Positions 1 through 32,000 of a DNA stretch of 32,000 bases are shown here, one piece after another. The DNA is from Nitrosococcus oceani ATCC 19707 (GTDB taxonomy: Bacteria > Pseudomonadota > Gammaproteobacteria > Nitrosococcales > Nitrosococcaceae). Every line of letters starts with the position of its first letter. Within the stretch, counting starts at the first letter, position 1. The notes under the pieces were generated by a model. That model was not told the DNA's origin. It saw only the letters and a program-made list of their open reading frames with translations, and ran no database searches. The stretch spans positions 660,001 to 692,000 of the forward strand of contig NC_007484.1 in assembly GCF_000012805.1 (NCBI RefSeq), read 5' to 3'. Position numbers and translations under genes: made by a program.

Positions 1-193
1 AGCGTATCTGCGCTATTTTATCCTTAAGCGTAAAGTAGAAATGCCCGGAAGAAGGGCGCGATAAATTGGATATTTCCCCTTCGATCCAGAGCAGGGGAAA
101 ACTGCCTTCCAGGATGTGGCGAGCTTCGCGTGTTAAGCGTGATATGGTGTAGATTTCCCGGGTGGGATTTAGATTGTGGGAGGGGCTTTCCAT
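1..193 (-). CDS. xseA: Exodeoxyribonuclease VII large subunit, N-terminal part (partial, runs off the window start)
   Basis: Not in the ORF track because it is truncated. The reverse complement from the ATG at 193-191 translates to MESPSHNLNPTREIYTISRLTREARHILEGSFPLLWIEGEISNLSRPSSGHFYFTLKDKIAQIR. This matches the remembered XseA N-terminal OB-fold pattern (V/ISxLxxxxxxLLExxFxxxWxxGEISNxxxxxSGHxYFxLKDxxAQ). It is divergent from guaBA, as in E. coli. Confidence 0.75.
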   Translation of the reverse strand, partial: MESPSHNLNPTREIYTISRLTREARHILEGSFPLLWIEGEISNLSRPSSGHFYFTLKDKIAQIR

Positions 194-1740
<1,547 letters not shown>

Positions 1741-1741
1741 G

Positions 1742-3316
1742 ATGAGCGATCTTTACGCCCACCGTATCCTGATTCTTGATTTTGGTTCCCAGTATACCCA
1801 GCTGATTGCCCGCCGGGTCCGGGAAGCAGGAGTCTACTGCGAAATCCACCCCTATGATATGGCCGAGTCGACCCTGCGGGATTTTGCCCCACGGGGTATT
1901 ATCCTTTCCGGCGGACCAGCTTCTACGGTAGGGGAAACCGCGCCCCGACTCTCCCCACTGATTTTTGAGTTGGGCGTGCCGTTGCTGGGCATTTGCTATG
2001 GCATGCAGGTAATGGCAGCCCAATTGGGGGGGCGGGTGGAAGTCTCCGCTCAGCGGGAATATGGTTATGCCCAAGTGTACGTCCATGGTCATTCACGGCT
2101 GCTCCAGAATATCGAAGACCATACCACCGCCGGAGGTGAGGCGTTATTGGATGTGTGGATGAGTCATGGGGATCGGGTGATAGGCTTGCCGGAGGGATTT
2201 AAGCGGATTGCCGCAACGGCCCATGCGCCCCTGGCGGGAATGGCCGATGAGAAGCGGCGTTTCTATGGTTTCCAGTTCCACCCGGAAGTGACCCACACCC
2301 GTCAGGGAATTCGCATTCTGGAGCGCTTTATCTATGATATTTGTGGCTGCGAAGCCCTCTGGGAGCCCCGCCATATTATCGCCAAGAGTATTGAAAATAT
2401 ACGAACCAAAGTGGGCGCTGATACCGTGCTGCTGGGACTCTCCGGGGGGGTCGACTCCTCGGTTGCCGCGGCTTTGTTGCATAAGGCCATTGGCGATCAA
2501 CTCATTTGTGTGTTTGTGGACAATGGCCTGCTGCGCCAGGGAGAGGCCGATCAGGTTATGGCCACTTTTGCCCGTCATCTAGGCATTAAAGTTATCCATA
2601 TCTCGGCTGAAACCCGGTTTTTGGAAGCCCTGGCCGGGGTGATCGATCCGGAGGCGAAACGGAAAATTATTGGGCGGGTATTTATCGAGGTTTTTGAAGA
2701 AGAAGCCGCCAAATTGCCTAATGCGCAGTGGTTGGCCCAGGGCACGATTTATCCTGATGTGATCGAATCCGCGGGAGGCAAAACGGGAAAGGCCCAGGTC
2801 ATCAAGTCCCATCATAATGTGGGGGGGCTCCCCGAGGAGCTTAATTTAAAGCTCCTTGAGCCTCTGCGGGAACTGTTCAAGGATGAAGTGCGCCAACTCG
2901 GCACCGAACTGGGATTGCCCTTTGAGCTTGTCTACCGACACCCATTTCCAGGGCCGGGGCTGGGCGTACGGATTCTAGGTGAGGTTAAAAAAGAATACGC
3001 GGATTTGCTTCGCCTGGCGGATGCTATTTTTATTGAAGAATTACACGCTCATGATTGGTACGATAAGGTGAGTCAGGCTTTCGCCGTATTTTTGCCAGTA
3101 AAGTCCGTGGGTGTTATGGGCGATGGACGCTGCTACGATTTTGTGGTTGCCCTGCGGGCGGTGGAGAGCGTGGATTTCATGACTGCCCGTTGGGCTCATT
3201 TGCCCTACGATTTTTTGGATCATGTTTCCCGTCGCATTATTAACGAGGTAGCGGGTATTTCCCGGGTTACTTATGATATTTCCGGGAAACCTCCTGCAAC
3301 GATTGAGTGGGAATGA
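1742..3316 (+). CDS. guaA: GMP synthase (glutamine-hydrolysing)
   Basis: The N-terminus [28 protein letters not shown] is typical of GuaA. It has the GATase catalytic motif GICYGMQ, the ATP-PPase P-loop SGGVDSS, and the C-terminal PPATIEWE. I prefer the ATG at 1742 over the track start at 1694, because 1694 overlaps guaB and adds a non-conserved leader. Confidence 0.97.
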
Positions 3317-3363
3317 TTCCGCGTCTGGCGCTGTCTGGTACCTACTAGCATTAAATCAAACAT

Positions 3364-3390
3364 AACCCATTGTAATAGATGGGTTTTTTC
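3364..3390 (+). terminator. Rho-independent terminator-like hairpin downstream of guaA
   Basis: AACCCAT (3364-3370) pairs with ATGGGTT (3379-3385) across an 8-nt loop. A T-run follows directly (3386-3389). Confidence 0.55.
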
Positions 3391-3445
3391 TTTATATGCC
3401 TGGCACTGACAGGCACTCTCTAGCACCACCAAGCAGACTTTTTTA

Positions 3446-3598
3446 ATGGTATGTTTGATGGTATTGTCCGACCTAATACCACGGCTTCATAGAAATACCA
3501 TACCATGATTCTTAAACTGATCATGGTATGGGAAATAATCAAGCTATTGATATTAAAGGATAAATAAGCGAAATAACTGCCATATTTGATCATGGTAT
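3446..3598. repeat. Cluster of ATGGTAT / ATACCAT heptamers upstream of the integrase gene (candidate arm-type integrase/excisionase binding sites, attL arm)
   Basis: ATGGTAT occurs at 3446-3452, 3458-3464, 3523-3529 and 3592-3598. The inverted copy ATACCAT occurs at 3495-3501 and 3500-3506, and AATACCA at 3475-3481. The 12-mer TGATCATGGTAT is repeated exactly at 3518-3529 and 3587-3598. Confidence 0.5.
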
Positions 3599-3623
3599 TT
3601 AGAACGTGCTAGAGAGAATCCCC

Positions 3624-4823
3624 ATGCTGACTGATACCAAGCTTCGCAACCTGAAACCTAAAGACAAACTCTACAAGGTCAATGACCGCGATGGGCTTTA
3701 CGTGGCGGTTACGCCGGCAGGGACAATCTCATTCAGGCACAACTATTCCATCAGCGGTCGCCAGGAGACATTGACGATTGGTCGGTATGGCACTGGTGGC
3801 ATTACGCTCGCTGAAGCTCGCGAACGACTGAGCGAAGCAAAAAAAATGATTACCGCCGGCAAGTCTCCGGCCAGAGAGAAGGCTCGCGACAAGGCGCGGG
3901 TGAAGGATGCTGAAACATTCGGGGCGTGGGCGGAAAAGTGGATGCGTGGTTATCAGATGGCTGATTCCACACGTGACATGCGTAAGTCAGTCTACAACCG
4001 TGAGTTGAAAAAGCGCTTTGGCAATCAAAAATTGTCTGAGATTACCCATGAGGATCTCCGTGCAGTAACTGATTCCATCGTGGAAAGAGGTGCTCCGGCA
4101 ACAGCAGTTCATGCTCGTGAAGTGGTGCTACAGGTCTTTCGTTGGGCGATTGAGCGCGGGCAGAAAGTAGAGAACCCGGCGGAACTGGTTCGCCCTACCA
4201 GTATCGCCAGATTCGAGCCGCGCGATCGGGCATTGAGTCCTGCCGAAATTGGTCTGATGTATCGGTATATGGATCGAGTCGGGACGTCGCCGCAATATAG
4301 AGCCGCGATAAAACTGTTGTTGCTGACCATGGTGAGAAAGTCTGAGCTGTCTAACGCTACCTGGTCGGAAATCAATTTTAGCGAGGCTCTTTGGACTATA
4401 CCGAAAGAGCGCATGAAGCGTAGAAACCCGCACTTAGTATTTCTGTCACGTCAGGCTCTGGACATCTTTATCGCATTGAAGACCTTTGCCGGTGGATCCG
4501 AATTTGTGCTCCCCTCGCGCTATGACTCGGACATACCGATGAGCGCTGCAACCTTGAACCGCGTTCTAGCATTGACGTATCGGGCGGCCCAGAAAGACGG
4601 CAAACAGCTCAGCAAATTCGGCCCGCACGACCTGCGTCGCACGGCCAGCACGCTACTGCACGAGTCCGGGTATAACACGGACTGGATTGAAAAGTGTCTT
4701 GCCCACGAACAGAAAGGTGTGCGGGCGATCTACAACAAAGCAGAGTACCGAGAGCAGCGGGTTGAGATGTTACAAGATTGGGCGGATATGATTGACGAGT
4801 GGACTAACGTGAAGCGGCAGTAA
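3624..4823 (+). CDS. int: P4-like tyrosine integrase (DUF4102-type N-terminal arm-binding domain plus phage integrase catalytic domain)
   Basis: The N-terminus MLTDTKLRNLKPKDKLYKVNDRDGLYVAVTPAG is the classic P4-integrase-family start. The catalytic region contains HDLRRTAST and LAHE...YNKAEY. I prefer the ATG at 3624 to the GTG at 3606. Confidence 0.9.
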   Translation: MLTDTKLRNLKPKDKLYKVNDRDGLYVAVTPAGTISFRHNYSISGRQETLTIGRYGTGGITLAEARERLSEAKKMITAGKSPAREKARDKARVKDAETFGAWAEKWMRGYQMADSTRDMRKSVYNRELKKRFGNQKLSEITHEDLRAVTDSIVERGAPATAVHAREVVLQVFRWAIERGQKVENPAELVRPTSIARFEPRDRALSPAEIGLMYRYMDRVGTSPQYRAAIKLLLLTMVRKSELSNATWSEINFSEALWTIPKERMKRRNPHLVFLSRQALDIFIALKTFAGGSEFVLPSRYDSDIPMSAATLNRVLALTYRAAQKDGKQLSKFGPHDLRRTASTLLHESGYNTDWIEKCLAHEQKGVRAIYNKAEYREQRVEMLQDWADMIDEWTNVKRQ

Positions 4824-5016
4824 AGCCAGGGCGGCGCGCTTGGTCGTCAGTGCGTTTTCGCGCTTCAATCCAATCCTCCACCTCGGCTAAGTCCCAAGCT
4901 ACATTGCGGCTCGTCAGTACGATTCGTCGGGGAAAGTCTCCACGTTTTTCCATATTGAAGATTGCGCGATCTGAAAGCGGAATCATCGCCAGCAATGTTC
5001 TTCGATTGATCAGCAT
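4804..5016 (-). CDS. AlpA-family HTH protein (excisionase / transcriptional regulator)
   Basis: The sequence ...LSDRAIFNMEKRGDFPRRIVLTSRNVAWDLAEVEDWIEARK fits the AlpA/Xis pattern (GxFPxPxxLxxRxVxWxxxEVxxWI). It is convergent with int and overlaps it by 20 nt. The start is uncertain: the track gives 5049, and the internal Met at 5016 gives the usual size of about 70 aa. Confidence 0.7.
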   Translation of the reverse strand: MLINRRTLLAMIPLSDRAIFNMEKRGDFPRRIVLTSRNVAWDLAEVEDWIEARKRTDDQARRPGFTAASR

Positions 5017-5309
5017 CTTACTTGGTCGGTTTTGGCTTCCAGCATCCATTGATATTCTCTCTCTTACCCCCGACTGCGCCTCTTAGAGTTGTGGGGCTGC
5101 GATACGTAAACGTTAGCACCGTGCAAATCATTTTGGCAAAAGAGAATGTTTAGCAAAGTGATAAATACCTTGCCAGATCATTCGGTGGTGATAAGGGTGG
5201 ATCGGAGTAGGGTGACCGGTCGTGACAGCGTATCGTCCGCGTCAATCGCCTGAGATTTGGCCCCTGGTTGGGATTCTTCTTGCTTACTTTCTGAGGAGAA
5301 GAGGGTAGT

Positions 5310-5987
5310 TCAGACTACTTCCCCCTTAAAAACGATAACGCCGCAGATTGTGGCTTCTTCATCAACTTCAATGATGCGATTCGGCCAGTCGGGGTTAAGC
5401 GCTTTCAGGTACTGCTTTCCGTCTTCGATAATCAGTTGTTTGAACGTTGCTTCATTAGATTCATCGAGTCTAACAACCACGTACTTTCCGTGGTCAGCCG
5501 AGACATTGGGATCGACAAAAATTAAGTCATCCTCATGAAACTTGGGCTCCATACTGCTTCCTCGAACCCTGAGGACGAAGGACTCCGGGCTGCAACGCAC
5601 CGGGCAGGGTAAAAGCTCGGACCCGTACGCCGGAACAAAACTCTCAGAAACTTCATACCAATTCCCTGCCTGAACCCACGAGATAAGCGGGTGGAGACTG
5701 CGCAAATCGGGACCGTCGTGGGCGTTATTTTCTTCCTGCGGCGTAGTCCCATCTGCAGGCAGAGTATCCATCCATCCTTGGGGCTTTTTCATTGCCTTTT
5801 CCAGTTTTCCCGCCAGCTCGTCTCCGATAGAACGCGGCGTGCCCTTCTTGGTGGGAAGCTGATTGCGTACCTGGCTGAGATAGGAGCTATTTGTCCCGGC
5901 CATGCGTGCCAGCTTGGCGGCCGACCCTGCTTCGGTAATCAGAACTTCGAGATTGTGGAGCCGAATCTGATTGTGTTTTAGCGTCAT
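5310..5987 (-). CDS. CI/LexA-like repressor with C-terminal S24 self-cleaving peptidase domain
   Basis: N-terminal HTH-like segment (AAKLARMAGTNSSYLSQVRN). The C-terminal S24 signature has Ser in VRGSSMEP and Lys in ATFKQL. It is divergent from a Cro-like ORF. The start could be 5996 or 5987. Confidence 0.8.
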   Translation of the reverse strand: MTLKHNQIRLHNLEVLITEAGSAAKLARMAGTNSSYLSQVRNQLPTKKGTPRSIGDELAGKLEKAMKKPQGWMDTLPADGTTPQEENNAHDGPDLRSLHPLISWVQAGNWYEVSESFVPAYGSELLPCPVRCSPESFVLRVRGSSMEPKFHEDDLIFVDPNVSADHGKYVVVRLDESNEATFKQLIIEDGKQYLKALNPDWPNRIIEVDEEATICGVIVFKGEVV

Positions 5988-5996
5988 GCGAAACAA

Positions 5997-6083
5997 TTTA
6001 GCAGAATGTTTAGCAGAATGCTAAGCAAAAACCTGAATCGCGTCGTTGTTCAATGATTCGCACGGTGCTAATGTTTCTAAGCA
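5997..6083. promoter_or_regulatory. Divergent CI/Cro promoter-operator region with repeated TTAGCA/TGCTAA half-sites
   Basis: Exact tandem 12-mer TTTAGCAGAATG at 5997-6008 and 6009-6020. Perfect 15-bp palindrome TTAGCAGAATGCTAA at 6010-6024. Another TGCTAA...TAAGCA element at 6066-6083. The 13-mer AGAATGTTTAGCA (6003-6015) recurs at 5143-5155, upstream of the AlpA-like gene. Confidence 0.5.
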
Positions 6084-6376
6084 TGGAGCTAAAGGAATTT
6101 CTTAAAGTGGCAACCAAGCGGGAACGCGCTGATGTCGCTGTGGCATGCAGTGATTCAGTGTCCTACTTGTACCAGATTGCCGGCGAACACCGCTATGCGA
6201 GCCCCTGGATGGCGACGCAGATCGAGCGGCAGACGCGTGTTGTGGCCGACCTTTCCGATGGTCGATTAGAGCCCGTGCCGCGGGCCAGTATGGTCCGTCA
6301 CCCTGAAATCTTCTACGACGTCGGTCTGCGAGAAAATACTCAAGAAACGGGTGGAGACGATGACGGCACCCGATGA
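6083..6376 (+). CDS. Small Cro/YdaS-like regulator (hypothetical)
   Basis: Its position is divergent from the CI-like repressor. A short basic/HTH-like segment (SVSYLYQIAGEHRYASPWMATQIERQT) is present. The start is ambiguous (6053 or 6083). Confidence 0.45.
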   Translation: MELKEFLKVATKRERADVAVACSDSVSYLYQIAGEHRYASPWMATQIERQTRVVADLSDGRLEPVPRASMVRHPEIFYDVGLRENTQETGGDDDGTR

Positions 6377-7892
6377 ATCGGCACAGGTCCACGGAATATC
6401 CCGTGTTGACGTCACCCATATCCACCACTATTCACGTAATCCCCGGCGGCAGCAGAACCCAGAATACGACCGCATCAAGGCGTCGATTCGAGCTGAAGGC
6501 CTGGATCAACCACTGGTGCTTTCACAGGAGCCCGGGACTTCGGACTATGTGCTCCACAGTGGCGGCAACACGCGGCTGAAGATTCTTAAAGATCTATTTG
6601 AAGAGACCGGAGACGATCGTTTCCGCTGGGTCAATTGCGTCATCAAGCCCTGGTCACAGGAATCCAATCTGCTTTTTGCCCACCTGCGTGAAAACGAACT
6701 GCGTGGTGCATTGCCATTTATCGATAAGGCCTTGGCTGTCTTTGACGCGAAAGCCCTTCTTGAAAAAGAGCTGGCTGTCGAGACCTTGTCCCAGCGGCAA
6801 TTGGAAGAGCTGTTCAGAGAACGGGGGTTCGGCCTGAGCCACAGCATGATTTCTAAAATGGGATATGCCGTTGACACATTGTGGCCAGTAATGCCGAAAG
6901 CGCTGGCAGCCGGGTTAGGGCGGCCTCAAGTGGAAAAAATTCGTGCTCTTGAGCGGGCAGCTCGCGAGATCTGGGATCGCCGGCAACTCGGTGAAGACAT
7001 GGATTTCAACGCTGTGTTTCTCGAGCTGTGTCGACGTCACGACTGTTCCGAGTGGGACATCCAGCCATTGCGCGATGCGCTAGAAAACGAAATTGCCGAC
7101 GAGTCAGAACAGAATCGTCAGGTGGTTTATCTGGAAATGGAGGCGCAGTTATCAGGCCGACCTTTCGATTTTGTGAGCCAACCTGTAGAAGGCGAGGAAG
7201 AAGAGCAAGGCGGTACATCGGACAAGGTCTGTCGGCAGGAGAAAAACCAGTCTGCTGACATAGACCCAGTCAATGGTTCATCCCTTGGCCGCGAGCCGAA
7301 GCCTACCCAACCCCTTGATAGCAATAAGCCCAATGGGGAATCCGGAGCCAAAACACCTGCGCCTGAATTCACCCAGAATAGAAAAACGAGTCTTACCAGT
7401 AGGGATCTACGTTCATTGCGCGCTCAGTTGTGGGAGTGCGCTGCCGCCCTGGCGGAACACCATGGCTTGGGTGAAGCCGTCATTCAACTGAAGGATCAAG
7501 GACTCGGATTGCTATTGGTCGAGGTTCCTCCGCAGGAGCTGATCGATACGCTTGACCCGGACATGCTGGGTTTAGTCTCCGCGCTGTGGTGGCAACTGGC
7601 TGCCAGCGCTGAATTGACCGTTGCGCCGATTGATATTGTTCTCCACTACCTGAACAAATCTTCAGCGCTGCATGAGGCACTGGCGTCTCATGATGCAGGT
7701 TTGCTTTTTAGCAGTGTTTGGACACCGGATCCAGGTCATATGAGCAGCTTGCTCTGGCAACAGCTAAACCCACCGGATTGGCAAGTCTTACTTCGGATGA
7801 TGGAAACGTACCGAGCCATAAAACGGCTGGCGTACGACACAGGTATCGAATTGTGGGTGCCGATCGCGGGTGGTGGCAATGTCATCCAATAA
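6351..7892 (+). CDS. parB: ParB-like nuclease-domain protein, ICE (PFGI-1) class
   Basis: ParB N-terminal box motifs (HHYSRNPRR, IRAEGLDQPLVL, LHSGGNTRL) are followed by a long acidic/low-complexity C-terminal extension, as in ICE ParB-like proteins. Confidence 0.8.
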   Translation: METMTAPDESAQVHGISRVDVTHIHHYSRNPRRQQNPEYDRIKASIRAEGLDQPLVLSQEPGTSDYVLHSGGNTRLKILKDLFEETGDDRFRWVNCVIKPWSQESNLLFAHLRENELRGALPFIDKALAVFDAKALLEKELAVETLSQRQLEELFRERGFGLSHSMISKMGYAVDTLWPVMPKALAAGLGRPQVEKIRALERAAREIWDRRQLGEDMDFNAVFLELCRRHDCSEWDIQPLRDALENEIADESEQNRQVVYLEMEAQLSGRPFDFVSQPVEGEEEEQGGTSDKVCRQEKNQSADIDPVNGSSLGREPKPTQPLDSNKPNGESGAKTPAPEFTQNRKTSLTSRDLRSLRAQLWECAAALAEHHGLGEAVIQLKDQGLGLLLVEVPPQELIDTLDPDMLGLVSALWWQLAASAELTVAPIDIVLHYLNKSSALHEALASHDAGLLFSSVWTPDPGHMSSLLWQQLNPPDWQVLLRMMETYRAIKRLAYDTGIELWVPIAGGGNVIQ

Positions 7893-8481
7893 AGAGGCTG
7901 ATCTTACGACTGCCGTTCTGCTGTATGCCATGCGCTGTCTGGCGGAAGGGGACCAACAGGCGTTGCGGGCGATGAATTTTGGTCCGAAAGAACTGGACGC
8001 CTTAAAGGAAATGAATCTGGCAGATATCTATCGAGCTGACGCTTTACGGGTGCACTGTCTGCAGATTGGTCTTAATCGCGATGTCTTCTGGCCGATGCTA
8101 GAACACCTGCGCCATCAGCGGGAATCGGAAGACTTGCAGCGAAAACTCCTGGCCTCCGATGCACCCTTGGAAATGATGCAGCAACTGTTCGGTTTGAGCT
8201 CGCGCGAATACACCCGCTGGCGTCGGTTACTGACATTGGCGCCTTCGGTGGGAAGACCGGCGGAGTTGAACGAGCCTGATACTCACGCCCTCTGGTACGC
8301 CTGGCAGGAGCTGCAAGAAAAGAAAGAGCGCAGCACGCTGTCCGCAGCGGATTATCTCGAACTTCAACAGCAGACACACATTGGCCTGCGCGCGATCTGG
8401 GTGCTGGTGCAGCGTTGGGAAGCCTATGGCGAAGGAACCAGCACCGCTCCCATTACGCGGGTTGCAGAGCATGGCCGATGA
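7879..8481 (+). CDS. Conserved ICE protein (DUF2857-like), function unknown
   Basis: A coding-quality ORF that overlaps the end of the parB-like gene, suggesting coupling. In remembered PFGI-1-type ICEs a DUF2857 gene sits in this position after parB. The family call is by synteny only. Confidence 0.55.
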   Translation: MSSNKEADLTTAVLLYAMRCLAEGDQQALRAMNFGPKELDALKEMNLADIYRADALRVHCLQIGLNRDVFWPMLEHLRHQRESEDLQRKLLASDAPLEMMQQLFGLSSREYTRWRRLLTLAPSVGRPAELNEPDTHALWYAWQELQEKKERSTLSAADYLELQQQTHIGLRAIWVLVQRWEAYGEGTSTAPITRVAEHGR

Positions 8482-9730
8482 AGAGGAAACACTGCGGCCG
8501 GAGACCATTGCCCTCGATGCGTTAATCAAGGCGACCGTTGCCAAGATTCGTGAACAGACTGATCCGTCGCACCCGGACGCCATGTTGTTTATGGGTAATT
8601 GGCACCAGGCCGTTCCGGCAATGGTCATTCAGGATCCGGTGCTGGAACCCGTCGATAAACTGGTGTGGATGGTCATCATGCTGCATGCCAGAGAGACTGG
8701 CGGGCGAACGGCATTTCCCGACTACGATACGATCGCCAGTAAAACCAATGTTTCCTCAACCTCCACGGTCTCGCGCGCTATTGCGATCCTGCGTTTGACG
8801 CGCTGGCTGACCCTGTGCGCCCGGATCCGGCAAACGAGCGGCCGCTTCACGGGTAACGTCTACATACTCCACGATGAGCCGTTGCCACTGGTCGATGCCA
8901 TCTATCTGGACGATGCCTACATGGCGTTCGTGACTCAATCTCAGGAGCACCATCACGCGCGTGTCCGCCGCGTGGCTCAGGCTGTGACAGCGAGTCTCGA
9001 TATGGATATTCGTCGGGGTGAACATTTGGCGGACCAGGAATCAGCGATCGAGCGTCGATTACAGGCAGTGAAGATGCTGGCGGATACCAGCAGAAATAAC
9101 GACAAAAGCGGTCGCTATTTTACCTTCAACGCAGCGGCACTAAGCCAGCTGAAAAATTCGTCAGACACTGGAATTGCAGAGCAATCAGACCAGCACCAAT
9201 TTTCAAAGGCGGAGACGAAGACGCACTACAGTAGTGGTTGTAGTAGTCATTATAAAAAAACAACTACAACAACCACTACACAAAATACCCACAATGAAAA
9301 GAAAGCATTCTCCGAATCCAGCCAATCAATACCGTTGCCAACGGATCAAACGCTGATCTATCCACCACGTTTGTCGGAGAACCAGAAACTCCTGGCTGAT
9401 AGGTATCTTGCGATGATTGCGCCCGAAGACCGGCAGTTGGTGCTGGATGAACTGCAAGGCCGCCTGTCCTCTGAGCAAAAGGGTATGAAGCCCGTCTACG
9501 ACGAACTGAGGTTTTTGCACTCGCTGTGCAAGGCTGCGCAAAAAGATGAATTTGTGCCTAACCTGGGCATCAAGGTGGCGGAGGCTCGAAAAGAGCGGGT
9601 GCGTCATGTTCAACCGCCGGAAGATGAAACGCAGAAAGCCCAAACCGCCGAAGAACGAGAACGCTCCCAGGCCTATGCGCGTGAGCAACTGGCCAAGTTG
9701 CGCGCATCGTTGAACATGGACAAAAAATAA
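8471..9730 (+). CDS. STY4528-like pathogenicity-island/ICE replication-type protein (winged-helix-like N-domain)
   Basis: Position and size match the remembered STY4528 family in this ICE backbone. It contains a low-complexity SSGCSSHYKKTTTTTTTQ tract. The start is uncertain (8381, 8426 or 8471). Confidence 0.55.
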   Translation: MADEEETLRPETIALDALIKATVAKIREQTDPSHPDAMLFMGNWHQAVPAMVIQDPVLEPVDKLVWMVIMLHARETGGRTAFPDYDTIASKTNVSSTSTVSRAIAILRLTRWLTLCARIRQTSGRFTGNVYILHDEPLPLVDAIYLDDAYMAFVTQSQEHHHARVRRVAQAVTASLDMDIRRGEHLADQESAIERRLQAVKMLADTSRNNDKSGRYFTFNAAALSQLKNSSDTGIAEQSDQHQFSKAETKTHYSSGCSSHYKKTTTTTTTQNTHNEKKAFSESSQSIPLPTDQTLIYPPRLSENQKLLADRYLAMIAPEDRQLVLDELQGRLSSEQKGMKPVYDELRFLHSLCKAAQKDEFVPNLGIKVAEARKERVRHVQPPEDETQKAQTAEERERSQAYAREQLAKLRASLNMDKK

Positions 9731-9910
9731 AGTGGCATTGACTAGCACGGCCACCACTAAGTCTAAGCATTAGAAAAAAGTCCCCTGCGGTTCCACTGGA
9801 ACCATCCGGCCATCACAGCGGATAAACACCGCATCGGTCGGATAGATATTCCGTGGTCTCAGTTCCCGAATCGTGGATTCATAGCACGTTAGAAATGACG
9901 TTTCAGGGGA

Positions 9911-10657
9911 ATGATGTCCATGACTTCAGATGCAAAGCAATTTTACGAAACCGTAGACACCCATCACCGAGACTCAACGCCCGGGGCCTTGCGGGGTGAA
10001 GTCTGGTTGACGATTCAGACTTACCAGGCTCAGGGCCTTATTCGTGGTCGACGAGCCATCGACGGCAAGCCCGCGATCATTGGACTTATTGGATTCGCAG
10101 ATCGATTGAAGTCGTTATGGCAGGCCATCCGTTTTGACGACCCCTACGCAGACTGGTGGTTACTCAAAGTGGAAGAGGGCATTGCCGATTCCCGAACACA
10201 GCTGCTGACGTTGCAGCAAAGGATGGAGGGGCTTGTTGCGTCAAATGGTGCGCTGGAGTTCGCCATTGCGCAATCGAGCCGGCCACAACGTGTGTCGTTG
10301 CAGTTTGCCAATCCCTATGCCTTTCGGGCTGCGCAATTGTTGGGTCAGTATGACCAGCTGATGTGTACAGACATGACGTTGCATCACTTGGGTATCGACA
10401 TACCCGGCGACCTTGTCGATCAGGTGGCCGGCTGTGGTCGCTGGATACGCCGCGTATTTGCCTTGCCTCAGGGGTACCACTGCCTGGACATTCGTCGTGC
10501 TGATATTCAGAAAGGCACCCCGGTGGCCGTCAAAGCGCGAGAGCGGATGGGGGAGATTCCAGACGACATCCTGTGTGGTAACAGGCTGCCGTCCCTGCGC
10601 CCAGTGGCATTCCGACAGATTGATAGTCGCGCCCCTGTAGTCACAGGTGAGGCGTAA
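9911..10657 (+). CDS. Conserved ICE protein (PFL_4669-like family), function unknown
   Basis: A 248-aa ORF with good coding character. Its placement after the STY4528-like gene matches the remembered backbone order. Confidence 0.55.
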   Translation: MMSMTSDAKQFYETVDTHHRDSTPGALRGEVWLTIQTYQAQGLIRGRRAIDGKPAIIGLIGFADRLKSLWQAIRFDDPYADWWLLKVEEGIADSRTQLLTLQQRMEGLVASNGALEFAIAQSSRPQRVSLQFANPYAFRAAQLLGQYDQLMCTDMTLHHLGIDIPGDLVDQVAGCGRWIRRVFALPQGYHCLDIRRADIQKGTPVAVKARERMGEIPDDILCGNRLPSLRPVAFRQIDSRAPVVTGEA

Positions 10658-10662
10658 CTGCG

Positions 10663-11046
10663 ATGGCCAGCACCACGCCACAGCAGATAAGCGTCTCACT
10701 GGACACGCGGATTCCGCTCGAAGCGTTGGTATTACAGCGTCTGCACCGGTTACCCAAGGACAGGCAAAACGATTGGCTACGGCAGCTGGTGTTAACGGCA
10801 TTTCAAAGCGAGTGCCATGTCATCAAGTCTGAACAGCGCCAGCCGGCTTTTTCGAACTCCATGCGCAAGTCGAATACGACGAGCTACATGTATAGCCGTC
10901 ACAGCACGCCTATCGCCAAGCTGCAGCGGGCTGAGGCTGTTGCGGGTCCTCCAAATTGTCCAAACAGGACCGAGCTGCCCAACCCGTTCCCAGTCAACAA
11001 AGCACACAAACCTTTTACCCACCTCAGGCGAGTGATCGGTGAGTAA
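10663..11046 (+). CDS. Hypothetical ICE protein
   Basis: A 127-aa ORF starting 6 nt after the preceding stop, on the same strand. I recognise no motif. Confidence 0.4.
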   Translation: MASTTPQQISVSLDTRIPLEALVLQRLHRLPKDRQNDWLRQLVLTAFQSECHVIKSEQRQPAFSNSMRKSNTTSYMYSRHSTPIAKLQRAEAVAGPPNCPNRTELPNPFPVNKAHKPFTHLRRVIGE

Positions 11047-11076
11047 TGACGAGAAACCGATACCAGGAAATGCACC

Positions 11077-12168
11077 ATGACAGAATTAACCGACGAAAAA
11101 ACCACCGACCAGAGACAAGCCTCGATTGCTGACGATCCGATGCAGGTAGTCCAGGTGGGGCTGGATGACGGCTACGCCTATACCAAGGTGGCACTACCCG
11201 ACGGACGCCTCGTATCCGTGCCGTCGCGGGCGCGTATGGGTGCGGCAGGTGTGACCTGGATTCGGGATGTGGAGCAACGGATTTTCGAGTATGAAACCGC
11301 TGGTACGGTGTACTCCGTTGGTGCGGTCGATGGTGAGCCGACGCAGTTTGATGAATACCCAGGCTCTGCACTCAACCGTGTCATTGTCCAGCACGCGTTA
11401 CAAGAGGCGGGCTTGTCGGGCCGCTCTCTTCATTTGGTGACAGGATTACCAGTCGCAGCATTTTACCGTGGCGATGGTCAGCAACGGCGACAGGCGATTC
11501 AAACCAAACGGGATGGCCTCAAGTTAACGGTCGAGCCTGTCGTTGCCAAGAAGTCATCGACAAGGCAAGCGCTCAAAGCCAGCATCGCCTTTCACGAGGT
11601 TATTCCAGAGGCGCTTGCGGCATGGTACGACTTCGTCATTGTGACCTTGGATGATGGCGTAACGCTGGATGCTGACCGACTCAATGCGCCTATTGCTATC
11701 GTTGATATCGGCGGCCGAACCACAGATTACGTGGTCGTGCAGGACCAGGGTGTTGTCCACGGTTCCTCAGGTTCCCTGAACAGGGGGATGCTCGATCTGA
11801 AACTTCGCGTCGCCAACCTGATCCAGGAACGGTTCGATCTCCACGAACTCGGTGAGCAAATCATCAGCCGGGCCGTTGATACCAATCGGTTGCGGCTGCA
11901 TGGCAAAGATCACGATGTATCCGACATGGTGATGAATGCCAAGCGTGAGCTGGTAGAGCGACTTTACGCAGAAACCCGCCGAAAACTTGGGCTTGGTGTT
12001 GAGCTGGATCGCATCCTTTTTGTTGGTGGCGGCAGTGCGGCACTGTCATCAGATATCGCCGACTGGTTCCCCAATCAAACCATTGCTGATCATGCAGCAT
12101 TCGCCAATGCGCGGGGTATGCTCAAGTACCTACAGTTTGTCTGTGATGATGCTTCGAAGGAGCGATAA
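11077..12168 (+). CDS. ParM/StbA-like actin-fold ATPase
   Basis: Actin-fold phosphate and adenosine motifs are present: VGLDDGYAYTKV (phosphate 1), IVDIGGRTTDYVVV (phosphate 2) and LFVGGGSAAL (adenosine). Confidence 0.8.
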   Translation: MTELTDEKTTDQRQASIADDPMQVVQVGLDDGYAYTKVALPDGRLVSVPSRARMGAAGVTWIRDVEQRIFEYETAGTVYSVGAVDGEPTQFDEYPGSALNRVIVQHALQEAGLSGRSLHLVTGLPVAAFYRGDGQQRRQAIQTKRDGLKLTVEPVVAKKSSTRQALKASIAFHEVIPEALAAWYDFVIVTLDDGVTLDADRLNAPIAIVDIGGRTTDYVVVQDQGVVHGSSGSLNRGMLDLKLRVANLIQERFDLHELGEQIISRAVDTNRLRLHGKDHDVSDMVMNAKRELVERLYAETRRKLGLGVELDRILFVGGGSAALSSDIADWFPNQTIADHAAFANARGMLKYLQFVCDDASKER

Positions 12169-12357
12169 CGATTTTATACGTGGTCACTGCGGTCTCAGTG
12201 ATAAAAAAGGTATCGTCGGATTGTGCAATCGATACCGCGGTTCTGCCGTCAATCCAGTGTCAGGGCTTTCCCTGATTTTACTCACCCTGCCGGGAAACAC
12301 CTTCCCGTCAGGGAAACGTGTTCTCCGGCATTTCTTTATGTTCAAGGAGAATATGTT

Positions 12358-12786
12358 ATGACCAGTAGACAAACTACCGCTGAAAAACCGAAGTATTTCG
12401 ATCTTGATATTCACGGCATCGGTTACCTCAATCGTGTGCGTGAAGTGACGCCAGAGAATGGATTTCCATTTCTCAGTGTCACCATCGCTGCGCTACGAGG
12501 GCCTGCCGATAACGTCCAGCACACGCATTTCGAGTGCGTAGTGGTGGGTGAGGAGGCGAAGGATTTGGTACGCCAGCTGACACCGGCGGTGGAAGCTGAC
12601 CTGAAAGTACTCGTGGGTTTTCACCTCAGTGATCTGCAAGCCGAAACCTTCATCTTCAAAAACGGTGATCGAGCCGGTACGACGGGCATCAGTCTGAAGT
12701 CCCGGTTACTGCGGTTCCAATGGATCAAAGTAGACGGCCAGCCCTTTCCGGCGCCGACCTCTGAGGCCCATAACGCCGTAGCCTGA
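12358..12786 (+). CDS. STY4534-like ICE protein (DUF3577-type, SSB/OB-fold-like)
   Basis: The ATG at 12358 is preceded by AAGGAGA (12344-12350). The N-terminus MTSRQTTAEKPKYFDLDIHGIGYLNRVREV matches my memory of this family. The longer track ORF starting at 12223 lacks an RBS. Confidence 0.6.
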   Translation: MTSRQTTAEKPKYFDLDIHGIGYLNRVREVTPENGFPFLSVTIAALRGPADNVQHTHFECVVVGEEAKDLVRQLTPAVEADLKVLVGFHLSDLQAETFIFKNGDRAGTTGISLKSRLLRFQWIKVDGQPFPAPTSEAHNAVA

Positions 12787-12797
12787 CGACCACATCT

Positions 12798-12819
12798 GAC
12801 CGCATCCAACGATGCGGTC
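12798..12819 (+). terminator. Hairpin just downstream of the SSB-like gene (weak terminator candidate)
   Basis: GACCGCATC (12798-12806) pairs with GATGCGGTC (12811-12819) across a 4-nt loop. The tail AATCTTT is only weakly U-rich. Confidence 0.35.
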
Positions 12820-12891
12820 AATCTTTAACCCAACGCGAGGGAGATACTCCCTTGCAGGGCGGTCTCCTCGCATCTTTCAAGGAGAGCGCTC

Positions 12892-13407
12892 ATGGCTTCC
12901 AAATCTTCACCTACCCAGGTGATTCCTAAAAACCGTTTTGCACGTGTTCGCATGGCGTCGCTAAACGATCCTGAAAAACAATCCCTGCTGGAGCTGGCGT
13001 TTGCGGTATTACACGATCTGCACCAGCCGGGCGTCGAGCTGCCGAGCCCCAACCATACCCGTGACTTTTTACGGATGTTGTTGGCGGAGCGCAAAGCGGA
13101 AGTCTTTGGTTGTTTGTATCTGGATAACCGACATCGAGTGATTGAAACGGTCGAGTTGTTTCAGGGAACCATTGATGGTGCTTCGGTGTATCCCCGTGTG
13201 GTGGTGCAACAGGCACTTTCCGTTAACGCTGCAGCAGTGATGTTTTTTCATAATCACCCGAGTGGTGTTGCCGAGCCCAGTAACGCGGACGAAGCGATTA
13301 CGCGGCGGCTGAAAGAGGCGCTGGCACTCGTCGATATTCGTGTGCTGGACCATTTTGTGGTCACTGCTGGCGAGTCAATTTCGTTTGCCGAACGCGGACT
13401 GCTCTAA
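12892..13407 (+). CDS. radC: RadC-like JAB/MPN domain protein
   Basis: The JAMM motif HNHPSG is followed by SxxD (PSNADEAIT), and the C-terminus has the typical VLDHFVV. The RBS GGAGAG precedes the ATG. Confidence 0.9.
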
Positions 13408-13429
13408 AACACAATTCACTCAACCCATT

Positions 13430-13477
13430 GGGGAGTCACTGCTTCCCAATGGGAAGGAGGGACTCCCCGAACTTTTT
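13430..13477 (+). terminator. Long imperfect hairpin plus T5 run after radC
   Basis: GGGGAGTC (13430-13437) pairs with GACTCCCC (13461-13468). An inner stem CTTCCC/GGGAAG lies within it. TTTTT follows at 13473-13477. Confidence 0.45.
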
Positions 13478-13502
13478 GCTTATGTCCTAAGGGAGAAACT
13501 TT

Positions 13503-13928
13503 ATGAAAAACTCAGAGAAAGCATCGTTGGAAGAAATCTTCGGCCCGGTCATCTCATCTTACAGCCGAGCAAAGGCGATTGAAGACGGTGTATTGATCGA
13601 CGTCACCAGTATGGCGCTTGAAGCTGGTTTCAAGTGGCCAGCGGCTCTAACGCATGCGGCGTGGTGTGATTGTGTCGCTTGGACGGAACGGGATAGCCGG
13701 TGTCAGGTACATCAGGATGAGACCGGTCGTTTGTGGGACGTGTTGTTTATGGCGTTCCATGCGATTCGTACGACTACTGACTCCGGCGATCGACTGCGCT
13801 TCTCGCTATATCGGGTGCCCAAAGACGGGCATTCCGTGGAAGCGGAGGAGGTGACTTTGAAATTGATGGTGGGTCCCGGCGATGTCGGAGAACCCGTTAT
13901 TACGATCATGTTGCCCAACGAAGATTAA
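13503..13928 (+). CDS. Conserved hypothetical protein of plasmid/ICE establishment regions
   Basis: A 141-aa ORF with the RBS AAGGGAGA. I recall similar proteins (IFGPVISSYSRAKAIEDGVLIDV...) next to radC/ssb/anti-restriction genes on mobile elements, but I cannot name the family with confidence. Confidence 0.55.
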   Translation: MKNSEKASLEEIFGPVISSYSRAKAIEDGVLIDVTSMALEAGFKWPAALTHAAWCDCVAWTERDSRCQVHQDETGRLWDVLFMAFHAIRTTTDSGDRLRFSLYRVPKDGHSVEAEEVTLKLMVGPGDVGEPVITIMLPNED

Positions 13929-14773
13929 TGTCGCCGATCGAATCGGCTCCTTGCCCTGGCCACTTGGGATAAAGTGGCACTTCTTCGTTCCTCGCCTGCT
14001 GTGCTTCCAACGTAACCTGCCTCCGCGAAGTGCCAACGCCATATCCACCTGACGCTTTTTACCTGTGGTTCCACTGTAACCACGGCCCGAATTGACCTGC
14101 CTATTCGACTGCCATGACAGGTCAAAGACCTGGCGTGGGAGTTGATTCGAACGAAGCCCTCGTCACTGGCAAGCGAAGCGGGGTAGTGACGAGGGCGGCG
14201 GCGTACGGAATGACAACGCATTGCGCTCGAATTGATGCGTTCCCGGCGAATTCGGTCTGGCTATACTGATGGCCGTGAATCGAAAACGACTTTAGACGCG
14301 GCCACGGCGGTAACGTGGATGGGGGAAGTTGCCCTCGCCATCGAAAATGGCAAAAACAACGTTAGCGTCAGTAGGGCTTGAAAGGCGCACAGCTTCAGCT
14401 GCAGCTCATCTTCAATGCTTTTTCATCATCCGGACTTTTGTCCTCTCTTCAATCTGGCAATTGCCACTTCAAAACCCGGCTCGCAAGTAGCCGACTTTCA
14501 ATGTGCCGTCCTCTCGACGGTTTCTTTCAACACGCAGACCGATGGTTCTGCTTATTTAAAAGGAGGTGAAGCACTCACCATCAAAAGCGGGCTCTTTGAG
14601 CCCATTGGTTTACTTGGCGCCATCTTCAGCAGAAGAGCAGCCAGGTTGCCTGCGACCAGGCTTATCAGGTCAAACGGGGAGTAGTGTCCCTTGACCCTTC
14701 CGCGCAAGCGGACCCTATCAGGCTACGTGCCTGTGGTTGGTCATAAACACTTACCAGATATGGAAAGTACACG

Positions 14774-15640
14774 ATGAGAGACCTGAACTACCAATTGAAG
14801 CAAATGTGTCAGCGCAACCGGGACGGCAGCTACAGTACCCAGGCCAACCGGTCGCGTATGCTTAACCAGATCGCCAATCAGTTGCAGGAGATGGGGTATC
14901 GGCGCATGACCACCCGATCTCTCAAGCCGAAGCATGTGGACGCGCTTGTCCGGCGCTGGCTCAGTGAGGGTATGGCACCCGGTACCATAAAAAACCGCAT
15001 GAATTGTCTGCGGTGGTGGGCCGCTAAAGTGGATCGGCGTAACGTTATCGCACGATCTAATGAGTTTTACGGCATCCCCGATCGACAATTCGTCAGTAAC
15101 GATTCCAAGGCGGTTGCTGTTGACGACAATGCACTGTCTAGCGTCAAAGACGACCATGTGCGCATGAGCCTGGAACTTCAGCGCGCCTTCGGTTTGCGCA
15201 GGGAAGAGGCAATCAAATTCATGCCGGGCTATGCCGATCAAGGCGATCATGTTCGCCTGAAGGCCTCCTGGACGAAAGGAGGCAAGGCGCGCGCTGTGCC
15301 GGTGCTCACCCAGGAACAGCGTGCCGTCTTGAATCGTGCCCACCGTTTGGTGGGATCCGGTTCCCTGATTCCTCCGCAGAAAAAATATATTCAGCAGCTG
15401 CGTACCTACGAACGCCATACCACTCAGGCAGGTTTGTCGAAACTGCATGGCCTGCGCCATGCGTATGCTCAGTCACGCTATCAGGCGTTAACGGGTTGGG
15501 CCTGTCCTGCGGCGCGTGGGCCGGCCGCTAAGAGTCTGAGTGCTGAGCAACGACAGCAGGACCATCAGGCACGACTCACCATCAGTCGCGAATTAGGCCA
15601 TGTTCGCGAACAGATCAGCGCCGTTTACCTAGGGCGATAA
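14774..15640 (+). CDS. Tyrosine-recombinase (integrase-domain) protein of the ICE backbone
   Basis: C-terminal catalytic-type residues are present: LRREEA, HGLRHAYAQ, and the terminal ISAVYLGR with a candidate catalytic Tyr. It is 288 aa with no arm-binding N-domain. Confidence 0.7.
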   Translation: MRDLNYQLKQMCQRNRDGSYSTQANRSRMLNQIANQLQEMGYRRMTTRSLKPKHVDALVRRWLSEGMAPGTIKNRMNCLRWWAAKVDRRNVIARSNEFYGIPDRQFVSNDSKAVAVDDNALSSVKDDHVRMSLELQRAFGLRREEAIKFMPGYADQGDHVRLKASWTKGGKARAVPVLTQEQRAVLNRAHRLVGSGSLIPPQKKYIQQLRTYERHTTQAGLSKLHGLRHAYAQSRYQALTGWACPAARGPAAKSLSAEQRQQDHQARLTISRELGHVREQISAVYLGR

Positions 15641-15756
15641 GTTTTGGCAGGTAGACGCGTCACAGAAAAGCTCGACATTGATCGAGTGGATTAACCATTC
15701 ACGCCAGAAGATCACTTGGCGATCATGACGCCATTCATCACGATCAAGGCCAAAAC

Positions 15757-16251
15757 ATGTCTTCGTCCAAACATCACCCCATGTCACAGCTCTTGAGGAT
15801 ACTGTTGTGTTGTTCTGCGGCAGCCGTCACGAGCCATTCAGCAGTGGCGAAGGAGCGGCCCGTCACAGCAATCAGCACTCTGACTCAAATTGATCGCTAT
15901 TCAGTGATAGCGGTTCGGCCGACCGCCGGGCAGCGGGATCTGCTATCGGTGACGAGGGCGATCACTATTCCCGACGACATCGAAAGTGTGGGGGAAGCCT
16001 TCCACTGGATGTTGCGAGATTCCGGCTATCGCCTGGCGACCGATACCGTGCTGTCGGAGGAGTCGGCAGCCATGCTGGAGCTGCCGCTGCCGGCCGTGCA
16101 CCGCCGCTTTGAACCCATGCCGCTGCAAACTGTGATGGGACTCATGATTGGTCCTGCTTTTCACCTTATCCAGGATCCCGTTCACCGCCTCATTGCCTTC
16201 GAGCGTTGCGCGGATAGTCCAGACCCCAATGCAACGGGAGGTGCGCAGTAA
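15757..16251 (+). CDS. pilL: PilL-like conjugative-transfer lipoprotein
   Basis: Signal peptide with a Cys-containing lipobox-like segment (LLCCSAAAV). It is the first gene of the transfer operon, as in PFGI-1/pKLC102-type ICEs. Confidence 0.6.
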   Translation: MSSSKHHPMSQLLRILLCCSAAAVTSHSAVAKERPVTAISTLTQIDRYSVIAVRPTAGQRDLLSVTRAITIPDDIESVGEAFHWMLRDSGYRLATDTVLSEESAAMLELPLPAVHRRFEPMPLQTVMGLMIGPAFHLIQDPVHRLIAFERCADSPDPNATGGAQ

Positions 16252-16478
16252 TGGAAGCCTTTTTCATTGCCATTGTTTTTATCGGCGCATGGTTTATGGG
16301 AGCCGAATCGAGGCAAGTTGATCCGGTGCCGCGTGTTGAAAGTGAGATAGTTTCGACGAATGAGAAGGCAGACGCTCAAGAACCCTCCATGCCCATTTGT
16401 GTATCGGGTCATCATCAGATTATTCAGCGCGATCTGACCGTGCCGGTCGATCCACAGGTCAATGAAGATGTCCACTGA
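16251..16478 (+). CDS. Small predicted membrane protein (hypothetical)
   Basis: The start overlaps the pilL stop (TAATG). It has an N-terminal hydrophobic helix (FFIAIVFIGAWFMGA). Support is only coupling and hydrophobicity. Confidence 0.35.
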   Translation: MEAFFIAIVFIGAWFMGAESRQVDPVPRVESEIVSTNEKADAQEPSMPICVSGHHQIIQRDLTVPVDPQVNEDVH

Positions 16479-17286
16479 ACGTCGCGCGGGAAAGCCATGC
16501 GTCGGATTTGTCGGGTTCTGTCTATGCCTTACGTTGCCCGTTTACGCGGATAGCCTTCAGACAGCGGAATCGCAATCTTCGAACACACCGGCGATTGAGC
16601 AATCCGTGACAGAACGTATTGACTCGCTGGCGTTTCGTGCTAACCAGTGGGGGATAGATGAATCGGAATGGCAGCGTTACCAATCCCTGATGCAAGGTGT
16701 CCGGGGCAGCGTGAGTCCTGCGACCTTGTCACCCCTCGAAGTGCTGGGCATTCACGCGCGTAGCGCTGATGAACGTCGGCGCTACGCAGAGCGATGGGCG
16801 GTTATGATGCGAGACGATGCTGAGCGCATTCTGGCGTTTCAGCGGGCCTACGACGACGCCCAGCGGCGCTTGTTTCCCAACGGCTTGTTGATCGACCCCG
16901 GTGTTGTAGCTTCCACTAAGCCGGATCAAGGTCTGGCTGGAAAATTCGCGTGGCAGTCGTCTGACCGGGTGTTGTTCTTTACCGATACCCAATGCCCGAC
17001 CTGCGATGCGGTGCTGGAGCGATTGTTGAGCCAGATCAAACACTTCTCAGGCATCGATCTGTACCTGATCGATGTGTCCGCCGGGGACGAATCCCGTATA
17101 CGCGACTGGGCGGCCTCGAAACAGATCGATCCGCAATGGGTCAGCGAGCACAAGATTACCCTGAACATTGATGCGGGTGCGCTCAACCAGGTCGCAAACC
17201 ACACGGGGCAACAGGGACAGGATTTACCGATACTGATACTACGCCGGGAAGGGCGATTGGATCCCTTGCCGGCATCACGATTTTAA
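16462..17286 (+). CDS. Periplasmic thioredoxin-like ICE protein with CxxC motif
   Basis: It has a signal peptide and a CPTC motif within FFTDTQCPTCD, a thioredoxin/DsbA-like context. Its position before the transglycosylase matches the remembered ICE family (PFL_4693-like). Confidence 0.6.
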   Translation: MKMSTERRAGKPCVGFVGFCLCLTLPVYADSLQTAESQSSNTPAIEQSVTERIDSLAFRANQWGIDESEWQRYQSLMQGVRGSVSPATLSPLEVLGIHARSADERRRYAERWAVMMRDDAERILAFQRAYDDAQRRLFPNGLLIDPGVVASTKPDQGLAGKFAWQSSDRVLFFTDTQCPTCDAVLERLLSQIKHFSGIDLYLIDVSAGDESRIRDWAASKQIDPQWVSEHKITLNIDAGALNQVANHTGQQGQDLPILILRREGRLDPLPASRF

Positions 17287-17298
17287 GGAGTAGCGCTC

Positions 17299-17862
17299 AT
17301 GGCACGCCGGTTAATCACGGTCTGCTTTGTCGGCGTTCTGTGGTGGTCGACACCCGCGCAGTCAGAATCTGTGCCGGTGGGATATAAGAAAGTCGCGAGT
17401 GAATACGGTCTTCCTCCTGCCTTGCTCTATTCGGTAGCCCTGACCGAAAGTGGGCAAAGCTCGCTTAGCGAAGGACAGTTTCGACCCTGGCCGTGGGCAC
17501 TCAATATCGACGGTGAAGGACACTATTTCTCGTCACGTCAGCTGGCATGGCATGCCCTGCAGGCGGCGTTAACGGAAACGGAAGCCTCGTCGGTGGATGT
17601 CGGTCTGATGCAAATCAGTTGGCGCTACCATCGGGCAAACTTGGGCTCATCCTGGCAGGCGCTGGATCCCTACCACAACTTGCGAGTAGCCGCCGCGATC
17701 CTGCGCGACTGCTTCGTCGAACACACCCACTGGATTCAAAGCGCCGGCTGCTATCACGCACCGAATGATCCTGCCCGAGCTGACCTCTATGGTCAGCGGG
17801 TCAAGGCGCACTGGATGCGGTTGACCGATACACCAACGGAGGTGCACCTTGAGTATCCGTAA
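17299..17862 (+). CDS. Lytic transglycosylase (SLT domain)
   Basis: Signal peptide, catalytic Glu context ALTESG, plus the GLMQI and AYH-type motifs. Confidence 0.85.
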   Translation: MARRLITVCFVGVLWWSTPAQSESVPVGYKKVASEYGLPPALLYSVALTESGQSSLSEGQFRPWPWALNIDGEGHYFSSRQLAWHALQAALTETEASSVDVGLMQISWRYHRANLGSSWQALDPYHNLRVAAAILRDCFVEHTHWIQSAGCYHAPNDPARADLYGQRVKAHWMRLTDTPTEVHLEYP

Positions 17863-18430
17863 ACAACGAATGTTGTCTGTCCTCGTGCCCGCATTGTTAC
17901 TCGCGATAGGCGGGGGTTCTTCCGCATTGGCGGATCTGACAGTGATTTATGACAGCGGCCAAACCCAACCTTTGTCGCCGTTACTTGGTCCGTTCCAGGC
18001 GGATGAAACGCCGTCGACCGATCCTGCCAAAGCAAGCGAACCGAATCCATCGTCCAAATCTATGCTCGGCCCAGCAGTATTGAGTAACTTGTTGCCGTTG
18101 CACTCACCCGGATTGGAGGTCGGCGATAGTGGTGACACTCCACTGAATCCCGAGGTGCTGACGCGGCTCGCGCAGGGTAATCCGCGCCCGTTTTTTTTGA
18201 TCGGATCGGACGCGGTTTCTTTGGAGTGGCTGGCCTACCACCGGGACACACTCAGGAGCTTGGGTGCGGTGGGCATGTTGGTGCAGGCCGATACCGAGGC
18301 CGACGTTAGACGGGTTGCCGAGGTGGCGCAGGGCTTATCCATCACCCTGGGTTCAGGAAGTGATCTGGCCGCGGCGCTGGGCATCGATCGCTACCCAGTG
18401 TTGATTACGCCTGACGGTATTCGGCAGTGA
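17849..18430 (+). CDS. Secreted conserved ICE protein (PFL_4695-like)
   Basis: It has a signal peptide (LLLAIGGGSSALA), overlaps both neighbours (coupled), and is in the expected backbone position. The start may be TTG 17849 or ATG 17870. Confidence 0.5.
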   Translation: MSIRKQRMLSVLVPALLLAIGGGSSALADLTVIYDSGQTQPLSPLLGPFQADETPSTDPAKASEPNPSSKSMLGPAVLSNLLPLHSPGLEVGDSGDTPLNPEVLTRLAQGNPRPFFLIGSDAVSLEWLAYHRDTLRSLGAVGMLVQADTEADVRRVAEVAQGLSITLGSGSDLAAALGIDRYPVLITPDGIRQ

Positions 18431-20568
18431 GCACGCATCCGATGGAGGCGTTGTTGCGGCCTCCCGTCGAGTTGTGGTCCACGGCCACCGCGTTCGCGGC
18501 GGGTACACTGGCCTGGTTGGCGCCCTGGGCCTTGATGATGCCACCGGGTATCGCGATGGCCACCAGTCTGACCTTTTTCGGTTTTGGCATGTGGCGTGGC
18601 CGTCAGGCCTGGCGGGTACTGCGTTACCAGCACCACATGAAGCGACTGCCGAAGTATCAAGTGCGGGCCAATCAGATCCCCGTCAGTCGCCATAAGCTGT
18701 TTTTGGGCAAAGGCTTTCGCTGGACCCAGCAACACACTCAGCGTCTTCGCGATACCCTGAAGCCCGAGGTGCAGAGTTACGTTCAGCCGGGCACGCTCTA
18801 CCAGTGGGCGCGACAAAAGGAGGTAGCCTGGGAATCGATTCCAATCCTGTCTTTACTGGCCAAAGCCCTGCGCAGTCGATCCCGTTGGAACCCGCTGGCA
18901 CCATTACCTGCCGTCGGCGGCAAACCCGCACTGCACGCGGTTGATCCTCATGAACAGCCCGTGTGGATGGATCTGGGCGAAAGGGTTGGACACACGCTGG
19001 TGTTGGGTACCACGCGCGTCGGTAAGACACGCCTGGCGGAACTGCTGATTACCCAGGACATCCGCCGCGGTGATGTCGTCATTGTCTTCGATCCGAAAGG
19101 GGATGCCGATCTGTTGCGTCGCATCTACGCCGAGGCAAAGCGGGCCGGTCGTCTGGACGATTTTTATCTGTTTCATCTCGGCTTCCCCGAATTGTCCGCA
19201 CGCTACAACGCCATCGGTAATTTCTCCCGCATCACCGAGGTTGCGACCCGTATCGCCAATCAGTTGCCCAATGAGGGCAACTCCGCTGCCTTCAAAGAGT
19301 TCGCCTGGCGTTTCGTCAACATCATTGCGCGATCGCTGGTGGCCTTGAAGCGCCGACCGGACTACCAACAGATCCGCCGTTACATCAACGATATAGAGCC
19401 CTTGTTTGTGGAGTATGCCGGCCATTGTGCCCGCGTTGCCGGCATCGATGCCTGGGCGTCCCTGGTTGAAGAACGCGCAGGGGATATCAAAGAGCGCAAC
19501 CTGTCCAATGCACTGCGTGGCCGATCGATGGAAGCCATCGCCTGTATGCGGTTGTTGCAGGAGAGGGCCATTTATGACCCCGTCCTGGATGGCCTTATTT
19601 CCGCATTCAAATACGACAAGACCTATTTCGACAAGATTGTGAGTTCCGTTGGCCCGCTGATGGAAAAACTGACCACCGGCACCATCGCCGCGCTGATATC
19701 GCCGGATTACCAGGATGAACACGATGCCAGGCCGATCTTTGAATGGATGGATGTGGTGCGCCGCAAGGGCATCGTTTATGTGGGACTGGATGCTCTCACC
19801 GATACGACGGTGGCCAGCGCGGTCGGGAATTCCATGTTTGCAGATTTGGTGTCTGTGGCGGGGCATATCTACAAGCACGGCATCGCGGCTAATGGCGCTG
19901 ATGCGTCAGAATCAGAACGCCAGCGGCATTCGATTCCCACCATCTCCCTGCATGCGGATGAGTTCAACGAGTTGATCGGTGATGAATTCGTGCCGCTGTT
20001 GAACAAGGCGGGCGGGGCAGGCTTTCAGGTCACGGCCTACACCCAGACCTGGTCGGACGTGGAAGCGCGTATCGGCAGTCGGGCCAAAGCGGGGCAGGTA
20101 GCCGGTAACTTCAACACAATGCTGATGCTACGAGTGAAGGAGCTGGATACCGCTGCGATGCTGACCGAGCAGTTGCCGCGGGTTGAAGTCTTCACCCTGA
20201 TGAGTGTCTCCGGCGTCGATGATTCATCGGATCCCGGTTCCGGGGTCGACTTCAAATCCCGCAACGAAGACCGGATCAGTGTTTCGGAAGTGCCGATGCT
20301 GACCGCTGCCGATATGGTCACGCTGCCCAAGGGGCAGGCCTTCGCGCTGTTGGAAGGTGGCCAGCTCTGGAAAATCCGTATCCCGCTGCCGGATAACCGT
20401 GAGGATGCGGCCATGCCGAACGATTTTGAGGAGATGGCCGATGCCATGCGTCGCAGCTACATCACCAACGATCACTGGTATCGGGTCACTGACCATTGGT
20501 GGCACGCCGTCTCCGAGGCGACGGTCGAGTCTGCAGATTCTTCTCCAAATTCTGAGGGGCAAAACTAA
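18427..20568 (+). CDS. traD: Type IV coupling protein TraD (conjugative coupling ATPase)
   Basis: Two N-terminal TM helices, Walker A GTTRVGKT, a Walker B-like motif (SLHADEFNE), and 713 aa in length. Confidence 0.9.
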   Translation: MSTHPMEALLRPPVELWSTATAFAAGTLAWLAPWALMMPPGIAMATSLTFFGFGMWRGRQAWRVLRYQHHMKRLPKYQVRANQIPVSRHKLFLGKGFRWTQQHTQRLRDTLKPEVQSYVQPGTLYQWARQKEVAWESIPILSLLAKALRSRSRWNPLAPLPAVGGKPALHAVDPHEQPVWMDLGERVGHTLVLGTTRVGKTRLAELLITQDIRRGDVVIVFDPKGDADLLRRIYAEAKRAGRLDDFYLFHLGFPELSARYNAIGNFSRITEVATRIANQLPNEGNSAAFKEFAWRFVNIIARSLVALKRRPDYQQIRRYINDIEPLFVEYAGHCARVAGIDAWASLVEERAGDIKERNLSNALRGRSMEAIACMRLLQERAIYDPVLDGLISAFKYDKTYFDKIVSSVGPLMEKLTTGTIAALISPDYQDEHDARPIFEWMDVVRRKGIVYVGLDALTDTTVASAVGNSMFADLVSVAGHIYKHGIAANGADASESERQRHSIPTISLHADEFNELIGDEFVPLLNKAGGAGFQVTAYTQTWSDVEARIGSRAKAGQVAGNFNTMLMLRVKELDTAAMLTEQLPRVEVFTLMSVSGVDDSSDPGSGVDFKSRNEDRISVSEVPMLTAADMVTLPKGQAFALLEGGQLWKIRIPLPDNREDAAMPNDFEEMADAMRRSYITNDHWYRVTDHWWHAVSEATVESADSSPNSEGQN

Positions 20569-20570
20569 TT

Positions 20571-21302
20571 ATGGCGGAACCGACGGATCCCCGCCGACCC
20601 GTCACGCGCCCCGGCACATTCTCCCGGGTTTTGACAGGGCTAGCCCAGTGTCTTAAGTGGCTGTTTCTCTCACTGATATTTTCCGTTCTGATTGAATGGA
20701 TCGGCATGGTGTTCTGGTGGGAGGAGCAGGGGCTGGATCACAGCCGACAGATGCTGGTGAACGAGTTGCAGTTCCTCGGCGCAGACTTTCACCGCAGCTG
20801 GTTAACGGCTCATCCCATGCAATTCGCCAGTGATTTGTCCGACCGGTTTTACCATATCGCCTTTGAGTGGACCGGTATTGTCGATCTTATCCAGTGGATT
20901 ACGCCGGCCCCGGGCCTTGAAGAGTCCGGCGTGCGCCCGGTGCTGCACCGGTTTTACCGGCCAGTTGCTGACTATGTCCTGGCCGGTATGCAAATCACGC
21001 AGGTTTTTGCGGTACGTCTCGCCATCCTGACGCTGGCGACGCCGGTATTTGGACTGTTCACCCTGGTGGCACTGGTTGATGGTCTGGTGCGGCGGGACCT
21101 GCGGCGTTGGGGCGGCGGCAGGGAAAGCTCTTTCGTCTATCACTATGCCAAGAAAGCCGCCATACCGCTGATCATCATGGCCTGGGTGCTGTACCTGGCG
21201 CTACCGTTCAGTTTGCACCCGTCCTGGATCATCTTGCCGTTCGCTCTGGCCTTTGCCTTTGCTGTGACCATCACGGCCAGTACCTTCAAAAAGTATCTCT
21301 GA
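20571..21302 (+). CDS. Integral membrane ICE protein (PFL_4697-like)
   Basis: A multi-TM protein that starts 3 nt after the traD stop. It occupies the backbone position after traD. Confidence 0.6.
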   Translation: MAEPTDPRRPVTRPGTFSRVLTGLAQCLKWLFLSLIFSVLIEWIGMVFWWEEQGLDHSRQMLVNELQFLGADFHRSWLTAHPMQFASDLSDRFYHIAFEWTGIVDLIQWITPAPGLEESGVRPVLHRFYRPVADYVLAGMQITQVFAVRLAILTLATPVFGLFTLVALVDGLVRRDLRRWGGGRESSFVYHYAKKAAIPLIIMAWVLYLALPFSLHPSWIILPFALAFAFAVTITASTFKKYL

Positions 21303-21386
21303 TACAGTTGACTGTACCATTACAGTTTGCTAGACTGCATTTAAGCACTGTAAAGATACAGTATAAGTGCTGTTAAGGAGATAATC
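21303..21386. promoter_or_regulatory. Candidate autoregulatory operator/promoter of the Xre-RES operon
   Basis: TACAGT occurs at 21303-21308, 21321-21326 and 21357-21362. ACTGTA occurs at 21311-21316 and 21347-21352, and a degenerate ACTGCA at 21334-21339. The RBS AAGGAG is at 21375-21380. Confidence 0.45.
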
Positions 21387-21788
21387 ATGATCGCTCAAGC
21401 CGAACAACTGCTGCAACGTGGTTCCAGTGTCACCAGTTCACTGCTCCCGGCGATTTTCGCTATTTTCAGCCAGTGGCGCCTGACCGGTGCCCAGCAGATG
21501 ACCCTGTTGGGGCTCAGCAACGAGAAGACTCTCTATAACTGGAAGAGCCAGCCGGAAAAGGCCAAGTTAACCAGGGACCTACTGGAACGGGCCAGCTATA
21601 TCCTGGGGATCTACAAATCCCTGCAGATCCTGTTGCCCGATCAGGCGCTTGCCGATCAGTGGCTGGCTACCCCCAACGACAACCCGTTATTCAATGGCAC
21701 GGCCCCGCTGGAGCGGTTGCTGGCCGGACAGGTGGTCGATCTGGCCGTGGTCAGGAATTTCCTTGATGCGGAGCGGGGTGGCTGGTGA
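21387..21788 (+). CDS. Xre/MbcA/ParS-type antitoxin (DUF2384 C-terminal toxin-binding domain)
   Basis: A 133-aa protein directly upstream of a RES-domain gene and overlapping it (GTGA). The conserved C-terminal W...P...L.G..P...L pattern is present (WLATPNDNPLFNGTAPLERL). Confidence 0.8.
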   Translation: MIAQAEQLLQRGSSVTSSLLPAIFAIFSQWRLTGAQQMTLLGLSNEKTLYNWKSQPEKAKLTRDLLERASYILGIYKSLQILLPDQALADQWLATPNDNPLFNGTAPLERLLAGQVVDLAVVRNFLDAERGGW

Positions 21789-22477
21789 TCGATATCGATA
21801 CGCTACCGGGTAGCGAGACAAATGAACCGGTTTATCGGGTCATTCTGTCACGCTATCCGCAGATCCACCTGTTTGAGCGAGTCTCCAATCCACAGGATTG
21901 GGACGTGCTCTATGCCGTGGAGTCTCTAACCAACCCCAGGTTACGGGATGAGGTGGGTGATATTCGCCTGGTGCCACCGGAAGACCGGGTGTATGGCGAT
22001 GGCGCGTCCTGGATCATGGCGGCTTTCACTCACCCGCCGGTGGATGGACGTGGTGGCCGCTTCAATCGGGATTTCGGCATCTACTATTGCGCCGCGGATG
22101 AGGCGGTCGCCATCGCCGAATCATCCTTTCATCGGGCACGATTCCTACGTGAATCCAGAATCGACAAGACCACCCAGGAGATGCGCGTTATCCGCGCGCA
22201 GCTGGGGCCGACAACCCTCCAGGATGTGCGGCACCTGGTCGGAGATGCCATCTACGATCCCGACGACTACGGCGAGGCACAGACACTTGGCGATACGCTT
22301 CGGGCTGCCAATAGCTTCGGCATTCACTACCAAAGCGTGAGAGCGAAAGGGGAGTGCTACGGGGTGATGCGACCCAAGGCGCTCACCGATGCCATCCACT
22401 GGCGCTATCTGCGTTACCACTATGAACAGGGGACAGTAGTGAATGTTGAATCCCTGGACGGCAGTGGCAAGAGGTGA
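21785..22477 (+). CDS. RES-domain toxin (NAD+-targeting family)
   Basis: The R-E-S triad contexts are GGRFN (Arg), AIAES (Glu) and HYQSVR (Ser). At 230 aa it has the typical size, and it is paired with the DUF2384 antitoxin. Confidence 0.85.
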   Translation: MIDIDTLPGSETNEPVYRVILSRYPQIHLFERVSNPQDWDVLYAVESLTNPRLRDEVGDIRLVPPEDRVYGDGASWIMAAFTHPPVDGRGGRFNRDFGIYYCAADEAVAIAESSFHRARFLRESRIDKTTQEMRVIRAQLGPTTLQDVRHLVGDAIYDPDDYGEAQTLGDTLRAANSFGIHYQSVRAKGECYGVMRPKALTDAIHWRYLRYHYEQGTVVNVESLDGSGKR

Positions 22478-23100
22478 TGGCAATGTATAAAGAGCTGCTG
22501 TGGATCTTCACCCAACTACCGGACGATTACATCGTCCTCGATACCGAAACCACCGGCCTGCCTGACGAAAACGGACTGCCTGATATCGTGACACTTGGCA
22601 TCACCGTGGTGAGCAATCGAGAGATTGCGGAATCCGTCGAGTTCAAGACAAGACCACAAAAACGCATTTCAGAAGAGGCACAGTCGATACACGGCATTAC
22701 CAACAAACAGGCTGCTGCATTTGACTCCTTTGATTCCCAGTGGCAGCAGATTTCCGAATATCTGAAGCATCAACTTATCGTCATTCATAACGCCAGTTTT
22801 GACTGGCCGATCCTGCTTGATCATGTTTTACGACACGGATTGGCAATGCCGGAAATTCAAGGCGTATTTTGTAGTCAGAAAGCGGCTATTCCCTGGGCAC
22901 AGGCAATGGATCTCCCATGTAGCCACAGAGGTCCTTCGTTAGACACATTAACGAAAGCACTTGGGGTCGAAGATCTCCGAGTCAAAGAAGATGGGTTACA
23001 TGGGGCGAAGATTGATAGCCGGCAGTTGGCTCAGGTTGTACAGGTGATAAGTCGAAATGAAAATATGGAATGGGTCTTAATCGTGAATCACAGGGGCTAG
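22477..23100 (+). CDS. DEDDh 3'-5' exonuclease (DnaQ/epsilon-like)
   Basis: Exo I is VLDTETTGL, Exo II is HNASFDWPIL, and Exo III is HGAKIDS (H-x4-D). The start overlaps the RES stop (TGATG), indicating translational coupling. The alternative GTG at 22474 would give a 4-nt overlap. Confidence 0.85.
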   Translation: MAMYKELLWIFTQLPDDYIVLDTETTGLPDENGLPDIVTLGITVVSNREIAESVEFKTRPQKRISEEAQSIHGITNKQAAAFDSFDSQWQQISEYLKHQLIVIHNASFDWPILLDHVLRHGLAMPEIQGVFCSQKAAIPWAQAMDLPCSHRGPSLDTLTKALGVEDLRVKEDGLHGAKIDSRQLAQVVQVISRNENMEWVLIVNHRG

Positions 23101-23239
23101 AGATGTGCATATGCGTCCGGCTACAGATGCGGTCTCTCGATTTTCCAACTTGGGATGACCAAGTTGAAGAGAAAACAGGAATCAACCCAATCATGGTAAA
23201 CAACTGAAGCGGGCAACTACCGAAGGTTTCAAGATAGCG

Positions 23240-23589
23240 ATGACACAATCACCTGAACTCGCAGGCGGCGAAGGTTTCACCTTTGAGGGCGATGCGGCTG
23301 CATTCTATCTCGTCGCGCTACTAGCCGAAGCTTATGCTCCCGGCATCGATGATCGAACCGTTGTTCGAGTTTCTGTTCAGCAACGTGATTTCGGTGAACC
23401 GCTGGATGATGTGATCGTCGACTTTGAAGATGCCTCAAAGAACCCCGCTCGACTTAGCCTCCAGGTAAAGCGTTCGCTCACAATCAGCAGTGCAAAAACG
23501 AACAAAGACTTCCACGAAGTAATCCGCGACAGTTGGGCAACCCTCAACAAGTCAGACTTCCGCTTCAACGTCGACCGCTACGGGGCCGC
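23240..23589 (+). pseudogene. 5' fragment of the IS-split giant gene: PD-(D/E)xK (Cap4/Mrr-like) nuclease-type N-domain
   Basis: The translation MTQSPELAGGEGFTFEGDAAAFYLVALL...EPLDDVIVDFED...LSLQVKRSL shows a D...(D/E)...QxK arrangement (D codons from 23405, QVK at 23462-23470). The track ORF continues to 23620 only because it reads into the IS left end before hitting a stop. Confidence 0.7.
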
Positions 23590-23662
23590 CGTAAGCTTCC
23601 CCCTATCTGACACAGGCTGAAGTTGGAGTTTTCTGGCAGGATATTACTGCGAGGAGACGAAG

Positions 23663-23929
23663 ATGAAACGAAGCCGATTTACCGAAAGCCAGATCGTATC
23701 GATTCTGAAAGAGGCAGATGCCGGAGCAAAGATTAAGGATCTTTGCCGCAAACACGGCATCAGCGATGCGACTTACTACAACTGGAAGGCGAAGTACGGT
23801 GGCATGAGTACATCGGACTTGCGACGGCTGAAGGAGACGGAGGCTGAGTTGTCGCAGTACAAGAAAATGTATGCGGAGCTCGCCCACGAGAATTACGCAC
23901 TGAAGGATCTCATTGAGAAAAAGCTCTGA
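23663..23929 (+). CDS. IS3-family transposase OrfA (HTH)
   Basis: The sequence MKRSRFTESQIVSILKEADAGAKIKDLCRKHGISDATYYNWKAKYGGM... is the classic IS3/IS407-group OrfA. It has a C-terminal leucine-zipper-like region. An A-run AAAAAG at 23918-23923 lies near the end. Confidence 0.9.
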   Translation: MKRSRFTESQIVSILKEADAGAKIKDLCRKHGISDATYYNWKAKYGGMSTSDLRRLKETEAELSQYKKMYAELAHENYALKDLIEKKL

Positions 23930-23964
23930 GGCCACTGGATAAGCGCGAAGCGGCGCAGCACCTG

Positions 23965-24783
23965 GTGGCCAAACACGAGTTGAGCAAGACGAAAGCTTGC
24001 GCGGCCGTACAACTGTCGCGCTCGAGCTGGTATCGGCAGCCGTCGCAACAGGCGGTACGAGATCAGCCTGTCATCGATGCGCTCAACACGATGCTCAAGA
24101 AGTACCCACGCTGGGGCTTTTGGATGTGCTATGACCGAATGCGACTGGACGGCCATGCCTGGAATCACAAGCGAGTTTATCGAGTGTACACAGCGATGAA
24201 GCTGAATCTTCCTCGGCGCAAGAAGCGCCGGCTACCGCAGCGTGTGCAGCAGCCGATGGTGGTTGAGGCCCGAGCCAATGCTGAATGGTCTTTGGACTTT
24301 ATGAGCGATGCGCTGTACCACGGTCGCCGCTTCCGCACGCTGAACGTGCTTGATGAGGGCGTCCGTGAAGCGCTGGATATCGTCATTGATACATCCATCC
24401 CTGGCGCTCGCGTTGTGCGGACCTTGGATCGTCTCATCGAATGGCGCGGCAAGCCGGATGCAATACGGGTGGACAACGGGCCAGAGTACATCTCCCAGGT
24501 GTTCTCGGAATGGTGCGAGAAGCACGGCATCAAACTGAACTACATCCAGCCAGGGAAACCGAACCAGAACGCGTACATCGAACGCTTCAACCGCACGTAT
24601 CGACATGAGGTGCTGAATGCCTACGTGTTCGAATCGTTACGGCAAGTCAGAGAAATCACGCGAGCATGGATCATCGAATACAACGAAGAACGACCGCACG
24701 ACAGCTTGGGAAAAATACCGCCTGCCATGTTCCGACGGCAGGTCGAAAACGCCAGAAACTCTACTTTAGAACTGTGTCATTGA
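23965..24783 (+). CDS. IS3-family transposase OrfB (DDE catalytic domain), probably expressed as an OrfAB fusion by -1 frameshift
   Basis: It is in the -1 frame relative to orfA. The DDE contexts are WSLDFMSD, IRVDNGPEY and NAYIERFNRTYRHE, followed by the conserved YNEERPHDSLG. Confidence 0.9.
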   Translation: MAKHELSKTKACAAVQLSRSSWYRQPSQQAVRDQPVIDALNTMLKKYPRWGFWMCYDRMRLDGHAWNHKRVYRVYTAMKLNLPRRKKRRLPQRVQQPMVVEARANAEWSLDFMSDALYHGRRFRTLNVLDEGVREALDIVIDTSIPGARVVRTLDRLIEWRGKPDAIRVDNGPEYISQVFSEWCEKHGIKLNYIQPGKPNQNAYIERFNRTYRHEVLNAYVFESLRQVREITRAWIIEYNEERPHDSLGKIPPAMFRRQVENARNSTLELCH

Positions 24784-24797
24784 CGGGGAAGCTTACG

Positions 24798-27700
24798 CCG
24801 CAGTTGGTACGGTTACCCCTGCCAAAGAAAGGGCACTAAAGACCCTTTGCGATTGGGCGCGCGAAAGCCTGACGGCTGACCATTTCCACGCTCGATTTGC
24901 CAAGGGCGGCAGCGCCAGTGCAGAAATCAAAACGGTCAAGAACGACGTCGTTACTTTACTGGAAGCGGTGAAGGGGGCGCCGTGCACGAATGAAGAAGAG
25001 CATCAGTTACTTGCACATTTCGTGCTCATACAGTTCGACTTCCTTCGCGAAGGTGCCACTGATCCCCCTGATGCCATTAATCGTGTTCGGGATTGCCTAG
25101 CGCCAGATGACACAGCCAAGGCACCGCTTGTCTGGTCGCGAGTAGTTCAGCTAGCCCGTTCATCAGCTGGAAAAGCTGGTCAGTTTGATCGCATACGACT
25201 TGTTCGCTCGATTTCACCTGTCGCACGCCTACGCGGCGCGACGTCATTACGTCTCAACCTGGACAAGTTGACAGAGCTCGCGAAGAGCTATGCGAACCTA
25301 ATTCCGGACGATATTGGGGGAACAAAGCTCGACCGCATCTCGCTCCTTGAGAGCATTGATGCAAAACTCGCCACAGCTCGTGCCGTCCAGGTGCGCGGCC
25401 TGCCAGGAAGTGGCAAATCAGTCGTGGTGAGGCGAGCGGTACAGCGCGCGTTAGAACACGGGCCGACTCTCTTCCTCAAAGCCGAACAGCTCGAAGGGAC
25501 CAGCTGGATCAGCTATGCGAACTCACAGGGTTTATCGGGTGCTCATCTAGAGCAACTTCTCGTAGAGATCGGTGCTGCCGGTACCCCCGTACTCTTTGTC
25601 GATGCGATCGATCGCATTGACAAAGAACACCAGCCCATCATCGTCGATGTGATTCACACCATTGTGGAATCACCACTGCTTGATAACTGGCGCGTAGTCG
25701 TTTCCCTTCGTGACACCGGCATTGAAATGCTTCGTAATTGGTTGGGTGAATTCCTCGATACCCTTAATGTCGAGACGCTAAGCGTTGGTCAGCTGAGCGA
25801 CGATGAGGCTGAGTCGCTCGCAAAGGCCAAGCCACACCTGAGATCGCTCCTGTTTGGATCCGCTCAGGTGCGAGAAATCGTCCGACGGCCCTTTTTCGCG
25901 AAAGTGCTGAACCAGAGTTACATGGTCGACTCCAGCAGTTCGACATTCGCCCCCCAATCTGAAGTCGGTTTGATTGAGAATTGGTGGCGGAGGGGTGGCT
26001 ACAATGAGACGGGTCAAAACGCGTTAGAACGGCAGCGCGCACTGCTCGACTTGGCAAGTGTGCGTGCCCGCCAGCTTAGTCAGCCGATTGCCCTTAGCCA
26101 GCTAACATCCGTCGCACACATAGATGGTCTAAGATCAGACGGCATACTCCAAAATGCCCGTGAAGGGGTTTCCGTCCGCTTTGCACACGATATCTTCTTC
26201 GAATGGGCCTTCTTCCATGTCCTAGCCGATCGCGGACTCCAATGGGTGGAGGTTATCAAGGCCTGCGGCGAGCCACCGGCAGTAGCCCGCGTCGTCGAGC
26301 TGACTTCGCAATGGGAATATGCGCAGGGAACAAACTGGCCAGCGCACCTTGCCCAAACGGAGAGTTCGGATCTTAGGTCACAATGGCTGCGAGCGTGGCT
26401 GGTCGGTCCTCTTGGGACTGCGAGATTCGATGATGATGAAGACCAATTCGCGACGGCCGTCATTGCCAACGACTTTCGACTTTTCAGGAAGACGCTCGTC
26501 TGGTTTCAGGCTGAGAAGACCACCCCGAATGAGAGTATCCTTACTGGTGGTCTCCCACAGGAACAACGCCAACGGTTCGCTGATCTTCTCGGATGGCCTT
26601 CCGACTTCTCCGCGTGGCGTCGCCTCATCAATTTTATACTACAGCGCATTGCAGATATTCCGCAGCGGCTTTATCCAGAGATCGTCTCCATCTTCGAGGT
26701 CTGGCAGAATGCCTTGGCCGACCTCCGCAACCCGACGTCTCATGCACTTCTGCAACAATGCGCTGTCTGGCTGGCCGCCATCGACGCGATCAGTACTGCC
26801 GATAAGCCTGATGAGAACTCTGCTTATTGGGGGGCGGTTCCCGGCTTGGGTGCTCTCAGAAAATCGCTGGGCCAGCTCCTCTTAAGATCGTCGAGAGCCG
26901 AGCCATCACTTTCAGCCGACTATTTGCGACGGGTCGCCAACTCGGAGCGCATCCGAGACGATGCATTTCATGACATCATCGCCTACTCACCCGTCCTTGC
27001 CCAATCGCTACCTCAGTCTGTGGTCGAGCTTTCGCTAGCGTTCCTGCTTGGGGAGCTTCCGGATGAGCAAGTCGCCCGAGAAAAACAGGAACTTCATGAT
27101 ACGGCCGAGTGGCGCAAAGCAGTTTTAGCAAAGCCGGAAGCCGAACAGACGCGTAAAGAAAAAATGGCACTTTCGGGCGGATTCTATCTGCGAACCGTCG
27201 GCGATTTCAGCTACCACGACTGGGAAAGGCTTTCGATCCACGACGACCACCGAAACTTCTGGCCGCCTTCGCCACTTCGAGAGCCCTTTCACTCGCTTTT
27301 CCAATCATCTCCTGACCATGCACTGCGGCTCCTTCGAGAACTCTGTAATCATGCGATGACCGCATGGCGACAGCTACATCATCACTCACACGACCGTGGG
27401 GGCACCCCTATACCGCTCGAACTTACGTTTCCCTGGGGTACCCAAATTTTCTGGGGCACCGATCGAGAGTATCTTTGGTTTCGGTCGACGTGGGCACCTA
27501 AAGCCATCGGCTGCGCATTCATGGCGCTCGAGGAGTGGTGCTTCACCGAGCTTGAGCAAAGCCGGACTGTTGACGAGCTGATCCAGCAAATCGTCGAGGG
27601 GAACGAGTGCATCGCCATCCTAGGAATGGCGTCTATGCTCGCTCTCCACACCGAGTGGGTGTCTGAAACAACATTGCCGCTCTTCACCTCGCAGCGCCTG

Positions 27701-29836
27701 TTGGCCGCTGACCATAATCGAATGGCGCAAGACCTTTCATCATCGACGAACCTGATCGGTTTCACGAGTAGTACTGACAAACCCCACATTGAGGCAATCC
27801 AGATGGCAAATGCTAGGACTGTCCGTAAGACACAGCTTAGTTGGATGGTACCCAGGTTTGTCTTTGCCACGGAGCCATTCCGCGATCGAGCACGCGAAGC
27901 GATCCTCAATTTCAAGAACGATCTGCCCTTCCAGTACGAAGAACACCGCGACATTCCGGAGGCACGGGAGTACCTCACAAAGCAGGCCCTCGAATATGCC
28001 GAGTTGGCGGATCCGGAAAACTATCAGGCCTACCGCACCGAAGAGGGTTCGGACCAAATAGCGATTGTCCACGTCAGCCCATCTGCTGCTCAACCTGAAA
28101 ATATCGCCAGAGCCGAAGAGGCTAATAAGTACCTCAGGCAGACCGGCCTCTGGACATGGGCATCCAAATCATTCGAAGAGACGACATTGAACGACACTTA
28201 TACGATCGAGGATGCCATCGTATTGTCCAAGGAAGCGGACGCCAGCGACTTATTCGAACACCCGAACAGCGAGAATGAAGAAGAGCAGTTGGGGATGCGT
28301 CGAGGTGCAGTCGCCGCCACAGCAGCCATAGCACTTAACTTTAGAGAAGGGTGTACACACGAAGACCTTGAGTGGGCTCGTGGTGTCCTAGGACGCGCAA
28401 TCCGTCTGCCAGAAAAGTTCGAATCGATGTGGTCCCCTGGTTCCGTCGTCCCGTGGCACCAGGGGATCTATGTGGCACGGGGGCTCGCAGCGGATCTCCG
28501 GGAAGGTACAGCAGCGCGCAGCACGGCCAATGACCTCCTCGGGCTAATCGCGCACCCACTTGAAATTGTTGCGTTGACCGCACTCGAAGAGGCCTGCAAG
28601 CTTTGGCCTAATGACTCGAAGTTGACTTGGGCCGCGCTGATATTGGCGTTTTCACTCTGCCACGTTCCTCCGCGGCCGCGTGACCAGCCCCGTCAACACG
28701 GTGAGGCACTCCATACATCAAATGAAGCACAAGCCGCTGTCAACGCGGCGCTTGCGTTCTATGAGCACGGAAGCGAATGGGCGCCTCTCCCTTTACCGCC
28801 TCCAGCCTGGGTGAAGGTCGAACCTGAGAAGGGCCGGCGTGGGTATCAAAGATATGAAGATTACGACTTGGATGATGCAACCGACGCTGCTGAAGTATGG
28901 GGTGAACCGGATGTCTTCTGGCACTCAAAGCAGGCTGCAGAAGTCCTTCAGCGCATCCCCTTGGACGAGGTTCTAAACAGCAGTGCAAAGAGCGTGCTTC
29001 TCGACTTCCTTGCCAGTGTTCTCGACTGGACCAACCAGAAGAATGCACCACCGTGGGTGAAGCCCGGACGCCGCGATCGGTCGGCGACCCAAATCTTTGA
29101 GTGGACGCATACGCTCGGATCAAGGCTGGGATACATGGCTGGCCTTATGCCGCTTGCCGACTTTCAGGCGCGCTTTCTTGATCCGATTTTGGACCTCGAA
29201 GGCGACAATTGCTGGTCTCTTCTTTCGCCATTCACGAGCACCTTTGTCTGCGCTTACGTGTACGATGCGCCGGTCGCTCCAGTCGATACAGTTGCGATAC
29301 TCGATCTCTGTCTCGCGCGGCTCCTCCAGGACCGTACCTTCAAGCGTGACACCTACCGGAGCGGAGAATTTTCAGGCTTCGATCAACCCGAGCTTGTTCG
29401 TACGTTGATGTTTGTCTCAGTCGAACGCGCCGATTTGGCCGCTCGCTACGTGAATGGCGACTGGTCCGAAATCAACCGCATCCTGCCCTTGATTGATCGA
29501 TTTATTCGCGCTGGCGGATGGGCTGCTTCAGTGATGGACTCATTCTTGACGCTCTGTGAACGAGCAAGAGCTAACTACCCGGCCGAAGCCTTCGCAGAGC
29601 AAGTGCTCGCAATTATCGGCGACGGTCCCGACAGCCTGAAAGGTTGGCATGGAACATTCATCCCAGCACGCATTGCAGAGCTGGTGCAACACTTTGCACA
29701 TCGTGACGCGCCGATGACGCTGGCCCTGGCACAGAAGTTCCTGCGAATCCTTGACATGTTAGTCGACATGGGAGATCGGCGAAGTGCCGCGCTGCAGCTT
29801 GGTGAATCGTTCCGCGAGATTAGTGCGCTCTCTTAG
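24798..29836 (+). pseudogene. 3' fragment of the IS-split giant gene: P-loop STAND-like NTPase plus a C-terminal region of roughly 1,350 aa with no recognised motif
   Basis: The frame is open from the IS right end. Walker A GLPGSGKS is at 25397-25420 and Walker B VLFVDAID at 25589-25612, followed by VVVSLRD. I recognise no other motif in the remaining region. The track ORF 24968-29836 uses an internal GTG as its start. Confidence 0.75.
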
Positions 29837-30132
29837 CTCGATGAGCATGCATTACTGGCTTTATCAGATCTGAGTTTAGTTCTGACGGACGAAGTTGTGA
29901 GAGTGATCGGTAACCTGTAATAAATAGACAAGGCCGTTAGTGTTCAGAATAACGTTTGACGATCACTAGTCAGATCTTTCGTGCGTGAAAATCGAGTGTC
30001 CACATTTTTAAAGCGTGGCAGACGGTGTGTGCGGGCTAGCAAACCACCCCACCTACCGAATAGATTTCCCATCGTCCACCGCCACTAATTCTCGCACTAT
30101 GCCCCGTAACAACTCACGGGAGCAGCAGTGCC

Positions 30133-30435
30133 ATGAAACGCCAATTCTGGCCATCAACTTTTCTGATTCTAGGCTTGTGCGTCGCGCCGGCGGCGTTCGC
30201 TGATGCAGACGCGGAGCGTGAGGCGCTGGCGAAAATCATCCATGAGCTCAATGCCCTCGAGACGCTAATCAATCGCGCTGAGGTCAATGCTGATCGGGAT
30301 TCCCGTATCCGATTTCGTTATGACTGGCTGCGTCAGGATCTGAAGCAGATCAAGGACGGCATCCAGTCACACATCGATTCCCCCCGCGCGCAGCCTCGCT
30401 CATTTCCGCCATTGCGCGGCGATTACCGTCGATAG
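30133..30435 (+). CDS. RAQPRD-family ICE protein (secreted)
   Basis: Signal peptide MKRQFWPSTFLILGLCVAPAAFA. The family-defining motif RAQPR lies near the C-terminus (DSPRAQPRSFPPL). Confidence 0.8.
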   Translation: MKRQFWPSTFLILGLCVAPAAFADADAEREALAKIIHELNALETLINRAEVNADRDSRIRFRYDWLRQDLKQIKDGIQSHIDSPRAQPRSFPPLRGDYRR

Positions 30436-30444
30436 GTCTGGAGC

Positions 30445-30675
30445 ATGACCGCCGCACAGCAAACTGCATTCCAGGCCGGCTCCGGTATTACGCCAGCCAC
30501 CATGCTGACGTCGATCGCGTCGATGGTTCTGGTGTTGGCGTTTGTCTGGGTTATCTGGGTGGCGTTAGGGGTTTTTCGGGCCTGGCAGGAAGGGCAAGCC
30601 ACGGTCTTCGATCTGACCTGGAGCACTCTGCGAGCAAGCATTGTTTTGATGGTTTTGGGTTTCTATTTGCGGTGA
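30445..30675 (+). CDS. Small 2-TM ICE membrane protein (DUF3262 / PFL_4701-like)
   Basis: A 76-aa protein with two hydrophobic helices. It follows the RAQPRD gene directly, as in the remembered backbone. Confidence 0.6.
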   Translation: MTAAQQTAFQAGSGITPATMLTSIASMVLVLAFVWVIWVALGVFRAWQEGQATVFDLTWSTLRASIVLMVLGFYLR

Positions 30676-30775
30676 GTCAATCGAGAAAGTCCGGTAAGGG
30701 CAAACGGCGATGCATCGCAGTGGGATGCGGGGATAGGCCCCCTTTTTATCAGCGTTACAGAAGAGGACATTTGTT

Positions 30776-31153
30776 ATGGGTACATCAAATACAAAAATCG
30801 GCACCAACAAAAAATCGTCTGCCAATCGCAAGTCGCTATTGGCGGCGGCCGCGGTGCTTTTCCCACTGCCGCTCTGGGCGGCGTTGCCGACGCCGGTCGC
30901 GCCGAGCACCGCTCCGCCGGCCGGTGACTGGATAGGCCTGATTCAGGGCTATATCAAAGATGGTGGTTTGGTACTCGGACTGGCCATTGCAGTTCTGGGA
31001 TTTCTCTGGATCGCGTACCTGGGCTTCGCGAAATTCAATGAAGCTCGCCAAGGCAAGGCGGAGTGGGCTGAAGTCGGTGTCCTGGGGATCGTCGGCGCGA
31101 TTGTGCTGATCTTCGCCAGCTATCTGCTCACAGAAGCGGCTGGCGTTATTTAA
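30776..31153 (+). CDS. ICE membrane protein, pilin-like (DUF2976-type)
   Basis: A long leader with a signal-like segment (LLAAAAVLFPLPLWA) and two C-terminal TM helices. This resembles the VirB2/TrbC-type topology. Confidence 0.55.
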   Translation: MGTSNTKIGTNKKSSANRKSLLAAAAVLFPLPLWAALPTPVAPSTAPPAGDWIGLIQGYIKDGGLVLGLAIAVLGFLWIAYLGFAKFNEARQGKAEWAEVGVLGIVGAIVLIFASYLLTEAAGVI

Positions 31154-31191
31154 CTCCCGACGTCAACAGCTGCTTGCAATAGGAGACGCGA

Positions 31192-31572
31192 ATGTCCAAC
31201 GACCATGAAACTCTGGCGGATCGGCTCAATGCCGAGCCCGCCATCTTTAAAGGCTGCTCATCCTCTGAGCTCGGCATGATTGTGGGGTTTGCCATCGTGG
31301 TATGGCTGCCCCTCAGTCTCTTACTGGCCTGGTTGCTGGGGGCAATCACTATGGGCTTTGGTATCGCCGGTGTCGGTGTGGTGGCCACCGTCGTGGTTAT
31401 GGCGACGTTGTTTCAGCGTATCAAACGCGGGCGGCCTGAGGGCTATTACCAACAATGGCTACGTATTCGTTTGCAAACGATGGGGCTGTATCGCACGCCC
31501 TGGGTATTACGTAGCGGGTCCTGGGACATTGGGAGAACGCACTATGCGCCGCTACCGACTCGAAATCGATAA
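31192..31572 (+). CDS. ICE conjugal-transfer membrane protein (DUF3487-type)
   Basis: A 126-aa protein with a two-helix hydrophobic core (IVGFAIVVWLPLSLLLAWLLGAITMGFGIAGVGVVATVVVMA). It is in the expected backbone position. Confidence 0.55.
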   Translation: MSNDHETLADRLNAEPAIFKGCSSSELGMIVGFAIVVWLPLSLLLAWLLGAITMGFGIAGVGVVATVVVMATLFQRIKRGRPEGYYQQWLRIRLQTMGLYRTPWVLRSGSWDIGRTHYAPLPTRNR

Positions 31573-32000
31573 CGTGCGGTCACATTTGCGCTCCCTGTGG
31601 GTCGTGATCGGCTTGCAAGGACTGATCATTCTCGCGCTCTGGATCGGCTGGAGCCAGGCACCCAAGCAGCTGCGAGTTTATGTACCACCTGATTTGCGCT
31701 CGGGCGCTGTGTTGGCCGCAGAGGAAGTACCTCCAGCGAACGTCTATGCCTTCGCGTTCTACATTTTTCAGCAGCTCAATCGCTGGCCCGAGAACGGCGC
31801 GACAGATTACGGCAATGCGATTTTTCGGATCTCACCCTATCTGACGCCTCGCTACCGCAATGATCTGATCGAGGATATGGAGTTGAAGGCCAGACGTGGT
31901 GAGCTGGCTTATCGGGTGCGCGGTGTTCATGAAGTGCCGGGGCATGGCTACGAAGAACGCCGCGTTGACGTGTTGTCCTCCGACGCCTGGATCGTGTGGC
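31544..32000 (+). CDS. ICE transfer protein (DUF2895-type), partial, runs off the window end
   Basis: Not in the ORF track because it is truncated. The ATG at 31544 overlaps the end of the previous gene. The translation MRRYRLEIDNVRSHLRSLWVVIGLQGLIILALWIGWSQAPKQLRVYVPPDLRSG... has one N-terminal TM helix and stays open to position 32000. Confidence 0.6.
   Translation, partial: MRRYRLEIDNVRSHLRSLWVVIGLQGLIILALWIGWSQAPKQLRVYVPPDLRSGAVLAAEEVPPANVYAFAFYIFQQLNRWPENGATDYGNAIFRISPYLTPRYRNDLIEDMELKARRGELAYRVRGVHEVPGHGYEERRVDVLSSDAWIVW

Follow-up and report, generated by a model that had tools for sequence, protein, structure and literature searches.

A probable two-layered cargo hotspot in an ICE of Nitrosococcus oceani, with an IS-split gene for a putative Avs4-related STAND NTPase

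Described relatives and the setting of the locus

The variable region between traD and the RAQPRD-family gene of PAGI-2, PAGI-3 as well as LESGI-3 has already been published as GI-Hotspot 8 (PMC12629846). It is rich in defence systems, among them CBASS, Gabija, Lamassu, RM and others (29.3% of >40,000 instances), and has also been reported in Serratia, Salmonella, Klebsiella and Xanthomonas (PMC12629846). The junction analyzed here lies in the same ICE superfamily and is likewise a variable, defence-rich traD-RAQPRD region, and it was equated with GI-Hotspot 8 via shared family models (TIGR01690, TraD) and the description in that paper. In contrast to the Pseudomonas hosts of GI-Hotspot 8, the hosts are marine Gammaproteobacteria (Nitrosococcus, Halieaceae, Porticoccaceae, Alcanivorax). 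Two further differences are that the slot is abutted by a DUF4400 gene and not by traD itself, and that this clade has an Xre-RES-DEDDh operon resident at the proximal edge. The junction in the window, i.e., in the whole stretch of 32,000 nt that was analyzed, is an ordinary fresh case of an already known kind of hotspot, and it carries this Pseudomonas-island hotspot over to the ICEs of marine Gammaproteobacteria, among them an ammonia oxidiser.

The genes at the junction have described relatives as well. In type II toxin-antitoxin systems of the RES-Xre type (ParST, MbcTA) an Xre-like HTH antitoxin with an MbcA/ParS C-terminal domain is encoded upstream of, and overlapping with, the RES gene. 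The pair found here has the same design, but the gene of a DEDDh exonuclease is coupled to it as a third cistron. Avs4 (AVAST type 4, PDB 8dgf) is encoded by a single gene and comprises an N-terminal nuclease effector, a STAND NTPase and a long helical sensor. The large protein predicted here shares this design, but its effector is Cap4/DUF4297-like, as in Avs3 (8dgc) and LmuA. With the Cap4/LmuA/HamA-type (DUF4297) nucleases it shares the predicted fold of residues 1-235 and the E...DD...QxK signature, but the domain has a STAND NTPase as its fusion partner and not a SAVED, SMC-like or helicase one. Insertion sequences of the IS3 family carry orfA (HTH_Tnp_1) and orfB (rve DDE) on about 1.2 kb, have inverted repeats and a short target duplication, and their termini are usually TG...CA. 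The IS found here agrees with this description except for its termini, which are CG...CG.

The host element is a PFGI-1/pKLC102/ICEclc-type ICE with an MPF-G transfer module, which adjoins guaA in N. oceani C-27. A tyrosine integrase gene (3606-4823) is located directly behind guaB-guaA, and a search of the window for tRNA genes found none. The signature ICE genes are present in their conserved order, i.e., TraD, TIGR03747/DUF4400, RAQPRD (TIGR01690), and then the transfer genes DUF3262, DUF2976 and DUF3487. In locus L086 this order goes on with DUF2895, DUF3438, TraC_F_IV and TraU. The DUF4400 protein is 59-98% identical across 80 related loci. An initial annotation of this DNA had described a membrane protein gene, Xre-RES, a DEDDh exonuclease, a giant NTPase gene, an IS and a RAQPRD-motif gene at this junction. 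The positions of the genes were confirmed, and they are the DUF4400, Xre, RES, DEDDh, IS3 transposase and RAQPRD genes and the long P-loop ORF (Table 1).

Table 1. Features of the junction and of its anchors (positions in the window)
Feature	Position	Strand	Evidence and remarks
traD	18427-20568		Upstream of the DUF4400 gene
ICE membrane protein DUF4400/TIGR03747, left anchor	20571-21302	+	Last gene of the traD operon; Pfam 239.8 bits; NCBIfam 305.8 bits (cut-off 138.5)
AT-rich intergenic region, likely Xre operator and promoter	21303-21386	n/a	GC 0.357; secondary hotspot breakpoint
Xre-type antitoxin	21387-21788	+	HTH and C-terminal toxin-binding domain; PF20432 43.9 bits, PF09722 37.8 bits, both above cut-offs
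RES-domain toxin	21785-22477	+	PF08808 104.3 bits
DEDDh 3'-5' exonuclease, third operon gene	22474-23100	+	PF00929 60.7 bits; PADLOC DEDDh 86.5 bits
Upstream region travelling with the giant gene	23114-23239	n/a	Left end of the mobile cassette
Giant gene, 5' fragment	23240-23589	+	Codons 1-117; Cap4-like PD-(D/E)xK nuclease core (E16, D56, D57, Q75, K77)
IS3-family insertion sequence	23590-24797	+	1,208 bp; 13-nt perfect terminal inverted repeats (CGTAAGCTTCCCC)
IS orfA	23663-23929		PF01527 (HTH_Tnp_1) 84.6 bits
IS orfB	23965-24783		NF033516 transpos_IS3 224.1 bits (cut-off 160); PF00665 and PF13683 also match
Giant gene, 3' part	24802-29836	+	ORF1622 listed from GTG at 24968; rest of the predicted nuclease, STAND NTPase (Walker A GLPGSGKS), C-terminal sensor region of ~1,200 aa
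Long P-loop ORF	24968-29836		
Spacer between cassette and backbone	29837-30040	n/a	Unique; GC 0.451
Leader of the RAQPRD operon	30041-30132	n/a	Conserved; right hotspot border, begins AAACCACCCCACCTACCGAATAGATTTCCCATCGT
RAQPRD-family ICE protein, right anchor	30133-30435	+	PF09686 114.8 bits; TIGR01690 92.2 bits (cut-off 50)

Variable slot and resident operon

Comparison with related loci identifies the DUF4400-to-RAQPRD junction as a cargo hotspot, as had been proposed in the initial annotation. The content of the junction is variable in the 50 relatives with both anchors, in which the gap from anchor to anchor ranges from 772 to 9,692 nt; in further loci the RAQPRD gene lies beyond the 10 kb that were fetched, and the gap is larger than that. 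In some relatives the flanking genes are nearly adjacent, with gaps of only 772-1,225 nt (L071, L073, L061, L068), in line with the expectation that they would be neighbors elsewhere. The 188 slot ORFs that do not belong to the Xre-RES-DEDDh trio fall into 163 clusters. The suggestion that the cargo is of the defence type was also borne out, as recognised defence genes stock the junction in relatives. The families found, as raw PADLOC and Pfam matches, were QatA, GajA/Old, AriA, PtuA, SMODS/ThiF/patatin/DncV, nSTAND3 and KAP NTPases, and the gene types include Gabija-, PARIS-, Lamassu- and CBASS-type genes. Full-length Avs3a (3,050 bits), PifA (866 bits), and Tmn-, LmuB- and PDC-S06-type genes are also present. 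Cargo other than defence occurs too, namely RND and cation-efflux genes. RVT_1 matched twice in the slot proteins; the match that was inspected is a group II intron. The approximately 50 ICE slots also contain large genes without a PADLOC match, for example a 1,443-aa gene in L045 and a 1,088-aa TPR gene in L053, which are cheap candidates for new defence genes.

The right border of the hotspot falls on the identical nucleotide, 30041, in about 30 loci, and the DNA upstream of it is unrelated between loci. The backbone had been thought to restart at the RAQPRD gene (30133), but the conserved DNA actually restarts at 30041. The spacer in front of it matched nothing in L018, L001-L005 or the remaining loci. 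The AT-richer non-coding edges that had been noticed were found again, with GC values of 0.357 (21303-21386) and 0.451 (29837-30040) versus 0.575 for the backbone. However, the GC and codon-usage profiles that had been recommended for recognizing the cargo fail to separate it from the backbone by GC or GC3, and the DEDDh gene is the only gene with a lower composition (0.483).

The trio of Xre, RES and DEDDh genes is found in the same order at the junction in 33 of the 80 related loci. In about 30 loci the DNA homology is unbroken from traD to about 23019-23091 and resumes at the right border, and compared with the window the DNA identity of the trio, at 80-87%, goes in parallel with the 83-85% of the backbone. 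The trio is not free cargo, because its DNA homology with the backbone is unbroken in the 33 loci. As judged from these alignments, it has long resided in this ICE clade, and it is translationally coupled, with 4-nt overlaps between Xre and RES (21785-21788) and between RES and DEDDh. Therefore, the initial view that the whole module is cargo holds only for the slot beyond DEDDh, which varies; conserved occurrence at the junction in related ICEs had itself been named as an argument against cargo, and this is what was found for the trio. In relatives, the Xre protein is 92-99% identical and the RES protein, where intact, 80-95%. The DEDDh motifs LDTETTG (DxE), NASFDW (NASxDW) and HGAKID (Hx4D) are invariant in 31 sequences (the window protein and 30 homologues). 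The gene signature of RES-Xre toxin-antitoxin systems is present, with PF20432, PF09722 and PF08808 all above their gathering scores; the threshold of the NCBIfam subfamily Xre_ParS was missed by the Xre protein (22 vs. 90 bits). The initial annotation had also assigned an operator and promoter of its own to the module. This is in agreement with a promoter-like TTGACT-17-TAGACT (21308-21336) and with ACAGT/ACTGT palindromes in 21303-21386. Promoter-like sites in the region are no commoner than in shuffled sequence.

The Xre protein would neutralise and autoregulate the RES toxin, and the pair would then stabilise the ICE through addiction or abortive infection. It is possible, though rather unlikely, that all three proteins form one unit, and not a toxin-antitoxin pair plus a passenger, in which the catalytically intact DEDDh exonuclease modulates the RES toxin or, in defence or anti-defence, targets incoming or transferred DNA or nucleotide signals, and which is fixed at the hotspot edge as a protection of the ICE during or after transfer.

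A single-gene cassette and its IS3 element

The distal slot of the window holds a single-gene cassette for a 1,794-aa Avs4-related STAND NTPase with a Cap4-like N-terminal effector. The cassette (23114-29836) has a DNA match of 91.8% to Nitrosomonas mobilis (L001-L004), which extends from 23114 to the stop codon at 29836. To locus L018 it is 90-96% identical, compared to 80-85% for the flanks, and therefore the giant gene was acquired separately from its flanks.

The IS lies inside the giant gene, which it splits at codon 117/118. Its inverted repeats are part of imperfect arms of 45 nt, and a GAAAAAG run was seen by eye near the end of orfA. The target duplication CCGC (4 bp; 23586-23589 and 24798-24801) was derived by comparison with L018, where the empty site reads TACGGGGCCGCAGTTGG, and a 5-bp reading (GCCGC) is also possible. 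Removal of 23590-24801 (1,212 nt, a multiple of three) yields a stop-free frame of 1,794 codons, in which ORF126 (23240-23620), the 5' end of the giant gene, is fused to ORF1622. The restored frame agrees with the L018 empty site and with the lengths of the homologues. The initial annotation had overlooked ORF126 and had listed the giant NTPase gene and the IS as separate items; instead, the IS sits inside a single gene, the frame of which is restored on excision. Therefore, ORF126 and ORF1622 of N. oceani C-27 should be annotated as one pseudogene. The IS cut parts the catalytic residues from the NTPase and the sensor, and the broken copy is presumably inactive.

The continuous homology of the trio with the backbone and their parallel divergence in 33 loci would also be expected if Xre-RES-DEDDh were not cargo but a regular part of the backbone, acting in the processing or entry of DNA during conjugation, so that the hotspot would start only after DEDDh, and the invariant exonuclease motifs and the location of the operon directly behind the coupling-protein operon fit as well. 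However, the trio is missing in L009, L010, L011 and L036, although their DUF4400 proteins are 88-90% identical, and the homology breaks exactly at 21303 in these four loci. Only L051 among 26 distant relatives (DUF4400 59-73% identical) has the full trio, and its backbone is 73% identical in contrast to 85-90% for the trio, which points to an exchange of the trio. In L084 there is just Xre-RES, located 5 kb downstream, and in L040 nothing but an Xre-like ORF of 60% identity. In addition, other elements insert between DUF4400 and Xre at the 21303-21386 site, i.e., a group II intron in L015 and L017 and AbiEi/AbiEii in L045, and RES-Xre is a known toxin-antitoxin type and not a transfer function. 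A backbone role of the trio is thus regarded as improbable. Even less credible is the opposite extreme, proposed in the initial annotation, that all 8.8 kb (Xre-RES, exonuclease, NTPase, IS) came in together as a single island with genes cooperating in defence or exclusion. All genes are on the same strand, with a backbone operon on either side of them; Xre, RES and DEDDh overlap, and L018 bears the same trio plus the giant gene. But the trio is combined with different downstream cargo in 31 other loci, and in Nitrosomonas mobilis and Desulfurispirillum indicum the giant gene stands alone, in unrelated contexts and with no trio. When the window is compared with L018, identities are 90-96% for the giant gene and 80-89% for the trio, and the spacer after the gene is unrelated, and therefore the parts differ in history. 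The comparative analysis found no functional link among the module genes.

A third question is whether the split gene is still functional, either because ORF1622 is made from an outward promoter on the IS as a STAND protein without nuclease, or because the fragments reassemble. The 3' part is an intact frame of 1,678 codons without further lesions, and the disrupted allele was seen in three data sets, but these may stem from one strain. The 3' fragment lacks E16, D56, D57, Q75 and K77 of the effector domain, the break lies within a predicted beta-strand of the folded domain (residues 113-120 in the AF2 model), and no promoter-like site is present at the right end of the IS. A shortened product of 1,622 aa could still be made from an outward-reading promoter, but on the whole a functional split gene appears quite unlikely. 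The joint explanation that a two-layered hotspot, with the resident trio in a proximal layer (21303-23100) and the IS-split Avs4-like cassette in a distal layer (about 23101-30040), occupies the junction is very probably correct. The hotspot would thus consist of a slowly evolving toxin-antitoxin-exonuclease operon, followed by a rapidly exchanged defence slot with a nucleotide-sharp border. The alignments place this fast-turnover slot at about 23101-30040, and relatives fill it with one defence system after another. The mosaic identities and the sharp border suggest that related ICEs swap their cargo by recombining with each other at the conserved flanks.

The Avs4-related protein

Profile matches and the predicted fold assign the product of the restored gene to the STAND NTPases related to Avs4, with a nuclease head that resembles Cap4. 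It has the tripartite Avs layout of N-terminal effector, central STAND NTPase with Walker A motif, and long C-terminal sensor. Over 100 homologues are full-length (about 1,794 aa), with identities of 76-92% across phyla, and the family comprises 1,516 clusters at 50% identity. By analogy with Avs3/Avs4, the C-terminal region would bind a phage protein, the NTPase would oligomerise, and the nuclease would then degrade DNA, resulting in aborted infection. This analogy suggests an anti-phage role of the clade, and the 1,794-aa family may be a clade related to Avs4 in which a Cap4-type effector is combined with a phage trigger of a new kind. This Avs4-like/Cap4 family is large, its conservation is striking, and it moves between bacterial classes, which makes an intact copy worth testing.

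The NTPase part has hints of AAA_16, NACHT and nSTAND5 in addition to the GLPGSGKS motif. A profile of the family matched Avs4 (8dgf_A) with E = 8.5e-34, collinear over profile positions 276-781 and 924-1328, i.e., ~900 residues, but a direct comparison of the sequences gave a weak match (phmmer E = 0.027). The conserved C-terminal region of ~1,200 aa is homologous to its counterpart in Avs4. The NCBIfam model of Avs4 (NF041815) scored 108.5 bits versus a cut-off of 1,500 (residues 119-581 of ORF1622), and the PADLOC Avs4 model scored 73.5 bits and matched only the NTPase part. Because the curated cut-off is missed, the protein is a relative of Avs4 and not a member.

For the nuclease domain no Pfam family was detected by sequence. 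The AF2 model of this region has a pLDDT of 93.3, and the best Foldseek matches of the N-terminal region were the LmuA, Cap4, HamA and Avs3 nucleases, with a probability of 1.00. The eleven best matches had E = 1.5e-5 to 7.5e-4. The TM-scores for the nuclease domain are moderate (0.42-0.48), with an rmsd of 6-7 A. The structural matches were thus to Cap4-type nucleases, and none was to 8dgf. D56, D57, Q75 and K77 are invariant, and E16 was counted among the invariant or nearly invariant residues. The 5' fragment also matched the PADLOC model DUF626_VIII (E = 9.4e-15).

Variable cargo between the DUF4400 and RAQPRD genes

The DNA between the DUF4400 and RAQPRD genes is a slot with different contents in related ICEs. 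Eighty related ICE loci, here given L numbers, were found via the DUF4400 protein in Halieaceae, Porticoccaceae, Alcanivorax, Sedimenticola, Thiodiazotropha, and other hosts, and the contents of their junctions were tabulated. Both anchor genes are present in 50 loci, where the gap measures 772 to 9,692 nt, while in further loci the RAQPRD gene lies beyond the 10 kb fetched. Apart from homologues of the Xre-RES-DEDDh genes (Table), the gaps contain 188 ORFs in 163 clusters. A scan of 98 slot proteins revealed QatA, GajA/Old, AriA, PtuA, SMODS/ThiF/patatin/DncV, nSTAND3, and KAP NTPases, together with some efflux genes. One slot carries a full-length Avs3a (L014, 3,050 bits), and others carry PifA (L038), Tiamat-like (L020, L024), and LmuB-like (L026) genes, PDC-S06 (L008), or another STAND protein (L072). 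This unrelated cargo at one junction bears out the initial annotation, which had proposed a cargo hotspot. The hotspot is already known from the literature as GI-Hotspot 8, with more than 40,000 instances, 29.3% of which contain known defence systems (PMC12629846), and the region analyzed here is a fresh instance of it.

Genes of the region, with positions in the window
Feature	Position	Remark
guaB and guaA	280-3316	ICE directly downstream
Tyrosine integrase gene	3606-4823	after guaB-guaA; followed by PFGI-1/pKLC102/ICEclc-type ICE
DUF4400/TIGR03747 gene	20571-21302	
Xre-type antitoxin gene	21387-21788	
RES toxin gene	21785-22477	
DEDDh exonuclease gene	22474-23100	
ORF126	23240-23620	126 codons, unannotated; upstream of the IS
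IS3-family orfA and orfB	23663-24783	
Long P-loop ORF	24968-29836	
RAQPRD gene	30133-30435	followed by DUF3262, DUF2976, and DUF3487 genes

For several large slot genes PADLOC gave no match, and they are candidates for uncharacterised defence genes. They encode a protein of 1,443 aa that lacks Pfam matches (L045, 14728-19056), a 1,088-aa TPR protein (L053, 8184-11447), and a 1,267-aa protein of the PIN-TPR-GreABC type, followed by a 642-aa partner (L027, 12746-18471). RVT_1 matches in the slots were considered as retrons; the one examined (L017) turned out to be a group II intron. The ICE probably has one more cargo slot downstream of the window on the same contig, where a minus-strand gene for a NERD and Zn-ribbon (Top1-type) protein lies between the TraC (VirB4-like) and DUF1525/TraU genes (L086, 22670-23461), similar to the traC/traU-flanked hotspots of PAPI-1.

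The right border of the slot is nucleotide-sharp. The backbone had been thought to resume with the RAQPRD gene at 30133; homology in fact restarts at 30041, with AAACCACCCCACC[C/T]ACCGAATAGATTTCCCATCGT, and the sequences upstream of this point are unrelated between loci. About 30 loci have the highly conserved border motif AAACCACCCCACCCACCGAATAGATTTCCCATCGT (30041-30075 in the window, 92 nt before the RAQPRD ATG) at this position, for example at 16933 in L028 and at 19709 in L014. It may mark a boundary of recombination or serve as a regulatory site for the transfer operon. Just upstream of the border, several loci have ...GGATTCAA in common. The fixed right border and the mosaic identities described below suggest that slot cargo could be swapped by recombination between the conserved flanks.

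The non-coding edges are indeed AT-richer, as had been claimed (GC contents of 0.357 on the left and 0.451 on the right versus 0.575 for the backbone), and the left edge contains a promoter-like site and ACAGT/ACTGT palindromes. Profiles of GC, GC3, and skew do not delimit the cargo, and scans for terminators and promoters yielded numbers at or below shuffle expectation. The ICE genes have GC contents of 0.53-0.585 (0.483 for the DEDDh gene), compared to 50% for the N. oceani genome. The window contains no tRNA gene, and the ICE adjoins guaB-guaA. The upstream part of the ICE encodes an AcaB-like regulator (9911-10657) and a ParM-like actin (11077-12168). The transfer operon is preceded, 116 nt ahead of its first gene, by a second integrase-like gene (Phage_int_SAM_2/Integrase_1, 14774-15640). 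Between N. oceani strains, sequence identity exceeds 99.99%.

The resident Xre-RES-DEDDh genes

The module boundaries and the internal anatomy of the initial annotation need correction. It had regarded the Xre-RES-DEDDh trio as inserted cargo, and this view is contradicted by the relatives, because the full trio is present in the same order in 33 of the 80 loci, in line with the backbone homology. About 30 close relatives share uninterrupted DNA homology with the window from traD via DUF4400 and the intergenic region through Xre, RES, and DEDDh; it stops at about 23020-23090 and restarts at exactly 30041. The trio is 87, 83, and 81% identical to the window in three segments, on par with the flanking backbone (83 and 85%). 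Therefore, the trio is an old resident of this ICE clade and not a recent acquisition. Nevertheless, it is not an indispensable part of the backbone; it is missing from four close relatives, in which homology breaks off at 21303. The full trio is present in just one, L051, of the 26 distant relatives (DUF4400 identity of 59-73%), and there it is 85-90% identical, compared to 73% for the backbone.

A second insertion point exists between DUF4400 and Xre. At this site L045 carries an AbiEi/AbiEii pair (10830-12943), flanked by a duplicated piece of the DUF4400 3' end (20939-21037 and 21159-21302 of the window are found again behind the insert), and L017 (10816-13426) and L015 carry a group II intron (RT and maturase).

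By analogy with the RES-Xre family, Xre would bind the palindromic operator and neutralise RES, and loss of the ICE or infection would free the toxin. The DEDDh exonuclease is predicted from its sequence to be catalytically intact. A homologue search with this protein retrieved close ICE-borne copies only and is silent on the trio outside the ICE clade, and nothing relevant on a RES-Xre-exonuclease module was retrieved from the literature. In the metagenome-assembled L029 (10817-11919), Xre and RES share about 90% of their DNA sequence with the window, yet they are broken into shorter ORFs, with just 55 and 70% identity in tblastn; either the assembly is faulty here, or the toxin-antitoxin pair has decayed while DEDDh was retained.

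An interrupted Avs4-like gene

The initial gene list, which comprised a giant NTPase gene and an IS, was right as far as it went; ORF126 has to be added. Both the giant gene and the IS are present, but the IS lies within the gene. Comparison with the uninterrupted gene of Pseudohalioglobus lutimaris (L018) and other intact copies revealed the empty site TACGGG-GCCGC-AGTTGG, and therefore the IS spans 23590-24797 (1,208 bp). Its 13-nt termini (CGTAAGCTTCCCC) are perfect, and 4 bp (CCGC) are duplicated at the target. The arms of the IS were detected as a 45-nt imperfect inverted repeat. An alternative boundary at 23592-24795 with a 5-bp duplication (CGCCG) would yield 1,795 aa with one extra alanine, and was ruled out by the same intact genes. 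Deletion of 23590-24801 (1,212 nt, 3 x 404) brings ORF126 and the long ORF into one frame and restores 1,794 stop-free aa. The IS sits at codon 117/118 within the N-terminal nuclease domain and cuts the catalytic residues off from the NTPase and the sensor, from which we infer that the window copy is inactive.

The restored protein can be aligned over 100% of its length, with 76-92% identity, to more than 100 database entries of about 1,794 aa from Nitrosomonas, Desulfurispirillum, Salinisphaera, Pseudomonas, Burkholderia, Halomonas, and Acidobacteriota. A library-wide search yielded 1,516 clusters at 50% identity, the majority with 1,720-1,820 aa and the same layout. A profile of 34 diverse members had one strong match to a solved structure, Avs4 (8dgf_A, E = 8.5e-34), with collinearity across the NTPase (276-781 of the profile) and much of the sensor (924-1328). 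However, the curated Avs4 model gave only 108.5 bits versus a cut-off of 1,500, and the protein is a relative of Avs4 rather than a member. Pfam matches were absent from residues 1-290 and the C-terminal 1,100 residues, and a profile of the N-terminus found nothing significant among PDB sequences, so that this domain was identified by fold comparison only. The 235 N-terminal residues were modeled with a pLDDT of 93.3 from 40 diverse sequences, whereas 13 near-identical sequences gave an unusable model (48.6, about 30 over residues 1-122). The top structural matches were the Cap4-type nucleases of Lamassu LmuA, CBASS Cap4, Hachiman HamA, Avs3, and HerA-DUF4297. Four residues, D56, D57, Q75, and K77, are invariant, and a fifth, E16, is almost so, which represents a PD-(D/E)xK signature. 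By analogy with Avs3 and Avs4, the sensor would bind a phage protein, the NTPase would drive oligomerisation, and the Cap4-like nuclease would cut DNA. The N-terminal fragment (23240-23590) also matches positions 1-114 of 474 of the PADLOC model 'DUF626_VIII' (E = 9.4e-15).

It had been suggested that the genes of the module work together, for which no support was found: the giant gene has its own history and stands alone elsewhere. Among the related loci, only L018 has this gene at the hotspot, in intact form; L019 appears to have it as well, but is cut by the contig end. Between the window and L018 the giant gene is 90-96% identical, compared to 80-89% for the flanking trio and backbone, and the 204-nt spacer 3' of the gene has no match in L018. 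The match to a Nitrosomonas mobilis contig (91.8% identity) starts 126 nt before the ATG, at 23114, and ends with the stop codon at 29836. In this genome and in Desulfurispirillum indicum the gene occurs alone, with IS elements and unrelated genes as neighbours. Therefore, the mobile unit is a single gene with its leader, which has moved recently between bacterial classes, and nothing ties it to Xre-RES-DEDDh. Some metagenomic contigs have an ORF of 160-164 aa that begins at the giant gene's stop codon (L003, 5737-6231; L004, 6061-6540); it lacks a Pfam match, is absent from the window and L018, and may be an optional partner gene.

Follow-up and report, generated by a model that had tools for sequence, protein, structure and literature searches.

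RES-Xre toxin-antitoxin systems

[quoted passage not shown] RES toxins deplete NAD+, those characterized all act on NAD+ or Prs, and the RES-Xre system GndRX of Legionella acts specifically under genotoxic stress through NAD+ depletion (PMC12457610). Autoregulation by Xre-RES acts through palindromes and, in Pseudomonas putida, the Xre-RES complex binds DNA at two sites (PMC12204516). The described systems that were compared in this work (MbcTA, ParST, P. putida RES-Xre, NatRT, VPA0770-0769, KnaAT, and GndRX) all consist of two genes, as the initial annotation of the locus analysed here had stated for MbcTA, ParST and P. putida RES-Xre. A literature search retrieved no paper in which RES, alone or paired with Xre, forms a system together with a DnaQ or DEDD exonuclease.

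The locus lies in a window (the whole stretch of DNA that was analysed) of 32,000 nt from Nitrosococcus oceani ATCC 19707, corresponding to positions 660,001-692,000 of NC_007484.1, forward strand; coordinates below are those of the window. Joint inheritance of its three genes in many marine bacteria suggests an undescribed three-part variant of RES-Xre. With moderate confidence, it is interpreted as a three-gene operon in which a RES-Xre type II TA pair is accompanied by an exonuclease, predicted from its motifs to be catalytically intact, as a conserved accessory third gene and putative DNA co-effector.

Organization of the proposed operon

Three open reading frames follow one another on the + strand, at 21387-21788 (133 aa), 21785-22477 (230 aa), and 22474-23100 (208 aa). 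The earlier assignment of these genes to an Xre antitoxin, a RES toxin and a DnaQ-like DEDDh 3'-5' exonuclease proved genuine, based on the reading frames and on the Pfam matches of the three products. The main features are:

21387..21788, + strand: Xre-type antitoxin (133 aa); Xre-like HTH at the N-terminus, MbcA/ParS toxin-binding domain at the C-terminus; Shine-Dalgarno sequence AAGGAG upstream
21785..22477, + strand: RES-domain toxin of 230 aa, with a GTG start that overlaps the stop codon of the antitoxin gene (GTGA)
22471..22474, + strand: GAGG Shine-Dalgarno sequence of the exonuclease gene, in the final RES codons, 8 nt ahead of ATG 22483; kept in most of 69 aligned loci
22483..23100, + strand: DnaQ-like DEDDh 3'-5' exonuclease, 205 aa, numbered from the conserved start M at 22483

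The antitoxin, which is 83-99% identical over 78 loci, matched Xre-like-HTH (PF20432, E 2.9e-11) and Xre_MbcA_ParS_C (PF09722, E 1.9e-9), both above the cut-offs, and the toxin matched RES (PF08808, E 8.4e-30) over profile positions 4-156 of 157. Residues R92, E112, and S184 of RES are invariant in 12 diverse relatives, belonging to triads and bipartite systems alike. Single-sequence searches of the PDB with RES and with Xre gave no match; only a profile search reached one RES structure, the protein 8QNQ/8QNL (E 2.6e-9), which was the nearest solved structure. The RES of the window is thus distant from all RES toxins of solved structure. Regarding membership in the RES-Xre family, an R-E-S toxin and, directly upstream, an HTH/MbcA-ParS antitoxin are both present, and the two-gene architecture of the described systems is exceeded by a third gene.

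At the first junction, the overlap that had been claimed between the antitoxin stop and the toxin start (GTGA at 21785-21788) is present. A similar overlap had been claimed between the RES stop and the exonuclease start; the sequence TGATG does occur at 22475-22479, but its ATG is not conserved as a start and is frequently destroyed in related loci (TGAAGG, TGAGGG, TAACGG, TGACGG). The exonuclease homologues, 193-201 aa in length, start at MYKELL, corresponding to ATG 22483, and this codon is retained across related loci together with the GAGG Shine-Dalgarno sequence. Since the conserved start is ATG 22483, 5 nt past the RES stop, the RES/exonuclease junction is best read as a tight coupling, with a 5-nt gap and a ribosome binding site inside the RES 3' end, and not as an overlap. 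The exonuclease reading frame is open from GTG 22474.

Promoter and putative operators

Upstream of the antitoxin gene the following elements were identified:

21308..21336, + strand: predicted sigma-70-like promoter (TTGACT-17 nt-TAGACT, TG-extended), the sole promoter-like + strand site in 21200-23300, conserved in related loci
21311..21326, unstranded: putative operator 1, palindrome ACTGTA-CCAT-TACAGT, overlapping the -35 hexamer
21347..21362, unstranded: putative operator 2, palindrome ACTGTA-AAGA-TACAGT, downstream of the -10 hexamer and 36 bp from operator 1

One sigma-70-like site and two palindromes upstream of xre agree with the single operator-rich promoter that had been proposed for all three genes, and between these genes neither a promoter-like site nor a convincing terminator was found. 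In loci that lack the upstream ICE genes (e.g., L053) the shared sequence starts at the promoter hexamer. Perfect ACTGTA-N4-TACAGT palindromes occur only twice in the 32 kb, compared to 0.02 expected, and an additional half-site (TACAGT, 21303-21308) is located beside putative operator 1. The operator half-sites are conserved, with variable spacers, in 68 of 69 related loci. The arrangement of two palindromes fits, by analogy, the two-site DNA binding of the P. putida Xre-RES complex. The gammaproteobacterial LexA box is CTGT-N8-ACAG; an identity of the operators, which have the form CTGT-N6-ACAG, with LexA (SOS) boxes was considered and rejected on spacing alone.

Features of the exonuclease

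The DEDDh motifs of the third protein are encoded at:

codons 22540-22548, + strand: Exo I, D20/E22 (DTETTG)
codon 22801-22803, + strand: Exo II, D107 (HNASFD)
codons 22999-23016, + strand: Exo III, H173/D178 (HGAKID)

The full Exo I/II/III(h) set reported in the initial annotation is complete, and its five residues (D20, E22, D107, H173, and D178) are invariant in 36 homologues. All triad exonucleases retain DEDDh, and some solo relatives have lost it. The protein matched RNase_T (PF00929, E 3.3e-16) as well as the generic DEDDh model of PADLOC (E 6e-25), and scored well under the cut-offs of NCBIfam dnaQ TIGR01406 (74.4 vs 222.7 bits) and NF004316 (72.4 vs 196 bits). The alignment with Pol III epsilon spans only epsilon residues 8-177 of 243; with lengths of 193-205 aa, the exonuclease and its homologues stop directly after Exo III and lack the C-terminal part through which epsilon contacts the polymerase alpha subunit and the clamp. 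Features of its own include the motifs VFCSQ and RGPSLD and a family-specific N-terminal helix with LLxxFxxLP, which is also present in solo relatives; the structure model is of moderate confidence (pLDDT 74).

Sequence and fold matches in the PDB comprised Pol III epsilon, PolC exo, DinG exo, ExoX, and TREX1/2, and Cas-linked (Cas2-linked) DnaQ is also among the DNA-directed relatives of the protein. The earlier suggestion that the enzyme degrades nucleotide signals appears unlikely on general grounds, since DEDDh enzymes require a free 3' end; its closest relatives are DNA exonucleases. A phage origin of the gene was rejected, as no relatives were found in viral contigs and PHROGs gave only "DNA polymerase exonuclease subunit", which likewise counts among the DNA-directed relatives. 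No RES-exonuclease fusion was detected among ten long exonuclease-domain proteins scanned.

Genomic context

The triad is situated at the left border of the known traD-RAQPRD defence hotspot. The ICE that carries it is of the ICEclc/PFGI-1 type and integrated at guaA and, in line with the definition of the hotspot, the variable region is flanked by traD (with the TIGR03747 gene) and a RAQPRD-family gene. The traD-RAQPRD region corresponds to the published GI-Hotspot 8 (PMC12629846). The features surrounding the triad are:

18427..20568, + strand: TraD coupling protein (TIGR03754, 1084 bits)
20571..21302, + strand: TIGR03747/DUF4400 membrane protein (TIGR03747, E 1.9e-91)
23240-23620 (N-terminal part) and 24968-29836 (remainder), + strand: split Avs4-like STAND NTPase gene, with PADLOC and NCBIfam Avs4 matches
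about 23593-24796: IS3-family insertion splitting the Avs4-like gene; borders from the alignment to locus L001, which carries an intact 1794-aa version
30133..30435, + strand: RAQPRD-family ICE protein (TIGR01690, E 1.6e-26), right flank of the hotspot

The TraD and DUF4400 genes (18427..21302) represent the left flank of the hotspot and part of the upstream ICE backbone, for which further matches were obtained (TIGR03750, TIGR03759, and TIGR03764 ParB). Among 78 related loci, the TraD cluster is found upstream of the triad in 32 and the DUF4400 cluster in 35, and the RAQPRD gene (cluster c7) comes after the variable region in 29 loci. Downstream of the exonuclease lies a hypervariable, defence-rich region, whose left border in marine ICEs is marked by the triad; the 78 genes that come after the exonuclease fall into 70 clusters. 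Relic triads were found directly after guaA, without ICE genes or cargo, showing that the Xre-RES-exo module outlives the ICE. The possibility that the exonuclease is part of the downstream defence gene was rejected: neighbours differ at nearly every locus while the exonuclease is constant, and the relics keep it without cargo.

Conservation of the three-gene block

Linkage of the exonuclease to RES-Xre in other genomes, the absence of which had been named as refuting a three-part system, was clearly found within the clade and is also present in five deeper lineages. In the exonuclease-anchored set, Xre-RES-exo occurs in the same order in 78 of 80 species-level genomes (69 near full length), and in RES-anchored metagenome loci with a RES identity of at least 73% the exonuclease is located 5-40 nt downstream in 36 of 40. 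A truncated exonuclease accompanies intact Xre-RES in nine of the 78 genomes, and the gene is cleanly missing in four of the 40 RES-anchored loci, where homology stops at the RES stop; loss of the exonuclease with retention of Xre-RES is found in about 10% of in-clade loci.

The shared DNA block covers ~21265-23025. Its right edge coincides with the final codons of the exonuclease gene and its left edge, in about 45 loci without TraD, with the DUF4400 stop or the -35 hexamer. In many gammaproteobacteria, and in deeper lineages too, everything from the promoter through the exonuclease has been passed on and transferred together. Within the main clade, this linkage could be due mostly to shared ancestry, combined with the addiction imposed by the adjoining TA pair. 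Purifying selection acts on each of the three genes (dN/dS of 0.05 for Xre, 0.08 for RES, and 0.10 for the exonuclease, with dS of 0.7-1.1). In the clade of the window the exonuclease has a G+C content of 0.50 vs 0.58 for Xre and RES, which suggests a separate origin. Low exonuclease G+C as a general trait of the triad was rejected, as it holds only in this clade.

In the five deeper lineages the triad proteins are 35-56% identical to those of the window. The exonucleases P0124, P0126, P0127, P0128, and P0129 (42-52% identity) are encoded immediately behind RES genes with 35-53% identity; their genomic surroundings are unrelated and their hosts differ in G+C content, and one distant triad adjoins umuDC. 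The exonuclease is also placed directly behind RES in L145 (RES 57%) and L147 (RES 45%). Over six triad lineages, the pairwise identities of RES and exonuclease correlate (Spearman 0.72). Members of the same exonuclease family also occur without RES (P0121, P0133, P0142, P0144, and P0138), and the nearest large RES-Xre clade (41-50% identity) is bipartite. No close DNA relatives were found on plasmids; plasmid matches of the exonuclease were generic DnaQ-like proteins of at most 32% identity and those of RES (37-47% identity) were bipartite in the four inspected.

Possible role of the exonuclease

The exonuclease had been proposed as a third component of the system. Linkage supports the three-gene unit but not an obligate status of the exonuclease, given the losses and the solo relatives. 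Because about 10% of loci have lost it, the neighbouring clade is bipartite and some relatives are solo, the protein is regarded, on these comparisons, as an accessory component, being neither an antitoxin nor an obligate third component.

By analogy with the RES-Xre family, Xre and RES would repress the promoter and Xre would block the NAD+-consuming RES toxin, so that loss of the antitoxin would free the toxin and derepress the operon. With low certainty, the exonuclease may rise together with the toxin and attack DNA 3' ends as a second effector. DNA that is nicked or being replicated would then be degraded at a time when the NAD+-dependent ligase is stalled by the depletion of its cofactor, and the two activities together might render escape from addiction or abortive infection more difficult. 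The exonuclease would not be required for restraining the toxin.

Only tentatively can it be hypothesized that the exonuclease is integral to a new tripartite RES-Xre class, acting as a two-hit addiction/abortive-infection device or as a sensor of foreign DNA ends that triggers the toxin, and that the triad represents an undescribed ICE-borne defence system. If the two-hit reading were true, RES would disable NAD+-dependent ligation and the co-induced exonuclease would destroy DNA from the resulting 3' ends.

It appears doubtful that the exonuclease is a passenger with a job unrelated to TA, such as DNA repair, proofreading or ICE DNA processing. A passenger would stay beside RES-Xre owing to its use of the TA promoter and to selection against deletions close to an addictive TA pair, and this would account for the loci in which the exonuclease is lost and Xre-RES kept. 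The existence of solo family members, the separate origin suggested by the lower G+C content, the presence of most close copies on one ICE lineage and the proximity of one distant triad to umuDC are in line with it. However, triads are present in five or more deep lineages whose neighbouring genes are unrelated and whose hosts differ in G+C, RES and exonuclease co-diverge, the relic block ends exactly at the promoter and the exonuclease, and the latter has been kept after all ICE genes were gone; in addition, the protein has no Pol III epsilon polymerase/clamp-binding C-terminus and falls far under the dnaQ cut-offs. The initial annotation had also considered an independent cargo gene merely sharing the transcript, which is disfavoured because linkage is conserved in the clade and in the five deeper lineages.

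A role as sensor or trigger, in which the exonuclease would process DNA ends derived from phage, conjugative entry or damage and time the release of RES, is unlikely. It would suit the position of the module in a defence hotspot, the action of Legionella GndRX under genotoxic stress via NAD+ depletion (PMC12457610) and the conserved N-terminal helix, which could serve as a binding surface; nevertheless, this helix is shared with solo relatives, the protein has no domain in addition to its exonuclease core, RES-Xre pairs belonging to this clade are maintained in its absence and no mechanism connects a 3'-5' exonuclease with antitoxin removal. Finally, it is very improbable that the exonuclease reverses damage as a second neutraliser, trimming RES-modified nucleic-acid 3' ends in a relationship like that of DarG to DarT, if this divergent RES modifies ends and does not solely consume NAD+: RES belongs to an ADP-ribosyltransferase fold in which some members modify DNA (PMC9503650) and the RES of the window is remote from solved RES toxins (no single-sequence match; profile E 2.6e-9), but characterized RES toxins all act on NAD+ or Prs, loss of the exonuclease with RES intact would be harmful in the case of a needed neutraliser, and the Xre antitoxin has a full toxin-binding domain.

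Under the preferred reading of an accessory exonuclease and putative DNA co-effector, its co-inheritance with RES-Xre over large sequence distances raises the question of whether nucleic-acid degradation cooperates with, or controls, NAD+ depletion, and the triad represents an added candidate among multi-component TA and defence modules. Left behind after ICE decay, it illustrates the persistence of addictive modules, and if the exonuclease were a passenger the locus would still be a clear example of TA-operon hitch-hiking.

Comparison with known systems

PADLOC-DB v2.0 lists no such system; Xre and RES matched no family in this database, and the matches of the exonuclease were limited to the generic DEDDh model and to the exonuclease portion of PDC-S48. 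With GI-Hotspot 8 the locus shares the flanking ICE genes and the variable, defence-rich content; it differs in that the marine lineage studied here has a fixed resident at the left edge, the Xre-RES-exo triad, and neither "Xre" nor "exonuclease" appears in the main text of the published description (PMC12629846).

The exonuclease resembles DnaQ/Pol III epsilon, ExoX, PolC exo, DinG exo, TREX1/2, and Cas2-linked DnaQ in its DEDDh fold and full Exo I/II/III(h) set, whereas it differs from DnaQ and stand-alone DEDDh enzymes in scoring below the dnaQ cut-off, in the lack of a polymerase/clamp tail, in its own helix and motifs and in its location behind a toxin gene.

Tripartite TA systems are exemplified by TAC (toxin-antitoxin-chaperone), PaaR-PaaA-ParE, and omega-epsilon-zeta, in which the third part is a chaperone or a regulator. 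The triad is similar to these in having a third gene in the TA operon that is co-inherited with the pair, but in this case the third gene encodes an enzyme and can be lost without losing the pair, while theirs is not a nuclease.

The closest resemblance is with the RES-Xre type II TA systems, with which the locus shares the position of the antitoxin gene in first place, the HTH and MbcA/ParS C-terminal domain of its product, the R-E-S toxin, the overlapping genes and a palindromic promoter, which is compatible with autoregulation. Unlike the two-gene systems described, it carries a conserved third gene, the exonuclease; its RES is remote from the solved ones, and the module is borne on an ICE, in a defence hotspot.

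Genes and domains of the triad

The window carries three consecutive genes encoding an Xre antitoxin (xre), a RES toxin (res) and a DnaQ-like DEDDh exonuclease (exo).

Features of the triad
21308-21336: sigma-70-like site TTGACT-17-TAGACT, upstream of xre, the single such site on the + strand in 21200-23300
21311-21326: palindrome 1, ACTGTA-N4-TACAGT, perfect, 16 bp
21347-21362: palindrome 2, ACTGTA-N4-TACAGT, perfect, 16 bp
21387-21788, + strand: Xre ORF, 133 aa
21785-22477, + strand: RES ORF, 230 aa
22474-23100, + strand: exonuclease ORF, 208 aa
Exonuclease catalytic residues (numbered from M at 22483): D20 and E22 in DTETTG, D107 in HNASFD, H173 and D178 in HGAKID

Based on Pfam matches, the first protein combines an Xre-like-HTH with a MbcA/ParS/Xre C-terminal toxin-binding domain, the second contains a RES domain covering nearly the full profile (E 8.4e-30) and the third belongs to RNase_T, the DEDDh exonucleases. 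Residues R92, E112 and S184 of RES did not vary among 12 diverse relatives. In sequence tests the first two genes qualified as RES-Xre, the two-gene architecture being the sole feature in which the locus departs. The exonuclease motif set was described as complete in the initial annotation, and indeed all DEDDh residues are present and were invariant in 36 homologues.

Compared with the curated dnaQ cut-off of 222.7 bits the exonuclease scored 74 bits, and its match to Pol III epsilon is confined to the exonuclease core (residues 8-177 of 243). As the protein also stops just behind Exo III, it has no polymerase- and clamp-binding tail. On this evidence the protein is a DEDDh enzyme and not a DnaQ orthologue. 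Its AlphaFold model is of moderate confidence (pLDDT 74), with Pol III epsilon, the exonuclease domains of PolC and DinG, a Streptococcus thermophilus DnaQ domain, ExoX and TREX1/2 as best fold matches; since DNA 3' ends are the target of all of these, the substrate is most likely DNA. Members of the family also have features of their own, an N-terminal helix LLxxFxxLP and the motifs VFCSQ and RGPSLD, which are common to triad and solo members.

Promoter, operators and gene junctions

The proposal that one operator-rich promoter serves the three genes agrees with the arrangement predicted here, in which the only sigma-70-like site and both palindromes precede xre. A sequence scan detected no further promoter-like sites and no convincing terminators between the genes; one terminator-like match inside xre (21740-21755) is at chance level (1 found vs 1.5 expected). 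The two palindromes are the only copies of ACTGTA-N4-TACAGT in the 32-kb window, vs 0.02 expected by chance, and both occur in 68 of 69 related loci, where the half-sites are conserved and the spacers vary, the pattern expected of protein-binding sites; they are called predicted operators here. The gammaproteobacterial LexA box is CTGT-N8-ACAG; the operator half-sites, within 21303-21362, read CTGT-N6-ACAG and thus resemble it except in spacing.

The xre stop and res start overlap as annotated (GTGA, 21785-21788). For the res-exo junction, the overlap TGATG is present at 22475-22479, but the conserved start is the ATG at 22483: homologues are 193-201 aa long and begin with MYKELL, encoded from this codon, and related loci have often lost the ATG in TGATG yet retain both ATG 22483 and the GAGG at 22471-22474. 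What is conserved between res and exo is therefore a spacing of 5 nt, with the ribosome-binding site falling within the end of res, rather than an overlap of stop and start. Among deeper relatives the two genes overlap by as much as 23 nt or stand as much as 12 nt apart; tight res-exo coupling is a general feature, though in varying form. Altogether, the observation proved real except for the exonuclease start codon, which had to be revised.

In the window G+C falls at the res/exonuclease border from 0.59 (21387-22477) to 0.47 (22478-23100). Across the window's clade the exonuclease has a G+C of 0.50 vs 0.58 for xre/res and a GC3 of 0.54 vs 0.65-0.73, with the fall seen in all close relatives; the lower exonuclease G+C was not seen in distant triads.

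Setting within an integrative conjugative element

The window covers the left part of an ICEclc/PFGI-1-type integrative conjugative element (ICE), whose insertion site is the 3' end of guaA.

Features of the element and its flank
280-1740: guaB
1694-3316: guaA
3606-4823: tyrosine integrase
After the integrase: ICE backbone with PFGI-1-type ParB, STY4528-family replication protein and TIGR03759
18427-20568: TraD
20571-21302: TIGR03747/DUF4400
23240-29836: Avs4-like STAND NTPase gene, directly downstream of the exonuclease, split by an IS
About 23593-24796: IS3-family element within the Avs4-like gene (orfA 23663-23929, orfB 23965-24783)
30133-30435: RAQPRD gene, after triad and cargo
Also after triad and cargo: TIGR03750

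A related ICE (L001) has an intact 1794-aa copy of the Avs4-like gene in the same place, and in the window this defence gene was probably inactivated by the IS3-family insertion. The stretch from traD to the RAQPRD gene corresponds to GI-Hotspot 8, a published region of variable defence content in Pseudomonas islands of the ICEclc family (PMC12629846). Among the collected relatives (L001-L081) the 78 genes following the exonuclease fell into 70 clusters, so that the triad is the one fixed occupant, at the left edge, of a hypervariable defence hotspot. Their cargo includes PARIS AriA, Gabija GajA, OLD, Lamassu LmuB, BrxC, KAP and STAND NTPases and a CBASS-type 4TM effector, and many of the large cargo proteins before the RAQPRD gene had no match to known systems. 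The RAQPRD gene follows the variable region in 29 loci.

Linkage of the three genes within the clade

The initial annotation had named a lack of conserved linkage in other genomes as one refuting outcome; the linkage was recovered in searches anchored on either exonuclease or RES. In an exonuclease-anchored scan of one genome per species (80 loci), Xre-RES-exo occurred in the same order in 78, with identities to the window of 83-99% for Xre, 70-95% for RES (never below 77% when RES is intact) and 64-92% for the exonuclease. Most hosts are marine or environmental Gammaproteobacteria, including Porticoccus, Haliea, Halioglobus, Pseudohongiella, Alcanivorax, Oceanobacter, Nitrincola, Sedimenticola, Thiogranum and Lysobacterales MAGs. 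A RES-anchored search of metagenome contigs, free of bias towards the exonuclease, found it 5-40 nt after RES in 36 of 40 loci with RES identity of at least 73% and enough downstream sequence; in the other four, homology stops at the RES stop. At 53-61% RES identity the exonuclease was present in one of two evaluable loci, at 41-50% in one (L147) of about 25, and the four plasmid RES-Xre pairs inspected (37-47% identity) were all bipartite.

The DNA shared with the window forms a discrete block (about 21265-23025), whose left edge is the DUF4400 stop or the -35 hexamer in about 45 loci and runs on into TraD in 33, and whose right edge lies within the last ~25 codons of the exonuclease gene. 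In several loci, among them L013, L028, L047, L042, L053 and L064, the promoter-Xre-RES-exo block stands directly after guaA with neither integrase nor conjugation genes; three Porticoccus species share one chromosomal position for it. These blocks look like relics in which an addictive module outlasted its ICE. Over 60 loci, dN/dS was 0.05 (xre), 0.08 (res) and 0.10 (exonuclease) at a dS of 0.7-1.1, indicating that the three genes were kept intact over long divergence. Altogether, conserved linkage of the triad is well supported by these comparisons.

Distant relatives and dispensability of the exonuclease

Representatives clustered at 50% identity were searched exhaustively and yielded 23 exonuclease clusters at E <=1e-30, well apart from generic DnaQ (around E 1e-12), and neighbourhoods were looked up for eleven. 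Five (P0124, P0126, P0127, P0128 and P0129; 42-52% identical) sit immediately downstream of a RES gene, itself preceded by Xre wherever the contig reaches that far; these triads have unrelated neighbours, 39-54% G+C and RES proteins 35-53% identical to that of the window. In another (P0136, 43% identical; L095:2778-4401) an Xre-like antitoxin HTH gene follows rather than precedes the exonuclease and the short stretch left beyond it showed no RES domain; this may be a rearranged variant. Across six triad lineages, RES and exonuclease pairwise identities correlated (Spearman 0.72), as expected if both genes diverged together.

The remaining five (P0121, P0133, P0142, P0138 and P0144) have no RES nearby, and such solo members show that the exonuclease does not require RES in order to function, or at least to be retained. 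DEDDh is kept in all triad exonucleases, and catalytic residues are lost in three relatives (the solo P0138, and also P0145 and P0160; e.g., LNVATTG for LDTETTG), possibly inactivated forms that serve some other role. In nine of the 78 genomes (L066, L068, L070, L071, L073, L074, L079, L080 and L081) the exonuclease is truncated or internally deleted with Xre-RES intact; the truncation points vary (window-equivalent 22535-22937) and the variable region then begins inside the gene. It is likewise missing in ~10% of RES-anchored in-clade loci. By this pattern the exonuclease is not obligatory in Xre-RES loci, and therefore it cannot be needed to restrain the toxin. With the losses and solo members in its favour and the co-divergence of RES and exonuclease against it, a passenger that has its own function and is shielded by the addictive pair is a rather unlikely reading. 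No RES-exonuclease fusion was found among ten long exonuclease-domain proteins checked, PADLOC returned no matching system for the triad, and viral contigs contained no relatives.

Possible mechanism and comparison with known systems

Xre-RES complexes repress their own promoter via palindromic sites, the P. putida complex having two DNA-binding sites (PMC12204516), and RES toxins deplete NAD+, as the Legionella GndRX pair does under genotoxic stress (PMC12457610). By analogy, Xre together with RES would bind both operators and block RES, and antitoxin loss would leave RES active and the operon derepressed. Being last in the operon and devoid of its own promoter, the exonuclease would rise with the toxin. 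Our best guess is that it would then digest DNA from 3' ends at a time when the NAD+-dependent ligase is stalled for lack of NAD+, which could reinforce killing or block invader replication. That the exonuclease instead acts as sensor or trigger seems improbable, and an enzyme reversing toxin damage, given a gene lost beside intact Xre-RES, is very improbable.

The searchable literature yielded no account of an exonuclease as partner of a RES-Xre pair, and the main text of the traD-RAQPRD hotspot paper (PMC12629846) contains neither "Xre" nor "exonuclease". The role of the dispensable exonuclease could prove incidental; for researchers on toxin-antitoxin and defence systems the triad itself is, as far as that literature shows, a clear, widespread and undescribed three-gene architecture, which shares its first two genes with RES-Xre systems as described and adds the exonuclease as a third.

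Follow-up and report, generated by a model that had tools for sequence, protein, structure and literature searches.

Effector diversity, with swapping of N-terminal domains, is typical of Avs families, and the effector of EcAvs4 (AVAST type 4) is an Mrr-like nuclease. EcAvs4 is represented in the PDB together with the portal protein of phage PhiV-1 (8DGF). Other Avs proteins sense other ligands, the large terminase in the case of Avs3 and the major capsid protein in that of Avs7. In SeAvs3 (PDB 8DGC) and SeAvs7, the nuclease is switched on by tetramerisation (Lee et al. 2026, PMC13581612).

Here we analyse a giant gene of Nitrosococcus oceani ATCC 19707 that is interrupted by an insertion sequence (IS) and lies in a stretch of 32,000 nucleotides (the window; Table 1). 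Once restored, the gene probably encodes a stand-alone Avs pattern-recognition receptor of a divergent Avs4-like family, with the nuclease mechanism proposed below.

Restoration of the interrupted reading frame

The initial annotation had proposed that removing the IS and one copy of its target duplication leaves a single frame, and had recommended rebuilding it and searching for uninterrupted orthologues. Joined in silico, the two gene fragments form 5,385 nt, or 1,794 codons plus a stop codon, with no internal stops, and the splice junction (...FNVDRYGAAVGTVTPAKERALK...) matches the earlier reading. A database search returned more than 120 uninterrupted orthologues (1,787-1,823 aa, 77-92% identity), among them WP_090287471.1 of Nitrosomonas mobilis, and intact orthologues read ...TACGGGGCCGCAGTTGG... 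at the insertion site. The alignment to a related ICE (L077, 91-93% identical) ends at window position 23589 and resumes at 24798, the two blocks overlapping by 4 nt. Comparison with uninterrupted sites thus confirms both the boundaries of the IS and its 4-bp duplication.

The element belongs to the IS3 family, as shown by its two successive transposase ORFs in different frames, its inverted repeats at the termini and the short duplication of its target. It is inserted at codon 117, in the nuclease core, and breaks the nuclease domain within predicted strand beta-4 (residues 113-121). The putative catalytic motifs are thereby cut off from the NTPase and the sensor, which makes the N. oceani copy almost certainly non-functional. 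It is a recent IS knock-out, of interest chiefly as an instance of defence-gene turnover.

Table 1 Features of the giant gene and its surroundings, in window coordinates
Feature	Position	Strand	Basis or remarks
T4 coupling protein gene, ahead of DUF4400	18427-20568		
ICE backbone gene DUF4400	20571..21302	+	Context
Conserved ICE-backbone trio ahead of slot	21387..23100	+	Context only; domain matches, related ICEs
Xre-type antitoxin (trio)	21387-21788	+	
RES toxin (trio)	21785-22477	+	
DEDDh/RNase_T exonuclease (trio)	22474-23100	+	
Variable ICE cargo cassette, giant gene and flanks	23078..30040	.	L075 alignment breaks
5' gene fragment	23240..23589	+	Codons 1-116 and 2 nt of codon 117; contains putative nuclease motifs
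Motif G9-G10-x-G12-F13-x-x-E16 (GGEGFTFE, residues 9-16)	23264-23287	+	
Motif P54-L55-D56-D57 (PLDD)	23399-23410	+	
Motif L74-Q75-V76-K77 (LQVK)	23459-23470	+	
Left target-site duplication copy, CCGC	23586..23589	.	Empty site GGGGCCGCAGTT in orthologues; 4-nt overlap with L077
IS3-family insertion sequence, 1,208 bp	23590..24797	+	Transposase ORFs, inverted repeats
IS terminal inverted repeats, 13 bp, perfect, CGTAAGCTTCCCC	23590-23602 and 24785-24797		
IS orfA	23663-23929	+	HTH_Tnp_1 match
IS orfB	23965-24783	+	rve/rve_3 matches
Right target-site duplication copy, CCGC	24798..24801	.	Orthologues and L077 alignment
3' gene fragment	24802..29836	+	Last nt of codon 117 to stop codon
Rest of predicted Cap4-like nuclease domain and helical extension, residues 117-290	24802..25321	+	Structure model, Foldseek
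Predicted Avs4-type STAND NTPase module, residues 291-753	25322..26710	+	NCBIfam, PADLOC, profile search
Walker A GLPGSGKS, residues 316-323	25397-25420	+	
Walker B VLFVDAID, residues 380-387	25589-25612	+	
Conserved HDIFFEWAFF	26186-26215	+	
Predicted C-terminal alpha-helical sensor, residues 754-1794, Avs4-sensor-like fold	26711..29833	+	Profile, model, Foldseek
ICE backbone gene RAQPRD, first after slot	30133..30435	+	Context

Predicted domains and proposed mechanism

The structure model of residues 1-290 (pLDDT 90.6) has a predicted Cap4/DUF4297-type PD-(D/E)xK nuclease fold, in keeping with the Cap4/DUF4297-like nuclease that the initial annotation had suspected at the N terminus; that fold, on which the earlier reading had been made to depend, was found to be present by Foldseek. 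The best match was the LmuA nuclease (9hr5, 1e-7), accompanied by Cap4 (6vm5/6wan, 2e-6 to 1e-4, with 6vm5 at 2e-6), a Hachiman-system chain (8zue, 5e-6) and the N-domain of SeAvs3 (8dgc, 1e-4); the matches to Cap4, LmuA and the SeAvs3 N-domain had a probability of 1.00 and a TMq of about 0.45. The motif layout noticed earlier (GGxGFxFE, DD and LxLQVK) is present at residues 9-16, 54-57 and 74-77, and E16, D56, D57, Q75 and K77 show little or no variation in members down to 24% identity. E16 is located in helix 1, D56/D57 just before strand 58-63 and Q75-x-K77 on strand 69-80, with equivalence to the Cap4 active site judged by topology; the putative catalytic residues are thus assigned from fold, secondary-structure position and conservation. 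Pfam gave no hit for residues 1-290 even at E <= 1, including with the DUF4297 model, and an N-domain profile searched against PDB sequences matched only the linker and P-loop, with no nuclease match.

Residues 291-753 are predicted by sequence to be a STAND NTPase closest to that of Avs4. The NCBIfam Avs4 model NF041815 matches over exactly this span (E 2.4e-31), the PADLOC Avs4 model matches in the NTPase part only (E 2e-21, profile positions 192-461 of 1,570), and the corresponding stretch of our family profile matches EcAvs4 (8dgf) with an E of 2.6e-7, all of which supports the central STAND P-loop NTPase proposed earlier. Both Walker motifs are kept family-wide, with GxPGxGKS and the D..D motif nearly invariant. 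Their coordinates had been read exactly in the initial annotation, but Walker A lies about 240 codons downstream of QVK in the restored protein, not ~600, as the IS had been counted in. Pfam searches of the whole protein returned AAA_16, NACHT and nSTAND only, all sub-threshold, and left the N- and C-terminal parts without a match. The NF041815 score of 108 bits misses the equivalog cut-off (1,500 bits) by far; the protein is therefore not an Avs4 equivalog but at most belongs to a remote sister family.

The C terminus, described earlier as roughly 1,350 aa with no recognised motif, is shorter (about 1,040 aa after the NTPase) and resembles the Avs4 sensor in both profile and fold. A model of this region (pLDDT 89.3) matched EcAvs4 (8dgf_B) in Foldseek with an E of 4.1e-15 and a TM of 0.61 over 1,101 columns, at 14% identity, whereas the next matches were karyopherin-type solenoids with E >= 1.6e-4 and TM <= 0.29 (next hit E 1.6e-4, TM 0.21). 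The family profile matched 8dgf overall with an E of 4.9e-22 in three collinear stretches (NTPase, post-NTPase and sensor), of which the sensor stretch aligns residues 924-1327 with Avs4 762-1175 (E 5e-7). Profile and model thus identify residues 754-1794 as a remote homologue of the portal-binding sensor of EcAvs4, so the ligand class is likely already known and the novelty much lower than it had seemed. A weak Rv2179c-like Pfam match at residues 1454-1544 (E 0.04) was rejected as noise.

By analogy with EcAvs4, SeAvs3 and SeAvs7, we propose that the alpha-solenoid sensor and the ADP-bound NTPase would keep the Cap4-like PD-(D/E)xK nuclease off at rest. On infection, the sensor would wrap a conserved phage protein, most probably the portal because of its Avs4 sensor fold. 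ATP at Walker A/B would then lead to oligomerisation (solved Avs proteins form tetramers), and the nuclease domains of the oligomer would form an active dsDNA endonuclease, degrading DNA and aborting infection. The domain identities bear out the earlier suggestion of an Avs-like protein, and a probable role in protecting cells against phage has contextual support from the defence hotspot and the defence neighbours described below.

The same architecture and mechanism, including the Cap4-like nuclease, could also serve a diverged sensor whose ligand is not the portal but another protein of a phage or mobile element. With so little sensor identity to EcAvs4, specificity for the ligand may have shifted; the sensor is also about 100 aa longer, and the marine and environmental hosts have phages unlike coliphages. 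Lee et al. (2026, PMC13581612) describe many pairings of sensor and target across more than 90 families of Avs proteins. Moreover, fold and target are loosely coupled in either direction, since one target can be recognised by unrelated sensors: portal by both Avs11 and Avs4, and capsid protein by Avs7, Avs8 and Avs10 (Lee et al. 2026, PMC13581612). Nevertheless, the entire sensor superposes on the portal-bound Avs4 sensor, the profile matches are collinear, and it would probably join the Avs4 sensor cluster under the Foldseek criteria of E 1e-10, TM 0.40 and 80% coverage (Lee et al. 2026, PMC13581612). We consider a non-portal ligand improbable and favour the portal.

Family distribution and genomic setting

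The giant-gene family is large (about 900 clusters at 50% identity; 59 full-length genomic loci) and occurs in environmental and marine Proteobacteria, Verrucomicrobia and Acidobacteria, although its occurrence is patchy (70 of about 185,000 species genomes). The gene has recently spread across phyla, with a dS between phyla of 0.2-0.7, and is under purifying selection, with a dN/dS of 0.13-0.20 in each of the three domains. Phage records contained no homologue, and a scan of the locus for promoters and terminators found nothing beyond shuffled expectation. In a few relatives (L031, L043, L052 and L035) the N-terminal domain is swapped for an unrecognisable one of ~180 aa, which matches no family in Pfam or PADLOC and has just 7 database relatives, all of them short. 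There is an outside chance that the family has retargeted an Avs4-type sensor to a non-portal ligand and that the swapped-domain relatives carry a new kind of cell-killing effector.

In source databases, members are named only 'ATP-binding protein' or 'hypothetical protein', and together with the sub-threshold Pfam AAA_16 and NACHT matches this could point to a STAND NTPase with no role in immunity, for instance a housekeeping ATPase or a regulator, carried on mobile elements by chance. That reading is hardly credible beside the fused, conserved Cap4-like nuclease effector, the Avs4-like sensor, the patchy occurrence and low dS between phyla, the existence of a variant with a swapped N-terminal domain and the position in defence slots. 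Sequence profiles and structure models instead point to a divergent, unannotated, Avs4-like family. There is an annotation gap here: the 1,800-aa proteins of this large family, which current defence-finder models overlook, become interpretable as Avs4-like immune receptors.

In N. oceani, the giant gene forms a one-gene cassette that occupies the defence slot of an MPF-G-type ICE, itself integrated beside guaA. A related ICE (L075, backbone 95-98% identical) aligns to window position 23077 and again from 30041, with other genes between, and the same slot in 44 related ICEs holds Gabija, CBASS, AriA (PARIS-like), PtuA, OLD, GmrSD and RT genes. The ICE cargo hotspot recognised in the initial annotation is thus a genuine variable defence slot, and the toxin-antitoxin neighbour described there is the adjoining Xre/RES pair. 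On the far side, the RAQPRD gene is followed by DUF3262, DUF2976 and DUF3487. Examination of orthologue neighbourhoods, also recommended earlier, revealed a type II CBASS adjoining the Halomonas copy, and Avs2, Dsr2, HmaC, RTs and AbiEii among the neighbours of other copies. This precisely bounded slot of marine MPF-G ICEs, from the Xre-RES-DEDDh trio to RAQPRD, could be mined for new systems.

The four adjacent, same-strand genes, with RES and DEDDh overlapping at 22474-22477, might suggest a multi-gene system comprising the giant gene, the Xre-RES pair and the exonuclease, especially as a DEDDh exonuclease also adjoins the Halomonas copy. However, almost every related ICE carries the trio, irrespective of what fills the slot, and only in L013, L074 and L077 does it occur together with the giant gene; the Halomonas exonuclease is not related by sequence and adjoins the CBASS operon. 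The DEDDh exonuclease was accordingly rejected as a partner, as it belongs to the ICE-backbone trio. Across the 59 loci no partner gene is conserved, with no neighbour family common to more than 5, so that a multi-gene system is very unlikely; the giant gene is a single-gene system, as first proposed.

Comparison with known systems

The PADLOC search proposed with the initial annotation gave partial matches to Avs4, PDC-M54A and DUF626_VIII, and no model covered the giant protein. PDC-M54A, which is only a candidate system, matches the N-domain and NTPase (residues 10-590, E 7e-14) but not in full length, with profile positions 18-608 of 1,621 aligned. DUF626_VIII matches the N-domain alone (residues 1-244, E 1.3e-23). 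It describes the accessory protein found with type VIII retrons (Mestre et al. 2020, PMC7736814); the C-terminal half of that protein is different and annotated as an esterase. The sensor falls outside both models.

Cap4, the DUF4297 effector of CBASS, and Lamassu LmuA, the best structural matches to residues 1-290, would represent the same kind of oligomerisation-activated DNA endonuclease as proposed here. They differ in being triggered by a SAVED domain and cyclic oligonucleotides or by the SMC-like LmuB/C complex, respectively, and in having no fused STAND NTPase. SeAvs3 and SeAvs7 do share the fusion of an N-terminal Cap4-type PD-(D/E)xK nuclease with a STAND NTPase, but their NTPase and sensor come from other Avs families, and profile search and Foldseek found no match in sequence or fold between their sensors and that of the restored protein.

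EcAvs4 combines, like the restored protein, an N-terminal nuclease, a STAND NTPase and an alpha-helical sensor of roughly 1,000 aa in one protein. It is the sole PDB entry matched by sequence along the NTPase, post-NTPase and sensor, and no other structure matches the sensor nearly as well. In contrast to EcAvs4, the restored protein has a predicted Cap4/DUF4297-like effector and is about 200 aa longer, and members of its family come from environmental Proteobacteria, Verrucomicrobia and Acidobacteria, not from enterobacteria.

A giant gene split by an IS

Read directly, the giant gene appears as two ORFs of 126 and 1,622 codons, with two transposase ORFs between them. Removal of the IS restored a single frame of 5,385 nt (1,794 codons) with zero internal stops, as the initial annotation had proposed, and with a junction sequence identical to the one given there. 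The IS ends in perfect terminal inverted repeats of 13 bp, CCGC is found on either side of the insert and intact orthologues read GGGGCCGCAGTT at the insertion site. Among the intact orthologues are WP_090287471.1, WP_226507994.1 and WP_073434282.1. In L077, an ICE from metagenomic data that shares 91-93% identity with the window, the alignment runs to 23589 and resumes at 24798 with a 4-nt overlap; its giant gene is uninterrupted and encodes 1,794 amino acids, 92% identical to those of the window. [quoted passage not shown]

The window copy should be non-functional, because the IS interrupts the nuclease core within predicted strand β4 (residues 113-121 of the AlphaFold2 model), cutting off E16, D56 and K77 from everything downstream and leaving a 1,622-codon remnant without an effector. 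The IS is the sole lesion in the gene, and the insertion is therefore recent.

Features of the window and of the restored giant protein
Feature	Window coordinates	Protein residues	Details
guaB, guaA			start of window; guaA stop at 3316
ICE start	3317-4823		directly downstream of guaA; includes integrase
Tyrosine integrase	3606-4823		
513-codon ORF	6351-7892		within ICE; no Pfam match at E ≤ 0.01
AcaB-like, ParM-like, T4 coupling protein, DUF4400			ICE genes after integrase
Xre antitoxin, RES toxin, DEDDh exonuclease	21387-23100		tight, same strand, overlapping stop/start codons
Limits of other cargo in L075	23077-30041		
First ORF of giant gene	23240-23620		126 codons
Restored frame, 5′ part	23240-23589		
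IS insert	23590-24797		1,208 bp; orfA matches HTH_Tnp_1, orfB matches rve/rve_3
Restored frame, 3′ part	24802-29836		
Second ORF of giant gene	24968-29836		1,622 codons
Walker A	25397-25420		
Walker B	25589-25612		
RAQPRD, DUF3262, DUF2976, DUF3487			follow giant gene
Profile stretch 1		270-363	183-280 in 8dgf
Profile stretch 2		556-779	447-670 in 8dgf
Profile stretch 3		924-1327	762-1175 in 8dgf

Nuclease, NTPase and sensor

The nuclease-like N-terminal domain first suggested from motifs was supported by structure comparison. Residues 1-290 were modelled with a mean pLDDT of 90.6 (AlphaFold2, 38 sequences), and Foldseek searches of the PDB matched the Lamassu LmuA nuclease (9hr5, 1e-7), an E. 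coli Hachiman defence complex chain (8zue, 5e-6), Cap4 (6vm5/6wan, 2e-6 to 1e-4) and the SeAvs3 N-terminal domain (8dgc, 1e-4), as well as DUF4297-HerA. E16 is predicted on helix 1, D56/D57 just ahead of strand 58-63 and Q75-x-K77 on strand 69-80; in topology, this modelled arrangement corresponds to the canonical PD-(D/E)xK layout. The five residues vary little or not at all, even among members with an overall identity as low as 24%. Pfam detected nothing in residues 1-290, and the best PADLOC match was DUF626_VIII, a type VIII retron accessory protein (1.3e-23).

The proposed STAND-type NTPase proved to be of Avs4 type: residues 291-753 matched PADLOC Avs4 (2e-21) and NCBIfam Avs4 (NF041815, E = 2.4e-31), the latter with a score of 108 bits, far under the 1,500-bit equivalog cut-off. 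With a single orthologue as query, the phage-portal-sensing EcAvs4 (8dgf) was the sole PDB match, in NTPase and sensor alike. A 40-sequence family profile matched it in three collinear stretches (E = 4.9e-22), the sensor stretch alone giving E = 5e-7. The AlphaFold2 model of the sensor (residues 754-1794; pLDDT 89.3) aligned over 1,101 columns with 8dgf_B, the entry 'Avs4 bound to phage PhiV-1 portal' (E = 4.1e-15, TM 0.61); all other structure matches were generic karyopherin- or HEAT-type solenoids (E ≥ 1.6e-4, TM ≤ 0.29). Together, the profile stretches and the fold match indicate that the C-terminal region, initially described as having no recognised motif, is distantly homologous to the Avs4 sensor and no orphan.

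Distribution and genomic context

Databases list more than 120 proteins (1,787-1,823 amino acids) with 77-92% identity to the giant protein across 100% of its length; they come from Nitrosomonas, Desulfurispirillum, Salinisphaera, Halomonas, Burkholderia, Pseudomonas, Alcanivorax and Acidobacteria. When one genome per species was scanned, the gene occurred in 70 of ~185,000 species (59 full-length loci), spanning Gamma-, Beta-, Alpha- and Deltaproteobacteria, Verrucomicrobia, Acidobacteria, Nitrospinota and Sulfuricurvum. Searched exhaustively with HMMER, the C-terminal 1,041 amino acids gave 896 clusters at 50% identity; among the matches listed, non-fragments were mostly 1,690-1,825 amino acids long with the matching region at the same position. 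The family is therefore large and has a fixed architecture. Between the window copy and six orthologues, all three domains had dN/dS values of 0.13-0.20, and dS was only 0.2-0.7, other phyla included, which indicates purifying selection and recent horizontal spread. The giant gene is genuine, and until recently it was functional.

Truncated or fragmented copies occur in many genomes (loci L072, L073, L070, L065; L074, L056 and L058 (Seongchinamella sediminis)), for example with stops after ~residue 135, with only residues 16-513 remaining, or with the gene spread across three contigs. It seems common for this gene to decay or be disrupted, as it has been in the window. In four MAGs (Pseudomonas, Leptothrix, Burkholderiaceae and Thiopseudomonas; L052:9455-10000, L031, L043 and L035) a different N-terminal domain of ~180 amino acids (MDIFTTMLRILGSIARALLPKGKQLYAERSAG...) is fused in frame to the same NTPase and sensor; from residue 263 onward, these proteins share 67-78% identity with the window protein. 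Neither Pfam nor PADLOC matched this domain, and its database relatives were short and only 7 in number. The variant resembles an effector swap to an unrecognised domain.

No neighbour family recurred in more than 5 of the 59 loci, and the giant gene is therefore a self-contained unit. It adjoins a type II CBASS in a Halomonas ICE, and a PIN toxin-antitoxin pair, IS91 and a KAP NTPase in Desulfurispirillum; immediate neighbours in other loci include integrases, transposases, Avs2, Dsr2, HmaC, RTs and AbiEii. In other genomes, two genes flanking the giant gene encode GMP synthase domains (GMP_synt_C, GATase). The integration site of the window's ICE appears to be the 3′ side of guaA.

The initial annotation had also placed the gene in an ICE cargo hotspot, which held among 80 metagenomic ICE loci retrieved via their DUF4400 gene. 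In the 44 loci with both flanking genes found, the slot between the last conserved gene upstream and RAQPRD was hypervariable (0.16-7.8 kb, 134 ORFs in 106 clusters). Its cargo in related ICEs included Gabija (GajA/B), AriA, PtuA, OLD, GmrSD, reverse transcriptases and CBASS genes (cyclase, E1-E2, JAB, CapH/P, patatin). L075, a metagenomic ICE with a backbone 95-98% identical to the window, holds other cargo, which sets the limits of the cassette. As a module of the backbone, the Xre-RES-DEDDh trio occurs in nearly all ICEs whose DUF4400 identity is 68% or more; the toxin-antitoxin pair noted beside the giant gene belongs to the ICE backbone, with no functional tie to its neighbour. In related ICEs the trio always lies immediately upstream of the slot.

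Nucleotide identity to L013, an ICE of Pseudohalioglobus lutimaris, is 93.9% for the 3′ portion of the giant gene (24797-29826) but only 80-83% for the backbone flanks (16645-23589 and 30034-32000), which suggests that the cassette was exchanged between ICEs and did not co-diverge with them. In L075-L150, which are other metagenomic ICEs, the slot is filled by numerous further cassettes, some of them single genes of very large size, for example L082/L118:7737-14018 (2,094 amino acids), L097:12576-17555 (1,660), L122:13900-17994 (1,365) and L094:8686-12486 (1,267). The slot is a possible source for mining new defence genes.

Proposed mechanism and relation to known antiviral STANDs

By analogy, we infer that the giant protein works like Avs4. 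The sensor would bind a conserved phage protein, most likely the portal judging from its fold; the NTPase would swap ADP for ATP and then oligomerise; and the assembled Cap4-like domains would cut dsDNA, aborting the infection. This scheme is proposed because of the analogy with the solved Avs3 and Avs4 complexes. The other part of its basis is SeAvs7 (Lee et al. 2026, PMC13581612).

The initial reading of the gene as Avs-like was essentially right, and its novelty is modest. In a census of 360,000 STAND sequences, Lee et al. 2026 (PMC13581612) recognised at least 90 families of Avs proteins, with a STAND tree of 589 clades and 684 sensor clusters, and the present family may well be in those data. 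No PADLOC model spans the full length of the protein. Its nearest relative in both NTPase and sensor is Avs4. It misses the curated Avs4 equivalog threshold, and its effector is of the Cap4 type, like those of Avs3 and Avs7. We class it among the antiviral STANDs as a divergent family that is Avs4-like, rather than as Avs4 proper.
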